Shown: positions 1 through 64,000 of the stretch, piece after piece | Layout: each line of letters starts with the position of its first letter | How positions within the stretch are numbered: the stretch's first letter is position 1 | Assembly (NCBI GenBank): GCA_021513695.1 | Contig: CP084166.1 | Coordinates: forward strand, 1,344,001-1,408,000 | Length of the DNA: 64,000 nucleotides | Reading direction: 5' to 3' | Origin: Candidatus Heimdallarchaeum aukensis | Lineage (GTDB): Archaea > Asgardarchaeota > Heimdallarchaeia > Heimdallarchaeales > Heimdallarchaeaceae | Made by a program: the position numbers and the translations under genes | The notes under the pieces: generated by a model | The model's database searches: none | What the model saw: the letters and a program-made list of their open reading frames with translations, nothing else | What the model was told of the DNA's origin: nothing

Positions 1-514
1 CAACTATATCCCATGTTACGATACCTGTTTCAGGAAGATCAGGAGATTTAATGACCACGCGTTCATTTTTTGTGTTTGAAGGATAATATTTTGCATTTGG
101 TATCGAATTTTCTTTTACTTCTGTATTTAAGTTTCCACCTGTACGCCTATCTTGATGATCAATTACAGACAAATCAAAATCTGATCCTTTTGGCGTTTGA
201 AGAAAAATGACAATTTTTCCAATTCCCTCTGTTGCATTAATATCAAACGTGTGATAAGGTCCTGTTTGATGAACAGTAGTTATTTCTCCTCTGAAGGCAA
301 ATGTTTCTGCTGCACTTGGTATATAAACTGCACCAGAAAGTATCAAAAGGAGAGGTATAACCATCCAAATAATAAAGACAATAGAAACAATAGCAATAAT
401 CACATTAGTTGAAGGGTCTCTTAAAAGCTTTACATAAAGCGTGTCAATAATCTTTCTCTTTCTTTTTAGCTTTTTTCTTTCTGATTTTTTCTTATTTAAA
501 CTTAAAGTGGCCAT
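1..514 (-). CDS. Partial CDS. Start ATG is at 514-512 on the minus strand and the ORF runs off the window edge. Hypothetical N-terminally membrane-anchored protein (MATLSLNKKKSERKK... followed by a hydrophobic helix IIAIVSIVFIIWMVIPLLLILSG)
   Basis: My own translation of the reverse strand from 514. There is a long open frame with no stop before position 1. A basic N-terminus is followed by a TM helix. The ORF track does not list it because it is incomplete. Confidence 0.4.
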   Translation of the reverse strand, partial: MATLSLNKKKSERKKLKRKRKIIDTLYVKLLRDPSTNVIIAIVSIVFIIWMVIPLLLILSGAVYIPSAAETFAFRGEITTVHQTGPYHTFDINATEGIGKIVIFLQTPKGSDFDLSVIDHQDRRTGGNLNTEVKENSIPNAKYYPSNTKNERVVIKSPDLPETGIVTWDIV

Positions 515-585
515 TATGTAGTCTTTTTATTATGTCTTTTAATATTTTTCTCAAAGGAAGAAAAAAGAAATAAAATAGAAAAACT

Positions 586-2082
586 CTATCTTCGCTTCCT
601 TCTTAGTACAATAACAAGAGTTGCAAAACCAATAATTGAGAACAATGTTGATACAGGTGTTTTTGTAGGAGTTTCTGTTGTATTATCTTCTCCTGGAATT
701 CTACCGATTTCATCAATTATTGCATTATATTTTTGTTTAGCAAAATTCTTCCATTCACTTCTCTTTGCTGAAGCAAAGTTGGGGTCGGTTTGAAATTCAT
801 CATTCCATTCAATTGATTCGTTTAATGTCATTCCTACCTCAGTCAACTGAGCACTTAGCTCTTCAAATTTTTCTTGTGTAATATTACCGTCTTTTAGCCT
901 TAAAACCATTGATCCCCAAGCTTCTCTTAGAAGATCATGATTTGCTGTAATTGTTTCATGGAAATAGTAAATTGTTGTATCCAAGTTAGAAACTGCGAGT
1001 TCTTCATCAAAGACAATTCCTTCATTATCTAAAGTTTCATTATACAGTGCGTAAAGAGCTTGACCATTTTCAGTTTGACCAGCATCTGTGTGGAAAGCAG
1101 ATTCTAATACAGGTAACCTATCTAATCCCTCTGTAAACCAAACAGCTTGACCTTCTGGGGATTCTACAAATTTAATAAAAGCTTTTGCAGCTTCATAATC
1201 ATCAACATTAGCACCGAGAGCGATGGGATCACCATTGACAATTGATTGACCTTCTGGAATTATATATTCACAATTGGGATTTTCTCTCATTGCGATAACT
1301 CCATAAAAGTCTATTGTCATAGCAACTCCTACTTCACCATTAATAACAGCTGCACGAGTATCTACAGAACCAGGATAAATACCAGCATTAGCACCCATCT
1401 TGGTTATAATCGCCCATCCTTTTTCCCATCCAAATGCTTGAAGAATAATTTGGTAAATCCTTGTATTAGAAGTTGTTTCAGGTGGATCACCCATGCTTAT
1501 GGCTCGAACATCAGGGGAAACATAGAACTCGGGAGAAGCTAGTTCTTCCCATGTATGAGGAACTGGAAGACCTTTATCACTTAAAAATTGATGATTGACA
1601 GTGAAACCAAAGGAGGAAATTGCGGAAGCAACAAACAAAAGGTTGTTATCTTCATCCCACCACTTCATTGCAGCTCCTGCAATTCTATCAGGAACTGTTT
1701 CATTTAGATAGTTTAGTAAATCAGGGTCATCTATAGGTTTAAGAGCTTTATAATTGGCCATTGTACTAAATAAAGCTGGTCCTCCTCCCCAAGCTACATC
1801 TACACCCTTTGAGGCATCTTTGAGTAGACTTCTCCAACCATCATCAGTACTTACTGATTTAAAATCAATATCACTAATTCCTAGATTTTGAGCTTCTTCA
1901 GTAGCTAAGAATTTCTCCTTAAATTCATTTGTAATAGTTACGTCGTGTCTCGTAACAACTGTAAGAACGATATCGCCTTTCAAATCAGATTGATTATCTC
2001 TTGTTATATCTCCGTTAACTGCTGCAGTTGAGGATACAGCAATTAAAATAACGAGGATAAGAAAATTAATTTCTCTTTTCAT
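586..2082 (-). CDS. Extracellular solute-binding protein (ABC-transporter substrate-binding protein fold). It has an N-terminal signal peptide and a C-terminal TM anchor followed by RRKRR
   Basis: 498 aa. The hydrophobic N-terminus is MKREINFLILVILIAVSS. The length and composition are typical of a periplasmic-binding-protein fold. The C-terminus is ...TLFSIIGFATLVIVLRRKRR, which looks like an archaeal-type membrane anchor. No permease or ATPase partner is adjacent. Confidence 0.5.
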   Translation of the reverse strand: MKREINFLILVILIAVSSTAAVNGDITRDNQSDLKGDIVLTVVTRHDVTITNEFKEKFLATEEAQNLGISDIDFKSVSTDDGWRSLLKDASKGVDVAWGGGPALFSTMANYKALKPIDDPDLLNYLNETVPDRIAGAAMKWWDEDNNLLFVASAISSFGFTVNHQFLSDKGLPVPHTWEELASPEFYVSPDVRAISMGDPPETTSNTRIYQIILQAFGWEKGWAIITKMGANAGIYPGSVDTRAAVINGEVGVAMTIDFYGVIAMRENPNCEYIIPEGQSIVNGDPIALGANVDDYEAAKAFIKFVESPEGQAVWFTEGLDRLPVLESAFHTDAGQTENGQALYALYNETLDNEGIVFDEELAVSNLDTTIYYFHETITANHDLLREAWGSMVLRLKDGNITQEKFEELSAQLTEVGMTLNESIEWNDEFQTDPNFASAKRSEWKNFAKQKYNAIIDEIGRIPGEDNTTETPTKTPVSTLFSIIGFATLVIVLRRKRR

Positions 2083-2260
2083 AATAATACCTTCTTTTTT
2101 TTTAGTTATTATAACAATCGACCAAACTCTTTAAATCTTTTTGTTATCTTATGGTGATAATTTAATAATACTTGAAAAATTTAAATTAAAAGAATTTTAT
2201 TTCAAGTAAGTTTTGTATATAGAAAAAAATATTAAATGAGTATATAAAGAAAGTTAAAAG

Positions 2261-3838
2261 ATGATAATAATGAAAAAACAAGTAATTTCACTTATTTCAT
2301 TACTACTAATTTTTAGTATGATTCATTCAAATTACTCTGTTAGTTATACTTCAACTGATAGAGATTTAGAAATAATAAACTCTGAAACTAAAGAAATGCC
2401 TAGTTACAACAAAGTTGTTTTCATAACATGGGATGGTGTTCGAGAAAAATGGTTTGAAGAACTTACAGCTGACAATACCTTGGGAAATGCTAGTAAAGTT
2501 GTTCAATTAGGTCATCTACAAAAAGTAAGGATTACCACCCATATAACTTCAACAGACCCAGGATTGAGTACTATGGAAACTGGATACGGTGACGCTATTC
2601 ATGGAATATCAGCAAATCAATTCGGCCCTGGCTCTCCTAAATTAAGCATCCCTGATGGACTAACAACAACAGAAAGGTTGAAAGCTGCTTTTGGAGATAA
2701 TATTAAAACAGGAATGTTCTTGCCTTGGTCTTTTCACCAAATAAACGAAGAATATATGATGCAAGAAGGAAATTATACCGATACTATTTTTGCAAATATA
2801 AAAATTGGTGTAGATGTAGATTATTGGTTTGCTTCTGAAAATTTAAGTTGGACACCAGATGATAATGAATCTCTTAGAGCAATATATGAGGGATACTCCA
2901 ACGATAATCATGGTTTTCATCCTGATGTAGGTATGTTTTCAGATCCTTTGATTAAAAGCTCGTATCTTGCTGAGCAGATAACCAAATTCTTGGATTTATA
3001 TGCAGATGATTCTTTCTATATAAGAACTCACTTCACAGAACCAGATACAGTTGGACATGGATATTTCGAATCAAAAGATGGAGTCATAACACCAGAATAC
3101 AAAACTGCACTGATACAGTGTGACGAGGCATTAGGAATCATATTAAATAAACTTGAAGAAGAAGGAATTTTAGAAGATACATTAGTTATTGTTGGAACAG
3201 ACCATGGTTTCTATAAAGAGTCTCACGATGGAGAACCTTGGCCTAATGGAAAAATAGCAGTCACTCAACAGGTTTTTGCAATAAGTAAGAATGATGTTAA
3301 GACCAGTCAGGATATTGCAATTGCTCAAATGGACATTGCTCCCACAATACTATCAGTTTTAGGAGTGGATATTTCTACTTTGACTCCTGCGTACACAGGA
3401 GAAGATGAAACAGGAATACCTATCTGGGATAAAATTGATGATGATGCACCTAGATTAATTAAAGTTCAATATCAACTAGAAACACAATACATTCCTAGAG
3501 ATTTCGAAAACGGTTCTAAAATTAATGAACCATTTGATCTATACTTACAAATAAATGAATGGAGTGACATCAAAGCAGTTTCTATGAAAACTGAAGATGA
3601 CAAAATAATCGAACCTTCATCGATATCGAATACTCAAATAATCTGGGAAAAACTAGACAAGAGTGTGCTTGGAGGAGGTTCTCATAGTTTAGTCGTTACA
3701 ATTACAGATGAGTTCGATTTGACTACTCAAATAACTATAAACATTAATGCTGGAGGAGTTAGTTATAGCTGGTTCTATTCAGTTATTGCTTTGTCCCTAG
3801 TTGCTATTCCAATACTTGTAAAGAGATACAAAAAATAA
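2261..3838 (+). CDS. Secreted alkaline-phosphatase-superfamily enzyme (type I phosphodiesterase / nucleotide pyrophosphatase-like) with a C-terminal TM anchor
   Basis: 525 aa. Signal peptide. The FITWDG...R segment is early and GTDHGF is a metal-ligand-like motif typical of the AlkP/ENPP core. C-terminal anchor SWFYSVIALSLVAIPILVKRYKK. Many NxS/T sequons. Confidence 0.55.
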   Translation: MIIMKKQVISLISLLLIFSMIHSNYSVSYTSTDRDLEIINSETKEMPSYNKVVFITWDGVREKWFEELTADNTLGNASKVVQLGHLQKVRITTHITSTDPGLSTMETGYGDAIHGISANQFGPGSPKLSIPDGLTTTERLKAAFGDNIKTGMFLPWSFHQINEEYMMQEGNYTDTIFANIKIGVDVDYWFASENLSWTPDDNESLRAIYEGYSNDNHGFHPDVGMFSDPLIKSSYLAEQITKFLDLYADDSFYIRTHFTEPDTVGHGYFESKDGVITPEYKTALIQCDEALGIILNKLEEEGILEDTLVIVGTDHGFYKESHDGEPWPNGKIAVTQQVFAISKNDVKTSQDIAIAQMDIAPTILSVLGVDISTLTPAYTGEDETGIPIWDKIDDDAPRLIKVQYQLETQYIPRDFENGSKINEPFDLYLQINEWSDIKAVSMKTEDDKIIEPSSISNTQIIWEKLDKSVLGGGSHSLVVTITDEFDLTTQITININAGGVSYSWFYSVIALSLVAIPILVKRYKK

Positions 3839-3850
3839 CAAATAATTCTC

Positions 3851-3858
3851 TTTTTTTT
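3851..3858. terminator. Oligo-T/oligo-A tract between convergent genes. Candidate bidirectional archaeal terminator
   Basis: A T8 run lies immediately between the stop of the + gene (3838) and the stop of the - gene (3857). Confidence 0.3.
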
Positions 3859-4300
3859 AAATTTGTCCCCAAGAAATAAATTTTCCATCTTTTCTCTTAA
3901 CTAAAACAGAGCCAAATTTTCTCCATTGCTCTTCTCTAAATCTAATAATTTGGTAGTCGTCTGGTGTAGTTTTCTTTTTTAGTTGAAGTAGTTCTGAAAG
4001 CGAGAGTTTTTTCTCATAAAAAAGCCGAGTAATATATTTCCCTTCTTTCTCTCCCAGATCCACTTCTTTTGCGATGTTTAACAAATGTAAAACAGGAAGG
4101 TTAGAAAAAAGAGATGAGTGAGAAGAAGTATATACAGAACCTGGACATATAGGTTCATTTTTGTATTCCTCCACGCATTTCTCACAGAAAATTAATTGGC
4201 ATCCGTTACATATTTTCCATTGTTCAAGTACAGCCTCTTTTAGTGGAGATTGGTTTTTACAAAACGCACATTGGACATAATAATCTAAAATATTAGTCAC
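3857..4300 (-). CDS. Cysteine-rich zinc-finger protein (C-x2-C ... C-x2-C-x4-C-x2-C ... C), co-oriented with the smc operon and overlapping it
   Basis: 147 aa with YYVQCAFCKNQ...WKICNGCQLIFCEKCVEEYKNEPICPGS. Its start overlaps the stop of the upstream ScpB-like gene by 4 nt. Confidence 0.4.
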   Translation of the reverse strand: MTNILDYYVQCAFCKNQSPLKEAVLEQWKICNGCQLIFCEKCVEEYKNEPICPGSVYTSSHSSLFSNLPVLHLLNIAKEVDLGEKEGKYITRLFYEKKLSLSELLQLKKKTTPDDYQIIRFREEQWRKFGSVLVKRKDGKFISWGQI

Positions 4301-4875
4301 AGTTTCTCATACTCCTCTTTAATTTTTATTCTTTCATCTTCATCAAACTCAAGGAGAGTTCTATAGTTATAATCTATAAAATTTGATTTTTTTCTAATAT
4401 AACCTTTATATGTAAGAGATCTTATGCTTTCATTTACTAAATACTCCTTGAGATAATCATTAGATGTTAAGAACTCTTTAATTTTTTTAGTCGTTATCTT
4501 TTTCTCTGATTCTCTTAAACCTATTATTACTCCCAAAACAGTTAATTCTGCTTCATTTAATTCTGGAGGAGCAAAATAGTTGGATTTTAGGCATAACCAG
4601 GTTTCAACACCTATTTTGTAATAAACTAATTCTAGCCCCAGAATTGAAATAAAAGCTTGATACTCTTCTAGAATGTGTTCAAGTGTTGCTATGTCGACTC
4701 TGGTTACTATTAATAGATCTTGTTGAGAAACGCCAAAAACTTCAACATTATCTTTAATCCATCGTCTGGTTAATATCGTTGTTAATTCTCTAAAAAGTTC
4801 TTGCCGTTCTTTATCTGTAATTAATGGAGATAATTTTTGTTCTTTATCTGTATTATTGTTTTCCATTTTATTCAT
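4297..4875 (-). CDS. ScpB-like candidate (tandem winged-helix protein) downstream of smc and the kleisin-like gene
   Basis: 192 aa. Its position is third in the smc operon, with overlapping start and stop codons. It is predicted to be two winged-helix-like halves. The assignment is positional plus weak pattern similarity. Confidence 0.35.
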   Translation of the reverse strand: MNKMENNNTDKEQKLSPLITDKERQELFRELTTILTRRWIKDNVEVFGVSQQDLLIVTRVDIATLEHILEEYQAFISILGLELVYYKIGVETWLCLKSNYFAPPELNEAELTVLGVIIGLRESEKKITTKKIKEFLTSNDYLKEYLVNESIRSLTYKGYIRKKSNFIDYNYRTLLEFDEDERIKIKEEYEKL

Positions 4876-5563
4876 CTTCTTCTTTTTTTGATGATAAAAG
4901 GAGTGAACTTGACATCACAGCTCCCTCTTCAGATGAGGGTTTACAAAAACATATCTTATCTCCATCAGAGACAGCAATTAGTTTCTTTTCAGATGTCATC
5001 TTTGAAAGCACTTCCAATTCTATGGAACTCAATAACTTTTCGAGTTCACTTTTTCTCATTTCTTTATTCAACAATTTTTCTTCTACTTGTTTTTCTAAAC
5101 TCATAAGATCACCATAAGTTAATATTTCAGACTCAAGCTTTTTGTCTCGTCTTATATCCCAGAAATCGTATTTTTCATCAATTTTGGGTTTAATTGTCAG
5201 TTTTTCTGGTTTCTCAAGTTGAAATATAGAATAGGGGGATGTCTTTTTTCCTATTACAGAAATTAAAGGAGTGGCATTTTTTCTTACAAAATTAGAAAAA
5301 GACTTTATCCTACTTTTACTTTTCAGAATGTTTTCTAAATTAAGTTCTTCTCTAAGTTCATGCATTAAAATATAGTCTTCATAAACCTCTGCATCCAATA
5401 TTTTTTCTCTGTTTTGCATTAGATATTGATAAATGTCAGAAGTTTGTTCTCTATCCTTTTCTGACTCTTCAACAGATAATGAAATCTTCTTTTTTAATAA
5501 TTTCTTGTATTTTTTTTCAATTTCAAAAAGTGTAAGCAAGAGAACATCATAGTCTTCTTCCAT
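4868..5563 (-). CDS. Kleisin (ScpA)-like candidate immediately downstream of smc
   Basis: 231 aa. Its start overlaps the smc stop at the single base 5563. It is charged and helical. There is no strong motif and the call is mainly by synteny. Confidence 0.3.
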   Translation of the reverse strand: MEEDYDVLLLTLFEIEKKYKKLLKKKISLSVEESEKDREQTSDIYQYLMQNREKILDAEVYEDYILMHELREELNLENILKSKSRIKSFSNFVRKNATPLISVIGKKTSPYSIFQLEKPEKLTIKPKIDEKYDFWDIRRDKKLESEILTYGDLMSLEKQVEEKLLNKEMRKSELEKLLSSIELEVLSKMTSEKKLIAVSDGDKICFCKPSSEEGAVMSSSLLLSSKKEEDE

Positions 5564-8541
5564 TATTTTCGCACCTTTGTTTCTATCAGAACATTATGAT
5601 TAAAATCCTCATTTAATTTCACATCTTCAATTCCAGGACTGATTAAAATAAACTGAGGGACAATCAATCTATTTTGTTTTGCAAGAAGGTAAACAGAATA
5701 AGCTACCGAGAAGGCATAAGCTCTGTTTTTTTTATCTAACTTTTGAGTAAATTCATCAATTACATGTAAAGGAGAATGACTAATTAGATGTAAAGAGAGA
5801 ATAATAGCTTGAGCAATAAGTGTTTTTTCACCACCGGACAGTTGTCGATAATTTAAGTTTTTATTTTTGGTTTTTGCTGAAATAATCAAGCTAGCTTCTT
5901 TTTCGTTTTTATAATTAGTAATTGAGATAGAGATTTCTTCAAATACTTCACTTAACAAATTTTTGAGAGAACCATTCAAGTGATCTACAATCTTTTGTAA
6001 GGCACTTGTCCATTGATCTAATCTTTTTTCTATATCAATTCTTAAATTCTCCAAATGTTTATTTCCTTTCTCAATTAACTCTTCAAGTTTTTCTACTCTA
6101 ATTCGTTGAGAATTAATTGTTTCTGTGCTTATATTTGTTTGAATTTGGATATACGACAGTTGCCCTTTTATCTCATGAACCTCTGAAGCAATAAGCTCCC
6201 GTTCATCTCTTATTGTATCAGGACGATCACCTATTTCTTCAATCTGTTTTTTGAGTTCATCGATAGTTTCTTGAAGACTTGGAAGTTCTGCATTCAATTT
6301 GTTAAGAGTTGTAAGTAAATTCTTTTTATTTCTTCTATATTCTTGTATCTCGTTCTCTAAATTATCCAACTGATTGCGTGTTGTAAAATGAGCTTTAGAT
6401 AACTTGTCTATCTTTTCCAGAAGAGAATTAAGTTTAGTATCGTATTCATTTAATTCTTCTTGAATTTTTTCAATTAATTCCTCTTCTTCTCTAATTTCTT
6501 CTTCTAATTTTTCTTTTTCCATAAATAAATTTGTTAACTCGGTGGATACATCTGATTTTCTAGCAAATAAAAATAAGTCATTATCTATTTCTCTTTTTTT
6601 AGTTAACAGCTCCCCCCTTTTTGAATTAAGTGAAAATTTCTCTCTAATCAACTGCTCTTTTCTAGCTTCTATTTTGGATATTTTCTCCCTTAAAATTTCT
6701 GTAGATTTATAAGATTTTAAATCACTACCAAGCTTTACTCCTAAAACAGGAGGAGGGTTAGAAAAAGCTTCTCTTGAAAGGTAATAACTTTTACAATCAC
6801 TTGTTAAAATATTTGATTTATATTGTTTGGCATAATCAGTGAGAAGATTTGCGCCAATTGTTGAATCAGCTATAATCGTCTTCCTGAACTTTTTGAGATA
6901 CTCTAATACTTGATAAGGAGCATCAATTAGATTAACTGCATAGTCAATTATTCCTGTTTTTTTACCACTAATTTCTAACTTTCTTTTATAATAGTCAGGT
7001 TTTGGTCCTTCTTGCTCCAAAACTCTTCCCACAGTTAGTTTAATTGTTCTATTTTGCGTTATCCTAATTTGGTCAAAGATTTCTTTTGCTTTTTCATATG
7101 CTTCATAACTTATAGCTACAAAATCAAATAACGAATAACTTATAGCTGTTTTTATTGCTTTTTCATATTTTTCAAATCCTTCTTTTATTGATACAACTTG
7201 ATAAATAGGACCTATAATTTCATTGGAATATTTTGATTGATCAACCTTATCTCTAAACAGTTTACAATCATCTAATCTTCGTCGTTCCTCTTGCTTTAAG
7301 TTACCTAAAAAAAATGAACGTTCATCTATTATATTTTGAGTTCTTTCTTTTTCTTTTTCTAATGTTTGAATGATATTGTTTATTTCACTAATTCGTGTAT
7401 CAACATCTTCAATCTCAGTCTTTATTTTATTAAGTTGATCTTGAAGTTGTTGTTTAGTTTTAAGACCTTCTTCACTTGTAAATAATTCTAATTTTTTCTC
7501 TCTTTTCTCAATTTCAAAAATCCTATCATATTTGCTTTGGACCAATCTCCTTTTTTCTTCTAACATTCCTTTTTTATAGGTTGATTCAGACCTTAGAGAA
7601 TTAATCGATTTATTTAATTGTTCCTCTTCTTCCTTTATTTTATTAAATTGAATTAGAATAGAGTCCTTTTCTTTTTGTAACTTCATCTCTTTCTCTTGGT
7701 AGGACTTAAATTTATTATTGACTTTCTCTGTTTCTTTTAAATGATTTTGATACACTCGCTCTGCTTCTTCAAAGTCATACCATGTCAATTCTCTTGTAAC
7801 CACTTCGAGTCTTTGAATCAAATTATTTTTCTTTGTAATTAAGTCATAATCTTTTTCCATTTGTTGAAGCTTACTTCTTTCCTTTTCTAGTTGCATAACT
7901 AGAGGAGAATGTTCTCGTTGCATTTGATTTAACTTTTTCTTTGATTCAAAATATGATTGATAGATTTCATTTAGGCCTGTAGCAACAAGTAAAGTTTCTA
8001 GTTTTTTATGTGGAGAACCTTCAGCAAAAGCGTTTAAATATCCTTCTTCTGTGAAATTTAACATCGTATCTTCAAATATTCCTATTTGTTTCATGAGTGC
8101 TTGGATTTGTCTCTTTGTTACTATTCTTGAGCTTCCATCCAATGCCTTTATTTTCCTTACAGATTGATTTTTTTTAATTTCAAGCTCCACAATAAAAGAA
8201 TCCCTATTATTTACAAAAAGTTCAATATCTGGATCAGAAGATTGAAAAGGTCTCCTTTCACCCAACAAAGGGTTTGAAATGAAAAGTTGAATAACGGCAG
8301 AATCTCCAAAAGAACCAATTAATTCTTCTTTCTTACCGAGAGCTACTCTTGTGGGTGTATGCCCAATTACTAAAATTAAAGCTTCTAAAATTTGGCTTTT
8401 CCCGCTCCCATTAGCACCAGAAATGACAATTAACGGTTTTTCCATTAAATCTAATTCAGTATACTTATGCATTTTGAAATTTTTAATTACCAGTTTGTTG
8501 AAAACATACTTATTAGAACTTTCTGAATCAATAATTGTCAT
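5563..8541 (-). CDS. smc: SMC-family chromosome segregation ATPase (short, 992 aa) with Walker A, coiled coils, a hinge-like segment and a C-terminal signature/Walker B
   Basis: N-terminal Walker A is GANGSGKSQILEAL. Long heptad-rich K/E/L coiled-coil regions. The central hinge-like segment is IIGPIYQVVSIKEGFEKYEKAIKTAISYSLFDFVAISYEAYEKAKE. The C-terminus has LSGGEKTLIAQAIILSL followed by HVIDEF. Confidence 0.8.
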   Translation of the reverse strand: MTIIDSESSNKYVFNKLVIKNFKMHKYTELDLMEKPLIVISGANGSGKSQILEALILVIGHTPTRVALGKKEELIGSFGDSAVIQLFISNPLLGERRPFQSSDPDIELFVNNRDSFIVELEIKKNQSVRKIKALDGSSRIVTKRQIQALMKQIGIFEDTMLNFTEEGYLNAFAEGSPHKKLETLLVATGLNEIYQSYFESKKKLNQMQREHSPLVMQLEKERSKLQQMEKDYDLITKKNNLIQRLEVVTRELTWYDFEEAERVYQNHLKETEKVNNKFKSYQEKEMKLQKEKDSILIQFNKIKEEEEQLNKSINSLRSESTYKKGMLEEKRRLVQSKYDRIFEIEKREKKLELFTSEEGLKTKQQLQDQLNKIKTEIEDVDTRISEINNIIQTLEKEKERTQNIIDERSFFLGNLKQEERRRLDDCKLFRDKVDQSKYSNEIIGPIYQVVSIKEGFEKYEKAIKTAISYSLFDFVAISYEAYEKAKEIFDQIRITQNRTIKLTVGRVLEQEGPKPDYYKRKLEISGKKTGIIDYAVNLIDAPYQVLEYLKKFRKTIIADSTIGANLLTDYAKQYKSNILTSDCKSYYLSREAFSNPPPVLGVKLGSDLKSYKSTEILREKISKIEARKEQLIREKFSLNSKRGELLTKKREIDNDLFLFARKSDVSTELTNLFMEKEKLEEEIREEEELIEKIQEELNEYDTKLNSLLEKIDKLSKAHFTTRNQLDNLENEIQEYRRNKKNLLTTLNKLNAELPSLQETIDELKKQIEEIGDRPDTIRDERELIASEVHEIKGQLSYIQIQTNISTETINSQRIRVEKLEELIEKGNKHLENLRIDIEKRLDQWTSALQKIVDHLNGSLKNLLSEVFEEISISITNYKNEKEASLIISAKTKNKNLNYRQLSGGEKTLIAQAIILSLHLISHSPLHVIDEFTQKLDKKNRAYAFSVAYSVYLLAKQNRLIVPQFILISPGIEDVKLNEDFNHNVLIETKVRK

Positions 8542-10661
8542 AGTGGTATAATAGTAATATAGGTTATGCTATATAAACAATTCAATTTTCTCAAAAAATT
8601 ATAAAAAATTTAGAAAATCTAACAATAAAAAAAAGAAAAAAAGCTAAAATTTTAGAATTTAAATTTTAAACTTCTTTTTGATAGTGATTATAGTAGCAAC
8701 AACTAGGATTGAACTTAGAGAGACATATACTAGATCAAGTGATCCTATTCTTCGTGTTTTGTCTTGTCCACCAGTGTAAATGTCTGCTCCAGCACTTGAA
8801 CCAGTTGAGGTAGATTCACCATAATCTTCCCATGTATCTGCTTCTTGTGTTGTACCATCCATGTTCAATAGTACTGCAGAGGTTTCTCCTCCGCCACCAT
8901 TTTCACCTAGTTCATTTTCAAATCTACTGTCATAAATAACTTGAGCTCCAGGTAAGAAACATCCATTACTGGTGAGGAACATCCAATGCATGGTAATCGT
9001 TACAGTTTCATCAGGAGCAAGTGTTATACCTTCAAATTTTATTAATCCCATTCCTAAATAAGTTGTATTTGAAGTGGTACCTTCAGTTGTAACTTGGAAC
9101 ATTAATTCAAGTTCAGAAACATTGTAGTATTGAATGACAGTGATATGTGTTTCTGATTCACCAATGTTGGTAATAACAAGTTCTACTTCCAACTCCCAAG
9201 GAGCGTTTTCAGGAATAATGATATCAACATTTGTAACTATATCAAGTATTGGTTGTGGGAATGCTGGTTCCATTGCAGCTTCTTTAGGTAGCAATAAAGC
9301 CCAAGCCATGTTTGAAATAACTATTTCATGAGCTTCAGCTGCTCCTTCGAAGTAACCTACTTCATGAGTGAATGGGTTAACTACTTCTGCAGGACCTTGT
9401 CCTTCATCACTGATGAATTCTACAACAGCATAAACAGGGTGGATGCCTAAGAAAGTGTTTGCTTCAACTTCTACTTCGAATGTAACTTTTTCTCCAACAG
9501 CAACAGTACCTATTTCCTCTGTGTAGAATAGATCAGGATTTACTATTTGCCAAGTTCTATCCATAGCTCCATGGAATAGATAGAGTTTCACATTTGTAGC
9601 ATCAATGTTTCCTGTATTTTCAATATATCCAGTGATTGTAACATTATCTCCGACTTGGTAAGCTAGTTGATCTAACTCTACGTATGTGTTAAGTACAGCT
9701 TCATCGTCTGCAATCTGGAAGTTTATTCCATTACTGAATCCGAAGTACTCAAATCCTTCAGGATCGTTATACTTGAATCTTGCTCCAGCAGAAATCCAGA
9801 TATCTTCAGCATAGTCATAGAAACTGATGGGACGACCATAGGCGATTTGTCCAGCCCAATCAGAGAAACCTAGAATAACTCTCATAAGCTCATAGAAATC
9901 ATGTAATTCTGTTGTTAATCCTGCTGCTTTTGTTCCATCTCCATTGTCAATTGGATGTATGTACATCGAACCTAAAACCCAATTTTCATTAGGAATGTTT
10001 TCTAAAGCCCAACTAACTTGAGTCCAACTGTCAGGGTCTAAATTCTCTATTGTTGTCTCAAGATAATATTGAGTAACTATTTCTGTTCCAACAGTGACAT
10101 TTACTGGAACAATCTCAAAGTCCATTCCATTAAAGTCAAAAATTGTTTGGTTTTGATATAGTAAGTTGAACAGGTCTTTTGCTGCATTATCAATTCCATT
10201 TTTTAATTTATCCTTATAGTCTTCAAAAAGTGCATCCCAATCACCATTGTAGTCAGATATGGATATATTTGCTAGGAATTGAGTTGCTCTGTTTACCAAT
10301 ATGTTGCTTAATCCTTTAGACGAATTAAGTTTTACTTCAGTACTAACAGTATAAGATAAACTACCATATTGAATGGTTGTTGTTTCTGTTTTGACTGTTG
10401 CTTCAGTGATAGTTGGATCAATATCAACTAAGGAACCGTTATCATAAACATACCAACCTTCCAGTACCATCATTGTCTGGTTGTAGTTTTGGTATTCTTC
10501 TCCATCAACAGTAATTATTATACTAATATCTACAGGAATGTATTCGCTTTCATTGACGGTTACATCATCTCTCAATCTAAATATCGATGGAAGGTGACTG
10601 TAGAATTTCATGAAATCGCGACCTAGTGGATAGCTTATTGTAATGTTCTTTGCAGGTTCAG
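7924..10661. repeat. Tandem direct repeat, copy 1 (unit about 2738 bp). It contains the 5' 615 nt of smc, the smc/surface-protein intergenic region and the 3' about 2 kb of the surface-protein gene
   Basis: Base-by-base comparison with 10662-13400 shows identity throughout. The one exception is a poly-A length difference (A8 near 8611-8618 versus A7 at the corresponding site near 11349-11355). The ORF track confirms this: the 650 aa ORF equals the C-terminus of the 1015 aa ORF, and the 214 aa ORF shares its first 205 aa with SMC. Confidence 0.9.
8659..10611 (-). pseudogene. Truncated duplicate of the surface glycoprotein. It is the C-terminal 650 aa starting at an internal Met, has no signal peptide and keeps the C-terminal TM anchor
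   Basis: Identical in sequence to the C-terminal 650 aa of the 1015 aa ORF at 11396..14443. It lies inside repeat copy 1 and the upstream part of the gene is replaced by the duplication junction. Confidence 0.55.
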
Positions 10662-11279
10662 TTGATTTAACTTTTTCTTTGATTCAAAATATGATTGATA
10701 GATTTCATTTAGGCCTGTAGCAACAAGTAAAGTTTCTAGTTTTTTATGTGGAGAACCTTCAGCAAAAGCGTTTAAATATCCTTCTTCTGTGAAATTTAAC
10801 ATCGTATCTTCAAATATTCCTATTTGTTTCATGAGTGCTTGGATTTGTCTCTTTGTTACTATTCTTGAGCTTCCATCCAATGCCTTTATTTTCCTTACAG
10901 ATTGATTTTTTTTAATTTCAAGCTCCACAATAAAAGAATCCCTATTATTTACAAAAAGTTCAATATCTGGATCAGAAGATTGAAAAGGTCTCCTTTCACC
11001 CAACAAAGGGTTTGAAATGAAAAGTTGAATAACGGCAGAATCTCCAAAAGAACCAATTAATTCTTCTTTCTTACCGAGAGCTACTCTTGTGGGTGTATGC
11101 CCAATTACTAAAATTAAAGCTTCTAAAATTTGGCTTTTCCCGCTCCCATTAGCACCAGAAATGACAATTAACGGTTTTTCCATTAAATCTAATTCAGTAT
11201 ACTTATGCATTTTGAAATTTTTAATTACCAGTTTGTTGAAAACATACTTATTAGAACTTTCTGAATCAATAATTGTCAT
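10635..11279 (-). pseudogene. Truncated duplicate of the smc 5' end. The N-terminal 205 aa including Walker A are followed by 9 junction-derived residues (LNLQRTLQ) and a stop
   Basis: The first 205 aa are identical to SMC (5563..8541). The reading frame crosses the duplication junction at 10661/10662 and terminates. Confidence 0.55.
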
Positions 11280-13400
11280 AGTGGTATAATAGTAATATAG
11301 GTTATGCTATATAAACAATTCAATTTTCTCAAAAAATTATAAAAAATTTAGAAAATCTAACAATAAAAAAAGAAAAAAAGCTAAAATTTTAGAATTTAAA
11401 TTTTAAACTTCTTTTTGATAGTGATTATAGTAGCAACAACTAGGATTGAACTTAGAGAGACATATACTAGATCAAGTGATCCTATTCTTCGTGTTTTGTC
11501 TTGTCCACCAGTGTAAATGTCTGCTCCAGCACTTGAACCAGTTGAGGTAGATTCACCATAATCTTCCCATGTATCTGCTTCTTGTGTTGTACCATCCATG
11601 TTCAATAGTACTGCAGAGGTTTCTCCTCCGCCACCATTTTCACCTAGTTCATTTTCAAATCTACTGTCATAAATAACTTGAGCTCCAGGTAAGAAACATC
11701 CATTACTGGTGAGGAACATCCAATGCATGGTAATCGTTACAGTTTCATCAGGAGCAAGTGTTATACCTTCAAATTTTATTAATCCCATTCCTAAATAAGT
11801 TGTATTTGAAGTGGTACCTTCAGTTGTAACTTGGAACATTAATTCAAGTTCAGAAACATTGTAGTATTGAATGACAGTGATATGTGTTTCTGATTCACCA
11901 ATGTTGGTAATAACAAGTTCTACTTCCAACTCCCAAGGAGCGTTTTCAGGAATAATGATATCAACATTTGTAACTATATCAAGTATTGGTTGTGGGAATG
12001 CTGGTTCCATTGCAGCTTCTTTAGGTAGCAATAAAGCCCAAGCCATGTTTGAAATAACTATTTCATGAGCTTCAGCTGCTCCTTCGAAGTAACCTACTTC
12101 ATGAGTGAATGGGTTAACTACTTCTGCAGGACCTTGTCCTTCATCACTGATGAATTCTACAACAGCATAAACAGGGTGGATGCCTAAGAAAGTGTTTGCT
12201 TCAACTTCTACTTCGAATGTAACTTTTTCTCCAACAGCAACAGTACCTATTTCCTCTGTGTAGAATAGATCAGGATTTACTATTTGCCAAGTTCTATCCA
12301 TAGCTCCATGGAATAGATAGAGTTTCACATTTGTAGCATCAATGTTTCCTGTATTTTCAATATATCCAGTGATTGTAACATTATCTCCGACTTGGTAAGC
12401 TAGTTGATCTAACTCTACGTATGTGTTAAGTACAGCTTCATCGTCTGCAATCTGGAAGTTTATTCCATTACTGAATCCGAAGTACTCAAATCCTTCAGGA
12501 TCGTTATACTTGAATCTTGCTCCAGCAGAAATCCAGATATCTTCAGCATAGTCATAGAAACTGATGGGACGACCATAGGCGATTTGTCCAGCCCAATCAG
12601 AGAAACCTAGAATAACTCTCATAAGCTCATAGAAATCATGTAATTCTGTTGTTAATCCTGCTGCTTTTGTTCCATCTCCATTGTCAATTGGATGTATGTA
12701 CATCGAACCTAAAACCCAATTTTCATTAGGAATGTTTTCTAAAGCCCAACTAACTTGAGTCCAACTGTCAGGGTCTAAATTCTCTATTGTTGTCTCAAGA
12801 TAATATTGAGTAACTATTTCTGTTCCAACAGTGACATTTACTGGAACAATCTCAAAGTCCATTCCATTAAAGTCAAAAATTGTTTGGTTTTGATATAGTA
12901 AGTTGAACAGGTCTTTTGCTGCATTATCAATTCCATTTTTTAATTTATCCTTATAGTCTTCAAAAAGTGCATCCCAATCACCATTGTAGTCAGATATGGA
13001 TATATTTGCTAGGAATTGAGTTGCTCTGTTTACCAATATGTTGCTTAATCCTTTAGACGAATTAAGTTTTACTTCAGTACTAACAGTATAAGATAAACTA
13101 CCATATTGAATGGTTGTTGTTTCTGTTTTGACTGTTGCTTCAGTGATAGTTGGATCAATATCAACTAAGGAACCGTTATCATAAACATACCAACCTTCCA
13201 GTACCATCATTGTCTGGTTGTAGTTTTGGTATTCTTCTCCATCAACAGTAATTATTATACTAATATCTACAGGAATGTATTCGCTTTCATTGACGGTTAC
13301 ATCATCTCTCAATCTAAATATCGATGGAAGGTGACTGTAGAATTTCATGAAATCGCGACCTAGTGGATAGCTTATTGTAATGTTCTTTGCAGGTTCAGTT
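10662..13400. repeat. Tandem direct repeat, copy 2 (2737 bp). The novel junction is at 10661/10662 with tt microhomology
   Basis: As above. Sequence after 13400 (cctgtgtttg...) and before 7924 (...gttctcgttgca) is unique. Confidence 0.9.
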
Positions 13401-14443
13401 CCTGTGTTTGTAACGTTGTAATCCATTTGTAATATTCCTTGAGTATTTAGCAAGTCTTGATCATAAGCCATGTTTACAGCTACTCTGGGTGCAGAACTTA
13501 ATTCATTATAGTTAATGTTAAACACTACTTCAAAGTTGCTTGATGTTAATCTTACATACCAAGGATTCTGCATTACCCAATCCATTTTTCCAGTTATTTG
13601 TGGTGCAAAGTTATCAGTATCTGGTGAAATTGATATGGGATTGATTGTATATGGGAATCTGAATTTGACTACTGAGAATGTTTCATATGCTGGGTCATCA
13701 AATATTGTTACTTCTTCTCCAAATAAATTGTTCGTTGATAAAGTATATTCGCCACCTGATGAAACGATAGCATCTGGATCAACATAAGAAATAGCTCTTA
13801 TTGCTCCTTTGCCCATGTATTCTCCAACAGCTACAGCTTTTACTGGTGATGCTACAACATCTGCTGGATCTACAACTGATAAGAATCCTGTAGCAATATC
13901 TGTTTGCATTTCTCCTATAAGATCAGTAAAGACTGCGTCTGTGATTCCACCTGTAAACTTGTAAACGTAGGTTCCATATTCAGTTGTAAGTGCTCCAGAC
14001 CAATAAAGGTCTATACCATAATAATCACTGAATGCAGCAGCAATTGTCAGAGCTTCTTCTAAACTCTGTTCTGCTGTTAATGTTTTCACTAATTCAAGAG
14101 CTAATGTAGCATTTTCAGGAGCTCGATATGGTCTCCTCACGAGATAATCATGGTAGCCATCTTGATCAGTTACCACAAAAATCCAATTGATGACGTTATC
14201 CATCAAACTTTCTGGAGTTATCTTTAGTGCTGAAGGACCTCCAACAGTAGTAATTTTGACCAAAGCAGCGGTGTCAATACCAGCAACTATCTTCATTTCT
14301 TCATAAAATAATGAAGATAAAGTCTTGGTACTTGCAGAATCAAATTGATCTGCTGCACCTAATGCTTGGGTGTAAGAACCACTAAAAGTTAACAATATTA
14401 AAGCTAACCCCATTGTCATAACAATAGACATTTTATTTTTCAT
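11396..14443 (-). CDS. Large secreted cell-surface (glyco)protein, 1015 aa, with signal peptide, numerous N-glycosylation sequons, a Gly-rich linker and a C-terminal TM anchor
   Basis: The N-terminus MKNKMSIVMTMGLALILLTF is a signal peptide. There are more than 25 NxS/T sequons. GENGGGGETS is followed by a C-terminal LDLVYVSLSSILVVATIITIKKKFKI anchor. Confidence 0.65.
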   Translation of the reverse strand: MKNKMSIVMTMGLALILLTFSGSYTQALGAADQFDSASTKTLSSLFYEEMKIVAGIDTAALVKITTVGGPSALKITPESLMDNVINWIFVVTDQDGYHDYLVRRPYRAPENATLALELVKTLTAEQSLEEALTIAAAFSDYYGIDLYWSGALTTEYGTYVYKFTGGITDAVFTDLIGEMQTDIATGFLSVVDPADVVASPVKAVAVGEYMGKGAIRAISYVDPDAIVSSGGEYTLSTNNLFGEEVTIFDDPAYETFSVVKFRFPYTINPISISPDTDNFAPQITGKMDWVMQNPWYVRLTSSNFEVVFNINYNELSSAPRVAVNMAYDQDLLNTQGILQMDYNVTNTGTEPAKNITISYPLGRDFMKFYSHLPSIFRLRDDVTVNESEYIPVDISIIITVDGEEYQNYNQTMMVLEGWYVYDNGSLVDIDPTITEATVKTETTTIQYGSLSYTVSTEVKLNSSKGLSNILVNRATQFLANISISDYNGDWDALFEDYKDKLKNGIDNAAKDLFNLLYQNQTIFDFNGMDFEIVPVNVTVGTEIVTQYYLETTIENLDPDSWTQVSWALENIPNENWVLGSMYIHPIDNGDGTKAAGLTTELHDFYELMRVILGFSDWAGQIAYGRPISFYDYAEDIWISAGARFKYNDPEGFEYFGFSNGINFQIADDEAVLNTYVELDQLAYQVGDNVTITGYIENTGNIDATNVKLYLFHGAMDRTWQIVNPDLFYTEEIGTVAVGEKVTFEVEVEANTFLGIHPVYAVVEFISDEGQGPAEVVNPFTHEVGYFEGAAEAHEIVISNMAWALLLPKEAAMEPAFPQPILDIVTNVDIIIPENAPWELEVELVITNIGESETHITVIQYYNVSELELMFQVTTEGTTSNTTYLGMGLIKFEGITLAPDETVTITMHWMFLTSNGCFLPGAQVIYDSRFENELGENGGGGETSAVLLNMDGTTQEADTWEDYGESTSTGSSAGADIYTGGQDKTRRIGSLDLVYVSLSSILVVATIITIKKKFKI

Positions 14444-14631
14444 TTTTGACCTCCAAAAATTTGTCTAATACTAAGTATTAAACATCTATAATATAAAGAT
14501 TATTTTTGTGAGTTATAAAAAAACAGAATTCGAAAAAAATCGAACATTCAAAAACATCGATTATAGTAGGCTTTTGAAAAGTAATTAACAATTTATCAGT
14601 CTTAAAACACAGAGAAAACAAAAAAAAATGA

Positions 14632-15600
14632 TTATAATAGAGATTTTAGAGCTTTTTTGTAATCTTTTGTGGCTTCCTCGGGCAATGTACCATTAATAAA
14701 AACCCCCAAGCTGGACTCTACTGCACCAAGTATTTTTAATGATTGTTTATTTCGCTGAGGAGTGTGAAGTTTAAAATACATGTGATAAATGTTTGGAAAT
14801 TCAGATAAATTGAAAACTTTTTGATGAAGAGAAAGAGAATAGCTCACTTCTTTACCAAATATTTTTGACAAACTTTTAACCAACCTCGGCAATAGCTTCG
14901 CAAAAGCTATAAGTTCTTCTTTAGTACTTTCTTCTAATTGTCCATAGCATCTCTTTGGATAGATATACAGATCATAAGCATATTGAGCTGAAAAAGGTAC
15001 AACAGCTATTAAGAATTGATCTTCAAAGACTATTCTTGAAGTAGCTTTTTTCTCAAAGTCTAAATATTTACATGTCACACAAGTTTTTTCACTAATAATA
15101 AATTCCTTAATCTTCTTCAATTCATTTTGGATTGTATGGGGAACAAATGAGAATGCATAAATTTGTCCATGAGGATGAACTATTGATGCGCCAACATCTT
15201 GTCCAAAATTCTCAAAAGGTAAAATATATTTTATTTTCTCATATTTTGTTAGCTGTCTTGTTGCTTCAATCCACTTTTCAAAAATAGTGAGTATTTCATC
15301 AACTTTTAACTCATGAAATTTTTTATTATGTTCTGCGCTATAAACTAGAACCTCACATTTACCATAAGCACTTCTAGATTTATGTAAGGCATCTTCTTCT
15401 TTACTCCAAAAACCCTCAAGAGATAAGCTTGGAAATTTATTGTCCAAACGTATAGGCTCATTAATGTTTACTCCAATTTCATCAGAACCTTTACAAAAAG
15501 GACAATAATCTTTTTTTCTATCAGGTCTTCTTTGTCTTTTTGGTGCATAGATTATCCATTCATCAAAGAAATAGTTGTACCTTAGTTCATTTTCTGTCAT
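14632..15600 (-). CDS. galT: Galactose-1-phosphate uridylyltransferase-like (HIT superfamily GalT)
   Basis: CPFCKGSDE is the zinc motif near the N-terminus. HPHGQIYAF is the characteristic GalT H-P-H active-site motif. Length is 322 aa. Confidence 0.6.
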   Translation of the reverse strand: MTENELRYNYFFDEWIIYAPKRQRRPDRKKDYCPFCKGSDEIGVNINEPIRLDNKFPSLSLEGFWSKEEDALHKSRSAYGKCEVLVYSAEHNKKFHELKVDEILTIFEKWIEATRQLTKYEKIKYILPFENFGQDVGASIVHPHGQIYAFSFVPHTIQNELKKIKEFIISEKTCVTCKYLDFEKKATSRIVFEDQFLIAVVPFSAQYAYDLYIYPKRCYGQLEESTKEELIAFAKLLPRLVKSLSKIFGKEVSYSLSLHQKVFNLSEFPNIYHMYFKLHTPQRNKQSLKILGAVESSLGVFINGTLPEEATKDYKKALKSLL

Positions 15601-15696
15601 TATTTTAAAAACCTAAAATTGCTTTTTAACTATTTACTTGATAACTTACCATAATATCTCTTTTTTATCCCAAAAACTTTTATTTAGAACGAAAAC

Positions 15697-16932
15697 ATGA
15701 ATATTGTGTATGGCACTTTAATTTTACATGCAAACCTTCAATATGCGGAAATTCCGAAATCTGAAATTCCTAATGTAGTTAATAACAGTTATATTCCTGT
15801 AATTTCAGAATTGATTGATAAACCTAAAGTCCAAGTTGCTTTTAATTTTACAGGAGTAACTTTAGAGATTCTGAGTAATGAATATCATGAAGTTATTGAT
15901 CTTCTAAAAGAAGGAATAAAGAAAAAGAAGTTTGAATTAACTGGTTGTGGCTATTCACACCCCATATTTCCTCTTTTACCCATTAATGATATAAAAAAGC
16001 AAATAGAATACAATGAAGCTGTACTGAAAGATGTTCTCAACTATAAACCCACAGGATTTTGGTTACCAGAGTTGGCTTATGACCCAACTTTACCTAGAAT
16101 ACTGAAAGAGTATGGTTATTCATACATTTTCATTGATGATGATTTGTATTCCAACAGCGAAGAATTAAAGAATATTGCCAACCCTTATAATTACCTTAAA
16201 CCAAATTTGGAAGCATATATTTCTGAATTTCTTAAAACGAAAAGTTTAGTTAAAAAGATCTTCAAGTTCTTTAAAATCAAAAAGGAGATACTAAATAGAT
16301 GTAAGATGCAAGACTTTTATCCTATTGAATTAAAAGGAGTAGGAGACACAATCACTGGGATAAGAGCTCCAAGAGCATGGTTTGTGCTAACTTATTCAGC
16401 TCTAATGAATTATCCTACAATTAATATCAATACTATCAAAAAGATGCTTTCTTATCAAAAGAACAAAAATGGATTAATAGTCCTTTATGCTATGGATCTT
16501 GAGTTTTTTGGTTATAGGAGTTATGTTGAAGGACATTTGGTTGATCACAAAGACTTGGGAAACATGCTAAGTAAACTAGTAAAAAATGATGAATTAAAAT
16601 TGATTCTACCCAGTGATTATTTACAGAAATTTAAACCAAAGAAATTAGGATACATGAGAACAGGTAGTTGGGCACCATATGGCTCATTAGATATCTGGAC
16701 GCAAGATGAAGACAATAAGAAACTAGAAAGATTGTGCAATGATGTTCGAATTTATTTAAATCATCTTCCTCCATCCGAAGAGAAAGAAAAAATATGGAAA
16801 TTACTATTACTTGCTGAAAATTCTGATGGAAGAGGATGGGACCCAATTCCAGAAAGAAGATTGGATTGTTTTTCTTACGCTGTAGAAGCATTGAATAGGG
16901 CAAAAAAAGAGTATGAGAACACTTTACTTTAA
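15697..16932 (+). CDS. Glycoside hydrolase family 57-like protein
   Basis: The N-terminal LHANLQY is close to the GH57 HQP region. GFWLPELAY matches the conserved GH57 WLPE(C)AY motif. Length is 411 aa. Confidence 0.45.
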   Translation: MNIVYGTLILHANLQYAEIPKSEIPNVVNNSYIPVISELIDKPKVQVAFNFTGVTLEILSNEYHEVIDLLKEGIKKKKFELTGCGYSHPIFPLLPINDIKKQIEYNEAVLKDVLNYKPTGFWLPELAYDPTLPRILKEYGYSYIFIDDDLYSNSEELKNIANPYNYLKPNLEAYISEFLKTKSLVKKIFKFFKIKKEILNRCKMQDFYPIELKGVGDTITGIRAPRAWFVLTYSALMNYPTININTIKKMLSYQKNKNGLIVLYAMDLEFFGYRSYVEGHLVDHKDLGNMLSKLVKNDELKLILPSDYLQKFKPKKLGYMRTGSWAPYGSLDIWTQDEDNKKLERLCNDVRIYLNHLPPSEEKEKIWKLLLLAENSDGRGWDPIPERRLDCFSYAVEALNRAKKEYENTLL

Positions 16933-16951
16933 TTTTTTCTTACTATTACAG

Positions 16952-17812
16952 TTATTCTTTGTAATTAATTATTGTTTCTGCAACTCTTATAGCTTCCAAA
17001 GTTTCTTTAACATCATGTGTTCTAAAGATATGGGCTGAATTAATTAAAGCAACGATAGATGCACCTATAGAACCATACAATCTATCTTCAGGAGGTGCAT
17101 TGTTTAATATTTTTCCTATAGATGTTTTTCTGCTAATTCCAATATAAATAGGTTTTTCTAGAATTCTAAATTCTTCTAACTGATTAATTATTGCGTAATC
17201 ATGATGGTAGTCTCTAGCTTCCCATGAACCTATCCCAGGGTCTATGGAAATTTTTTTGGGATCTATTCCTGCATCTAAACCCAAAGAGACCGACTTTCTC
17301 AATTCTTCAATTATTTCAGGAATTAAGAAGATGTCTCCTGGTTCTTTTCTTGCTGCCATTAATACAGCTGAGGCGTCATATTCAGCTATTAAATCAGCAA
17401 GTTTAGGGTCTTTTTTAAATCCAGAAATATCATTAATGATCTGTACTCCTCTTTTTAGTGCAAGTTCGGCTACATTATATCTCATAGTATCTACAGAAAT
17501 TTCAACGTTAGAATAACTTGAAACAACATCTAAAATAACATTTAGTGCATTTTCGATCATTTCTTGTTCTGTAGATGCATCTACTCTTCCCTCTCCCCCA
17601 TATATTTGTATGGGGCGAGTGGATTGTGCGCCTATATCAAGGCATAATGCTCCATCTTTGATCATTTGTATTGAAACTTTCTCAAGTTCCTCTTTAGAAA
17701 TCTTAATTGAACCTTTGTAAAATGAGGATTCGGAAATGTTTATTATTCCTACAATACAAGCAGGAAGGTTATCACCTACCTCAATTTTTCCTAAATAACC
17801 TTTAATACTCAT
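16952..17812 (-). CDS. folP: Dihydropteroate synthase. The likely true start is the internal Met MSIKGY... and the ORF track extends to 17848
   Basis: GIINISESSF matches NxTPDSF-like. DIGAQSTRP matches DIGGESTRP. IINDISGF is present. The start overlaps the stop of the upstream CofE-like gene. Confidence 0.75.
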   Translation of the reverse strand: MSIKGYLGKIEVGDNLPACIVGIINISESSFYKGSIKISKEELEKVSIQMIKDGALCLDIGAQSTRPIQIYGGEGRVDASTEQEMIENALNVILDVVSSYSNVEISVDTMRYNVAELALKRGVQIINDISGFKKDPKLADLIAEYDASAVLMAARKEPGDIFLIPEIIEELRKSVSLGLDAGIDPKKISIDPGIGSWEARDYHHDYAIINQLEEFRILEKPIYIGISRKTSIGKILNNAPPEDRLYGSIGASIVALINSAHIFRTHDVKETLEAIRVAETIINYKE

Positions 17813-18620
17813 TTTTTTCTTTCTCCACTTTTTCTTGAATACAATCAAATAATGGCCCTATAAACATGCAATCCTTTGCAGTGATAAGATTATTTATATC
17901 TTTCTCGTCTCTATTTTCAATTTTTATCATAGGATATCCTCTGATTATAACAAAAGGTATTTGTTCATTGGTTTCTCCCATTAACAACTCAGCAGCTGTA
18001 GCTAGTTGGTCAGCGATTGCTCTTTGAGTAATATGCATCTCTCTATTAAATAGATCTGTTCTTCCTCTCTCATCAAGAACAGCTTTAAATCCATAAGTTC
18101 CTAAAGCGCATCCTACAGTTCCTAGTCTCAAAGGCATAGTCCTGGAATCAGCTATAATAATCCCTATTTCTTTTTTTGTGATTTTTGACAGTTGTTTATG
18201 AATTCTCATTGCAGATTCCTTACTATTCTTTGGAAGAAGAACTATTCTTTTTTCTCCTACGTTAGATTGGTCAGCTCCAGCATTGGCCAATAACCCATAT
18301 TCATTATATGTTGTAATAGCTCCTGGAACAGTCCCAATGTAATTATAATCACATTCTTCTAAAATCACTTGTGCAAACTCTGCTGAAATTTTTGCTTTTT
18401 CTGCTATTTTTCTTGCAATAGGTGTAACTCTTTTCTCAATATCTTTGAAGTCTAAAACATTCTTTTCCGAAAATGAAACAACTTTGCTTGCGAAAACTAT
18501 GATATCTTTATCTTTTATTTCTTTATTGGCTTTCTCTAAAGACTTTAGAAAAATATCTACTATATCATCACCAACATCTACAACTTTTATTGATGGTATT
18601 GGGATAATTTCTATGCTCAT
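17802..18620 (-). CDS. CofE/FbiB-N-like gamma-glutamyl ligase family protein (F420-0:gamma-glutamyl ligase family, PF01996-like)
   Basis: 272 aa. A GADQSN...ADSRTMPLRLGTVGCALG pattern and length resemble CofE. It is translationally coupled to folP. Confidence 0.45.
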   Translation of the reverse strand: MSIEIIPIPSIKVVDVGDDIVDIFLKSLEKANKEIKDKDIIVFASKVVSFSEKNVLDFKDIEKRVTPIARKIAEKAKISAEFAQVILEECDYNYIGTVPGAITTYNEYGLLANAGADQSNVGEKRIVLLPKNSKESAMRIHKQLSKITKKEIGIIIADSRTMPLRLGTVGCALGTYGFKAVLDERGRTDLFNREMHITQRAIADQLATAAELLMGETNEQIPFVIIRGYPMIKIENRDEKDINNLITAKDCMFIGPLFDCIQEKVEKEKNEY

Positions 18621-18655
18621 TGATATAGGGAAAAAAGTAGTAAATAAAAGAGTAT

Positions 18656-19741
18656 TTATTCTTTCTCAAAGAATTTCACACCATCATCGACATTGACGGC
18701 CCATACTGGCAAAGATAACTCATTTCTCAATTTAGAAGCAATTAAGTTCTTTTCTTCATTATATGTTAAAATGACCACACACCCCCCGAGCCCAGCTCCT
18801 GTCAATTTTCCGCCTAATGCGCCAAATTTTATACCTAAACCAACTATTTTATCCAATATTGGAAGAGAAACACCTATTCCTTCTCTTAATGCTTTTTGTT
18901 GGGATGTAAGTAAAGAACCCAAAAATTCTAGATCAAGGGAACTCTTATTTAACTCAACTTCTGCACTTTTGGTATCATCTCTAATTGAGATAATAGCTTT
19001 AAGTAATTTATAGTCGACAGAATTAAATTCGTGTTTATACTTTTCTAGTTGTTCCAAGGTAATTCTTTTTATAGGAACTGAACTTTTCTTGTAGAGTTCA
19101 GCCACTACTTTTTTACTTTTATTTACAACTTTACTGTGTACATCATTTGTTTTTTTGGGCACACAGCTATTTACTACCACTAGCCCAAGATCAGGATTAT
19201 CAAATTTTTGAAATTTCACATTCTCATCATCTTCTAAATCTAAGCTTATAATAGAACCTATAGATGAAGAATATTGATCCATTTTTCCACATGGAATGCC
19301 TAACAAGTCATGTTCTGCAACATAAGCTAATTCTGCGAGAGTTTGTTTATCGATTTCAATATTAGATGATTGTGCAAGCAGATTTATCCACCCGACAAGT
19401 AAGGCAGCTGAGCTAGATAGTCCACTTTCTAGAGGTATCATACTTGAAATTTCAACCTCTAGCGGAATAAAAATTTCATCAGAAAAGTGTTTCTTTAAAC
19501 TTAAATAACCCGCTTCTAAATAAGAAAGAAAAGAATGTTTTCCAGATAATTTTCTTAATGAAGTAGGAATAATTTCAGTTCGCTGCAAATCTAAAGACTT
19601 TGCTATATATCGAGGTTCTACAATTTTTTTGGCTCGAAGTGAAAGGCGTAGGTCAATAGCTGCAGGAATTACTTTTAATTTCAAATAATCTTGATGTTCT
19701 CCATATAAACACACTCTAGCTGGTGCAGATGAAAGTACCAT
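18656..19741 (-). CDS. GHMP-family sugar kinase, galactokinase-like. The probable start is the internal Met MVLSSAPARV and the ORF track start is 19819
   Basis: RVCLYGEHQDY resembles the galactokinase GEHTDY motif. PLESGLSSSAALLVG is GHMP motif 2 (PxGSGLGSSAA). KLTGAGLGGCVV is GHMP motif 3. Confidence 0.55.
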   Translation of the reverse strand: MVLSSAPARVCLYGEHQDYLKLKVIPAAIDLRLSLRAKKIVEPRYIAKSLDLQRTEIIPTSLRKLSGKHSFLSYLEAGYLSLKKHFSDEIFIPLEVEISSMIPLESGLSSSAALLVGWINLLAQSSNIEIDKQTLAELAYVAEHDLLGIPCGKMDQYSSSIGSIISLDLEDDENVKFQKFDNPDLGLVVVNSCVPKKTNDVHSKVVNKSKKVVAELYKKSSVPIKRITLEQLEKYKHEFNSVDYKLLKAIISIRDDTKSAEVELNKSSLDLEFLGSLLTSQQKALREGIGVSLPILDKIVGLGIKFGALGGKLTGAGLGGCVVILTYNEEKNLIASKLRNELSLPVWAVNVDDGVKFFEKE

Positions 19742-19863
19742 TAGTTTTGAAATCAGTAGAGAGATATTAAATTTTTCTAAAAAAATAACTAAACTAATAG
19801 TTACTATAACCGTAAACAAACTAGAAAAACTAATAAAGATTAACTCTTGTATCCATACAACAA

Positions 19864-21066
19864 ATGAAAATTTTGGAAAATATCTTCAATGTTAATCTCT
19901 ACTTAAATAAGGAAAACATTGACATAAGAAATAAAGAACCTTTAAGAGACCCGTGGGTACAAAATTATATTCCTGAACTTTACATAACCTCTGAGAGGAT
20001 AAACAAAGGTGTTGCAGACATCATTGAAAAGGTATTGATGGGAAATTGCGTGTGTTCAATAATTGGAGACTTTAAATCAGGAAAAACATATTTATCAAAA
20101 CTTTTAGCTGAGGGTTTCAGGCAAAGTTTACATGAGTACTGCTCTTACAACAAATTCTATGTCATTTTTTTGACTCCTGATAATTTTCCAGAAAGATATT
20201 CACTTTCAAACTTCATGAGAATTATTTCACAGGAAGTTTTAGGAAAATACTATCAAAGTAAAGAAAAGATTATAGTTGAACTAAAAAAGCATATTTCAGA
20301 AGAAAATGCACTTTTAATAATTTTTATTGATAACTTCACAAAAGAATCCCTCTTACAGATTCTTAGTGATAGTTTAAAGTTAACAAAGTTACTTAAAAAC
20401 CACTATTCTTGCATTTTCAGTTGTAATCGTCCTGATTATGAACATTGTGCACAGTCTTTAGAGCAGAGATTTGCTTCAACATGCACTTCAAGTTTTCATA
20501 TTCCGACTTTTGATTTAGAACAAGCTACTAAATTACTACAAACTAGATTAAATTACGCTTACATGAAGTCAAATATTGAAATATCAAGCATTTTTAATAG
20601 TGATGTAATAGAAAAAGCATGGATATATTCTGATGGAAATCCATGGATATTACTTGCATTATTCTCAGATTCTTTCGGATACGCCAAATCTGTTGGTGCA
20701 AATAAGGTGACTGAAAAGCATTTAGACAAAGTGCGTTCATTATTTTCACGTAAGAAATTTATTGGAGATTTAGATGATGGTGGAGACAAATTCTTAATTC
20801 AGCAAGCTTTAAACGAATTTCCTAATAGAGAAAGACAAGTTTGTGAGTATTTACTATACAAAGATGCTACTGCAAAAGAAATTACAAAGCATCTATATGG
20901 AGATATTAAAGCTCAGGAATATAGAACAAAATATATGGGTACAAAATCCTTCATCAGAAGATTAAGAGATAAAAATATGATAGTTATCAAAGGAAAAAGA
21001 GGGAGAGCACTGCTTTTTGGTATAAACCCAAATCTTAAGGCTTACTTACAAGAAAAAAAGGTGTAA
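19864..21066 (+). CDS. P-loop NTPase with C-terminal winged-helix domain (distant Orc1/Cdc6-like or archaeal-ATPase family). Function unknown
   Basis: GDFKSGKTYLSKLL is a Walker A motif. LLIIFIDNF is a hydrophobic strand ending in D and is Walker B-like. The C-terminal ~80 aa are basic and wHTH-like. No ORB-like repeats flank the gene. Confidence 0.3.
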   Translation: MKILENIFNVNLYLNKENIDIRNKEPLRDPWVQNYIPELYITSERINKGVADIIEKVLMGNCVCSIIGDFKSGKTYLSKLLAEGFRQSLHEYCSYNKFYVIFLTPDNFPERYSLSNFMRIISQEVLGKYYQSKEKIIVELKKHISEENALLIIFIDNFTKESLLQILSDSLKLTKLLKNHYSCIFSCNRPDYEHCAQSLEQRFASTCTSSFHIPTFDLEQATKLLQTRLNYAYMKSNIEISSIFNSDVIEKAWIYSDGNPWILLALFSDSFGYAKSVGANKVTEKHLDKVRSLFSRKKFIGDLDDGGDKFLIQQALNEFPNRERQVCEYLLYKDATAKEITKHLYGDIKAQEYRTKYMGTKSFIRRLRDKNMIVIKGKRGRALLFGINPNLKAYLQEKKV

Positions 21067-21070
21067 AACC

Positions 21071-22204
21071 TTATTCTATTCTCTTTAAAATAGGTCGTAG
21101 AATAAGAGCTATTATGAAAACTACTATTAGATTAATTAAAAGCAGGTTTGTGTATAGAGTAGCTAAAACGTACCAAGTTTGCATTTTTAAATAAAAGTCA
21201 GATATGTTCAATTGATACCAGTAGTAACTGAATATTCCTAGTACAAATGCAAGAGGAATGTTCAAAGCGAAGTAACTTCCTTCAAAATCAAAAGTTAGAT
21301 CTCCGGTCGTTCCTTGGGCTCTTTGATAAACTATTAATGCTAACCCAATACCGATAACCATTCCAGCAATTGGTAGAACATAGAACACATTAAGAAGAGT
21401 AAACACAGCAAAGTTGTCTACTGTTGTTTTTTGAAATATATGGTTTAAGAACAGTAAATTACTATCACCAAATATCTGTCTAGCTGTCTCTTGTGTAAAT
21501 GTTTCTTTAAACAAGATATTAACGGCTAGTGTCCCAGCTAGAGCTAAAAAGATGATTATTTGTCCAATAATTTCACGTAAATTATTTTCTATAGAAGAAG
21601 AATGCACTCGTCGTCCTAGTATAATAAATATTACCATGTAAATTAATCCAACAACCATAACAATTAAGTCAAAAAATGGAAATGTGTCAAGTGGGTTCCC
21701 TATAGATATATTCTGTACTTGATTGATATAATATTTTTGAAAAGAATCATTAATATATAGTAGCATATTAATTGCCGCACCAAGTATTGCTTGTAAGCCA
21801 AAAATAATTCCTATCCAAGTTAAAGCTGTTTGACCTCTCATTTCGACGGTAGCAAACAAACCTGTAAATAATGCAATTGACAGGTAAATTACAACAATAC
21901 CAACATACCCTACTGTGTTATAACCAGCAGGATTATAGAAACATAATGAAGCTGAAAGAGAAATAACTATAGAAGCAATTATGTTTTTCGCAGTTGCTGA
22001 AGTTAGTACAATTACACTTATCGTAAACAATATCACGGCAGGTGTTACCCATTCAGTAAATGTAGGCATTATACCTAAAAAAGGAATCAACCATTCAGTA
22101 ACTATAACCAAAGCAATTCCGACTACGCTAGAAATAAGAGCTCGTTTACTGATAAATTGACCAGGGTTAAAATATTTTATTTCATTCATTTTTATCATTC
22201 TCAC
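21071..22204 (-). CDS. Polytopic integral membrane protein (about 9-10 TM helices), function unknown
   Basis: 377 aa, dominated by hydrophobic segments. Confidence 0.5.
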   Translation of the reverse strand: MRMIKMNEIKYFNPGQFISKRALISSVVGIALVIVTEWLIPFLGIMPTFTEWVTPAVILFTISVIVLTSATAKNIIASIVISLSASLCFYNPAGYNTVGYVGIVVIYLSIALFTGLFATVEMRGQTALTWIGIIFGLQAILGAAINMLLYINDSFQKYYINQVQNISIGNPLDTFPFFDLIVMVVGLIYMVIFIILGRRVHSSSIENNLREIIGQIIIFLALAGTLAVNILFKETFTQETARQIFGDSNLLFLNHIFQKTTVDNFAVFTLLNVFYVLPIAGMVIGIGLALIVYQRAQGTTGDLTFDFEGSYFALNIPLAFVLGIFSYYWYQLNISDFYLKMQTWYVLATLYTNLLLINLIVVFIIALILRPILKRIE

Positions 22205-22302
22205 ATTATTACTTTACTAAAGTTAAAACTATAAAAGATAAAAAGATTTTGGAAAAATTCTAGGAAAAAAATGTAATACTTTTTTGGTATAGGTGTTAGT
22301 TT

Positions 22303-22689
22303 TTATCTTCTGTAACTATCTCCAACGCTCATCAGAGTAGATCCGATATATGTAAGTAATCCAGATAAACCTGCTATCAAAATTGTCCATATAGGATCAA
22401 TAACTGCACCTAAAGCTTCATTATCACTTTGCCAGATGATTAAGAACACAGTCAGTAATATCAACGCAGCTAACATGAAACCTGTTAAAGTTAGATACGC
22501 ATTTTTTTCTTTTTCTTGATATACCGCAGATACGGAACCTAGAGAAAAACCTCCAAGAATCCCAATACCTAGGTAAAATAAGAAATACCAAAATTGGGGA
22601 TTCGTAAGTTCAACTATTGTTATTATTACACCAAATATTCCTGTAGCCGTTAAAGCTCCTCCTAAAAATGCTGCTGGTTTAGGCATCAA
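22303..22689 (-). CDS. Small integral membrane protein (4 TM)
   Basis: 128 aa, almost entirely hydrophobic helices. Confidence 0.4.
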   Translation of the reverse strand: MMPKPAAFLGGALTATGIFGVIITIVELTNPQFWYFLFYLGIGILGGFSLGSVSAVYQEKEKNAYLTLTGFMLAALILLTVFLIIWQSDNEALGAVIDPIWTILIAGLSGLLTYIGSTLMSVGDSYRR

Positions 22690-22829
22690 TAATCACCATA
22701 TTTTTATTCGCTTAATGGTAAATAGTTTCTCTTGATTTATTAATATTTCTGAATAAAAAATCCTTATCAACCTAAAAATCAATATTAATGTCATATTAAC
22801 TGTTAAATAAAAAATAATGGAAAAAGAGT

Positions 22830-24647
22830 TTATCTCTTTTTTTTCCAAAAGAAAATTATTACACTGAGTGCAAAAATTGAAAATGTCCATGCAAATGGAG
22901 TTGTTTGTGTTGTTTCTTCTTGTAATTCGATTGAAAAGATTACAGAAACAGTATAATTGTTTCCAGCTTTGTCAGTTACAGTAATCTTGGCCTCGAAATC
23001 TCCAGAAGAAATATACTGATGAGCAGCTGAATATGAATTTGTTGCATTCCAGACCGTTCCATCTCCCCAGTCTATGTAGACATAGGCTACACCAAAGTTG
23101 TCTTCATAATTAAAGAATAGTTCTACATAACCATCGGTGCTTTTGGATATAGAAGTATTAGTTGATTTAGGATCTATTGAAAGCGTTGGATTTTCTAAAT
23201 CTATATAGATTAAACTAGAAATATTCTCTGACGTACCAAGTGTTGTTTCAACGTATAAAGACACATTATACACTTCTGATTCATTGGCAAAACTATGAAC
23301 AGTCGACATTTTTTCAAAATCAGTTATATTCTCTGTGTTTCCATCACCAAAATTGAAAAATATTTCAGAGATATCTCCCTTTGCTAGTTGAATTGTATAG
23401 TTGAAGGTAATTGTATTGTAGTTAAAGTATGTTTGACTACGAGGTAAGAGAGTCAATTTAGGCTTTGAGTCATATATTTGTAACTCGTGGAATTCCCCTT
23501 CTGTTTCATTGTATTGTTCACCATAGTATAAATTAAATGCTCGGAAATAAACCACATTTCCTACATTGAACTTACCTAAATTAAATCTATATTCACGTAT
23601 TGTATCATTCCACCCATCTGAATTAGTAACATTTGTTTCATTTATTAAAACACCATTAGTTAAATCAGTCAAAGGAACAATCTCTGTTCGATTTGTTTCG
23701 CTTTCCTCAACTTTGTAGCTTATTCCAAATTCATCATTCTTTGTTTCATTTAAAGTTTGTAAAATTACAATTACATCGTCAATATCTGTGTAATAATCAC
23801 TTTCTTCAGGGTATGATTCAAAGTTAAAACCATTTTGTAATCTATATATTTGCAGTTCTCCTGTTTCTGCATTCAAATCCCATCCAGCAGAATTATTTGC
23901 AGCAAAATAGATCATTCTTTCAGTGAGATTAAAAGATATTGTATAAACAGGAAAGCCTGTTCCAGTATCATTAGTTTCATAGTCCATTTCAAGGAAGGTT
24001 ACTCCTTCATAATTAGTTAAGTTTGCATTAGAAATTCTATCTCTATAAACAGAGAGAGCTAATGTAACCTTATCTGCTGGATTTCCATTTCTTACAATAT
24101 ATTTTAATGTGATTGTTTGATTAAGTTCAGCTAAAAATGCATTAGTACCAACTTTTGGTAATGAGATTATATCTTCGTCAAGATATGGAGGATGTATGCT
24201 GTTACGAGCATAAATGTAGTGCCATGCATCCATATGATTAAAGACTGGTAAATCTTCATAAGTTCCGTTTGTAATCTCTCCACTCCATGCATATCCTTTG
24301 AACTTTGTATTCTCTGTTAGATTAAAGACTCCGCTATAGTAGGATAGATCTCTATAGGAATGAGAATAATTTAGCGCTAATGCTGAATTTAAATCGGTTG
24401 TTAAACCTGAGCCTTCACCAACAAGAAATACTCCATCAATACCAGCGAATCTTGGAACTGTATAATTTACTGTAATCAATGTTCCATTTTCAATAGAAAA
24501 ACCTGCGGGAGTATATTCCTTTAACTTTGGTGCAGGAACATTGTTCGCTGAGATTTTAATTGTTTGGTTAAATACAACCATCATTGATAATGAAATAACT
24601 AATACAAGTATCAACGTACCTTCTTTTCTCTTGTTCATACTCTTCAC
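22830..24647 (-). CDS. Secreted cell-surface protein with two PKD domains, many N-glycosylation sequons and a C-terminal TM anchor
   Basis: Signal peptide. FNFGDGNTE and IDWGDGTVWNATNSYSAAHQY...ITVTDKAGN are PKD WxFGDG motifs. C-terminal anchor FAWTFSIFALSVIIFFWKKKR. Confidence 0.65.
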   Translation of the reverse strand: MKSMNKRKEGTLILVLVISLSMMVVFNQTIKISANNVPAPKLKEYTPAGFSIENGTLITVNYTVPRFAGIDGVFLVGEGSGLTTDLNSALALNYSHSYRDLSYYSGVFNLTENTKFKGYAWSGEITNGTYEDLPVFNHMDAWHYIYARNSIHPPYLDEDIISLPKVGTNAFLAELNQTITLKYIVRNGNPADKVTLALSVYRDRISNANLTNYEGVTFLEMDYETNDTGTGFPVYTISFNLTERMIYFAANNSAGWDLNAETGELQIYRLQNGFNFESYPEESDYYTDIDDVIVILQTLNETKNDEFGISYKVEESETNRTEIVPLTDLTNGVLINETNVTNSDGWNDTIREYRFNLGKFNVGNVVYFRAFNLYYGEQYNETEGEFHELQIYDSKPKLTLLPRSQTYFNYNTITFNYTIQLAKGDISEIFFNFGDGNTENITDFEKMSTVHSFANESEVYNVSLYVETTLGTSENISSLIYIDLENPTLSIDPKSTNTSISKSTDGYVELFFNYEDNFGVAYVYIDWGDGTVWNATNSYSAAHQYISSGDFEAKITVTDKAGNNYTVSVIFSIELQEETTQTTPFAWTFSIFALSVIIFFWKKKR

Positions 24648-24724
24648 TCAAACATTGCTTGGCTTTCTATTAGATAAGTATTTTTATTCTTTTTGTCTTG
24701 AACTTAATTTTATTATTTATCCAC

Positions 24725-24745
24725 ATATAAAAATATAAATAAATA
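24725..24745 (+). promoter_or_regulatory. TATA-like A/T box upstream of glnA. Candidate archaeal promoter
   Basis: atataaaaatataaataaat lies about 40-60 nt upstream of the ATG. AGGTGG (24774-24779) is a Shine-Dalgarno-like motif 4 nt before the start. Confidence 0.25.
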
Positions 24746-24783
24746 TCTCCGAAAGGAGTGTAAGGACATATTTAGGTGGAAAA

Positions 24784-26079
24784 ATGCAAGACTTCGAACA
24801 GATTTTTAAAGATAAAGAGATTGAATATATTCAGTTTCAGTTTACTACAATTTTCGGAGACCTTAAAGCCGTTGAATTTCCAGTAAAAATTTGGGATAGC
24901 ATGAAAAATGGTACAGGAGTAGACGGTTCCTCATTAGGTTTTCTTAGTACTGAACAAAGCGATATGAAAGCAGTACCTGATTATTCTACATTCGCTATTT
25001 TACCTTGGGAACCTAGAGTAGCAAGGTTTATCTGTGACATGTATGATAACCATGGAAACCCTCATCCTGCAGACCCAAGAAGCATATTAAAGAGCGTGAT
25101 AAATAAAGCAGAAAAGATGGGTTTTAACTATAAAACCAGACCAGAACTAGAATTCTATTTTCTTGATTCAGAAGGAGAACCTTTTGACAATGGGCTATAT
25201 ATGGACACTGGTCCATTTGACCCTTTAGCAAGTCTTAGGAGAGAAATAACTGATGATATGATCGAAATGGGAATGGGCGTTAAAACTATTCATCATGAAT
25301 GTGGAAATGGTCAACATGAGGTTGAATTCACAACATTAGATGCTTTACATCAAGCAGACAACGTTCAAACAGCTAAATTAATTGCAAAAACAAGAGCATT
25401 ATTCAATGGAGTAATATGTACATTTATGGCTAAACCCATTTTAGATCAAGCTGGAAGCGGATTACATATTCATCAATATTTGACCAGGGATGGAGAAAAT
25501 GCTTTTTCTGATGAAAAAGAAAAAATAAGTGACACATTAAAATTCTTTGTTGGAGGGATATTAGAACATGTCGACGAAATAACAGCTTTTCTTAACCCCA
25601 CAACAAATTCATACAAGAGACTTGTACCAGGACATGAAGCTCCTGTTTATAAATCATGGGGAGTAGGAAATCGGACTGCGCTAATAAGAGTTCCAGGATA
25701 TGAAAATAAAGCAAGAATTGAATACAGAGCTGCTGATGCTGCAACAAATATATATCTTGCAAGCGCTCTATTACTGGCAGCAGGATTAGATGGAATAGAG
25801 AAAAAGATAGAACCGATTAAACCTACTACTAAAAACATAGAGAAACTTTCAGACAAAGAGAGAGAAGAGATGAAAATTACTGGATTACCAAGAACACTAG
25901 AAGAAGCATTAAACTATACAGAAAAAAGTTCATTTGTACGTGAAATTCTTGGAGATCTTATAGTAGATATTTTCATCAGAGAAAAAAGAAAAGAGATAAA
26001 GAAACTTAATTCTACAAATCCTAAAAACGATTATGATGAATTAACCTGGGAATACGAGCAGTACCTTGAGAGAGTTTAA
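24784..26079 (+). CDS. glnA: Glutamine synthetase (GSI-alpha type)
   Basis: MAKPILDQAGSGLHIHQ is the ATP-binding region. NRTALIRVP is the conserved NRSAxIRIP motif. Length is 431 aa. Confidence 0.85.
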   Translation: MQDFEQIFKDKEIEYIQFQFTTIFGDLKAVEFPVKIWDSMKNGTGVDGSSLGFLSTEQSDMKAVPDYSTFAILPWEPRVARFICDMYDNHGNPHPADPRSILKSVINKAEKMGFNYKTRPELEFYFLDSEGEPFDNGLYMDTGPFDPLASLRREITDDMIEMGMGVKTIHHECGNGQHEVEFTTLDALHQADNVQTAKLIAKTRALFNGVICTFMAKPILDQAGSGLHIHQYLTRDGENAFSDEKEKISDTLKFFVGGILEHVDEITAFLNPTTNSYKRLVPGHEAPVYKSWGVGNRTALIRVPGYENKARIEYRAADAATNIYLASALLLAAGLDGIEKKIEPIKPTTKNIEKLSDKEREEMKITGLPRTLEEALNYTEKSSFVREILGDLIVDIFIREKRKEIKKLNSTNPKNDYDELTWEYEQYLERV

Positions 26080-26098
26080 CTTTTCTTTTTTTTTCATT
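26080..26098 (+). terminator. Oligo-T tract (cttttctttttttttc) immediately after the glnA stop. Archaeal intrinsic terminator candidate
   Basis: A T-run directly follows the TAA. Confidence 0.4.
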
Positions 26099-26257
26099 CA
26101 TCTTTTTGTAAATCTTAATAAATGATATTTACACATTATTACTAAAGAGGAATGGTGATATATTCTGCAATTCAAAAGAAGTGACGTTTTTAACTTAGAG
26201 TCAATTGAAGTTTCTCTACCAATAAGATTTCGAAATATAATTCTAAAGAAGCTTTAT

Positions 26258-28228
26258 TTGTTCCGAGAACTAAATGTTCAAAAAATTGCAGAACAACTAA
26301 CAATTGTCCCAGAAGAGATTAAAGAATACATACGCTTTCTTATTCAAAGCATGGTTTTGAGAGGTTTTTATAAAAAAGAAACATTTTATGTAAATGCTTT
26401 TTATTTGTGGCCATTTGTTGAATCAGTAAATTTTAATGAAAGTCAGTATATAATTATGGGGTTATTGTCTTCGAGAAGAGTTATGCCTTTTACAGATGTA
26501 GCTAATTTTTTAAAAATAACTAAAGAGCAATTAATAGCACAACTAGAGACTTTAATTTATCATGGAGTTGTAATTTGTTACATTAAAAGAAATAAAATAA
26601 TTACTGACTGGCTATGGAGACCACCAGATGAAATTAAAGTCTCTGAACAAGATGTTCATATAATTGGAACTGCAATGATGCTTAGAAAAGCTAAAATCAA
26701 AGATATTGCTAAATTTTTAAAATATTCTGAAGAAGAAGTTGTCCAGAAAATTTCTAAATTGCTACTTTTTAGAAAGGTAGAAGCTGAATTTATCCTTAAA
26801 ACTAAATTTTTTGCTAAAGATACCATATCAATTATTGTTAGAAAATTCATTATTCAACCAGAAAAGAAAGAACTGAGCTTACTTCCAGTAAACGAAAAGG
26901 AAATCATAGGATTTCTTTTATTAACAAAAAAAGCGAAGTTAAAATCGATAAGCCGATTTATAGAAAAACCAATTAATGAAACAGTAAAACTACTAGCTTC
27001 ATTAACAGCAAAAGGAACATTTCAATTCATTTTTTCATCAAAGAAAACAGTTAGCCCCGTTATAATACCAGATATAAAACCTAAAAGAACTATTGAAGAA
27101 ATGGCTTCATTATCTTTCTTTAACTATGAAGCATTGTTAGGTATGTTAACTACAAGAAAGAGGATAAAAGTCAAGAAACTCTCTTTTTGGATGAATAGAG
27201 AAGACGACGAAATAATCGAGGCATTAATTAACTTATATTTGGAAGGATTCATTTCATGTACTTTGGTAAAGAAGGTAGTATATATTGAAGGGATATATCA
27301 ATATAGTAGAACACAAGAGGGAAGTTTAGAACGGTGGGAAAAAATAATTCTAGGAATGGTTATAGCTAAAACCATAATCTCTGTAAAAGATATTAGTAAA
27401 TCATTTGGTACTGATAAACTTATAGCACGTGAAAAACTGTATTCTTTTTATGGAAAGGGTCTAATAAAAGGAGAACTACATGATTTTAGAATTAATACAA
27501 AATTAATTCCAGAGGAAATTCCTGTGTTTCCTCCTTTGAATCAAATCGAAGATTTTCCAATTCACTATCAAGAAATTTTTGGATATATTATTTCAAATAT
27601 TACTGTAAACGTTTCAAAAATGGCTAAAATATGGAACAAAAGCAAAAACGCGATTAAAAATATTATTTATGAATTAACAGGGGCTGGTGTAATTAATGTC
27701 ATACAAAATCGTAACGTCTTTATTCTACAATCAGCTCAAAAATATTATCCAACACAAGAAATAAACGCTTTAGGACATGAATATGTTCAGATTATAAATG
27801 AAATTGAAAAAAGCAGGAGAAGAAGAGTAAGAATTGAGCACATTCAAAAACGAGTAAACATCCCTCAGATCGATATTTTCAAGATTATTTGTCAATTATT
27901 AGCTCATGGCTACTATAGAGGAACAATTTCTGAAAAAGTTTTTATTAGAAAAGGAAAGCTTATTGTTCCTGTTGGCAAACTCAAATGCTATTACTGCGGA
28001 CATACTATAGAAGACAGTCACCTATCATGTCCAAATTGTTCAAAGGCACAACCATTGTGTATCATCTGTAACGGGTTAATAAAAAGAGGACAAGAAGTTC
28101 TAGAATGTCCCAATTGTGAAAATGTTGGACATAAAGAACATATGCGAAAATGGATTTCTATAAAGGAAGAATGCCCAATTTGTAAAACTCAAATATCAAA
28201 GAGAAATCTAATAGAAAAAGTAGCGTAA
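26258..28228 (+). CDS. Multi-winged-helix protein (about 8 tandem ~60-70 aa WH-like repeats) with a C-terminal zinc ribbon plus a RING-like cross-brace candidate
   Basis: Recurrent units are visible, for example IYHGVVICYIKRNKIITDWLW, LLLFRKVEAEFILKTKFFAKD, LTAKGTFQFIFSSKKT, YLEGFISCTLVKKVVYIEG, YGKGLIKGELHDFRIN, TGAGVINVIQNRNVFILQ and LLAHGYYRGTISEKVFIRKG. The C-terminus is CYYC...CPNC...CIIC-x11-CPNC-x4-H-x2-H-x10-CPIC. Confidence 0.45.
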   Translation: MFRELNVQKIAEQLTIVPEEIKEYIRFLIQSMVLRGFYKKETFYVNAFYLWPFVESVNFNESQYIIMGLLSSRRVMPFTDVANFLKITKEQLIAQLETLIYHGVVICYIKRNKIITDWLWRPPDEIKVSEQDVHIIGTAMMLRKAKIKDIAKFLKYSEEEVVQKISKLLLFRKVEAEFILKTKFFAKDTISIIVRKFIIQPEKKELSLLPVNEKEIIGFLLLTKKAKLKSISRFIEKPINETVKLLASLTAKGTFQFIFSSKKTVSPVIIPDIKPKRTIEEMASLSFFNYEALLGMLTTRKRIKVKKLSFWMNREDDEIIEALINLYLEGFISCTLVKKVVYIEGIYQYSRTQEGSLERWEKIILGMVIAKTIISVKDISKSFGTDKLIAREKLYSFYGKGLIKGELHDFRINTKLIPEEIPVFPPLNQIEDFPIHYQEIFGYIISNITVNVSKMAKIWNKSKNAIKNIIYELTGAGVINVIQNRNVFILQSAQKYYPTQEINALGHEYVQIINEIEKSRRRRVRIEHIQKRVNIPQIDIFKIICQLLAHGYYRGTISEKVFIRKGKLIVPVGKLKCYYCGHTIEDSHLSCPNCSKAQPLCIICNGLIKRGQEVLECPNCENVGHKEHMRKWISIKEECPICKTQISKRNLIEKVA

Positions 28229-28252
28229 ATAATCTAAAAAGCGATATTATTT

Positions 28253-28996
28253 CTAATTTTTCTTTTTCACGTACTTATCAGAAACTATAGTACCATCATG
28301 CATTGTAATTTGCCTTTGAGCTAGTTTTGCTTGTTTTGTGTTATGTGTTACAAAAATTAATGTTTTTTCTTTCTCTTTTGCGATATCCAGTAATAGATTC
28401 ATTATACTATTTCCAGTTTTACTATCTAGATTACCAGTTGGTTCGTCTGCCAATATTATTTTTGGGTCATTTGCTAAGCTTCTAGCTATAGCAACTCTTT
28501 GCTGTTCTCCTCCTGACAGTTGATCTGGTTTATGATCTCCTCTTTCTTCTAGTCCAACTAATTCCAATAATTCTTTAACCCTTTTTTTCCTAAATTCTTT
28601 TGGTTTTTTTGCGAGTATTAAAGGCATTTCAATATTTTTTGCAGCATTAAGTTCTTCTAATAAGTTAAACTGTTGAAAAACATATCCCAAAGTGTCTCTT
28701 CTTAAACGACTTAATTCTTTTTCAGAGAGAGCAGCTAAATTTTTTCCTTCAATAAAAATTGACCCCTTATCAGGATAATCCAAAGCACCAATTAGATTTA
28801 AGAGTGTAGTTTTACCACTTCCAGACATTCCTACTATTGATATTATTTCGCCTTCATTAATTGATAAGTTAATATTTGATAATGCATTAACAACAGTATC
28901 TCCTAATCTATATCGTTTATGCAAGTTTTTAATGACCAAAATGTGCTTTCCATAAGTAGTTTCTTCATTTGGTTTTTTCTTCATTATCTGAAACAT
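28253..28996 (-). CDS. ABC transporter ATP-binding protein (MacB/LolD-like family). It is orphan, with no permease adjacent
   Basis: Walker A is GMSGSGKTT. The signature is LSGGEQQRVAIARSL. Walker B is IILADEPTGNLD. H-loop is VTHN. Confidence 0.85.
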   Translation of the reverse strand: MFQIMKKKPNEETTYGKHILVIKNLHKRYRLGDTVVNALSNINLSINEGEIISIVGMSGSGKTTLLNLIGALDYPDKGSIFIEGKNLAALSEKELSRLRRDTLGYVFQQFNLLEELNAAKNIEMPLILAKKPKEFRKKRVKELLELVGLEERGDHKPDQLSGGEQQRVAIARSLANDPKIILADEPTGNLDSKTGNSIMNLLLDIAKEKEKTLIFVTHNTKQAKLAQRQITMHDGTIVSDKYVKKKN

Positions 28997-29339
28997 CTAA
29001 ATCTCTCTCTTTACGCACATTATTTAATTTTTCTCTTGGAAATCGGTCTTTCATTATTTTGAGTTCTTCCATCCATGCTTTCTCTAGATCGACATCTAAA
29101 ATCAAAGAAAGTTGCAATAGTAAAGTGAATGATTGAGCCAATTCTCTTTGTAGATCATGTTTATTAGGTTTTTTATGTCCCATTGATTCTGTCTTATATT
29201 CTATATCAAAAAGGATGTGCTTTCCTACTTCACCAAGTTCTTCGATTAAATGAATAAAAACTGCATGTGCCGGAAAGTTCAACCAATCTCTTTGAATCAA
29301 AAATTCTCTTAATTCATTTATAATTTCTTTGAATTTCAT
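28965..29339 (-). CDS. MazG-like nucleoside triphosphate pyrophosphohydrolase (small all-alpha NTP-PPase). It overlaps the ABC ATPase gene by 32 nt
   Basis: 124 aa. IEELGEVGKH carries the EExxE metal-binding motif. It is helical and acidic. Confidence 0.5.
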   Translation of the reverse strand: MKFKEIINELREFLIQRDWLNFPAHAVFIHLIEELGEVGKHILFDIEYKTESMGHKKPNKHDLQRELAQSFTLLLQLSLILDVDLEKAWMEELKIMKDRFPREKLNNVRKERDLDVSDNEEKTK

Positions 29340-29600
29340 ATAAAAGATGTGTCTTAATAATATTTATAAATATCCGTTTTATTATATTATAAAATTGTAC
29401 AAATATAAATTGAGAAAAAAGGTCACTATAAAAAAGAAAGAAAAGATTACAGAATAATATTTCTGCATGACAATGTAATTCGATATTTGAAAAAGATTAT
29501 TAGGAAGGTAATCAAAGAAACAAACAATTACTGGTGTATCATGTTCGTTAAAAGGTTTGAAGCTAAACTATCAGCAGAATAAAGGGGTGTTTAATCTAGT

Positions 29601-31381
29601 TTGCCAAGAAAACAAAATAAAAATAAAAAAATCGATCATGTTTTACAAAGCAGTGACAAACTATTGGATTTTATCACCTCTGAAATATTAAATGCTACAG
29701 AAAAAATTTATGCATGTTTTCCACCAGGAGAAAGATTAGGAAAACTTTTTGAGTTTAAGCAAGAAACTTTTTTCACTGTTTTTAAGAAGAATTTTCTACC
29801 TATAAAAGAAACCTTAATGAAAGATATTAACAACATCCCAAAAGAAAAGACAAATAAATTACTAATTGTAGGAAACCTATTTTTTGAGTTAAATGATTTA
29901 GATTCAGCAATTAAAATATATGAAAGAATAGTCAAATTAGATGAAACAAATATTTATGCTTGGAGTAACTTATTAACAATTTATCTTGAAAAAAATAAAA
30001 ACAAAAAGGCTCTAGAATGCTATATCCATATTCCACCAAATTTTATGCAAAGCACCATTTATGAGAAGATGAACAGAAAACTTGATGCTTATAGGATATT
30101 GAATATTTCCTCTTTAATCTCATATGAAGAAAAAATTTTTTCAATATCAAATGCAGAAACCATGCCTGAAGAACAAAGAGTAGAGTATGAAAACAAGTTA
30201 AGAGAACTCTACTCAGATATTGAATTTGCTAAAGGTCAAGAAGCATTAGCAAATGGGGAAATTGACGAAGCATTAATTTACTTTACAGGGTTAACAAGAA
30301 AGTATCCTAAAAGCGACATCTTGTTTTATATTTTAGGAAAAACAGCTCTTGATGGTAAACATTACGTAATATCAGAAGAGTACTTAAAAAAAGCAATAAA
30401 GATAGCGAACAATGTTCCTGATTATTGGGTTGCTTTATCAAGATGTTTTTTTGAACAACATAAAAATGAGCAAGCAGTTAAAGCTTTAAAAACAGCATTA
30501 ACACTTAATCCTTCAAATTCAGAGGCATGGGAACTAGCTGGAAAAATGGTTAAAATTTTAGAAGCTCTCAATGAGTATAATTATCTAATTAATAAGTTAA
30601 AAACTATTTCCACAAACACTGCGTATTCTTTATTTGCTAATGAACTTATTGCTTCCAAGAAATACTCTTCAGCTTTGGAAATATTACAATACGGAACAGA
30701 AAAATTTCCTGATGATGTCAGTCTCCTTGAGAAACTTGCTTTGGTTTACGAAAGGATGATGAAATTTGACGAAGCAATCACCATTTACGAAAAACTTATT
30801 CGAGTAGGAAGTAATAGTCAAAAATATCTGAGGAAAATAACCTCAATTCTCACAATATTACATGATGACACACGTTTAGTAAAGATCCTAAAAATGGTAT
30901 CAGCTTATATTCCAATAAATGAACCTGCATTGTGGGATAAAATTGGAAATATTTTACTTAAAGCAAAAGATTATTTTGGAGCGAGCGAAGCTTTTCGCAA
31001 AGTAATTTCTTTTAATCAAAATGACCCTAAAGTTTTATTTAATCTGGCCTTAACATATCAAGAGCTCTCACTTTACAAAAAAGCAGAAGAAACATATAAA
31101 AAAGTAATAGAGTTAAATCCACACGATCACGCAGCCCTAAACAATTTAGGAAATGTACTAAAAGAACAAAAAAGTACGATGAAGCAATAGAATGCTATAA
31201 GAAAGCAGTTCAGATTGAGCCCGATAAAGCGATTTCATTTGCAAATCTTGGAATCCTTTATGAAGAACTAAGATTAAAGAATGAAGCCAAAGAATGTTAT
31301 AGAAAAGCGAAAGAAATTGCTCTAAAGAACAAAGATTATGATTCAGCAGCAAAGTTTGAAGAATGGGAAAATTCAGTGTAA
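29601..31381 (+). pseudogene. TPR-repeat protein gene interrupted by a -1 frameshift in an A-run near 31166-31172. The ORF track ends at 31190 and the TPR reading frame continues to about 31381
   Basis: The 529 aa ORF ends ...LGNVLKEQKSTMKQ*. Reading the +1 frame from there gives KYDEAIECYKKAVQIEPDKAISFANLGILYEELRLKNEAKECYRKAKEIAL..., which is a canonical TPR continuation. One extra A in gaacaaaaaag would restore ...KEQKKYDEAIE.... Confidence 0.6.
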
Positions 31382-31927
31382 ATGTTATTGATAAAAATGG
31401 AAAAGAAAAAAGAATGGGCTATTGCTCAAGAAAAAATTACAGGATATATCCAAAAGCTTGGTTTTGATGTTTGGAAAGAAAGAAAAATAAACAACAAACG
31501 TGTTGATATTCTCGCTAAAAAAGTTTCAAGAGAGAAGATTACTTATCTAGTTTTTGAAATCAAACACTATAATAGAGTACATGCACATAATGAAAGAGAG
31601 TTTTTTGTACAAATTCAAGATTATGTGAAAGAATTATTACTCCGTGAAGTAGCCCGTAAATCAGCAAAAAAAGTATTAAGAGATTATATGTTCATTGGAT
31701 ACCTTGTTTTCACAAATGATTTTGGTTTATTTAAAAATAGAAAAAAAGATTGGAAAAGAAATTTTTTTCATCAAAGTGAAAAAGTTCTTAGAGAAATTTG
31801 GAGAAAGAAAGTTTCTTTTTTTTATTCTACTCCAGAATTTATTAAAAGAAATTTAGTAAGTTTGGGATTAGATTTAGATAAACAGTTAACATTAAACCAA
31901 CTTTTTAATTGTGAAGAAAACAAATAA
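31382..31927 (+). CDS. PD-(D/E)xK nuclease-fold protein, Hjc/Holliday-junction-resolvase-like
   Basis: EWAIAQEKITGYIQKLGFDV...KRVDILAKK...YLVFEIKHY follows the E...D...E-x-K pattern of archaeal Hjc-type nucleases. It is 181 aa, which is longer than canonical Hjc. Confidence 0.35.
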   Translation: MLLIKMEKKKEWAIAQEKITGYIQKLGFDVWKERKINNKRVDILAKKVSREKITYLVFEIKHYNRVHAHNEREFFVQIQDYVKELLLREVARKSAKKVLRDYMFIGYLVFTNDFGLFKNRKKDWKRNFFHQSEKVLREIWRKKVSFFYSTPEFIKRNLVSLGLDLDKQLTLNQLFNCEENK

Positions 31928-31963
31928 AAATAAAAGTAAGAAAAGAGCTGTTATTCTTAGATA

Positions 31964-32893
31964 ATGAGTAAACTCGAAGATAGTATTAAAGAACATCTGG
32001 TAGCAATTCATATATTAGATGATGGAATTAATGTACACTCAGAACAGCTCCATAGTATTAGTAATATCGATAATGTATTGTTATTTGGCTTTTTAACGGC
32101 ATTATATAATTACACTTTTGCTATAGGACAAGAAAAAATATTAAACATAGATTTAGAGCAATATAAGATTATTTTTCAAGAATTAAAAGATAACAAATTA
32201 TTAGTAGTCATTACAGATTCTCTTATCGACTATGATGATGAAAAGAATCTTATCGAAAAAATCAAACTTAGGTATGAAGTTCTTACTTATGATAAAGATA
32301 TAAGCGAAATTGATTCTTTACTTACAGTAGAAGAAGGAATAATTCCTTTAGAACTTATAGCTGAAATAAGAAGTAAGGGGACTATGTACGCGAAGCAAGA
32401 AGAAAAAAGCAAAGCAGAAATCCAAGCAGAGATAGATATTCCAAAAATAAAATCAGAAAAATTCTTTTTCCATATCATTTTGAATGAAGGAATTATCGAT
32501 TCGGATAAAGAAGTAAATATCAGAAAAACTTTATCTAATTTTTTTCTAGGTTACCGAAAATTGGTTTTATGTATATTTGCGTATAATATTAGAGGAAAAC
32601 TTTGTATTTTTTCCTTTGGTAGAAGTTCTCAAGCAGATAATCATAGAGAGTTCAGCACGCACATCATTAACGAAACTTTAGCCAAAGCCGTGAAGAAAGA
32701 ATGTAGTATCATAAATCAGATTGAATATGGTGGAAAGAAATTTTGGGCAAATATATTTCTTGATCAGAAGAAACATTCGAGCTATGTTTTTCTCTCAACT
32801 TCTAAAAATGAATTAGTAAGTTTAGAAGTTCATATAAAAAGAATATCTACTTTTATTTATAAATTGTTTCAAAAAAAGTTAGTAGATGCTTGA
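31964..32893 (+). CDS. Protein with two roadblock/longin-like halves. Function unknown
   Basis: VAIHILDDGINVHSEQLHSISNIDNVLLFGFLTALYNYTFAIGQEKILNIDLEQYKIIFQELKDNKLLVVITD has a roadblock/LC7-like beta-alpha-beta pattern. A second similar unit is KLVLCIFAYNIRGKLCIFSFGRSSQADNH.... Confidence 0.35.
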   Translation: MSKLEDSIKEHLVAIHILDDGINVHSEQLHSISNIDNVLLFGFLTALYNYTFAIGQEKILNIDLEQYKIIFQELKDNKLLVVITDSLIDYDDEKNLIEKIKLRYEVLTYDKDISEIDSLLTVEEGIIPLELIAEIRSKGTMYAKQEEKSKAEIQAEIDIPKIKSEKFFFHIILNEGIIDSDKEVNIRKTLSNFFLGYRKLVLCIFAYNIRGKLCIFSFGRSSQADNHREFSTHIINETLAKAVKKECSIINQIEYGGKKFWANIFLDQKKHSSYVFLSTSKNELVSLEVHIKRISTFIYKLFQKKLVDA

Positions 32894-33003
32894 AAACAGA
32901 TATTTAATAAAATTGCAATTTCAGTTTGTCACACAAATCCCACAAAGTTAAAAAAGAAAAAGATTGAAATAACAGTTATAGAATTAATGTACGAGGAATA
33001 TTT

Positions 33004-33387
33004 ATGAGTATCTCTGGTCGAGAAATGGAAAAATTGCTACAAGAGTTTTCTGACAATACAGAAGGAGTTTTAGGCTGTTCTATCATCCTTGCAAAAGATG
33101 CTTTAATGTTAGCTGAAATCTCTCAGAAATATGATAGTATGGTAATTCAATGGCTAAGTGAACGTATTTTATCTATGGCAAAAGAATCACTTAAGCAGTT
33201 AATGAACGATTACCAATTACAAAGCGTAACTATTGAAGAAGAAAATCATCTAATTTTTCTGAGACCAGTAGGAACAGAATATTATCTCGTTTTTATTCTA
33301 AATAAGGAAGAAAATAGAGGTTTAATTGAATATAATATAAAAAGACTTCAAAAGAAGTTTAGTAAAGCATTAGGAATACAAGAATAA
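33004..33387 (+). CDS. Roadblock/LC7 (MglB-like) domain protein
   Basis: 127 aa. GVLGCSIILAKDALMLAEI...QLQSVTIEEENHLIFLRPVGTEYYLVFILNKEENRG is the typical roadblock pattern. Confidence 0.55.
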   Translation: MSISGREMEKLLQEFSDNTEGVLGCSIILAKDALMLAEISQKYDSMVIQWLSERILSMAKESLKQLMNDYQLQSVTIEEENHLIFLRPVGTEYYLVFILNKEENRGLIEYNIKRLQKKFSKALGIQE

Positions 33388-33406
33388 AAAAATTAAGAGG
33401 ATTGTA

Positions 33407-33781
33407 ATGAATATCACAACACTAAAGATACTTTCTAAGATAGCAAAAGATAAAAGAAATTTGAAATTTAGTTTTATCTCTCCTGAAACAAAAGAAATAC
33501 TTTGTACAGCTGCAACATTAGAAGAGCTCTATCAGTGCATTTTAAACTTGGACCCTGAAATCATTAAGCATCATGTTTCTTTAGCTGAAGAATCTCCAGA
33601 AGAGACTAGAGATCTTGCTTTTTGGATACAATATATTCTTGCAGATTCAGACCTTTCTATGAAAATATACACAGCTGCTAAACGATTTAAAGATGACCCA
33701 GAAAAACTGAAGTTAGAATTAATAAATCTCTTATTTACCAGGCTGCTTAATATATCAGAGATTTCTTCTATTCCAGAATAA
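33407..33781 (+). CDS. Small helical hypothetical protein in the roadblock cluster
   Basis: 124 aa with no recognised motif. It is tightly spaced, starting 20 nt after the preceding gene. Confidence 0.35.
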   Translation: MNITTLKILSKIAKDKRNLKFSFISPETKEILCTAATLEELYQCILNLDPEIIKHHVSLAEESPEETRDLAFWIQYILADSDLSMKIYTAAKRFKDDPEKLKLELINLLFTRLLNISEISSIPE

Positions 33782-33846
33782 TTATTTTTCTTCAATCAAT
33801 ATATTTTTGAAATATTTCTTTGACAGTTAGTCAATAGCAAAAGAAG

Positions 33847-35982
33847 ATGGTGTTTGAAATTAGTATTACATGTCCAAAATGTAAGGGAAAAGGAAAGATA
33901 CATAAAGAAAAGACTACATGTCCTGCTTGTTATGGTGTAGGAAAAACTTCTTTTTCCTTGAGTGGTAAAGGCGTAGAAGGAGATATTTGCAAAAAATGTA
34001 AAGGGACTGGAAAAATCACAACTTATGAGAAATGTCCAGTATGTAACGGAAAAAGAACAGTATTCATATGTAAGAATTGTAAAAGTATAATGAAAGCTCC
34101 AAGTAGATCAGGATTATGTCCTGCTTGTGAAATACAAAAAAAGCCCATAGTTTACAAATTGCGCCCACCAATAGATTCACAACTTATTAGGAATGGTATG
34201 GTCTTTATAGGAAGAGTAGACCAGATCAAGAATTTTGGAGTTTTTGTTAAACTAGCTGAAGATGCTAAAGTTTTAATAAGAAAAGAAGATATGAGCGACG
34301 AATATGCTTGGGATTTAGGAGAGGAAGTCCAAGTCAAAATCAAAAATGTTAGCGATTCTGGCAAACTTTACGGTAAGTCCGTAAACATAAAAGATTACTC
34401 TCTGTTACCAATTAGAGGAAGAGTAAGAGCTGTCCAAATCAAAGATATAACACATGAAAGAGTGGGAGCATTTTTGTCATTTAAAGCTCAAGTTGTATCT
34501 ATTTTACAAACTTCTGGACCAACTAGATTTACTTTTGCAGATGCTACTGGTTCAATAAACGGTGCAGCATTTATAAAAGCAGGAGAAAGAGCTTTTCCTG
34601 AAATCGTTGAAGATATGGTCGTAGAATGTTTTGGAGAAGTAACAGAGTTTAGAGATTCATTACAGATCGAAATTCAAGACATTGAAGCTCTTGAAGAAGA
34701 AGAAACAAAGAAATTGTTAAATGAAATTGAAATTGCTTTGGATAAGAAAGCAACTCCAGCAAAATTAGATTTTTCTGTTAAATCAGAAATACTTACAAAA
34801 TTAAAACCAGATATTATTAAAGCAGCAAAAAGAATAAGAAAAGCAATTTTTACAGGGCAACCAATTTATATCAGACATCATGCAGATGCAGATGGTGTCG
34901 TAGCAGGTTTCTCGGTACAACAAGCTCTTATCCAGTTGATGGAAGAAGAAGGATATGATGCCGATACAATAAGAATTAGAATAAAAAGACTTCCTAACAA
35001 ACCACCATTTTATGATCCCATTGATGTTGTTAAGGATTTAGATTTTGCTTTAGCAGATAAAGAAAGATTTGGAGATAAACTGCCTTTAATTATTTGTTTA
35101 GATTTTGGTTCTTCATTAGAATCTATTCTTCCATATTTACAGATAAAAGCATTAGGTCTAGAAATAATTGTAGTAGACCATCATTTTCCTGATAAGAAAA
35201 TAAGAGAAATTGTCGATCTTCATATCAACCCTTATTTTGTAGGAGGAGGTTATGAGATTTCTGGGGGAATGTTAGGTTATGAACTTGCAAGATTCATACA
35301 CCCTACGATCATCACTGATTCGATGAAACATTTACCAGCCATTGCAGGACTTATGGATAGAGTTGAAGGAGACGAGATAAAAGAATATATTAAGTTAGCA
35401 AAGGAAAAGGGCTATTCAGAAGAAGACTTGAAGACAATAGGTATTGCTGTAGATTATGAATTATACCAATTAAAATTTAGTGAAGGAACAAATTTGATGA
35501 AAATTCTATTTGGAGTAGACACCGACATAGAATGGCATAAGCAAATGTACAAAATCTTGGGTGAAGAAGCGAAAAAGTTGATGGATAATACTCTAAAAAG
35601 TGTGCTTCCACATGTTAAACAAAAGACTCTAGAAAATGATGTCTTATTAACTCAAATTGATGTTGAACTTTTTTCACACAGATTTACATTTCCTAATCCA
35701 GGAAAAATTACAGGAATGGTTTTTGATCACTTTGTTGAGAACAATGAAGACAAGCCCGTAGTTACACTTGGTGAAGGTCCTGATTTTCTCATTTTACGTT
35801 CTAAAGGGTTAGCTATCAACTTTCCTGAAGTTGTAAAGTTGATGCAAGAGAAAATACCTGAAGCTGATGTTCAAGGAGGAGGACATGAAGTTGTGGGTTC
35901 ATTAAAATTCTATGAAGGAACAAGAGAGAAAGTGCTTAACTTTTTCATTAAATATTTGGCCAAATCCTCTCTTGCTCTTTAA
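33847..35982 (+). CDS. RecJ/Cdc45-like DHH-family nuclease carrying an N-terminal DnaJ-type CxxCxGxG zinc finger, a zinc ribbon and two OB folds
   Basis: The N-terminus has CPKCKGKGKI, CPACYGVGKT, CKKCKGTGKI and CPVCNGKRT (4 CxxCxGxG motifs), followed by CKNC...CPAC. An S1/OB-like segment is GMVFIGRVDQIKNFGVFVKL. DHH motifs are RHHADADG, CLDFGSS and VVDHHFPD. The DHHA1 motif is VQGGGHE. Confidence 0.7.
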   Translation: MVFEISITCPKCKGKGKIHKEKTTCPACYGVGKTSFSLSGKGVEGDICKKCKGTGKITTYEKCPVCNGKRTVFICKNCKSIMKAPSRSGLCPACEIQKKPIVYKLRPPIDSQLIRNGMVFIGRVDQIKNFGVFVKLAEDAKVLIRKEDMSDEYAWDLGEEVQVKIKNVSDSGKLYGKSVNIKDYSLLPIRGRVRAVQIKDITHERVGAFLSFKAQVVSILQTSGPTRFTFADATGSINGAAFIKAGERAFPEIVEDMVVECFGEVTEFRDSLQIEIQDIEALEEEETKKLLNEIEIALDKKATPAKLDFSVKSEILTKLKPDIIKAAKRIRKAIFTGQPIYIRHHADADGVVAGFSVQQALIQLMEEEGYDADTIRIRIKRLPNKPPFYDPIDVVKDLDFALADKERFGDKLPLIICLDFGSSLESILPYLQIKALGLEIIVVDHHFPDKKIREIVDLHINPYFVGGGYEISGGMLGYELARFIHPTIITDSMKHLPAIAGLMDRVEGDEIKEYIKLAKEKGYSEEDLKTIGIAVDYELYQLKFSEGTNLMKILFGVDTDIEWHKQMYKILGEEAKKLMDNTLKSVLPHVKQKTLENDVLLTQIDVELFSHRFTFPNPGKITGMVFDHFVENNEDKPVVTLGEGPDFLILRSKGLAINFPEVVKLMQEKIPEADVQGGGHEVVGSLKFYEGTREKVLNFFIKYLAKSSLAL

Positions 35983-36044
35983 ATATTCTTTTACATTCAT
36001 TTTTATTTAGCAAGTTTTTTATTTAAGTAAAATAATTTCATACT

Positions 36045-37712
36045 ATGAGTTACGTAGAAAAAGCATTATATCAATATATAAAGGGAATATTTGTAGATGG
36101 TTTTAAAGTTCTGTTTAGTAAGAAATATGTTGTATATACAAGTATATTCTTAGCTTCTATCATAAGTACGACAGTTTTGTATATTCTCCAAGCATTCCAA
36201 ATAAATACTGCAGTTGACCTAGGTAATTTGGCTTCATTATTCTTGAAGATTGAATTAGCACTTGCTTTAACATATTTTCTAAGTGGTTTAATCTTAGCTA
36301 GGTGTCCAATTTACTTTTGGATAATTCCAGTGGTAATTTTGACAGGTGGTCTAGTTGTGGTATTTTATTTTCTTCCGGACATATTAAATATTATTCCTGA
36401 CTTAAGCCCTTATTTTGCAGTCATTTTTTATTTGTCTTGGATTGTACTATCAGTCTTTCTTTCATTCTCCCTGTCAAGAAACTTTTTTGGAAATAAATAT
36501 TTGGGAAGCGCTCTATTCTTAGGTAAAAAGAAAAACGAAGGAGGAATCCTATTTTCTGGTATTGTTTTTGTCGTGGCATTAGTTAATCTTGCTTTATCTG
36601 TTTACTTACTCCGCTTAAGTATAATGAGTCTTTTTACCCCAAATAAACAGTTCTTTCTCCTCGTAGCTTCAGTCGCTTCAATAATATCTACAACAATCAT
36701 TTTTGCTATTATCTTTAAATTGGGTACCTATGATGATGTTTTTTATACAATTATTGCATTTTATTATGTTTTTACTAGTTACATTCTCTGGAAATTAGCT
36801 TATTACTATTTTACATCATCAGATATTGGAGAAATTACTGTTTCAAATGTTGACGTTATAATAAGTGTATTTACTAGTTTGTTCTGGGCTATCTATTCAA
36901 TGAGTAGTTATGGAAGAAAAATTATACAGATTAAAGCTTTAGATGAAGAACTAGAAAAAACAGAGAAAATCATTAAACAAGAAACATTAGAGGAACAAAA
37001 AGAGTTTGAGAGAATTAAAAGTATGAAGATTCCCCAAATTAAAATCACAGACGATGACTCATGGCTAGAAAAAAGGAAGAAAATCCAACAGATGAAAAAA
37101 GCAGAAAAAGAAAAATTGAAGGCTTTAAAGAAATTCAATAAGAAAAGAGAAAAAAGAAAGAAACTTGCTCAAGTAAGATTAGAAGAAGCTAAAAAAGAAA
37201 CAGAAGAACGTATTGCGAAATCTAAAGAAAAGTGGTTTATTTTTAGAATCCCAGACCTTTTAGGACCAGACGGTGTATTATTAACTATAATGGGAATGAT
37301 TCTCGGATATCATGTTACCAATATCCAATTTCTTTCTCAAGAAGATTTATTTAGTTCAATTTATTACTTAAGCTCTGACAGATTGTTTGGTTTAAGAGAT
37401 AAGTTTGCCATTGTATCAATAATGGTTATTATTGTCATATTTTTAATAAGCTACGAAACATCAGAAAAATTCAGAAAATATGCCTCACCAGAGCTGTACA
37501 GGTTAGAGATCTTACCTTCTTTTGATGAACTGATGGAACTTATCGAAAAAGTGAGAACTGGAGAAGTTTCATGGCAATCAATAGCAAAAGACATAATTCT
37601 ATCAGGGGCTAAGGCGGCAGTTGGAGCAGCAGCCACAAAGGCCTTTATAACTCCTAGCAAAACAATTGCTCGTAAGTTTAAGAAGTTGATTTCGAGGGAT
37701 GAAGAAGGATAA
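36045..37712 (+). CDS. Polytopic membrane protein with an internal Lys/Glu-rich coiled-coil cytoplasmic segment
   Basis: 555 aa. It has about 8 N-terminal TM helices, then EEQKEFERIKS...KRKKIQQMKKAEKEKLKALKKFNKKREKRKKLAQVRLEEAKKETEER, then further TM helices. Confidence 0.45.
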   Translation: MSYVEKALYQYIKGIFVDGFKVLFSKKYVVYTSIFLASIISTTVLYILQAFQINTAVDLGNLASLFLKIELALALTYFLSGLILARCPIYFWIIPVVILTGGLVVVFYFLPDILNIIPDLSPYFAVIFYLSWIVLSVFLSFSLSRNFFGNKYLGSALFLGKKKNEGGILFSGIVFVVALVNLALSVYLLRLSIMSLFTPNKQFFLLVASVASIISTTIIFAIIFKLGTYDDVFYTIIAFYYVFTSYILWKLAYYYFTSSDIGEITVSNVDVIISVFTSLFWAIYSMSSYGRKIIQIKALDEELEKTEKIIKQETLEEQKEFERIKSMKIPQIKITDDDSWLEKRKKIQQMKKAEKEKLKALKKFNKKREKRKKLAQVRLEEAKKETEERIAKSKEKWFIFRIPDLLGPDGVLLTIMGMILGYHVTNIQFLSQEDLFSSIYYLSSDRLFGLRDKFAIVSIMVIIVIFLISYETSEKFRKYASPELYRLEILPSFDELMELIEKVRTGEVSWQSIAKDIILSGAKAAVGAAATKAFITPSKTIARKFKKLISRDEEG

Positions 37713-37738
37713 AAAAACCAATCAATTTTCCTTTTTTT

Positions 37739-38590
37739 TTAAAATAATTGAACTAAATCTGAAAGCGAATTAGTAATAATATCAGGATAAAATGTTTTAT
37801 CTAATTTCACTAAATCAGACAGTTTCGATGCTCCACCTAACACAAAACAAGTATTTATACCAACATTCTTCGCACCCACAATATCGGTTTCAAGCCTATC
37901 ACCAAACATAATTGCATCTGTTTTTTTAGCTGAGGATAACTCCAAGGCCATGTTAAACATTAAAGGCTTTGGTTTTCCAATAATTGTATCTATTTTCCTA
38001 TTTGATAATGTCTCAAGAATGTCAATCATTGCTCCTCCTCCAGGTACAAAACCAGAGGGAGTAGGAAAAGTGATATCCGCATTTGTTCCTATAAATCGAA
38101 CATGTTTATTTTTTAAAATATTCATAGCTCTGGCTAACTTCACGTAAGTCAATTTTCTATCCATACCTGTAATTACAATGTCAACACTTTCTAAGTCAAA
38201 ATCAAATGGATCTTCAGAGTTTTTTTCTTCCCAGTTATTTAGAACTTGTAGATTAACTCTTTCTAATTCTTCTTTTAGACCTTGCTCTCCAATAACATAA
38301 ATTTTGGATTCAGGAAAAGTTTCTGAAACGTGTTTTGCTGTAAGATAAGCAGAAGTAAGAATCTGATTAAGATTAACATTAATTCCAAAATTCTTCAACT
38401 TTTCTACATATTCTTCTCGAGTTTTTGTGCTATTATTAGTTAATATGAAAATTTTCTTTTTTTTCTCTTCTAAAATGGATAACAGCTCTTTAGCGCCTGG
38501 AAGAATAGTATTTTCTTTATATAGCACTCCATCTCCATCAAAAAAGAAAGCATTAAATTGAAATAATTTTTCACCTAAATTAGAGCTCAT
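37739..38590 (-). CDS. HAD-superfamily hydrolase, subfamily IIA (NagD/PGP-phosphatase-like)
   Basis: FFFDGDGVL is motif I DxDGT/V. ILTNNS is motif II. GDRLETDI is motif IV. Length is 283 aa. Confidence 0.75.
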   Translation of the reverse strand: MSSNLGEKLFQFNAFFFDGDGVLYKENTILPGAKELLSILEEKKKKIFILTNNSTKTREEYVEKLKNFGINVNLNQILTSAYLTAKHVSETFPESKIYVIGEQGLKEELERVNLQVLNNWEEKNSEDPFDFDLESVDIVITGMDRKLTYVKLARAMNILKNKHVRFIGTNADITFPTPSGFVPGGGAMIDILETLSNRKIDTIIGKPKPLMFNMALELSSAKKTDAIMFGDRLETDIVGAKNVGINTCFVLGGASKLSDLVKLDKTFYPDIITNSLSDLVQLF

Positions 38591-38655
38591 TCTTTTTCAC
38601 ACTTATAAGTAAGGAAAACATTAGTTTTTTATACATTACCTTTCTTTCTTTATAC

Positions 38656-41484
38656 GTGATTGCAATCAAAAAAATTTCTTGTACTATTATTCTTGTTTTA
38701 TTATTAAGTTCAGAGGTATATGGGACAATATATAACAATCAAGCAGAACAAGAAGAAAATAAAGAAAAAATGGATTTTACTAATCTTAAAAACATATTTA
38801 AAGAAAAGCAATTGTTAGAAGAATTCAATAAAGCACCAAGAAATCAAGATTTCAGGTTATTTATCAAACCAAGAAATTATGATTCAAGAATAATTTTACT
38901 TGATAAAGGTAGAAGAGCAAATCCAATTTCAATAGTTAATGGACTTTTTGCAACATATACTAAAGCAGAATTATTAAATTTAATTAATAGAGGTTTAATA
39001 TTTTCTGTCTGGAATAATAGTCAGATCATGATAGCAGATTCTGAAATAAATGTATCATCCTCACTTGTTCAAAACACTGCTAACTTCACAGAAATGATAA
39101 ATACAACAACATTATGGAAAAATAATATTAAAGGAGATAATGTCACAGTAGCTATTCTTGACACGGGGATATTGAAAAATCACCCTGCATTAAACACAAC
39201 ACAAGATGGAAAAAATAGAATTATCGCAACAAGGAATTTTTTTGATGAAGATTCGTATCCAACTGACAACAATGGACATGGTTCAGCATTAGCAGGAATT
39301 ATTGGGAGTAATGGTCTTTTTGGCTATCCTATAGGCGTTTCTCCCAATTGTAATTTCATAATAGGTAAAATCTTGACTAACGAAGGTCAAGGTACATTAG
39401 AAACTTTGCTTTCTGGGATGGATTGGGCAATTAGCCAAGGAGCGGACATTATCAACCTCTCAATAGGAAAAAAAGTTGAAAGCCTTCATGCTCCAGAAAT
39501 AGAAGCAGTAAATAATGCAGTAAATAAAGGTGTAATTGTAGTTAGCGCTGTTGGTAATTCAAGAGGTAAATTAGAATTTGGATATAACTCTAAATACACA
39601 GTTCTTAGCCCTGGAATAGCTAGCAATGTAATAACTGTTGGTGCAATTGATACAAATGAAGTTTTATACGAATTTAGTAGTGGAGGGCCAGTGACTATCA
39701 ATTTTAACGAAACTGAAGGAAAATATCTCTATGATTTCCAAGATGTGGATTACTGGATAAAACCTGATATTGTAGCTCCTGGAGTTAAAATTAATACAAC
39801 AACAAATTCTTTAGATTCAACAAAAATAGTAACAGGTACTAGTTATTCCACTGCTGTAGTATCAGGATTATGTGCGCTAGTTTTATCAAAAAACAAGGAA
39901 TATAAGCCATCAATAATAAAATCAGCAATTTTGAATAGCGCAACGAAATTAGAAAACAACCTAATATTTAGCTCTAATTCAACTATTAAAATAATCCCTG
40001 ATATTTTTTATCAAGGTGCAGGATTAGTTAATGCGGGTCATACTTTAGATGAATTAGAAAACATTCAAGATTTCACAATATGGCCTGCAGATTTTTCATT
40101 TTTAGATAAAAAATTATTCATTAACGAAAAAAAGCAGTTCTATATTAGTTTATTCATAAATAGACCCATTGAACATCTAACAATAAACATTGAGGGAGAT
40201 ATAAATAAAGGATTAACAATAAGCAATTTAGACACTTTAAACTCTAGTTCTATAGGACAATATAACCTTGCTTTTTTGATTGATGGTGAGAAATTTTCTT
40301 CAGGAATTCATAAAGGGGAAATAACCTTTGTCTCATCCGTATTAAACATAACCTTATCTCTACAAATAAATATCATTAATGCAAAAGGAAAGGTTTTAGT
40401 AGACTTTTTTGAGAAAAGTCCTATTGATTATTATTCATTAAAAGGGACTTTAACTAGCCTAGTAAGGACTTTACGAAAATTACAATTAGTTACTTCTTTT
40501 CTTAGAAGAGATATTGAGCAAAGAACATTATCTAGTCTAAACCTTTTAGACTATGATTTAATTATCTTAATCAATCCTAATGGATCTACAGAATTAAGAG
40601 ATTATTACTCAAATAGTGATTTAGAAGCTCTAAAAGACTATGTGCTACCTAGAGGAAATTATAAAGGAGGAAGTCTTTTAATTTTACCTTCACAATCAAG
40701 TGACTTCAATTTTATAGCTAACTTAACAAGTTTATTCAAAATCTCTCTTAGTCAAACAGAAATCGAAGAAGAATTTTTTGAATTTGGTTTCACGACTGGT
40801 CAGTTATTTTCATTTCCCAATGAAATAAGTGAGTTTTATATTCCAAAACCATTCATTGTAAAAGGAGAAAATAGTTCAGTAAAAAATTATGAAAACCGCT
40901 TTGCTTATGTAGATAACAGATATGGTGGAGGTTCACTCGTTTTTGTAGCTAATAACGTTGATATGTTTCTCTCATCTCCATACTTATACTCAACTACTAG
41001 TGAAAAATATATTACAACTCGATTTTCTTCAAAATACGGAAACAATACAAAACTCCTTGAAAACATAGTTTATACATGTAGACCTAATTACATACTGACA
41101 TCCGTTGAAACGGATAAAAAGGAATTCATAAAGAATGAAAAAATAACGTTAAAAATTTCTCTTAAAAATTATCACAAATATATTTCAGGATGGACTTTTA
41201 CTATTACTTTGGAAAATGAACAGACTTACATGGTTCCTTCATTCCAATACGTTGATCTTGAAAATGGTTCATATTTCTTGATTATAGATATAGAAAAGAA
41301 TAATATTAAACCTGGTCATTACTCTTTAGTTGTAAGGTCTTTTGCAGGAAATGAAAAAATTGAGGTAAACATTATAACTAACTTCTCTCTTACTCCAAGA
41401 TTCGTTGAAATTCCTCTCATTGTATGCGTTATTATAATTATATATACCCAAACCAAAAAAAGAAGAGTGAAGATTAAGAAATAG
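38656..41484 (+). CDS. Secreted subtilisin-like serine protease (peptidase S8) with a long C-terminal extension and a TM anchor
   Basis: The catalytic triad context is VAILDTGI (Asp), HGSALAGIIG (His) and GTSYSTAVVSG (Ser). It has a signal peptide and the C-terminal anchor IPLIVCVIIIIY followed by KKRRVKIKK. Confidence 0.85.
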   Translation: MIAIKKISCTIILVLLLSSEVYGTIYNNQAEQEENKEKMDFTNLKNIFKEKQLLEEFNKAPRNQDFRLFIKPRNYDSRIILLDKGRRANPISIVNGLFATYTKAELLNLINRGLIFSVWNNSQIMIADSEINVSSSLVQNTANFTEMINTTTLWKNNIKGDNVTVAILDTGILKNHPALNTTQDGKNRIIATRNFFDEDSYPTDNNGHGSALAGIIGSNGLFGYPIGVSPNCNFIIGKILTNEGQGTLETLLSGMDWAISQGADIINLSIGKKVESLHAPEIEAVNNAVNKGVIVVSAVGNSRGKLEFGYNSKYTVLSPGIASNVITVGAIDTNEVLYEFSSGGPVTINFNETEGKYLYDFQDVDYWIKPDIVAPGVKINTTTNSLDSTKIVTGTSYSTAVVSGLCALVLSKNKEYKPSIIKSAILNSATKLENNLIFSSNSTIKIIPDIFYQGAGLVNAGHTLDELENIQDFTIWPADFSFLDKKLFINEKKQFYISLFINRPIEHLTINIEGDINKGLTISNLDTLNSSSIGQYNLAFLIDGEKFSSGIHKGEITFVSSVLNITLSLQINIINAKGKVLVDFFEKSPIDYYSLKGTLTSLVRTLRKLQLVTSFLRRDIEQRTLSSLNLLDYDLIILINPNGSTELRDYYSNSDLEALKDYVLPRGNYKGGSLLILPSQSSDFNFIANLTSLFKISLSQTEIEEEFFEFGFTTGQLFSFPNEISEFYIPKPFIVKGENSSVKNYENRFAYVDNRYGGGSLVFVANNVDMFLSSPYLYSTTSEKYITTRFSSKYGNNTKLLENIVYTCRPNYILTSVETDKKEFIKNEKITLKISLKNYHKYISGWTFTITLENEQTYMVPSFQYVDLENGSYFLIIDIEKNNIKPGHYSLVVRSFAGNEKIEVNIITNFSLTPRFVEIPLIVCVIIIIYTQTKKRRVKIKK

Positions 41485-41854
41485 CGTTTCTTATATCAGA
41501 AGCATATCTTGCTAGAACTTGCATGGATAATGCAAGACTGTAGATTTCTCTTGAAGCTGCTAAAGTTATTACTTCTCCAGTATTTTGGAGTATGACAAAA
41601 CCCTCTCTTCCTTTTATAATAACTTGGTCTAATTCTCCATACTTTAATTGGGTGACAGTTTGCATTCCTGCAGCATTCAAAGCAGAAGCTAAAGCTGCCA
41701 TAATAACTGAATCAGTTCCTTGTTCTGCAAAAAAAGCTAATTCTTGTCCTTCTGAGGTTACTACTGCTATAGCACCAAGATCACATTTCTTTGTTATCTG
41801 TTTAAGTATCTGAATTACTGCTTTTTTTTGTTCGGGTGTTAAATCTGTAATCAT
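41474..41854 (-). CDS. Roadblock/LC7 (MglB-like) domain protein
   Basis: 126 aa. LGAIAVVTSEGQELAFFAE...LDQVIIKGREGFVILQNTGEVITLAAS is the roadblock pattern. Confidence 0.55.
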   Translation of the reverse strand: MITDLTPEQKKAVIQILKQITKKCDLGAIAVVTSEGQELAFFAEQGTDSVIMAALASALNAAGMQTVTQLKYGELDQVIIKGREGFVILQNTGEVITLAASREIYSLALSMQVLARYASDIRNAIS

Positions 41855-41931
41855 TGTTAAATAATAGATAAATCACTATTAAAAACTCTTTGCTTGAAAA
41901 GGATATTTTAAATTAGAGATTAAAGTGTTAA

Positions 41932-42591
41932 CTAAAAAATACGAGAACTATGGGTATTACAGACAGGCGTAAATACATCTTCCACAATTCCATTATGTTC
42001 ATACTTCCAATTGTTTAGAAACTTTGCTTCTTTTCCACAGATATAACATTTTCTTGGCCTGTCAAGTGGTTTTCTAATCCTTGATTTTCTATTCCAATAA
42101 ACTTGAAATTCTTCTACTTTCTTTGTAAATTTATCTAACATTTTCTGTGCATTTTCTGATTCATTTGGTTTCACACCGGTAGTAAAAACAATCCAGCTCC
42201 ATACAACGATTGTTAAGATATTTTTGAAAGATTTAATTGGAATCTTTGTAAAACCACTGATCATTATTTCCCTATATGTATCATGAACTCTGAAGTCAAG
42301 CCTTACTTCTTTTTTGGTATATTGATCACCAAAATCTAAATCATATTTTTCTTTAATTCGGATTAGTCTTTTACCAATTTCAGAAAACAACCAATCAACA
42401 GTATTCCAGCTTCCTTTTCTTTTTAATTCCAAGAACTTTATTCTAACATTTGGGTAAGATATCGAAATAAACAGTTCATTTACAGCACTGTTAGCCTTTC
42501 TTACCAAGTATTCGTAAATTCCTACCGGGAATTCTAGTGATTTTTCTAGGTGCACTGGAATCACTCTAGAATTAGAACACGTTTTTTTCAC
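41932..42591 (-). CDS. Hypothetical protein with a C-terminal CxxC...C-x2-H zinc-binding tail
   Basis: 219 aa with no recognised catalytic motif. The tail is KCYICGKEAK...PVCNTHSS. Confidence 0.35.
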   Translation of the reverse strand: MKKTCSNSRVIPVHLEKSLEFPVGIYEYLVRKANSAVNELFISISYPNVRIKFLELKRKGSWNTVDWLFSEIGKRLIRIKEKYDLDFGDQYTKKEVRLDFRVHDTYREIMISGFTKIPIKSFKNILTIVVWSWIVFTTGVKPNESENAQKMLDKFTKKVEEFQVYWNRKSRIRKPLDRPRKCYICGKEAKFLNNWKYEHNGIVEDVFTPVCNTHSSRIF

Positions 42592-42701
42592 CTATAAATC
42601 TTATCCTTTTAAGATTTCATTGTTTGAGAAAATATTTTTTATTAAAAAATAAAAATTCTACAAGTTTATATAATCATACCTATTTAGAATTTTAGATTTG
42701 C

Positions 42702-44861
42702 TTGAATGAAGAAAACCTAGATTTTTGTCCTAATTGTGGAAAGATACTTGTAATAAAAAATAACAAAGCTTTTTGTTCCAAATGCAGAATTAGAATCAAA
42801 ATTAGCTCAACAAACTCAGATAATGTGACAATAGAACAAGACAGTTTTAGTAATTATCAAAAAAGAAGGGAACAAAAAAAGAAAGACAGAAAGTTAAAAG
42901 ACCTCAAAAAAGACATAACAGGACAGAGTTTACAAGAATGGGAGAAATTTTTTCCATATGAAACTATTAGAGCACAACAAAAGACGATTATATCAAGTAT
43001 CTCTAATGCCATTAATGAAAAAAAGCACATACTTATTCAAGCTGTAAATGGAGTAGGAAAAACAATTTCACTACTTACTGGAGTTTTACCTACTGCTAAA
43101 AAACAAAAAAAAGTTGTTATATATACTTGCAGAACACACGAACAGATGGACAGAGTTGCTGAAGAATTAAAGAATATCCGCTTATTTCAAAAAATAAGTG
43201 CTATCACTTTAAGAGGAAGAAAAGAATTATGTCCAAATAAACTTATCCAAAAATTTGCAGTTGATGCAAAAAATACTGCTGAAATTTGTGCTCAATTAAA
43301 AAAAGAAGGTAAATGCAAATTTTTTAATAATCTCTCAAATAGCGCCTTAATTTCTAAACTTATAAAAGATCTTGAAGTAAGTGTATTAGACAGCACAGAC
43401 TTATGGGAAATAGGTGAAACATTCGAAATATGTCCCTATGAAATAAGTAAAAAATTATTGCTAAAAGCTGATGTAGTTGCAACTAGCTATCAATATATAT
43501 TTAATCCCTTTATCTTCAACACGTTTCTTTCTCACTTAGAAAAAAATTTTGATGATATAATCCTTATAATTGATGAAGCCCACAATTTACCCTCTACAGC
43601 AATTGAAATCAGTAGTGAAAGTTTATCTTCTATTGCTATAGAGAATGCTATGTCTGAAGCAGCAAAGGCAAGAGAAGGATTTCTATATGACTTTTTGGAA
43701 GCTTTAAATTTTGAGCTAGAGAGAAGATCAAAGGAACTAAGACCAGAAGTGGATTTACCCTACAACCCAATTGATTTGCTTGAAAAAGTAAGAAAAAGAT
43801 CAAGGATTAGATGTGATGAAACGGTAATAGAATCATTAGAATTACTTGCTGACAAAATAAAAGAAGAGAAACTGAAAAGGAACAAAGCTCCTTTATCTTC
43901 AGCATCTTCTGTAGCACGTTTCCTTGGACACTTATTAGACTCAATTGATAAAGATGAATATGCTCAATTTATTTCAGTTATAGAAGGAAGAAGGAGAGAT
44001 CGCATCCCTACATTTACAACTTTAGCTTTAGACCCTAGAGTTATCACAAAAAGAATCCTTCAAAACGTTTATTTCACTATTTCCGCGTCTGGTACTCTAG
44101 AACCAATTGAATCGTATCAATCCTTAATTGGTGTTGAAAAAAAGGGATCTGAAGTTTTAATTCTTGATTCTCCTTATACGACCGAAAATATTCAATCTCT
44201 TGTGATTAATGGAGTTTCTACAAAGTTAAGTTTTAGAACCCCTGAAAATTTTAAGAAAATGAATGAGATAATTGAAGCAGTAGTAAATGCCACACCTAAA
44301 AATATAGGTATATTTTGTGCTTCATATAAGGTTCTAGAAAGCCTTCTTGAAAATGGATTAGAAGAGAGAATATCCAAACCCTTGTTCATCACATACCAAG
44401 GCATGAGTTCTAGAGACAGTTTCAGCGTAATTAATTCATTTAAAGATGAAGGAAAGTTTGAAGGAGGAGTCTTACTTTCTGTATTAGGTGGGAGAAGTTC
44501 TGAAGGTTCTGATTATCCTGCTGAAATGATGCAAAGTGTGATTATTGTAGGTATTCCTTTTGCTAAACCTAACGCTAAAATTGAAGCTTCAATTCAGTAT
44601 TTAGAAAAACAATTTCCTGGAAAAGGAAGAGAATATGGGTATACCATACCAGCAATGACCAGAGCAGCACAAGCGGCCGGAAGGCCTATTAGGAGTTTAA
44701 AAGATATCGCTTCAATAATTTTAATGGATTATCGATTTGGCATAGACTATTATAGAAAGCATCTTCCATCATGGATTACAGGAAATATTAGAATAGTTCC
44801 TGCAGATAAAGACATTGTAGAAGAAAGAGTAAAAGAATTCTTTGATTACCACTTCAAATAA
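42702..44861 (+). CDS. xpd: XPD/Rad3-family 5'-3' DNA helicase (FeS-cluster helicase) with an N-terminal zinc ribbon
   Basis: The zinc ribbon is CPNCGK...CSKC. Motif I is AVNGVGKT. DEAHNL is the DEAH box. The four FeS cysteines are LCPN, GKCKFF and ICPYE. Length is 719 aa. Confidence 0.85.
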   Translation: MNEENLDFCPNCGKILVIKNNKAFCSKCRIRIKISSTNSDNVTIEQDSFSNYQKRREQKKKDRKLKDLKKDITGQSLQEWEKFFPYETIRAQQKTIISSISNAINEKKHILIQAVNGVGKTISLLTGVLPTAKKQKKVVIYTCRTHEQMDRVAEELKNIRLFQKISAITLRGRKELCPNKLIQKFAVDAKNTAEICAQLKKEGKCKFFNNLSNSALISKLIKDLEVSVLDSTDLWEIGETFEICPYEISKKLLLKADVVATSYQYIFNPFIFNTFLSHLEKNFDDIILIIDEAHNLPSTAIEISSESLSSIAIENAMSEAAKAREGFLYDFLEALNFELERRSKELRPEVDLPYNPIDLLEKVRKRSRIRCDETVIESLELLADKIKEEKLKRNKAPLSSASSVARFLGHLLDSIDKDEYAQFISVIEGRRRDRIPTFTTLALDPRVITKRILQNVYFTISASGTLEPIESYQSLIGVEKKGSEVLILDSPYTTENIQSLVINGVSTKLSFRTPENFKKMNEIIEAVVNATPKNIGIFCASYKVLESLLENGLEERISKPLFITYQGMSSRDSFSVINSFKDEGKFEGGVLLSVLGGRSSEGSDYPAEMMQSVIIVGIPFAKPNAKIEASIQYLEKQFPGKGREYGYTIPAMTRAAQAAGRPIRSLKDIASIILMDYRFGIDYYRKHLPSWITGNIRIVPADKDIVEERVKEFFDYHFK

Positions 44862-44901
44862 TTGAGAAACGCTTTTATTACTTATTTTTGTTTTTTAAAC
44901 A

Positions 44902-45360
44902 ATGAAAGCAATTTTTGAAATTAAAAATAAATCAGAGAAACAAGTTCTTTTGGATTTAGAAGAGCTTTCTGAAAAATATAACAGTTCTGTAAAAAAGGAA
45001 GATCAAGGAGAAGGACACTTTATTCTTACAGAATCAAAACTTCAAATTGTAGAAAGAGTTGAAGGTGATCAAATAATAGTTCAAGTCTGGGGAGCTTCAG
45101 AAGGAGACATTCAAGAGCTTTCAAATTACTGGGGACAACCAAAAAAGCTGATAAAAGAAAAACCATCACCTAACGATTTAGCTAAAGAGATAATATATAT
45201 TCCAAATATAACTGAAATGAAGAAAAATGAGTTGTTAGAATTGTTAGAAATAAGTGAGAAAGACTTGGATAAATATAAAAGATTAATTGACAGATTAGCA
45301 CAAAGAAAAAACGTAAGCGATGAATTAAAGAAAGCAAATGAGATACTAAAAAAATTCTAA
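44902..45360 (+). CDS. Hypothetical acidic protein
   Basis: 152 aa with no motif. It starts 40 nt after the xpd stop. Confidence 0.3.
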   Translation: MKAIFEIKNKSEKQVLLDLEELSEKYNSSVKKEDQGEGHFILTESKLQIVERVEGDQIIVQVWGASEGDIQELSNYWGQPKKLIKEKPSPNDLAKEIIYIPNITEMKKNELLELLEISEKDLDKYKRLIDRLAQRKNVSDELKKANEILKKF

Positions 45361-45423
45361 TATTTGGTGTAAATTCATTCAAAATTAGTAGATAAGCTAG
45401 ACTTATTTATAGGAAAAACTTAA

Positions 45424-47493
45424 TTGTCTATTATGGGCAAGAAAATATTTTCAATAATAATTGTTCTTTTACTGGTAATACCTTTTTCCAGTTTAAGTAA
45501 TATTTCAAATTCTCAAGCAGAAAATAAAACAGTAAAAAGTTATTTTGAGCAAGCAATAACAACTACTACATTTAAAGGAGAAACAAATATTACAACTTTA
45601 ATAGGACCTGATTATGCCTATGATGTTATTATTAACTCATTAAAACGAGCTCAAACTTCATTTTATTTAGAAGTTTATACTTTATCCAGCGAACCACTTG
45701 TAAATGAGCTCATTAGAGCAAAAGAAAGAGGAGTAGAAGTAATTGTTTTACTTTCTCACGATAGAGTAAGCGGATATGAAGATGAGTATACTAAAGAAGC
45801 TGCTTACAGATTAGATAATGCAGGAATTGACGTATTATGGACAAGCAGCGAATTCCGTTTTACTCATGCCAAATTCTGGATAGTTGACAGTGAAACAGTC
45901 TTTGTTTATTCTGGAAATTGGGCTCCATCTAGTATCCCACAATATCCTTCAGCTTATAAAAATAGAGAAATGGGTTTTGCAATTACTGATACTGAAATTG
46001 CAGCCTACTATGAAGATGTATTTTTCGATGATATGGCTGCATCAACACCCTATGATCCTTCTATTGGTCATACAGGAAATCTTCAAGCAAATTCAACTAG
46101 CGGATCATATGAACATCCTTTTAATTCTGCCATTTTTATCGAATATGCAGAAGTTACACCTATTTTCTCTCCTGATAACAGTTATGCGCTTCTCTCATCA
46201 CTAATCAAATCAGCCAATGTATCAATTGATATAGAAATGCAATATATTCTATTTGACTGTGAGCTTCTACAAGACATTATAGATGCATCACAAAGAGGTG
46301 TCGCAATAAGAGTAATAATTAACAAACCAGACTCATCAGGAGAAAATGTTACAGAAACTTTGCTTACTAATGGCATTCAAGTCAAATTTTTCAAAGGATT
46401 GAGTCATAACCATAACAAATATGTTAGCGTCGATGGAGAGATTGTACAAATTTCAAGTATTAATTGGTCTAACAACTCACTTACCAATAATAGAGAAGCA
46501 GGAGCTATAATCAAAAATTCAAATGTAGCAGAATATTTCAAGCAAATTTTTGATTATGATTGGAATAAAGGTGAAACACCAGAAGGTTTTGCAGTTCCAG
46601 TTGCATTAATTGATCCTCTCCCAGGAGGGATAGTTAAAGGTACATATGATTTCAAAGCTTCTTTCTCAGTTTATAATTATTCTTCCGCAGAACTTCAGAT
46701 TGATGGTTCTACAGCTCATTCTTGGACGAATCCCGAAAACATTGAAACAGTATCAATAGATACATCATCTTATTCAGACGGAATTCACACTGTAAAGATT
46801 ATAGCTACAAAAGATGACGATAGTACAGTTGAAATAGAAGAGAAAATCAATATTATCAACGTAGACGAATGGTTATTATTAATTAGCGAAGTAAGATATG
46901 ATGCAGTTTCTGAACCAGGTGGAGAATTTGTAGAGTTATACAATGCCTTTGATTTTTCTCTATACTTGCAAAATTGGAAATTTACAGATAATGAAGGAGA
47001 ATATAAAATGTCTGAAGGCACTATGATTACTTCTGGACAAGTTTTAATTTTCGCAAGTGATAGCAGTGCTTTTGTTTCCGAAATGGCAGACTTAGGAATT
47101 TCTGGTGTATCTGCAGATTTTGGGCTAGGAGATATATCTCTTGCTAATACAGGAGATGAAATTTTACTAGTGTCTCCAGATGGTGAGGTAAGAGATGCTG
47201 TTTCATGGGGATCAGGAAGTGCTTCTGGAGTCATTGCATGGAGTGGTTCAACAGGAGAGGATAAAACTCTTCAGAGAGTACCAGCCAATGAAGATACTGA
47301 TGATTGTACAAATGATTTTCAGGCTAAAGCCCCTACTCCAGGAGAAGTAGATTTAGATTCAATAAATACAGAAACAGGAGCAAACACAGACGACACAGAG
47401 CCAGAATTTACAAGTTTCAATTTCCTATACGTCATTTTTGGTATAATTTCTCTAACTGCTTTAAGTAGTATTTTTAAAAGAATAAGAAAATAG
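45424..47493 (+). CDS. Secreted phospholipase D-superfamily protein (two HKD motifs) fused to a C-terminal lamin-tail domain and a TM anchor
   Basis: The HKD motifs are FTHAKFWIVD and HNHNKYVSVD. The LTD-like segment is ISEVRYDAVSEPGGEFVELYN...GDEILLVSPDGEVRDAVSWG. Signal peptide present. C-terminal anchor FNFLYVIFGIISLTALSSIFKRIRK. Confidence 0.75.
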   Translation: MSIMGKKIFSIIIVLLLVIPFSSLSNISNSQAENKTVKSYFEQAITTTTFKGETNITTLIGPDYAYDVIINSLKRAQTSFYLEVYTLSSEPLVNELIRAKERGVEVIVLLSHDRVSGYEDEYTKEAAYRLDNAGIDVLWTSSEFRFTHAKFWIVDSETVFVYSGNWAPSSIPQYPSAYKNREMGFAITDTEIAAYYEDVFFDDMAASTPYDPSIGHTGNLQANSTSGSYEHPFNSAIFIEYAEVTPIFSPDNSYALLSSLIKSANVSIDIEMQYILFDCELLQDIIDASQRGVAIRVIINKPDSSGENVTETLLTNGIQVKFFKGLSHNHNKYVSVDGEIVQISSINWSNNSLTNNREAGAIIKNSNVAEYFKQIFDYDWNKGETPEGFAVPVALIDPLPGGIVKGTYDFKASFSVYNYSSAELQIDGSTAHSWTNPENIETVSIDTSSYSDGIHTVKIIATKDDDSTVEIEEKINIINVDEWLLLISEVRYDAVSEPGGEFVELYNAFDFSLYLQNWKFTDNEGEYKMSEGTMITSGQVLIFASDSSAFVSEMADLGISGVSADFGLGDISLANTGDEILLVSPDGEVRDAVSWGSGSASGVIAWSGSTGEDKTLQRVPANEDTDDCTNDFQAKAPTPGEVDLDSINTETGANTDDTEPEFTSFNFLYVIFGIISLTALSSIFKRIRK

Positions 47494-47599
47494 CATCTTT
47501 TTCTTATTTTTTCTATTTTTAGGCACTTTATTATTAGGTAAAAACTATTGATAAAACTGATACTGAGTTTAAATAGTAAAATACCATAATGTAAATGAT

Positions 47600-48745
47600 A
47601 TGGTTTTGTTTCTTAACGAAGGGCCAATAATAACTAAAAATGAGCGGGAATTTAACTATATTATCTTATATATGGATTTAGATGCCTTTTATGCATCTGT
47701 TGAAATTAGAGACAAACCATTTTTAAAAGGAAAACCTGTAATCATTGGGGGAAATCCTGAAACAAAGAGAGGTGTCGTTTCTACTTGTTCCTATGAAGCA
47801 AGAAAATTTGGTATTCACTCTGGTATGCCAATAAACAAGGCTCTAGAGCTATGTCCTGATGTAATTATTCTAAGAGGTAATTTTCAACTATATTCTCAAG
47901 TTTCAAAGAATATAATGGAGATTTTAGAGAGGTATGCTTCTACTTTGAAAGTTTCAAGTATAGATGAAGCATACATTGATATTACTGATGTAGTTGAAAA
48001 TTATGAGGAAGCAAAGCTTCTTGCAATTGACATCAAAGATGAGATCTATTCAATTGAGAAAATCACTTGTTCTATTGGAATTGCACCTAATAAAATTTTA
48101 GCAAAAATCGCATCAGATGTAAATAAACCCAATGGATTAACTATAGTAAAACCTTCTAAAGTTAAAGATTTCCTAGCGCCCTTAGATATTACAAAAATTC
48201 CGGGAGTTGGTAAAAAATCAAAACAATATTTTGATAAATTAAACATTAAAACTTGTGGTGATTTAGCAAGAACTCCATATTATAAAATATTCCATTCTTT
48301 TGGTAATCATGGCTTAAAACTTTGGAAACTAGTAAATGGATATAACACAGAATCAACTGAAAAAAAGTTTGAAAAAAGAGAAAGAAAATCAATTAGTAAA
48401 GAGCAAACCTTTTTTGAAACTAAAAAAAGTTGGCAAGAAATAGAAATAGAAATCAAAAAAGCAACTGAAAAAATTGTACAAAAAGCTAAAGAAAGAAGGA
48501 TGCAGTTTCGTACAGTTTCTTTAAAAATCAGAGATAGGAAATTTAATACTTCAATCAGGAGTTATTCATTAAATTGTTATTCTGTAAAGGAGAATGATGT
48601 CTATCTAGCAATTGAGAAACTACTTATCCCATTCAAAGAGAAATATCTCCCAAAGGATATTAGGCTTATAGGAGTAAAAATTAGCAATTTAATTAAAATT
48701 CCAGATGAGCAAAAAAATCTATCACAATTTTTTAATAATGTTTAG
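47600..48745 (+). CDS. dinB: Y-family DNA polymerase IV (DinB/Dpo4-like). The probable true start is near 47672 (MDLDAFY...)
   Basis: YMDLDAFYASVEIRDKPFLKGKPVIIGG is the canonical DinB N-terminal motif. SIDEAYIDIT is the catalytic acidic motif. The little-finger region is at the C-terminus. Confidence 0.85.
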   Translation: MVLFLNEGPIITKNEREFNYIILYMDLDAFYASVEIRDKPFLKGKPVIIGGNPETKRGVVSTCSYEARKFGIHSGMPINKALELCPDVIILRGNFQLYSQVSKNIMEILERYASTLKVSSIDEAYIDITDVVENYEEAKLLAIDIKDEIYSIEKITCSIGIAPNKILAKIASDVNKPNGLTIVKPSKVKDFLAPLDITKIPGVGKKSKQYFDKLNIKTCGDLARTPYYKIFHSFGNHGLKLWKLVNGYNTESTEKKFEKRERKSISKEQTFFETKKSWQEIEIEIKKATEKIVQKAKERRMQFRTVSLKIRDRKFNTSIRSYSLNCYSVKENDVYLAIEKLLIPFKEKYLPKDIRLIGVKISNLIKIPDEQKNLSQFFNNV

Positions 48746-48775
48746 AATATTCATTTTTGGAAAACGCTGATATCA

Positions 48776-50173
48776 ATGTCCTCATTTTACGGTACGATTG
48801 AAGAAGAACTACCTGAATGGTATATTTTTCGAAAACCAGAAGATTTTGAAATTGATGTTAAAAAATGGTATGAATATGCTGAAAAAAGGATAGAGAAATT
48901 TGTTAATTCAGAACAAGAATTATGGTTGTTGTACAGAACAACATGGATGACAGAAGAGCAGTGGAGAGAAGTAATTGAAGAAGAAATAGGAGGACATTAT
49001 CTTCTTAGGTTAGCAGTATCTAGAAATCTCAGATTAACTTCGTGGTTAGTAGAGATTGAAGCAGATCTATTTGAGTTTCGTTTTGTTAACAGTATAACAT
49101 TTGAAGAGAAAATTAGCGTGTTGAAACATTTATATGGAGAAGATAATCTTCTAACAATTCAAGAATTAAACTTTCTTTTAAAAGAGAATAACATCCTTCT
49201 AAAATTTGGATTAGTGGAAACAGGAACAAGAAAAGTACAATACACTTCAAGAAGAAGAACCACTAAAAAGAGAGGAGGAGATCTTGAGAGATATATTGCT
49301 GTAAAATTCGACAAAATCCCAAAGGTTGTTGGAGCTAGAAAAGCTCTTCTTTACAAAGGTTGGGCAATTGTAAAAATTGCAGATATACGGTTATCAACTA
49401 AAAGAATATTTGAGAACAAACTTAGAGATATAATTAAACGCTCTGTAGAGTTTTTAGATAAGGACCCTGTTTTAGAAAATACTATTGAACCAATCAGGAA
49501 AAAAATAGAAGAAATTGCAGCAAAATCGAGTAGAAAAGCTTTTTCTGACATGGACTTTTTTAAAGATGAAAAAATGGCCCAGAGAATAGATTGTTATCCA
49601 CCTTGTATATATGAATTATTAACTAATCTCCAATCTAAAGGACATCTTGCTCACATGGAAAATTGGCAACTAGGAACTTTCCTAAAAAAAGTAGGAATGT
49701 CGATTGAGGAACAGAAACAGTTTTGGTACAAAAATTCAATAGATAATGTTGGCCAATCTTATGAAGAATTTGAAAAGAAAGTAGGATATCAAATTGAACA
49801 TATTTATGGTCTAGCAGGAGGGGGAGTAGATTACGAACCTCCAAAATGTCAAACATGCATTGATGGATATTTTTGTTTCTTTGCCCATGAAAGTATTGAG
49901 GAAATATCTAAATCTATGTCTTTACGTTTCTCAAGCATTCCAGAAGATAAGTTAATTAAAACAATAGATAAAATAACCCATTTAGTTGTTAGCGGAAGAT
50001 ATCAAGAAGCTTGTTCAGAGTATTTTAAGTTGCACACTGGGGGATTAATAGGGAGAAGAGTTAACCATATGTTAATGTATACTAAACGTGCTTACGAAAT
50101 TTTGTACGGGAAAAATAAGAAAAAAGAAGTGCTGAAAGAGGAGAGAAAAGCAGATGAAGCAAGTTTTGACTAA
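48776..50173 (+). CDS. priL: DNA primase large (regulatory) subunit PriL with a C-terminal 4Fe-4S domain
   Basis: The C-terminal domain has CYPPCIYELL...HLAHMENWQLGTFLKKVGMS...PPKCQTCIDGYFC, which gives 4 Cys. It overlaps priS by 20 nt. Confidence 0.7.
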   Translation: MSSFYGTIEEELPEWYIFRKPEDFEIDVKKWYEYAEKRIEKFVNSEQELWLLYRTTWMTEEQWREVIEEEIGGHYLLRLAVSRNLRLTSWLVEIEADLFEFRFVNSITFEEKISVLKHLYGEDNLLTIQELNFLLKENNILLKFGLVETGTRKVQYTSRRRTTKKRGGDLERYIAVKFDKIPKVVGARKALLYKGWAIVKIADIRLSTKRIFENKLRDIIKRSVEFLDKDPVLENTIEPIRKKIEEIAAKSSRKAFSDMDFFKDEKMAQRIDCYPPCIYELLTNLQSKGHLAHMENWQLGTFLKKVGMSIEEQKQFWYKNSIDNVGQSYEEFEKKVGYQIEHIYGLAGGGVDYEPPKCQTCIDGYFCFFAHESIEEISKSMSLRFSSIPEDKLIKTIDKITHLVVSGRYQEACSEYFKLHTGGLIGRRVNHMLMYTKRAYEILYGKNKKKEVLKEERKADEASFD

Positions 50174-51167
50174 GAAGCATATCAGTGAGTACTACGAAAA
50201 TCATTTTGATATTGATTCTATTATGCCTTATATAGGACTATCAGACTTTAGAAACAGAGAATTTGGTTTTGTCATTGAAGAAAGCAATAGAGAACGCTTT
50301 ATTAGAAACATTTCTTTCGGCACTAGTACTACCTTAAAAGAGTACATGGTTTCAAATAATGTTAAACACGCTTATATTGGAGCAGTTTATGATAAACCCC
50401 CATCAAATAGAAATCCTATAGGAAAAATCAAATGGGTGAGAAGAGAACTCATTTTTGATCTAGACATTGACGAATATGATGAAGTTCGAACTTGCGGGTG
50501 CAAAGGAGATGAATATTGTATTGATTGCTGGTCTCTCATTCAAGATGCTGTAATATTCATTGAAAAAACGATGAGAGAAGATTTTGGAATGCAACAAATA
50601 AAATGGATATATTCAGGTAGGAGAGGAGTTCATGGATGGATTTTAGATAGAGAGACACAATTCTATGACCAACAAGTAAGAATTGCTATACTAAACTATC
50701 TTACGTTTGTCCAAGGTAAATCTTCAGGAGAAAAGGTAGATAGAATTGATACGCTTCCTACGGAGGCAAAACCTTTGAGAAATAGAATCTATTCATTAAT
50801 TGGTAGATCTTATTTGAGCCATGTTTCTCCAGAAGAATTATATGAGATAAGCAAGGAAACAGATGCTAAAATGACTAAAAAGAGTTTAGAAACGATTATT
50901 AAGAGAGTAAAGATGAGCAAAGAATTTGATTTTAATTCTTACAGTAGGATTATGCCACCAAACAATAATTTTAGAGAGAGATTATCTCAAGAAATGATTT
51001 ATAGACGATTCCCAAGAATTGACAGAAAAGTTACAATGGATACTAGAAGAGTAAGTAGAATGCCCTATTCAATACACGGAAAAACAGGAAAAATAGCTGT
51101 AGAAATAGATGACATATTAAAATTTGATCCTTTCAATTCTCCTAGTGTTTGGGAATATGTAAAATAA
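50154..51167 (+). CDS. priS: DNA primase small (catalytic) subunit PriS
   Basis: ELIFDLDIDEY is the catalytic DxD motif. SGRRGVHGWILD matches SGGRGYH. There is an intervening Zn-knuckle, C-x-C...C-x2-C, in GCKGDEYCIDC. Confidence 0.8.
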   Translation: MKQVLTKKHISEYYENHFDIDSIMPYIGLSDFRNREFGFVIEESNRERFIRNISFGTSTTLKEYMVSNNVKHAYIGAVYDKPPSNRNPIGKIKWVRRELIFDLDIDEYDEVRTCGCKGDEYCIDCWSLIQDAVIFIEKTMREDFGMQQIKWIYSGRRGVHGWILDRETQFYDQQVRIAILNYLTFVQGKSSGEKVDRIDTLPTEAKPLRNRIYSLIGRSYLSHVSPEELYEISKETDAKMTKKSLETIIKRVKMSKEFDFNSYSRIMPPNNNFRERLSQEMIYRRFPRIDRKVTMDTRRVSRMPYSIHGKTGKIAVEIDDILKFDPFNSPSVWEYVK

Positions 51168-51176
51168 AAAAATAAA

Positions 51177-52571
51177 TCAAACATCTAAATAGGGATTAAT
51201 TTCTTTTGCCAGCTTTAAAGCTTTTTTCAGCAAAGCATTAGGGTAAGACCATTGTGTTCTAATTTCTCTAATTTTGGATTGTAATTCTTTTTTACCTAAT
51301 AAGGCAAATGAGGTAATTATAAAAGTCATTGAAACTAGTTGATTCAATTCACGTTGAATTCGTTTAATAGCTTCCTCATAAGGTTCATCTTTCAATTCAT
51401 CAAATAATTTCTTGAAGTAATCGCTTTCTCTTATGCCATGCACTATTCTATTGTCTAAATCGATTAAAGTTGCAGTCTCCTCTAGAATGTTTTTCTTCTC
51501 TAAAAATTCAAAAGTTTCTTTTGACATTCCAACAATTTTAGGAGTAAAACGTTTTTCTTCAGAGGGCCTATATTTGTCGTCTACATATTCCATATATGCA
51601 GTTTGTAGATGTTGCGTAAAAATGGCAAGGTTATCCATTACTATTCGTACAGAAACTCTATCCCCAGTAATATATATAGGCTCTCCAACAATTGCAGAAT
51701 AGATTGCTTTTCCTATATTATCTTTAACAAGTCGTAATAATAAATGAAATGAAACATGATCGCGGTTTACAAAGGCAAGTTTATTTCCTGGATCTTCAAT
51801 ATTTCTTAACTTTTCTAACATTATAGGAATAGAAATATCTTGTTTAGATAATTCACTCACTTTTTTTTCAAATAAAGGAAACATACGAAAAATTGTATAA
51901 TCTAACGCATTTGGAAAAAGCAAATAACCAATTGATAATATTTTTCCAGATTTTTTTAAGACAATAAAAGGGACAGTTTTTTCTTCAGGAAAGAGCATTA
52001 GAATACTTCGCAAATAATTTGTTTTAAGAACTTCATTTTTCTGTTTATAAAGAACATTAACAATTTTACTAAAAAAGGGCTCAACAATCCCGTCAGTTTT
52101 TAAGATAGTCCATGGATTAGTAGAAAGATCGACATCAAAATATTTGATATAGGCTAACTTTATGGGTTGGTCACTTAGAGTAATGAAAAGACGTTCAATA
52201 TCAAATAAACACTGTTCTACTAAAAGGTTAGCCTCTCCCTCTGTAAGTTCGCTAGGTTTAACGTGCTCTAGTAATTCTCCCCCAACATTCTTAATTGTTG
52301 TATATATCTCGTTTCTCTTCTTGTCTGATAACTCTGTTTCATCCATAATTTCTAAAATGAAAATGTAATCTTCTCCAATTCTAGTAGTTAATATGGTTCT
52401 ATCATGATAAGCTATTGATTGAAGTTCTCTTTTATGAATTTCATGCGAAAAAGAGATAATTGCACTAATTAGTCCTGTTGCTAGTACATGTTTTGTTTTA
52501 TCTTCAATATCTGGTTTGGTTGCGAGTAATATTCCAGCTGAGTTAACAAGCGAGAGTCTAAAACTAGGCAT
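51177..52571 (-). CDS. Hypothetical 464 aa protein with an N-terminal roadblock/longin-like domain
   Basis: FRLSLVNSAGILLATKPDIEDKTKHVLATGLISAIISFSHE...RTILTTRIGEDYIFILEI is a roadblock-like pattern. The remainder is uncharacterised. Confidence 0.35.
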   Translation of the reverse strand: MPSFRLSLVNSAGILLATKPDIEDKTKHVLATGLISAIISFSHEIHKRELQSIAYHDRTILTTRIGEDYIFILEIMDETELSDKKRNEIYTTIKNVGGELLEHVKPSELTEGEANLLVEQCLFDIERLFITLSDQPIKLAYIKYFDVDLSTNPWTILKTDGIVEPFFSKIVNVLYKQKNEVLKTNYLRSILMLFPEEKTVPFIVLKKSGKILSIGYLLFPNALDYTIFRMFPLFEKKVSELSKQDISIPIMLEKLRNIEDPGNKLAFVNRDHVSFHLLLRLVKDNIGKAIYSAIVGEPIYITGDRVSVRIVMDNLAIFTQHLQTAYMEYVDDKYRPSEEKRFTPKIVGMSKETFEFLEKKNILEETATLIDLDNRIVHGIRESDYFKKLFDELKDEPYEEAIKRIQRELNQLVSMTFIITSFALLGKKELQSKIREIRTQWSYPNALLKKALKLAKEINPYLDV

Positions 52572-52665
52572 TCTACTTTAAAGAAACTGAAGTCATTTAA
52601 GTAAATTTCCCTTACAAACTAAAAGAAAATCGAATTACAAAAAAACTAAGTTTTTAAATCCTTTA

Positions 52666-55470
52666 TTGATTTTTCTTTCAGATTTGCCAATGACTTTATC
52701 AAAAGATGAACTTAGAAAGAGATTTTCCGCAAAAGATTATGAAGTAGAGCTTTTTAGAGAAGAAGGGTTCATTAGGAAACAATGTCCTAAATGCGGACAC
52801 TTTTATTGGACTGTGAATCCTGAACAAGAAACGTGTGGAGATACTATTTGTCATGGTGGTTACAAATTTTTAGATAAAAAAGGAAAGAATTTAGATTTTG
52901 ATGAAACAATCAAGAGTCTTACTAACTTTTTTGTTAAACATGGTCACACTGCAATAAAAGATTATCCTGTTGTTGCTCGTTGGAGAGCAGATATGGAATT
53001 CACAATTGCATCAATAGCAGATTTTCAACCATGGGTTCTAAATGGAATTATTCCTCCCCCAGCTAACCCTTTAGTTGTTCCACAGTTTTGTATTAGAACT
53101 GGAGGAGAATTTAGTGATATTGATAACATTGGTAAAACAGCTAGACATCTAACAAGTTTTGTTATGTTTGGTCAACATTCATTTAACTCAAAAGAACTTA
53201 CTGATGGATATTGGATGGATAGGTGTATTGAACTTAATTTCAAGTATTTAACAGAAGAACTAGGATTAAAAAAAGAAGAAATTTCTTATTCTGAAGGAAT
53301 TTGGGCGGGAGGAGGAAACTTCGGTCCTAACTTAGAAGCTTTTGCATATGGTTCTGAACTTGTTAATAATGTTTTTATTGCTTATGGATTTGAAAATGGA
53401 ACAGTCAAAAAATTAGATATGCAAGTTATAGATGTTGGTTGGGGACTAGAAAGAGTGTCTTGGTTTACACAAGGAACACCAACGATTTATGAGGCAATTT
53501 TTCCGAAAGCTATTGAATATTTACAAAAAGAAAATGGATACAAAGCAGATCATGAACTATTGGTTAAGTACAGTAAATTAGCTGGAATGCTTGCCGTTGA
53601 TGAAGTAAAGAATCTTAAAATGGCAAGAAGAGAGATGGCCAAAAAACTCGGATTGTCATATGAAGAAATGTTAGAAAAACTTGGTCCCCAAGAAGCAATG
53701 TATGCAATAGCTGACCATACAAGAACGCTTTCTATCGCTATAGCCGATGGAGCTATTCCCTCAAATGTTGGAGGAGGATATAACTTAAGAGTGCTTCTTC
53801 GAAGGATTTTATCACTTAAGGAGATTTACAATTTAGAATTTTCTTTAGATAAATTATTTGATTTACAAATTGATCATCTCTCTGTTTCTTACCCTCGTGT
53901 AAAAGAAGGAAGGAATCAAATTCAAGAGATAGTTAATGTTGAGGTATCAAGATTTTACGAGACTAGAAAAGCGGGGAGAAAAATTGTTAGCAATATTCTA
54001 AAGAAAAAAACGAAAATAGGTTTTAACACACTAGTTGACCTTTATCAAACTAAAGGAATAAATCCTCTAATGGTAAAAGAAATTGCGAAAGAATACAATA
54101 AGACCGTGGATGTACCTGATGACTTCTACATTAAACTCAACGAATATCTCTCTGAAAAAAATGGAAATGGGATAAAGGAAGAGAAGAAGGAAGACGAGTA
54201 CGACAAGCTCTCAATTGACAGAACTTTGTACACAGAGCAAACTTATTACAAAGATGTATATGCATACAAGTTTAAGGCAAAAGTATTAGATGTAATAAAC
54301 AAGAGGTATGTTATTCTTGATAAAACATTATTTTATCCTACAGGAGGAGGACAGATACACGATACAGGAAAGCTTATTGTGGGCAAAAAACAATATAACG
54401 TTATTGATGTCGTTAAGAAAGGGCAAGCTATAATTCATAAATTAGAGACAGAAAGCGATTTAAAGAAAGGAATCACAGTTGTTGGCGAAATTGATAGAGA
54501 ACGAAGACTTGACATTATGAGACATCATACAGCAGTGCATGTAGTTAATAATGCAGCAAGAGAAGTACTAGGTTCTCATGTATGGCAAGCAGGTGCAGAT
54601 AAAACAGAAGATAAAGCTAGATTGGATATAACTCATTACAAATCAATTTCTTTCGAAGAACTTCAAAAAATAGAATACATTGCTAACGAAATTGTTCTAG
54701 AGAAAAGACCTATTAAAAAAATAGATCTAGAAAGAGATGAAGCAGAGAAAAAATTTGGTTTTACTATCTATCAAGGAGGAGTTGTCCCAGGCAAAGAATT
54801 GCATATTGTAATTATAGATGACTGGGATGTAGAAGCTTGCGGAGGAACACATCTGGATAACACAGCAGATATAGGACTTATCAAACTCGTTGGTAGCGAA
54901 AGAATACAAGATGGTGTTGTTAGATTAGAGATTGTAGCTGGGCGTAAGGCTGTTAAATATGTCCAAAAACAAGAAACAATCCTCAGAAAATCAGGGGAGA
55001 TTTTGAGTGTAAATCCTGATATTTTGCCGAAAACAATTAAACGATTCTTCGAAGAATGGAAAAAACAGAGAAAAACCATTGAAAATCTGAATAAGAAAAT
55101 TGCTGAACTTCAGTTCAGTCACGAAAAAGAAGATGTTCTAAGATTTGGAGATACAATTGTAGTGGTACAAAAAACTGAAGGTAATCAAAAAGAACTCATA
55201 TTACAGGCAAGTGAAGCAATAAAAAATAAAGAAAAAGCTGTATGTATACTATTTTCTGATTTCAAAGGGAAAGCAATTATTGTTGGAATGAAGAGCCCCA
55301 ACACACAAATTGACATAGTAAAAATAGTGAAAGATATTTCGGAGATGTTAGGTGGTTCAGGAGGAGGAAAAGGAGAACTTGCTAGAGGTGGCGGTTCAAA
55401 AGCTGAAATGATCAGCGAAGCAATTGAGAAAACAAAACAACTATTGGAAAAAGAATTAGGTGGAAAATAA
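52666..55470 (+). CDS. alaS: Alanine--tRNA ligase (archaeal type)
   Basis: 934 aa. The editing domain is HTAVHVVNNAAREVLGSHVWQAG...CGGTH, carrying the HxxxH and CxxxH zinc motifs. A C-terminal DHHA1-like segment has the GG motif. Confidence 0.9.
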   Translation: MIFLSDLPMTLSKDELRKRFSAKDYEVELFREEGFIRKQCPKCGHFYWTVNPEQETCGDTICHGGYKFLDKKGKNLDFDETIKSLTNFFVKHGHTAIKDYPVVARWRADMEFTIASIADFQPWVLNGIIPPPANPLVVPQFCIRTGGEFSDIDNIGKTARHLTSFVMFGQHSFNSKELTDGYWMDRCIELNFKYLTEELGLKKEEISYSEGIWAGGGNFGPNLEAFAYGSELVNNVFIAYGFENGTVKKLDMQVIDVGWGLERVSWFTQGTPTIYEAIFPKAIEYLQKENGYKADHELLVKYSKLAGMLAVDEVKNLKMARREMAKKLGLSYEEMLEKLGPQEAMYAIADHTRTLSIAIADGAIPSNVGGGYNLRVLLRRILSLKEIYNLEFSLDKLFDLQIDHLSVSYPRVKEGRNQIQEIVNVEVSRFYETRKAGRKIVSNILKKKTKIGFNTLVDLYQTKGINPLMVKEIAKEYNKTVDVPDDFYIKLNEYLSEKNGNGIKEEKKEDEYDKLSIDRTLYTEQTYYKDVYAYKFKAKVLDVINKRYVILDKTLFYPTGGGQIHDTGKLIVGKKQYNVIDVVKKGQAIIHKLETESDLKKGITVVGEIDRERRLDIMRHHTAVHVVNNAAREVLGSHVWQAGADKTEDKARLDITHYKSISFEELQKIEYIANEIVLEKRPIKKIDLERDEAEKKFGFTIYQGGVVPGKELHIVIIDDWDVEACGGTHLDNTADIGLIKLVGSERIQDGVVRLEIVAGRKAVKYVQKQETILRKSGEILSVNPDILPKTIKRFFEEWKKQRKTIENLNKKIAELQFSHEKEDVLRFGDTIVVVQKTEGNQKELILQASEAIKNKEKAVCILFSDFKGKAIIVGMKSPNTQIDIVKIVKDISEMLGGSGGGKGELARGGGSKAEMISEAIEKTKQLLEKELGGK

Positions 55471-55496
55471 CGAACAAAAAACAGATGAAAAATAAA

Positions 55497-55865
55497 TTAT
55501 TCTCCTGCCTTTCTTTCTTTTTGATTAGATGGGCCTAAATTTCTAATATGAATTGGGATTGTTGAAGGAATAATCATCACTGTATCTTCACTAACCATTC
55601 TAACAGTAGAGAACGATTCTGAAGCACAGAGTTTTAGAGCAGTCAAAAATCTTTTTCTACGATCTGGGTATGGGTTTATTTTTCCTATATTAAGAAAGAC
55701 TAAGTTGCCAGTTTTTACTTCATTAACAATTGGTTCAGCATTAACTACATCAGAAAGGCGATAGAATTTAACTTGAGGTTGGATTATTTTAGGTTCTTCT
55801 TTTTTTTCTTCGCTTTCCTCTTCTTTACTCTGAGCAAAAAATTTTCCTATTCTCAAGATTAGCAC
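55497..55865 (-). CDS. SepF-like (DUF552) cell-division protein candidate
   Basis: 122 aa. An acidic linker is followed by VNAEPIVNEVKTGNLVFLNIGKINPYPDRRKRFLTALKLCASESFSTVRMVSEDTVMIIPSTIPI, which resembles the SepF core. Confidence 0.4.
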   Translation of the reverse strand: MLILRIGKFFAQSKEEESEEKKEEPKIIQPQVKFYRLSDVVNAEPIVNEVKTGNLVFLNIGKINPYPDRRKRFLTALKLCASESFSTVRMVSEDTVMIIPSTIPIHIRNLGPSNQKERKAGE

Positions 55866-56009
55866 CAGTATGTTTTTTCTTCTTTTTCTCTTAAATTTAC
55901 ATTAATATCTCGACAACATGTGGGTATTACAAGAAAAGTTTTCTTTCTTAAAAAATAAAAGAGTAAGAATTTGTAAAAAATAAAATACAACAATTAAATA
56001 GAAAAAAAG

Positions 56010-57020
56010 TTATCTTTTCCAAGGATCTTTAAGATATACGGGTGCTGATGCAGCTCCTCTTTTTACAATTACATTTGCTAACTCTAAAGCATCGACAATT
56101 TCTCTAAAGCGGTTTCTTAATGTAACAGGAGTTGTTTTAGCTGCTTTAGAAACTTGTTGTTGAGTTCTTCTTTCACCTGTTCGTATTCCAGCTATATAAA
56201 TTGAAGCTGCGGCAATACTTGAAGGGTTTTTTCCAACATCCAATCGCAAATGTTTTGTCTCTTCAAGTATTTTAATTGCTTCATTTTGTGTTCTCATTGT
56301 TAATTCAAGTTCATCGCATATCTTTGAAATTAGTACTACTGGATTCACTGGAGTTGGTCTAATCTGAAGTTCTTGAACAAAAAGTCTGAAACATCGAGCT
56401 ATAACTTTTCTGTCAGCATTAATATGATTTTCAATATCCTTTAAAGTCACAGGAATATTAGATTGTCTTGCTGCGAGATATATAGCTGCAGCCACCATTG
56501 ACTCTATACTTCTTCCTCTAATCAAATCTTCTTTTAGAGCTTTTCGATAGAATGTAGCAGCGATTTCTGCAATTTCGTCACTTAACTCAAGTTGAGAACA
56601 AATTCTTTTTAGTTCTCTTAGAGCGATCCTCAAGTTTCGAATATGAGACCGAGATTCTCTCCTGTTTAATCTTCGTAATCGTCTCATTTTTGATAAAATA
56701 TTAGGATTCAATTTATTTCCATAAATATCTTTATCTCCATAACTAATGCTGGAAGATACTCCAAAATCAGTTTTTAATACAGATATAGGAGAACCTACTC
56801 TACTTCGAGAGGTTTTTTCATCCTCTGAGAAAGCTCTCCACTCAGGAGAGTGATCGATTATTTTTGACATTACTAAACCACAATTTCTACAGATCATCTC
56901 TCCACGAGTATAATCATGTTTTACATCTTTTGAACTACAATTTGGACAAACATCACTAGTGCGATTCAATGTTTTACCACTAAGGTAGTTGTTCGCACCC
57001 ACATATATAAAGGTTTCCAA
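56010..57020 (-). CDS. tfb: Transcription initiation factor IIB (TFB)
   Basis: The N-terminal Zn ribbon is CPNCSSKD...CRNCG. Two cyclin-fold repeats follow. Length is 336 aa. Confidence 0.9.
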   Translation of the reverse strand: METFIYVGANNYLSGKTLNRTSDVCPNCSSKDVKHDYTRGEMICRNCGLVMSKIIDHSPEWRAFSEDEKTSRSRVGSPISVLKTDFGVSSSISYGDKDIYGNKLNPNILSKMRRLRRLNRRESRSHIRNLRIALRELKRICSQLELSDEIAEIAATFYRKALKEDLIRGRSIESMVAAAIYLAARQSNIPVTLKDIENHINADRKVIARCFRLFVQELQIRPTPVNPVVLISKICDELELTMRTQNEAIKILEETKHLRLDVGKNPSSIAAASIYIAGIRTGERRTQQQVSKAAKTTPVTLRNRFREIVDALELANVIVKRGAASAPVYLKDPWKR

Positions 57021-57138
57021 ATAAAGTTGGCGAAACGCCCTTATTTTAAAGAATTTGCATACATACCAAAAAACCGTATCAATATATTTAAAAAATAGAT
57101 ATATAATTAATCAAATATTAATAAGTATAAGGAAAATA

Positions 57139-57468
57139 TTATTCTTCTTCATTAATTTCCTCTTCAATAAATTTGAGTAGTTTTTTTCTTGTAGCTCCAA
57201 CAAATGAATTGTGTGGTTTACCGTCTTTAAAAACGATAAATGTAGGAACACCAGTGATCATATATCGTTGTGCAATTTCAGGTTCTTCTTCGATATTGAT
57301 GCTTAAAAAACGTAATTTGTCTCCGAACTGCTCACTTAAAGTTTCAAAGTAAGGAGAAATGGACTTGCAGGGACCACAAGTCGGAGTCCAAGTATCTACA
57401 ATTATTTTTCTTTTCTCAGAAGACAATATCTTATCAAACTCGTCTTTTGTTACATGTTCTACAACCAT
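57139..57468 (-). CDS. trxA: Thioredoxin
   Basis: WTPTCGPCK is the WCGPC active site. Length is 109 aa. Confidence 0.9.
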   Translation of the reverse strand: MVVEHVTKDEFDKILSSEKRKIIVDTWTPTCGPCKSISPYFETLSEQFGDKLRFLSINIEEEPEIAQRYMITGVPTFIVFKDGKPHNSFVGATRKKLLKFIEEEINEEE

Positions 57469-57637
57469 AATAATACAACCTTTAGAGTTTTTAATCTTAC
57501 TTTGGTTGAATAATTTTAATTATTTTCCTTAAGTCACAAAAATATATTCAATCCTTCAGAATCAAAATATTTGCTTAAGGAAGATTTAAGTATTGAATTA
57601 ACAACCAAAAGATAAAGTAAAGAACATATACTTCACA

Positions 57638-57644
57638 AGGAGGA
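57638..57644 (+). promoter_or_regulatory. Shine-Dalgarno-like motif AAGGAGG, 5-6 nt upstream of the argS ATG
   Basis: acaaggaggaaaaaaATG. Confidence 0.35.
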
Positions 57645-57649
57645 AAAAA

Positions 57650-59677
57650 ATGAGCGAAAAACCAGTAGATAAAATTGCTGGAATAATTAATGATCATATA
57701 TTCGAGAATTATAAAAAAAACATTACAATTATCTGGAATAAACCTCCTTCTTCAAATTTGGGTGATGTGAGTTTTCCTCTTTTCTCTATAGCTAAAAACG
57801 TAGGAGAGAAGATAGAAGTAATTGGTCAATCACTTAAATCAAAAATAGAAAATCAAGAAGTTGTTGAAAAAGTAGAACTAAAAGGTGGTTTCCTTAATAT
57901 CTTTTTTAACAGAAATTATTTTTCTGATAAGGTATTAAAAAACGTAGTAAAAGCAGAAAAATATGGTAAATCAACTGTAGAGTCGTCCAAACGGGTTATT
58001 ATTGAGCATACATCTAGTAACCCTAATGGTCCTCTTCACATTGGTAATTTTAGGGGGTCAGTAGTTGGTGATTTACTAGCAAGACTTTACAAAATGAGTG
58101 GAGCAGCAGTAAATGTTAGATATTACGTTAACGACTTGGGAAGACAAATTGCTCCAGTTGTTATAGGTTATAAATTACTTAAAAAAAATAATATTGCACC
58201 AGATACAAAAATTGACCTATGGATTGGAAAAATCTATGCAACGATGAATACATTATTAGATATTCAAGAAATAAAAAAAGAGATACAAACGAAAACTGGA
58301 AAATATCATATTAATGATGATTTAAAGTATAAAATAGAACCAAACGATAAAGAAGAAATAGAAAATTTACTAATGTCTAGTGAGTTGGACGAAAAAACAA
58401 AGGAAATTCTATTAAAAAGAACAAAGAAACTATTTTCTGTTCAGAAAGCTCTTTCATCAAAAATACCTGATCTCTTTAACTTATTGAGAAAACTTACAGA
58501 AAAAGAAGTAAGTGATTTATCATCTTTAACACAAGAATACATCGAGGAATATCTAAAAGGAGAAAATAAACAGATCGTGAGTGAATATAGAGAATTAACA
58601 GAAAAAGCTCTTTCAGGGCACATTGAGACTTTATCAAGATTCAACATTTTTCATGATGATTTTGACAGAGAATCAGATATTGCTTGGTCAGGTGAAGTAA
58701 AGGAAATTCTTCAAAAATTAGAAACAAAACAATGGTTAAGGCATGATGGGAGAGCTAGATTGTTAAAAAATGATGAAATTGCAACAGCCCTTAGATACAA
58801 AGAAAAATACAATATCAAGCATGAAATTCCTGATTTAATCCTTGTAAATTCTGAAGGAATTCCTCTCTATCCATGTAGAGATATTGCCTATCATCTACAC
58901 AAATTAGAGAAGTTTAACGCTAATTTATGTATAAATGTAATTGGAAAACAACAGCAATCTCTCCAATTAGGAGTGCGTTTAGCTTTATATGCTCTCAACA
59001 GAAGTGACATCGCTGATAAAATCATTCACTTTGATTATGAATATGTTACATTAGTTGGAAGAAAAATGGCAGGGAGAGAACTTGAATATGTAACACCAGA
59101 TGAATTATATTCACTTGCTAAAGAGGAAGTCTATAAATTCTTGAATGAAAGAGATTATTCGGAAGAAGAGAAATCAAATATAGCCAATATTGTCTCAGCT
59201 GCAAGCGTAAAAATATCAATTGCAAAGATTGACCCGAACAAAGCAGTAATGTTTGATGTCAAAAAGGCTACTGATTTGAATGAAAACAGTGGACCTTTTC
59301 TTTTGTATTCTTTCACTAGAGCTAAGAATATTATCATAAAAGCAAAAGAAGAGAGCATACCAATTGAAGATATTATAAATAATTGTGAAACAGTTGAAAT
59401 ATCAATTGTAAAAGATGAAGAGTGGAACCTTATCAAACTCATAGAAGAATTACCTATGATATATAAACGAGCTATAAACACAAAACGTCCAGACACCATT
59501 GTAAACTTTAGTTTTGAGTTGTGTAAGGCGTTTAATAAATTCTATGACAATTGCCCAGTAATTAGTGAGAATGACGAAAAGGTTAGAAAAACTAGAATAT
59601 TAATTGTACAATCTACAATAAAAGCTCTTGAGAGCCTATTTGAAGTCTTAGGAATAGATTCTTTAGAAAAGATGTGA
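57650..59677 (+). CDS. argS: Arginine--tRNA ligase with an unusually long K/E-rich insertion
   Basis: HTSSNPNGPLHIGNFRG is class I HIGH and matches ArgRS S-A-NPTGPLHIGH. The DALR anticodon-binding C-terminus is present. Length is 675 aa, and a charged insert of about 100 aa lies around residues 205-310. Confidence 0.8.
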   Translation: MSEKPVDKIAGIINDHIFENYKKNITIIWNKPPSSNLGDVSFPLFSIAKNVGEKIEVIGQSLKSKIENQEVVEKVELKGGFLNIFFNRNYFSDKVLKNVVKAEKYGKSTVESSKRVIIEHTSSNPNGPLHIGNFRGSVVGDLLARLYKMSGAAVNVRYYVNDLGRQIAPVVIGYKLLKKNNIAPDTKIDLWIGKIYATMNTLLDIQEIKKEIQTKTGKYHINDDLKYKIEPNDKEEIENLLMSSELDEKTKEILLKRTKKLFSVQKALSSKIPDLFNLLRKLTEKEVSDLSSLTQEYIEEYLKGENKQIVSEYRELTEKALSGHIETLSRFNIFHDDFDRESDIAWSGEVKEILQKLETKQWLRHDGRARLLKNDEIATALRYKEKYNIKHEIPDLILVNSEGIPLYPCRDIAYHLHKLEKFNANLCINVIGKQQQSLQLGVRLALYALNRSDIADKIIHFDYEYVTLVGRKMAGRELEYVTPDELYSLAKEEVYKFLNERDYSEEEKSNIANIVSAASVKISIAKIDPNKAVMFDVKKATDLNENSGPFLLYSFTRAKNIIIKAKEESIPIEDIINNCETVEISIVKDEEWNLIKLIEELPMIYKRAINTKRPDTIVNFSFELCKAFNKFYDNCPVISENDEKVRKTRILIVQSTIKALESLFEVLGIDSLEKM

Positions 59678-59687
59678 AGGTAAAAAA

Positions 59688-60671
59688 ATGATACATGCAG
59701 GATTTGATCCATCCTTTATTGATATAAACATCAGACCTTTAACCAGTGAAAACGAGCTGTTATCAAAGCTTCCTGCATTTGGAGAACATTGGCCAAACAC
59801 TGAAATTACTTTTATTCCAGGAGGAAATGGATTTAACTTCTGTCGTACTTTATCTTCATTAGGAGAAAATACAACCTATGTCGGACCTTTAGATGATTTT
59901 TTTGTTTCACTAGTAAACGAACAAAAAATAAATGTTGATCTTATTGGAATAGAGGGAGCAAAGGTAAATTATACTGCCATATTGAATACGCATAAAGGAG
60001 AAATTCAATTTAACAACATTCGAGGAGAACTTTCGCCTAGTTTACTAAATGAAAAAATCCTAAAACTTTTTTTAAAATCTCCTGTTAAACCTATAAGCAA
60101 CATTGCTTTTAACCCTAAAGCTAATGAATGGGTCAGTTCTCTACTACTTGGATTAAGAGAGGAATATGATCAATTAATTTTTAGTGATAACACAAAGTTG
60201 GAAGAAAAAATAAAACTCTTAAATGGAATTTCTTTTGAAGGAATAATTTTTGTAGATCCTTCTGATATTTCTCATTATCCAAGAATAAAAGAATTTTTTC
60301 AGATACTACAAGCACTCAACACCATGGAAGGAGACAAGTATCTTTCAGTTAATGAGTTTGAAATGAACAGACTTCTATCATTACATAACATTTCTCCACT
60401 TGAACTATCAAAAACCCTTAATTATCCAATTATTTTTCATACAACAGAAGTTGTAAAGTTTTATTACAACGGAGAAGAGTTATATTCATTAGATACACAA
60501 AAGCTTTCGGAAAAGAAGACTTTTGTAGGAGCTGGGGATGTTTTTAATGCTTCTTTTGTTTTTAAAGTGTTAAAAAGTAGTCATATTGAAGATGCTTTAA
60601 ATTATGCGATAAAATCAGCAAGTTTTTTAATTGAGAAAGGAGTCTATCCCTCTAGTGAAAACTTGAAATAA
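59688..60671 (+). CDS. PfkB/ribokinase-family carbohydrate (or nucleoside/ribose-phosphate) kinase
   Basis: GGNGFNF is the motif 1 GG region. FVGAGDVFNASF is the PfkB motif 2 GAGD. Confidence 0.55.
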   Translation: MIHAGFDPSFIDINIRPLTSENELLSKLPAFGEHWPNTEITFIPGGNGFNFCRTLSSLGENTTYVGPLDDFFVSLVNEQKINVDLIGIEGAKVNYTAILNTHKGEIQFNNIRGELSPSLLNEKILKLFLKSPVKPISNIAFNPKANEWVSSLLLGLREEYDQLIFSDNTKLEEKIKLLNGISFEGIIFVDPSDISHYPRIKEFFQILQALNTMEGDKYLSVNEFEMNRLLSLHNISPLELSKTLNYPIIFHTTEVVKFYYNGEELYSLDTQKLSEKKTFVGAGDVFNASFVFKVLKSSHIEDALNYAIKSASFLIEKGVYPSSENLK

Positions 60672-60730
60672 TAATAAACGAATAATAAACAAAATATAAT
60701 AAGATTTCATATTTCTTAAGTGTGGTTTAA

Positions 60731-61765
60731 ATGAAAAAATTATCTGTAGAAGATTCAGAAGCTTACAAAAAGATAGAGAAGAGAGTAACGATGTTAAATT
60801 TGGTTAAACAATATTACGCCTCAGGAGCTAATTATTATGAATTTGATTCGGGGGATGTTCCTTTACGAGAATTAATCAGATTTATGAATGATGAAGGATA
60901 TCCACGTCGGTTACCAGAAGCAGATATAGTTTTGAAAAGGATAGATGAAGAAATAAATGAACTAAATGAAAAAAAGAAAAACATGCGATTAGAAGAAATT
61001 GAGTCACGTAATTTGAATTCTCTACTTATTATTCCAAGTTGGACCAAACTTATTGGAACCCAAATGAAAGGTTACTATTTAGGAAAACCAGTTAGAGAAC
61101 TAAAGAGAGACACTATAGTAATGTTAACTGATACTACACAAATGTTTAAAGAAATAACTGAAGAAAGAATAGCAGTTATTTTTGGTCCTGGCATCTTTTA
61201 CAGTGAATTTTCCATTGAGCCAGGTAATTTCTTAACAAATAGCTTTGAAATTAATGGAATATGTCTTCCTTTGGACTTATTAGGTAAGATATATACAGCA
61301 GAGAAGATATACCACTCTGATAAAATTGAAGCAACAATTACAGAAGTTTCAACAATTTTACCTTTTCATATAATTGAACAACCTCAGACAATTCAAGCTT
61401 ACATAAGAGGGGTTATTAGCCGCAATGTCTTTTATCCAAATAAAGCTGCATTAGAATTTTTCAATAAGCATGCAGTCGATGATAAATCTTACAAAATTGA
61501 AGAAGGTTTCAAAATTCTTTCAGCACACCCACTGTGGTTTAATAAGCTCTTAGTAAACAGTAGCCAGATTCCAAAATCAGGAAGTGGAAAGAAGGAGTAT
61601 AGTACAGCTGGTTTAGGTACAGTTTCTGCTTCAATAAATAAGATCCTACCGTTAATATTCTCTTCTCCATCAAAAGAAGAGGAACAATTAGAGAAAATTA
61701 AAGAAATAGCAAAACAGTATAAGGAGATGGGTTTAGGCATTTTAAAAAGTTGGATTCCAACTTAA
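60731..61765 (+). CDS. Hypothetical protein
   Basis: 344 aa with no motif. It lies between the PfkB kinase and the nucleoside phosphorylase. Confidence 0.3.
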   Translation: MKKLSVEDSEAYKKIEKRVTMLNLVKQYYASGANYYEFDSGDVPLRELIRFMNDEGYPRRLPEADIVLKRIDEEINELNEKKKNMRLEEIESRNLNSLLIIPSWTKLIGTQMKGYYLGKPVRELKRDTIVMLTDTTQMFKEITEERIAVIFGPGIFYSEFSIEPGNFLTNSFEINGICLPLDLLGKIYTAEKIYHSDKIEATITEVSTILPFHIIEQPQTIQAYIRGVISRNVFYPNKAALEFFNKHAVDDKSYKIEEGFKILSAHPLWFNKLLVNSSQIPKSGSGKKEYSTAGLGTVSASINKILPLIFSSPSKEEEQLEKIKEIAKQYKEMGLGILKSWIPT

Positions 61766-61862
61766 ACCTAGATTCATTTTCTAATTTTTTTCGAAAAAGT
61801 ATTTCGTAAGATTCACAACGTTTTTTAACACAGCAAAGTTTCTTTTATAATAAAAGGATAAT

Positions 61863-63386
61863 GTGATAACTATGATTATAAAAATTGAACCAAGCTTAGA
61901 TAATGAACCTTATTTTGCATTGATTAATTCTGAATTTGCTTCTAAATACTCTTTACACCCAGGTCAACTTGTTGAGATTACACCTTATAATGTGGGAATG
62001 AAAATAAGACCTAGTGAAACATACCCCCCAAACACTTTAGGAATATCACAAAAAGCCTCGAAAGAATTTTCAATTAGAGGGGGCGAAGAAGTTGAAATCA
62101 GAGAGATTATCAATGAAAATATTATACATGTAATTCATAAAAAAATGAAAGGGACACACCTTAATGAGAATGAGATTAACATGTTATTTTCTGCAATTGA
62201 TAAAAACCTTATTCATCCATCACAAATTGCAGTATTAATGAGTTTATTCGAAGTTGTAGGATTATCTATGGATGAAACAACTTCAGTTGCAAAAGCAATT
62301 ATTAATAATTCACGAAGACTTATTCACAAAAAGAAGCCAGTTGTTGACAAGCACAGTATTGGTGGAATTGCAGGAAACAGAATTACACCCATAATGATTC
62401 CTATTCTAGCTGCAGCTGGATTAACTATTCCTAAAATTTCTACAAGAGCGATTACATCTCCTGCAGGAACAATAGATACTGTAGAACTTCTGATGCCATG
62501 TGATTTAACATTATCAGAAATGTCTGAAGTAGTAGAAAAAACAGGAGGGTGTGTTGTTAGTGGTGAGAATGTAGGTCTTGCTGATGTAACTGACAAGATT
62601 ATACATGTGCTAGACAGCATTAAAATTGATCCAAAAGAGTTTATGGTAGCGAGTATTTTAAGTAAAAAAATTGTAGCAGGTTCAGAATATGTTCTTATTG
62701 ATTTACCAACTGGTAAAGGAGCAAAAGTCTCTAGTAGAGAAAAAGCTAAAGACCTTGGAAGACTATTTACCTCTATTGGAACTTCATTAAAATTACAAAT
62801 GGATTGCATTATCAGTCCTGGAGATAGACCAATAGGGAGTATGATAGGACCAAGTTTAGAAGCTATTGACGTCCTGAATATACTAAAAGATCAATCAGGA
62901 AGCAATGACCTGATGAATAAAGCTGTATCTCTCTCGGGTATTATTTTGGAAGCTCAAAATTTAGTTCCCCGTGGCTCTGGACACAAGATGGCTTTAGACT
63001 TACTGAAAAGTGGAAAAGCTTATGAAAAATTCAAAGAGATTGTTGAAGCACAAGGAGGGAACCCAGACATAAACATTGAAGACATCCCAAAAGCAAAATA
63101 TGTAGAAGAGATAAAAGCTACTCAAGACGGTGTGATTTATGCCATAGACAGTGCTAGTATATCCACTTTAGCTCGTCAAGCGGGTGCACCATTTGACAAA
63201 ACAGCAGGAGTAAAAATCATGGTAAATAGAGGAGACAGAGTTAAAAAAGGTGACACTCTCTTTGAAATACACTCCTCTTCATCTAGTAAACTGAGCGCTT
63301 CTGCAGAATTAGCTAGAACAAAGTTTGAAGCAATAGATATGGAGAGAATGATACTTGAAGTAATTTCAGGACCAAAAGAGATGTGA
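61863..63386 (+). CDS. deoA: AMP phosphorylase / thymidine-phosphorylase family protein (archaeal DeoA-type with N-terminal extension)
   Basis: KHSIGGIAGNRITPIMIPILAAAGLTIPKISTRAITSPAGTIDTVE matches the pyrimidine-nucleoside phosphorylase KHSTGG...SGRGLGHTGGTLD core. The 507 aa length with an N-terminal extension of about 90 aa is typical of archaeal AMPpase. Confidence 0.75.
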   Translation: MITMIIKIEPSLDNEPYFALINSEFASKYSLHPGQLVEITPYNVGMKIRPSETYPPNTLGISQKASKEFSIRGGEEVEIREIINENIIHVIHKKMKGTHLNENEINMLFSAIDKNLIHPSQIAVLMSLFEVVGLSMDETTSVAKAIINNSRRLIHKKKPVVDKHSIGGIAGNRITPIMIPILAAAGLTIPKISTRAITSPAGTIDTVELLMPCDLTLSEMSEVVEKTGGCVVSGENVGLADVTDKIIHVLDSIKIDPKEFMVASILSKKIVAGSEYVLIDLPTGKGAKVSSREKAKDLGRLFTSIGTSLKLQMDCIISPGDRPIGSMIGPSLEAIDVLNILKDQSGSNDLMNKAVSLSGIILEAQNLVPRGSGHKMALDLLKSGKAYEKFKEIVEAQGGNPDINIEDIPKAKYVEEIKATQDGVIYAIDSASISTLARQAGAPFDKTAGVKIMVNRGDRVKKGDTLFEIHSSSSSKLSASAELARTKFEAIDMERMILEVISGPKEM

Positions 63387-63390
63387 GTGA

Positions 63391-63927
63391 ATGAAGGAAC
63401 AAAGTAACAATTCCTTTACTTTTTCTTTTTCATATTTAATTTATCAATTGCCCAAAATCTATTCTATAGAGAAAATAATAGAATTAATAAAAACATATAA
63501 TTTGAAAAACAAAAGTGTGACTTTTCAAGTTATAAACCCTAAATATATTATTAGTAAAAAACAATTAGAAATTGCAATATATCAAACAATGGTTGCGTTT
63601 CATTCAAATGAAAATATTGCAAGAGATAAAGGAACAGAGTTGTTACTTAGGCTCTCTGGACACAGACAAATAAAAAAAGCGCTAAAAGTTTTTGGAATAG
63701 AAGAACAGTCTGAATATGTTATGTTTATCGGATTTGGAGATTCAGAAGAGGAAATAAATAGAAGTTTAGTAAAAATATCTGAAGAAATTGGATTCAATGT
63801 TAAAGAGTCTATACAATTACCAGTCTCCAATATCAAAATACTAAAAGATTTTTACGATTATAATGAAAATATTGATGATTTAGAAAAAGCAGCTATAGAA
63901 AAAATTGTTACACTAAAATTAGACTAA
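63391..63927 (+). CDS. cgi121: Cgi121-like KEOPS subunit candidate
   Basis: LLRLSGHRQIKKALKVFG resembles the archaeal Cgi121 ASGQRQI region. The C-terminal ...EKIVTLKLD resembles the Cgi121 tail. Length is 178 aa. The call is from memory of Cgi121 sequences. Confidence 0.45.
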   Translation: MKEQSNNSFTFSFSYLIYQLPKIYSIEKIIELIKTYNLKNKSVTFQVINPKYIISKKQLEIAIYQTMVAFHSNENIARDKGTELLLRLSGHRQIKKALKVFGIEEQSEYVMFIGFGDSEEEINRSLVKISEEIGFNVKESIQLPVSNIKILKDFYDYNENIDDLEKAAIEKIVTLKLD

Positions 63928-64000
63928 CAGAAATAATAATCAAAGCATGTTTTTTACATCTTATTGAAACAGATAATTTGTTCAACTTATTCATATGTTT

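Follow-up and report, generated by a model that had tools for sequence, protein, structure and literature searches.

In the Asgard archaeon Candidatus Heimdallarchaeum aukensis, a 2.7 kb stretch of DNA occurs twice, head to tail, across parts of two adjacent genes, one encoding an SMC-family ATPase and the other a predicted surface protein. All positions refer to the window, the whole 64 kb stretch of DNA that we analysed. The locus has the following features.

5563..8541, minus strand: SMC-family ATPase gene, intact, 992 aa, with Walker A at residues 42-49 and the LSGG signature at 901
7924..10661, no strand: duplication unit copy 1, A8 allele, from repeat search and extension; identical to Logan contig SRR15988954_67928
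8542..8658, minus strand: intergenic copy 1, 117 nt
8659..10662, minus strand: duplicate of the surface-protein C-terminus, signal-less and promoterless, with a reading frame unbroken over 667 codons from the junction
10634..10691, no strand: span of all 31-mers that cross the novel junction between 10661 and 10662 (...GGTTCAGTT to its left, GATTTAAC... to its right)
10635..11279, minus strand: truncated SMC-like duplicate, 214 aa
10662..13400, no strand: duplication unit copy 2, A7 allele, which opens with the TT microhomology of the junction
11280..11395, minus strand: intergenic copy 2, T7-C-T7, with a duplicated putative promoter before the 214-aa fragment
11396..14443, minus strand: predicted surface protein gene, intact, 1015 aa

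The first-pass annotation described two head-to-tail copies at 7924-10661 and 10662-13400 that differ as A8 versus A7. Repeat search and base-by-base extension agree with each other and confirm this exactly. The match is perfect at offset 2738 for 7924-8633 and at offset 2737 for 8628-10663. There are no substitutions between the copies in 2737 nt, and their sole difference is one homopolymer indel, A8 at 8627-8634 in copy 1 and A7 at 11365-11371 in copy 2. Polishing may have introduced this difference; the unit contig in the Logan re-assembly has A8 only. The unit is 2737 nt long, with copy 1 spanning 2738 nt and copy 2 spanning 2739 nt including the shared TT at 10662-10663, a 2-nt overlap that could be placed on either side of the junction. 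Since the repeat is 2.7 kb long and perfect, a chance origin is impossible. We found no other long repeats in the 64 kb window.

Each unit combines the first 618 nt of the SMC-like gene, an intergenic region of 116 or 117 nt, and the last 2005 nt of the surface gene. It encodes two gene fragments and no complete gene, and the junction joins codon 348 of the surface gene to codon 206 of the SMC-like gene. Because both endpoints are intragenic, one intact copy of each gene is retained together with the native upstream region. The gene-level outcome proposed earlier, in which the outer genes stay intact and a 214-aa and a 650-aa product are added, is correct at the level of coordinates. The first 206 aa of the 214-aa fragment are identical to the N-terminus of the SMC-like protein and are followed by eight out-of-frame residues, LNLQRTLQ, and a stop; the fragment covers only the Walker A half of the head. 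The 650-aa ORF (8659-10611, minus strand) matches the C-terminal end of the surface protein exactly, and its ATG, the first in the open frame, lies at 10611, 23 nt past the stop of the 214-aa fragment. That this ORF is expressed as an "internally initiated anchored fragment" is purely speculative.

The intact surface protein has a hydrophobic, signal-like N-terminus, a C-terminal transmembrane helix at about residues 987-1011 followed by KKKFKI, 13 N-X-S/T sequons, and weak matches to CARDB/Ig-like domains. The earlier name "surface glycoprotein" derives from these features only. The gene adjoins the SMC-like operon in other Heimdallarchaeota too. On the coding strand of intergenic copy 1, we found an oligo-T tract, T7-C-T8, at 8642-8627 and a TTTATATA box at 8577-8570, which precedes the SMC-like ATG by about 32 nt. 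Both are conserved in Ca. Heimdallarchaeum endolithica PR6. From general knowledge of archaeal signals, we take the oligo-T tract to be the likely terminator of the surface gene and the TTTATATA box to be the likely promoter of the SMC-like gene.

What kind of SMC protein does the intact gene encode? The first-pass annotation called it smc, and the assignment to the SMC-family ATPases holds, whereas a canonical SMC does not. Judged by its Pfam SMC_N score (54 bits, cutoff 40), the protein is a member of the superfamily only. We rejected the canonical prokaryotic SMC because the protein falls below the curated equivalog cutoffs of both models, with 119 bits against 567 for TIGR02168 and 84 bits against 729 for the other member of the TIGR02168/TIGR02169 pair. 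Its best solved-structure relatives include SMC6 and SMC3. The gene encodes a non-canonical SMC-family ATPase, probably an SMC5/6-related paralogue. It heads a conserved four-gene operon with the genes at 4868-5563, 4297-4875, and 3857-4300. An archaeal SMC5/6-related operon that encodes an SMC, a kleisin, and an Nse1/3-like kite protein has been reported from TACK and Asgard archaea (bioRxiv 10.1101/2024.01.07.573240; PMC8665677). The operon studied here resembles it in having a second, non-canonical SMC-family ATPase with Walker A, an LSGG signature, and a hinge-like middle, and in the small conserved genes that come after the SMC-like gene. However, Pfam and PDB searches with the 231-aa and 192-aa operon products gave no match, neither to a kleisin nor to a kite protein, and their AF2 models were poor. 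Moreover, the operon has a fourth conserved gene, which encodes a Cys-rich protein of 147 aa.

The closest genome, that of PR6 (CP084167.1), aligns colinearly at about 85-86% nucleotide identity. Both copies in the window map onto one PR6 segment, so PR6 carries the region once. Among six contigs from metagenome-assembled genomes of more distant Heimdallarchaeota, three cover the two genes, each in a single copy (L003, L006, and L004, whose surface gene is only partial); the other three are cut too near the locus to judge. The gene order galT, surface gene, SMC-like gene could be checked in L003 and L006 only. Thus, the single-copy arrangement for which related genomes were to be compared was found in PR6 and in the three contigs that span both genes.

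For the H. aukensis genome, Illumina reads were assembled with metaSPAdes, and the contigs were scaffolded with LRScaf and polished with pilon (PMC8813620). Both copies are of Illumina quality and not raw Nanopore fill. Scaffolding used short Nanopore reads that had been amplified by MDA and PCR, and some joins were made manually; the sample was an enrichment and not a clonal culture (PMC8813620). The source paper does not mention the duplication (PMC8813620).

Read-level support comes from the Logan contigs of run SRR15988954, a k=31 de Bruijn graph assembly that is independent of the submitters' pipeline. Logan drops k-mers seen once and uses Minia3 with SPAdes-like graph cleaning (PMC12424806). 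We infer the link between this run and the sample; the run is absent from the accessible part of the supplements of the source paper (PMC8813620). Its reads presumably come from the same library as the submitters' reads, and the perfect contigs of 38-55 kb suggest that the platform is Illumina. The Logan contigs match the window at 100% identity. The left-flank contig (_34, 38.4 kb) ends at 7953, the unit forms a contig of its own (_67928, 7924-10663, 2740 nt), and the right-flank contig (_5926, 54.7 kb) begins at 13371, so that each flank stops k-1 = 30 nt within the unit. Besides the duplication boundaries, there are no further breaks in about 93 kb of Logan contig. A 667-aa partial product had been predicted beforehand for a contig consisting of the unit only, and it was then found.

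Because the Logan graph branches exactly at both boundaries, k-mers that run from unit end to unit start are required in the raw reads. From the breaks at 7953 and 13371, we infer that the junction 31-mers are present in those reads. They are not directly visible, since the expected junction contig of 58 nt is gene-free and shorter than the 150-bp reporting limit of Logan. Exact-product look-ups of the 214-aa junction protein and of the 992-aa protein in the assembly collection returned no record. The junction and the intact SMC-like gene are thus contiguous in no assembly of the collection, which fits a Logan graph that is broken there. A 24-nt unit-end pattern that catches both the junction and the native contexts had no matches in JGI metagenome contigs. 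A protein-guided scan of JGI data yielded one 1.2 kb contig (L011), which covers only the C-terminus of the SMC-like protein and is uninformative on the duplication.

Could the repeat have been made during assembly? A 2.7 kb contig overlap that was concatenated unmerged, or a repeat that was expanded by the scaffolder, would leave no real junction in the DNA. Unmerged overlaps yield exactly such perfect tandem repeats, and the locus shares with assembly redundancy artefacts, such as unmerged contig-end overlaps or loop over-traversal in de Bruijn graph assemblers, a hybrid-scaffolded, metagenome-derived genome and a homopolymer discrepancy of the polishing type. The amplified long reads and manual joins count in the same direction, as does the TT microhomology: it is present at the junction, as stated earlier, but a 2-nt match is expected in 20% of random breakpoint pairs and is no more than chance (P=0.20). 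However, junction-free reads would give an unbranched k=31 graph through the locus, whereas the independent read graph, unlike that expected of unmerged overlaps, branches at both boundaries and isolates the unit. Moreover, short-read assemblers normally collapse such repeats and do not expand them. The presence of junction k-mers in the reads disfavours a scaffolder or overlap artefact, which we consider very improbable. The first-pass annotation had left a real duplication and an assembly artefact as alternatives; the breaks at both boundaries and the single copy in those relatives that cover the locus favour a real one. A library chimera from PCR or MDA template switching, or a 2.7 kb extrachromosomal circle that was excised from a single-copy chromosome or has no relation to it, would give the same graph as a tandem duplication. 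The Nanopore libraries were made with MDA and PCR, and if the Logan reads are those of the submitters' library, template switching during PCR followed by PCR duplicates is possible. Yet chimeras are random and of low multiplicity and should fall to the k-mer abundance filter (at least 2) and to graph cleaning, and NEBNext Ultra was the kit used for the Illumina library, with MDA listed for the Nanopore runs only (PMC8813620 Supplementary Table 6). A maintained circle is implausible because the unit has no complete gene and no recognisable replication function. We see little chance that either a chimera or a circle accounts for the locus.

A refinement of the tandem duplication is a heterogeneous population, in which the junction is real and is carried by part of the population only, or by molecules with one, two, or three or more copies. 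Tandem duplications in prokaryotes are unstable and polymorphic in populations, which counts for this reading. Fixed and polymorphic duplications give identical de Bruijn graph topology, the two-copy consensus may be one assembler path through a graph loop, the sample was not clonal, and the A7/A8 difference could stem from variant molecules. However, the SPAdes-like cleaning of Minia3 usually removes links far below the coverage of their neighbours, so the junction is probably not rare. We regard such a mixture as possible, if rather unlikely. Altogether, we are confident that the junction exists in the DNA of the organism as a tandem duplication, and less certain that it is fixed at exactly two copies. 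PM71, a Ca. H. aukensis strain from an ethane/sulfate enrichment, is the most likely host.

How might the duplication have arisen? It was probably formed by illegitimate recombination between codon 206 of the SMC-family gene and codon 348 of the upstream surface-protein gene. Replication slippage, template switching, and end joining with little or no homology are candidate routes. The motif AATGTTCT(CG)TTGCA is found immediately to the left of each breakpoint; we rejected it as evidence of mechanism because its P value of 0.018 holds only in a post hoc window (30 nt to the left) and becomes 0.19 at +/-30 nt. We also rejected a transposon- or IS-mediated origin: no inverted repeats were found in 5000-16000 or in the whole window, no transposase was found within the unit or near it, and the two gene fragments are all that the unit encodes. 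In the chimeric middle, the duplicated intergenic promoter would drive transcription of the 214-aa SMC head fragment with its out-of-frame end. Transcription would then continue through the 3' part of the surface gene, which has neither a promoter nor a signal-peptide region, to the duplicated oligo-T terminator.

A benefit from gene dosage is unlikely, since neither gene is duplicated in full. The duplication is probably neutral, and drift or a founder effect in the enrichment most likely explains the rise of the variant. Homologous recombination between the copies would remove it again. Alternatively, the duplication may be maintained or amplifying in the enrichment population because the promoter-driven 214-aa SMC head fragment hinders or controls an SMC5/6-like complex or because the signal-less, tail-anchored 650-aa fragment has a new role at the cytoplasmic face. 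We give this very little credence; if true, such a non-neutral duplication would amount to a new gene arising through duplication and fusion in the archaeal lineage closest to eukaryotes.

The literature on duplication and amplification in Salmonella and E. coli describes spontaneous tandem duplications that form by RecA-independent illegitimate recombination with short or no homology. The Heimdallarchaeum duplication shares with them head-to-tail copies, one novel junction with zero to a few nucleotides of homology, interrupted genes that each keep one intact copy, and copies that are practically undiverged and absent from close relatives. Unlike those duplications, it lies in an uncultured Asgard archaeon, and its unit has no complete gene, so that the usual rationale of selection for dosage is inapplicable. 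It is an ordinary and very young structural mutation, not the sign of a new kind of system.

The value of the finding lies mainly in genome quality and annotation, as a circularised, reference-type Asgard genome carries two extra gene calls. In annotation, the 214-aa "SMC" and 650-aa "surface protein" fragments should be marked as resulting from a recent duplication, and neither should be counted as a paralogue in analyses of gene content or eukaryogenesis. The defined junction also offers a PCR-trackable marker for the dynamics of duplication and loss in enrichments. Finally, the locus shows that ordinary tandem duplication, independent of microhomology, operates in Heimdallarchaeia.

A 2.7-kb unit lies twice, head to tail, in the window. 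A repeat search of the window returned direct copies that are 100% identical at a spacing of 2738/2737, and base-by-base extension gave a perfect match from 7924 to 8633 at offset 2738 and from 8628 to 10663 at offset 2737. There are no substitutions between the copies, and their sole difference is the length of one A run, A8 at 8627-8634 versus A7 at 11365-11371. These analyses reproduce the coordinates, the identity and the A8/A7 difference recorded in the first-pass annotation. The two-nucleotide microhomology that it proposed also holds, since the unit begins and ends with the same TT, at 10662-10663, which fits either side of the junction. The repeat search found no other repeats of at least 60 nt in the 64-kb window. 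An ORF check agreed with the first-pass coordinates for the two intact outer genes and for the 214-aa and 650-aa products. The features of the locus are as follows.

7924-10661: unit, copy 1
10662-13400: unit, copy 2
3857-8541, minus strand: four-gene operon (also at 10001-14685 of L001, the PR6 contig)
3857-4300, minus strand: last gene of the operon, encoding a 147-aa protein
5563-8541, minus strand: SMC-family gene, intact, 992 aa
8659-10611, minus strand: 650-aa ORF, an exact suffix of the surface protein
10635-11279, minus strand: 214-aa fragment, 206 aa of the SMC N-terminus followed by LNLQRTLQ-stop
11396-14443, minus strand: surface-type protein, intact, 1015 aa

The source genome is probably that of Ca. 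H. aukensis PM71 or of the same strain; the paper on Ca. H. endolithica PR6 reports PM71 as a sister genome with 88% ANI to PR6. For PM71, metaSPAdes assembled Illumina PE150 reads, LRScaf scaffolded the result with Nanopore reads of DNA amplified by MDA and PCR, and pilon polished it at 346x (PMC8813620). Logan provides a 31-mer de Bruijn graph of SRR15988954 that was built independently of this assembly. Single-occurrence k-mers are dropped, Minia3 cleans the graph in SPAdes-like fashion, and contigs >150 bp are reported (PMC12424806). Logan contigs of this run and the window agree at 100% identity. A tandem duplication must make such a graph branch at the first and last k-mers wholly inside the unit, which predicts a left-flank contig ending at 7953 (7923+30), a right-flank contig starting at 13371 (13401-30) and a separate unit contig spanning 7924-10663. 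Contig _34 (38,390 nt) ends at window position 7953 and is identical to window 1-7953, while contig _5926 (54,680 nt) starts at 13371 and is identical to the window over the 13,562 nt compared. Contig _67928 (2740 nt), identical to window 7924-10663, was found by a 667-aa partial surface-protein product that had been forecast beforehand for a unit-only contig; its other end encodes a 206-aa partial SMC product.

About 93 kb of contig shows no breaks other than those at the unit boundaries. With a single-copy locus and no junction reads, the assembly would not be interrupted; the reads must therefore offer a second sequence leading into the unit start and a second one leading out of the unit end. 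Judging from the breaks, these alternative neighbours sit exactly at the positions joined in the submitted sequence. The expected junction contig is 58 nt, below the Logan reporting limit, so the junction k-mers are deduced from the breaks. This pattern places the junction (10661|10662) in the reads and argues strongly against an unmerged overlap or a scaffolder artefact. The Logan reads presumably come from the same library as those of the genome authors; a recurrent library chimera is formally possible as the source of the junction, as is a 2.7-kb circle. It is also possible that the duplication is polymorphic or multi-copy instead of fixed at two copies. Between the two readings offered by the first-pass annotation, a recent duplication and an artefact, we prefer the recent duplication since three Logan contigs break exactly at the predicted boundaries.

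The duplication is strain-specific. Among GTDB species genomes, a protein-guided scan identified Ca. Heimdallarchaeum endolithica PR6 (CP084167.1) as the closest relative, with 86% amino acid identity in the SMC-like protein, followed by six Heimdallarchaeota MAGs at about 44%. By blastn against PR6, window 3001-10663 aligns to L001rc 7399-15097 and window 10659-15173 to L001rc 12356-16872. These two colinear alignments show that both window copies map to one 2.7-kb PR6 segment, at 85-86% identity, and no long direct repeat was found at the PR6 locus. Three of the six distant MAG contigs (L003, L006 and L004, where the surface gene is only partial) cover both genes and hold one copy of each; the other three end too near the locus to tell copy number. 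The comparison with related genomes proposed earlier thus found the locus once in PR6 and in these three contigs. The absence of substitutions between the copies indicates that the duplication is very young. A 1249-bp JGI contig (Ga0190334_1050349), too short to reach the duplication, shows 100% amino acid identity to SMC-like residues 848-992, so at least one JGI metagenome contains this species or strain.

On the coding strand, the surface-gene stop codon is followed by a T7-C-T8 tract, which we infer to be an archaeal oligo-T terminator, and then by a TTTATATA box about 32 nt 5' of the SMC-like ATG, which would be the SMC-like promoter with a very short leader. PR6 shares an identical TATA box and has an equivalent tract of T7-C-T9 (L001 about 9903-9920). 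The tract reads T7-C-T8 in copy 1 (8627-8642) and T7-C-T7 in copy 2 (11365-11379), and Logan contig _67928 holds only the A8 allele (T8 on the coding strand). Either genuine slippage or faulty polishing may account for the A7 of copy 2; the run evidently changes length readily or is difficult to polish accurately.

The order after duplication is intact surface gene, putative terminator, putative promoter and 214-aa SMC fragment, then surface 3' part, putative terminator, putative promoter, intact SMC-like gene and the remainder of the operon. The 214-aa fragment carries, as the first-pass annotation stated, only the Walker A half of the ATPase head; it is missing the half with the signature and Walker B, and probably has no function. 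The 650-aa ORF begins 23 nt past the stop of this fragment and lacks a signal peptide; its expression is speculation. The name surface glycoprotein reflects predicted features of the parent protein, namely a signal-like N-terminus, a C-terminal TM helix, 13 sequons and weak CARDB/Ig matches.

The label smc needs qualification. The protein belongs to the SMC/Rad50 superfamily (Pfam SMC_N, 54 bits), with Walker A GANGSGKS at 42-49, LSGG at 901 and a hinge-like middle region. However, it falls far below the canonical SMC equivalog (119 bits versus a cutoff of 567), and its best solved-structure relatives include SMC6 and SMC3. Its gene is the first of a four-gene operon (992, 231, 192 and 147 aa) whose stop and start codons overlap or abut. 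PR6 and five of the six distant MAG contigs (L002-L006) keep the operon in this order. The surface protein upstream of it is checkable in L001, L003 and L006 and partly in L004, L005 and L002, and the galT-surface order further upstream in L003 and L006 only. The 231-, 192- and 147-aa proteins gave no Pfam, NCBIfam or PDB matches, and no kleisin or kite identity was found for them. The operon may well encode the SMC5/6-related archaeal complex of bioRxiv 10.1101/2024.01.07.573240. The 147-aa protein has eight invariant metal-ligand-like residues (C11-x2-C14-x16-C31-x2-C34-x4-C39-x2-C42-x9-C52-x8-H61), an invariant basic C-terminal motif (RFREEQWRKFGxVLVKRKDGKF) and only faint RING/B-box-type Pfam hints (E 0.3-0.5); its single-sequence AF2 model was unusable (pLDDT 37). 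This putative two-zinc protein tied to an SMC5/6-like operon merits comparison with the Nse1 and Nse2 RING domains.

The neighboring galT is intact in the window (14632-15600) and in two pieces in PR6 (L001 3888-4343 and 6193-6642, within 3888-6645). The interruption, about 1.8 kb, contains a 504-aa TnpB/Cas12f-like ORF with matches to Pfam Cas12f1-like_TNB (E 9e-9) and OrfB_IS605, and PR6 galT looks inactivated by an IS200/IS605-type insertion.

How might the duplication have arisen? Breakpoint microhomology of 2 nt is reached by 20% of random breakpoint pairs in the window, an 8+5-nt similarity near the breakpoints is not convincingly above chance, and the repeat search of the window found no IS or inverted-repeat signature. 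The best-supported mechanism would be ordinary illegitimate recombination or slippage between sister chromosomes. The variant would then have reached appreciable frequency by drift or a founder effect during growth of the lineage in the enrichment, where its share rose from 0.03% to 4-7% (PMC8813620). Selection for dosage is unlikely since no complete gene was duplicated. The event is a fresh instance of a well-known mutation type, and it matters in practice for how a much-used Asgard genome is annotated and its paralogues are counted.

Follow-up and report, generated by a model that had tools for sequence, protein, structure and literature searches.

A Heimdallarchaeia-specific protein family with eight winged-helix domains, a zinc ribbon and a RING domain: a candidate E3 ligase

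Few known archaea are as closely related to eukaryotes as the Heimdallarchaeia, a group that includes Hodarchaeales. To our knowledge, the archaeal RING E3 ligases studied so far are small proteins from operons that also encode ubiquitin, E1 and E2. Among proteins of related build, UFL1 has no RING and binds UFC1 through an N-terminal helix, and the C-terminal RINGs of GATOR2 and IFT-A subunits, as far as is known, act as structural junctions rather than ligases. Winged-helix (WH) domains of the PCI type, which recur in the protein described below, usually mediate protein-protein contacts. The RING domains of archaeal ubiquitin operons work with eukaryote-like E1 and E2 enzymes (PMC5654768; bioRxiv 10.1101/2023.07.25.550441), and a functional Asgard cascade of E1, E2 and RING E3 has been reported (bioRxiv 10.1101/2023.07.25.550441).

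Here, we describe the domain architecture, RING fold, conserved zinc ligands and E2-contact residues, and single-lineage distribution of a protein encoded in a 64-kb stretch of Heimdallarchaeum DNA (the window). Literature searches returned no description of this family, in which eight WH domains are followed by a zinc ribbon and a RING. We consider it reasonably likely that the protein is a Heimdallarchaeia-specific RING-type E3 ligase whose built-in WH scaffold docks a substrate or a large assembly.

A preliminary description had placed the protein in a 656 aa open reading frame beginning at TTG. That frame is real and present in the sequence, and the gene probably begins further upstream. 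Homology to the N-terminus of the family runs on in frame beyond the TTG up to the stop codon at 26156-26158, and the TTG itself is CTA in a relative that is 86% identical (L007). Across the 32 codons upstream of the TTG, 10 codons differ synonymously from L007 and 3 differ non-synonymously; this ratio, together with the CTA, supports translation of the stretch. These observations point to a non-AUG start about 32 codons upstream, at ATT 26162 or CTG 26165, and thus to a protein of about 688 aa, which agrees with the homologue length of roughly 691 aa. Supplying the N-terminus by frameshift from the out-of-frame ATG at 26152 would be less parsimonious than initiation at either codon. The gene and its upstream elements are as follows.

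26115..26123, + strand: A/T-rich TATA-like box TTAATAAAT upstream of the gene, a putative promoter element; the same block is kept in L007
26154..26159, + strand: Shine-Dalgarno-like motif GGTGAT, 2 nt before the ATT codon and identical in L007; a presumptive ribosome-binding signal
26162..28228, + strand: revised gene for the protein with eight WH domains, zinc ribbon and RING, about 688 aa; probable non-AUG start ATT 26162 or CTG 26165; stop codon 28226-28228
26258..28228, + strand: open reading frame as first given, TTG start, 656 aa

Clustered at 90% identity, the family makes up about 45 groups, and a further set of about 40 representatives is more divergent. All named members belong to Heimdallarchaeota, Heimdallarchaeaceae or Hodarchaeales. 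With close homologues that carry the label Heimdallarchaeaceae, the host is indeed an Asgard archaeon, a possibility that the preliminary description had entertained. The whole architecture is kept in Heimdallarchaeaceae relatives at 44-86% identity and in a deeper clade at 25%, and it is therefore no chance pattern. Gene synteny is stable among relatives, which suggests a vertically inherited core gene.

An AlphaFold2 (AF2) model of the extended 688 aa protein (pLDDT 89.2, pTM 0.70) contains exactly eight consecutive H-E-H-H-E-E WH units, then a C4 zinc ribbon and then the RING. The secondary-structure elements of the eight units run over residues 21-80, 93-151, 162-229, 243-299, 322-378, 391-450, 467-525 and 539-597. 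The two zinc-binding modules lie at the C-terminus.

27977..28048, + strand: C4 zinc ribbon, residues 606-629; ligands C609, C612, C623 and C626 invariant; weak match to Pfam Zn_ribbon_3
28052..28201, + strand: RING domain, residues 631-680; ligands C633, C636, C649, C652, H657, H660, C671 and C674

All 12 zinc ligands are invariant among the 41 family members in which the C-terminus is present. The ribbon followed by a C4H2C2 RING is as the preliminary description had it, with two spacers corrected, x10 in place of x12 in the ribbon and x12 in place of x11 in the RING: the pattern reads C-x2-C-x10-C-x2-C, x6, then C-x2-C-x12-C-x2-C-x4-H-x2-H-x10-C-x2-C. The Pfam model zf-RING_2 matches 41 of 42 members at E<=0.01, and the family profile aligns with the RING-H2 domains of RNF165, Arkadia and ARK2C at E 3e-6 to 1e-5. 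With the window protein alone no Pfam model reaches its gathering score (for zf-RING_2, 21.6 bits versus 27.3). HMMER aligns the module to RING-H2 rather than to PHD fingers, of which no model matched, so the PHD-type description was dropped.

Modelled by themselves, the C-terminal 93 residues superpose on the RINGs of Rad18, TRIM37, Ring1B and Prp19 at 1.7-2.4 Å over 54-60 residues, and the predicted model also matches Bmi1 (in Ring1B/Bmi1), RNF4, RNF38 and TRAF6. This superposition of a model built without zinc supports a cross-brace RING fold, as had been suggested from the sequence, over two independent ribbons; since AF2 places no zinc, the pairing of the RING ligands is deduced. Four further positions are invariant or nearly so and align with the corresponding positions of RNF165: I/V635 after the first ligand, W664 four residues past the sixth, P672 after the seventh and K675 after the eighth. 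From established RING biochemistry, we take these to be the E2-contact and 'linchpin' positions.

The same C-terminal model finds its best Foldseek matches in WDR19 of IFT-A and in MIOS, WDR24 and WDR59 of GATOR2, where the alignments span ribbon and RING together (73-88 columns, 20-32% identity). In agreement with this, the family profile has weak sequence similarity to WDR19 and to the C-terminal domain of MIOS (E 8e-4), and many large Ig-like surface proteins from Asgard archaea and Bathyarchaeia likewise terminate in the ribbon-RING cassette. The cassette might thus be a structural interaction module, as in GATOR2/SEA and IFT-A, that acts as glue in a larger complex and has no ligase activity. 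We regard this as improbable: in sequence, the family profile matches active RING-H2 ligases best, the model lies farther from the GATOR2 domains (5.4-7.7 Å) than from catalytic RINGs, and the E2-contact residues, with the basic residue after the eighth ligand, are invariant, which a purely structural role would hardly explain.

The eight WH folds of the AF2 model bear out the earlier count of about eight tandem repeats. The model consists of WH units only up to the ribbon, with no helical-repeat solenoid of the kind that precedes the WH in PCI proteins. Boundaries in the following list are from AF2 secondary structure, and residues are numbered in the 688 aa protein.

26213..26413, + strand: WH1, residues 18-84; basic, family mean net charge +5.8
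26429..26620, + strand: WH2, residues 90-153; hub of the profile similarity between repeats
26636..26854, + strand: WH3, residues 159-231; long beta-hairpin wing
26879..27067, + strand: WH4, residues 240-302; invariant TxxGxFQxxF motif
27113..27301, + strand: WH5, residues 318-380; preceded by a strongly conserved linker (303-317)
27323..27517, + strand: WH6, residues 388-452; invariant FxGKxxIKG motif
27551..27742, + strand: WH7, residues 464-527
27767..27958, + strand: WH8, residues 536-599; basic; weak match to Pfam PCI/HTH_27

When the eight excised units were compared pairwise by profile-profile alignment, the alignments were in register (P-values of 4e-8 for WH2/WH4, 5e-7 for WH2/WH5 and 1e-6 for WH2/WH6), and the repeats thus share not only a fold but also a sequence relationship. 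The units are PCI-like, resembling both PCI-type and transcription-factor WH domains. Pfam PCI is matched by 23 of 42 family members (best 3e-12), but the window protein by itself reaches 16.3 bits, short of the cut-off of 22; weak Pfam and NCBIfam matches are to Lrs14, TrmB, MarR and TFIIE. The protein has a pI of 9.5, against a window median of 6.6, and the ends of the array (WH1-3 and WH8) are basic.

These properties raise the alternative of a DNA- or chromatin-binding regulator in which the eight WH domains bind DNA directly, after the manner of MarR/TrmB/TFIIE-type WH domains, TFIIIC or the tandem arrays of Mga and SarS, while the zinc modules, instead of taking part in ubiquitin transfer, mediate oligomerisation or touch nucleic acid. 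The weak transcription-factor matches and the high pI favour such a regulator, as do the presence of the TFIIIC tauB subcomplex among the Foldseek matches and a Hodarchaeales paralogue, P0073, in which the WH array is fused to an Mrr-type nuclease in place of the RING. Nonetheless, conservation in the array peaks at WH4-WH7 and their linkers, a region near neutral in charge, the WH models matched most often are of the PCI type, and DNA binding would not readily account for a RING whose canonical E2-contact residues are all invariant. We therefore judge a regulator of this kind unlikely, although the roles are not exclusive, and a DNA-docked E3 fits both readings.

None of the solved structures searched matches the entire array or shows the architecture of eight WH domains, ribbon and RING; the closest architectures are those of UFL1/DDRGK1, TFIIIC and SelB. 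In a Foldseek search of the PDB with the full model, the top matches were a UFL1-DDRGK1 chimera (E 1.6e-6) and 60S-bound UFL1. The protein could accordingly be viewed as archaeal kin of UFL1, the scaffold-type E3 that acts with DDRGK1: its tandem-WH arm would dock on the ribosome and position an E2 for a UFM1-like modifier, with an ancestral RING still in place. A divergent member of the family, P0079, passes the Pfam model E3_UFM1_ligase (PF09743) with 25.5 bits against a cut-off of 23.2, one of 42 close members matches this model marginally, and P0075 weakly matches DDRGK. The origin of UFL1 and DDRGK1 has also been placed in Asgard archaea (PMC10183829), and Ufm1 homologues have been reported in nine Asgard clades (PMC12962969).

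Direct comparisons speak against this view. The window protein has no match to PF09743 at E<=10, and hhalign of the family profile with human UFL1 1-389, a sequence validated against 8ohd_A, is not significant (E 0.5, probability 0.1). Sequence searches of the PDB return no UFL1 chain, and UFL1 itself lacks a RING. The PF09743 score of P0079 accumulates from weak WH matches, none of the aligned stretches being significant by itself, and its BLASTP comparison with UFL1 is not significant; with P0079 as seed, a homologue search recovered P0079 itself and one family member only. No DDRGK1-like gene adjoins the gene. We therefore hold a kinship with UFL1 of this kind to be quite doubtful. Equally speculative is the broader proposal that the family and divergent relatives such as P0079 represent the archaeal stock of UFL1/DDRGK1, with UFL1 a tandem-WH RING ligase that has shed its RING; the Heimdallarchaeial protein would then attach ubiquitin or a UFM1-like modifier while docked on the ribosome or on some other large assembly.

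Other affiliations were considered and set aside. The ESCRT-II and cullin flavour attributed to the WH domains did not hold up, as no ESCRT-II or cullin Pfam model matched at E<=10, and the ESCRT-II structure 2zme is a weak, generic Foldseek match (E 0.014, TM ~0.1). ESCRT-II, cullin and PHD readings were rejected on the lack of model matches in the window protein and family members alike. ScpB and JetB are weak Foldseek matches of the full model, and the Nse1 Pfam model is absent from the matches listed for the window protein and 42 members. The evidence does not support homology to UFL1, ESCRT-II, cullin or Nse1. Membership of an anti-phage defence system was likewise rejected, since the PADLOC matches are confined to weak, generic wHTH similarity with Csa3/CARF tails.

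A ubiquitin, E1 or E2 gene in the neighbourhood had been proposed as a further check. A scan of the window covering all ORFs of at least 120 aa and small intergenic ORFs revealed no ubiquitin, E1, E2 or JAB gene, and comparison with relatives shows no conserved neighbour that encodes ubiquitin, E1, E2 or a deubiquitinase. There are no ESCRT genes near the gene and no adjacent SMC or kleisin gene; its neighbours include a gene for a PKD protein with a cytoplasmic tail and, downstream, one for a protein of about 105 aa. In some relatives JAB genes are found at a distance of 4-8 kb; they are not consistently adjacent, and we read this as synteny rather than linkage.

For a RING-type E3 ligase with a docking scaffold, we infer the activity, the identity of the modifier and the binding partner of the array. 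Stiffened by the zinc ribbon beside it, the C-terminal RING would bind an E2 that carries ubiquitin (or a ubiquitin-like protein) as a thioester and would stimulate the discharge. The eight PCI-like WH domains would form a long, fairly rigid arm, whose conserved core (WH4-WH7 and linkers) and basic ends may dock a substrate or a large nucleic-acid-containing assembly, with chromatin/DNA or the ribosome as candidates; proteins held on the arm would then be modified. The possible association with nucleic acid is suggested by the pI, the basic terminal WH domains and the nuclease fusion of the P0073 type. We count the sub-gathering Pfam scores, the window's lack of ubiquitin-pathway genes and the standing of the GATOR2/IFT-A domains as nearest structural relatives of the ribbon-RING module against the ligase assignment.

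The family bears on how the eukaryotic ubiquitin system gained large, substrate-specific E3 ligases. What is new is a eukaryote-type RING on an eight-domain, PCI-like WH scaffold in a protein of about 690 aa with apparent class-wide vertical inheritance. If the protein is active, substrate-targeting 'big' E3 architectures were already present in an archaeal lineage, and it offers a tractable means of asking what an Asgard cell ubiquitylates. The structural echoes of UFL1 and of GATOR2/IFT-A are testable leads on the origin of those eukaryotic modules.

Compared with known systems, the RING is closest to the RING-H2 ligases (zf-RING_2; RNF165/ARK2C, Arkadia, RNF38), with which it shares the eight-ligand cross-brace spacing, the Trp-bearing helix, the hydrophobic residue after the first ligand and the CPxC(K/R) ending. 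It differs from them in its C4H2C2 ligand set, with an invariant Asn at the canonical position of the fourth-ligand His, His rather than Cys as ligand 6 and an extra invariant Cys two residues before the third ligand, and in being fused to a C4 zinc ribbon and eight preceding WH domains. Like UFL1/DDRGK1, the protein is a chain of PCI-like WH domains, which in UFL1 forms the body of the E3; the whole geometry, however, is not superposable (TM ~0.1), and whereas UFL1 is RING-less and has a partial WH completed by DDRGK1, here a RING is present and all eight WH units are complete. The ribbon leading directly into the RING recalls the C-termini of the GATOR2/SEA proteins (MIOS, WDR24, WDR59) and of IFT-A (WDR19, IFT122), in which a beta-propeller and alpha-solenoid stand upstream where this protein has WH domains instead. 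In Nse1, the kite subunit of Smc5/6, WH domains likewise precede a C-terminal RING variant, with the same C-x2-C...C-x2-C-x4-H-x2 spacing, but they number two rather than eight. Archaeal kites are reported to be without a RING (bioRxiv 10.1101/2024.01.07.573240). Finally, the operon RING E3s of Caldiarchaeum and Helarchaeia are short proteins encoded inside ubiquitin/E1/E2 or ESCRT clusters, whereas this protein of about 690 aa is the product of a stand-alone gene and carries its RING on a large WH scaffold.

The open reading frame at window positions 26258-28228 (+), which opens with TTG and encodes 656 aa, exists with the sequence given in the preliminary description, and G+C content is about 31% along the full length of the window. 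An AlphaFold2 prediction of the WH8-RING protein, for which the 42-sequence family alignment was the input, has a mean pLDDT of 89.2 and a pTM of 0.70. Its secondary-structure string contains eight successive H-E-H-H-E-E units, so that the "about 8" winged-helix (WH) repeats first proposed are exactly eight, each adopting a winged-helix fold in the model. The units, with boundaries taken from the AlphaFold2 secondary structure and residues numbered on the 688-aa extended protein (32 higher than in the 656-aa frame of the preliminary description), are the following.

WH1: residues 21-80
WH2: residues 93-151
WH3: residues 162-229
WH4: residues 243-299
WH5: residues 322-378
WH6: residues 391-450
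WH7: residues 467-525
WH8: residues 539-597

When excised, the eight units align in register in profile-profile comparisons (best P values 4e-8 for WH2/WH4, 5e-7 for WH2/WH5, and 1e-6 for WH2/WH6), which argues that they are related in sequence and is consistent with internal duplication. The best-conserved part of the array comprises WH4-WH7 and the inter-domain linkers (column conservation 0.69-0.94), where the charge is near neutral; family mean charges of +3.4 to +5.8 mark WH1-3 and WH8 as basic. The pI of the whole protein is 9.5 (median for the window, 6.6), which places it with TFIIB, DinB, and primase among the window's basic proteins.

Following WH8 in the model, the first four cysteines sit among short beta-strands, after which a beta-beta-alpha unit accommodates the other eight ligands. 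The C-terminus reads CYYC-x10-CPNC, x6, CIIC-x12-CPNC-x4-H-x2-H-x10-CPIC; the preliminary description had the ligand inventory right, C4 then C4H2C2, and miscounted two spacers (x12 for x10, and x11 for x12). All 12 zinc ligands are invariant across the 41 family members in which the C-terminus is present. In a search of PDB sequences with the family profile, the RING-H2 domains of ARK2C/RNF165 and Arkadia are matched at E 3e-6 to 1e-5, with weaker matches to RNF24, RNF38, RNF126, EL5, and RLIM. The HMMER alignment to RING-H2 equates C633 and C636 with ligands 1 and 2, C652 with ligand 3, H657 and H660 with positions 5 and 6, and C671 and C674 with ligands 7 and 8. The canonical fourth-ligand histidine position is filled by an almost invariant asparagine, N654, and an additional invariant cysteine, C649, lies two residues ahead of the third ligand. 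Because of this arrangement, the zinc sites are likely to be C633/C636/H657/H660 and C649/C652/C671/C674, interleaved as in a cross-brace. Also invariant or nearly so are a hydrophobic residue after the first ligand (I/V635), a tryptophan four residues past ligand 6 (W664), the proline after the seventh ligand (P672), and a basic residue after the eighth (K675); on established RING biochemistry, we take these to be the positions by which catalytic RINGs hold E2~Ub. The window protein alone falls under every Pfam gathering score (zf-RING_2, 21.6 versus 27.3 bits). At the level of the family, zf-RING_2 matches 41 of 42 members, Prok-RING_1 24 of 42, and PCI 23 of 42 (best 3e-12).

A second model, covering the last 93 residues (pLDDT 79), was searched against the PDB with Foldseek. 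The best structural matches of the complete zinc ribbon and RING cassette are the C-terminal domains of IFT-A and GATOR2 subunits, namely WDR19 of IFT-A (3.6 Å over 82 columns) and MIOS, WDR24, and WDR59 of GATOR2 (22-32% identity). The last 54-60 columns superpose at 1.7-2.4 Å on Rad18, TRIM37, Ring1B/Bmi1, the Prp19 U-box, and the Prp19 chain of 9dtr, and the RINGs of RNF4, RNF38, and TRAF6 match at larger RMSDs (3.8-10 Å). The model, which superposes on RING/U-box folds, therefore supports the RING-like cross-brace anticipated from the sequence over independent ribbons.

Homologues of the protein are about 691 aa long and carry some 35 residues more at the N-terminus than the TTG-initiated frame. 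Upstream of this TTG, the frame is open back to a TGA at 26156-26158 and encodes YILQFKRSDVFNLESIEVSLPIRFRNIILKKLYL, which aligns to the family consensus LSFEREDVYNLDFxELxLPExxLSKxKxxxILxxLYLYR. In L007, an 86%-identical relative, the TTG "start" is replaced by CTA, the 32 upstream codons differ by 10 synonymous and only 3 non-synonymous changes, and near-identity extends over the upstream 60 nt, where a GGTGAT motif and an A/T-rich box are found. Together, these comparisons support translation of the upstream stretch in the window as well. No in-frame ATG, GTG, or TTG occurs within the conserved N-terminal 32 codons, and a canonical start codon appears to be absent from the gene (window 26152-26260). 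Most economically, translation would begin at ATT 26162 (or CTG 26165); this ATT lies 2 nt past the Shine-Dalgarno-like GGTGAT. At 26152, an ATG-GTG in a different frame shares nucleotides with the in-frame stop codon, a layout also present in the 86%-identical relative, and gene callers cut proteins of this lineage to 656 or 625 aa.

A word-indexed search, with clustering at 90% identity, returned about 45 clusters, each of them full length and sharing 44-86% identity with the query. HMMER, run exhaustively over 1.84 billion representatives, gave 42 proteins with E<1e-30, most of which are 680-700 aa long and align end to end. Where labelled, the clusters belong to Heimdallarchaeaceae, Heimdallarchaeota, or the "Asgard group" and the 42 HMMER proteins to Heimdallarchaeota or Hodarchaeota/Hodarchaeales, supporting the Asgard host suspected earlier. 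P0062, a deep-clade member, has the same architecture at 25% identity over 521 residues. About 1,600 further HMMER matches cover the zinc ribbon and RING cassette only; in those sampled, the cassette is C-terminal on large proteins with Ig-like, TSP3, FG-GAP, or CARDB domains (P0088-P0194; profile positions ~596-685) from Freya-, Loki-, Kari-, and Heimdallarchaeia and Bathyarchaeia. Paralogous WH arrays occur in Hodarchaeales and related metagenomic proteins, as follows.

P0073: WH array with an Mrr-type nuclease where the RING would be
P0075: WH array with an N-terminal multi-pass membrane region
P0072: WH array with an N-terminal resolvase plus HTH
P0059: WH array with zinc ribbon and RING

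Since its variants carry different partner domains, the array looks like a reusable targeting module for various effector domains.

The gene itself looks monocistronic and vertically inherited, and its surroundings point to no partner. Its neighbours in the window include the following.

22830-24647 (-): PKD-domain surface protein, 605 aa, rich in N-glycosylation sequons and ending in a membrane anchor
28253-29339 (-): ABC-type ATPase (247 aa, no permease gene adjoining) and a 124-aa protein

Heimdallarchaeaceae have, in this order, the PKD surface protein on the opposite strand, glutamine synthetase, WH8-RING, a ~105-aa protein, and an ABC ATPase; the last pair, on the same strand as WH8-RING elsewhere in the family, is inverted in the window and L007. 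In the deeper clade WH8-RING follows PdxS and PdxT and precedes the PKD protein and then a large S8 protease, and in other relatives the neighbours are unrelated. The two clades' PKD proteins are orthologues (25% identity, E 6e-37) whose orientation relative to WH8-RING differs. Thus, the PKD neighbour has been kept over as deep a divergence as the WH8-RING gene's own, an adjacency that may reflect a functional link or merely old synteny. A scan of every ORF of 120 aa or more, and of intergenic small ORFs, across the 64-kb window found no ubiquitin, E1, or E2 gene, the neighbours for which the preliminary description proposed a search, and no JAB gene. Several relatives (L001-L003 and L009) have JAB/MPN (Prok-JAB) genes at a distance of 4-8 kb from the WH8-RING gene, and L003 has a ThiS-like 66-aa gene after its primase genes; neither is found at the corresponding places in the window.

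Elsewhere, the window encodes a 992-aa SMC/Rad50-like ATPase (5563-8541, -) and, near it, a 214-aa ORF (10635-11279, -) matching only the N-terminal SMC head, which may represent a partial duplication; a large Ig-like/CARDB protein adjoins each (8659-10611 and 11396-14443). Two genes (33004-33387, +; 41474-41854, -) encode Roadblock/LC7 domains, a typical eukaryote-signature family of Asgard archaea. A 711-aa protein (33847-35982) combines a DnaJ-type zinc finger with S1/OB and DHH domains, and a 689-aa protein (45424-47493, +) has a lamin-tail domain alongside two PLD-like nuclease/phosphodiesterase domains.

No solved structure was found with the eight-WH, zinc ribbon, and RING architecture. 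With the full model, Foldseek ranked a UFL1-DDRGK1 chimera first (E 1.6e-6), followed by chains of the TFIIIC tauB subcomplex (8ffz_B, 9gc3_A), UFL1 on the 60S subunit, and the four-WH tail of SelB, with weaker matches to Pol III subunits, STK19, JetB, ESCRT-II, and ScpB. These are local runs of WH domains and not a common overall shape, with TM ~0.1 throughout. The ESCRT-II flavour of the preliminary description is not supported: Pfam models of ESCRT-II and of cullin, which it named for checking, are not matched. Nor does an Nse1 model appear among the Pfam matches listed; archaeal kites lack the Nse1 RING, according to a recent SMC study. PADLOC, consulted for a defence system, gives generic wHTH matches only.

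The UFL1 lead was tested directly because the origin of UFL1 and DDRGK1 has been placed in Asgard archaea (PMC10183829) and Ufm1 homologues are reported from nine Asgard clades (PMC12962969). P0079, a divergent protein homologous to the WH8-RING family (E 3.5e-38) and 24% identical to P0008 over 71% of its length, exceeds the Pfam E3_UFM1_ligase cut-off (25.5 versus 23.2 bits), and P0075 weakly matches DDRGK. However, P0079 has no significant BLASTP match to UFL1, PDB sequence searches return no UFL1 chain, and hhalign of the family profile against residues 1-389 of human UFL1 (the UFL1 sequence used is identical to PDB 8ohd_A at 793 of 794 residues) gives E 0.5. These results do not establish WH8-RING as a member of the UFL1 family.

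The best-supported reading of the WH8-RING protein is that of a RING-type E3, whose activity, modifier, and substrate we infer. The RING, braced by the zinc ribbon, would bind and activate an E2~ubiquitin-like thioester, and the WH array would provide targeting. The pI of 9.5, the basic WH1-3 and WH8, and the Mrr-nuclease paralogue lean towards docking of the array on DNA/chromatin or on some other assembly that contains nucleic acid, for example the ribosome; against this, protein contacts are the more frequent role of PCI-type WH domains. An Asgard E1/E2/RING cascade has been reported to work with a small Helarchaeial RING E3 (bioRxiv 10.1101/2023.07.25.550441). Asgard RING E3s are already known, and automated pipelines label some homologues as E3 ligases (a few are named "E3 ubiquitin protein ligase" or "RING finger domain-containing protein"); our literature searches found no paper describing this family. 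UFL1 and WH8-RING are alike in kind, each having a PCI-like WH chain as its body, that of an E3 in UFL1 and of a putative E3 in WH8-RING. WH8-RING represents a large, scaffolded putative RING ligase present class-wide in the archaea closest to eukaryotes, and its putative connection with UFL1-type E3s, as with the zinc finger/RING tails of GATOR2 and IFT-A proteins, can be checked.
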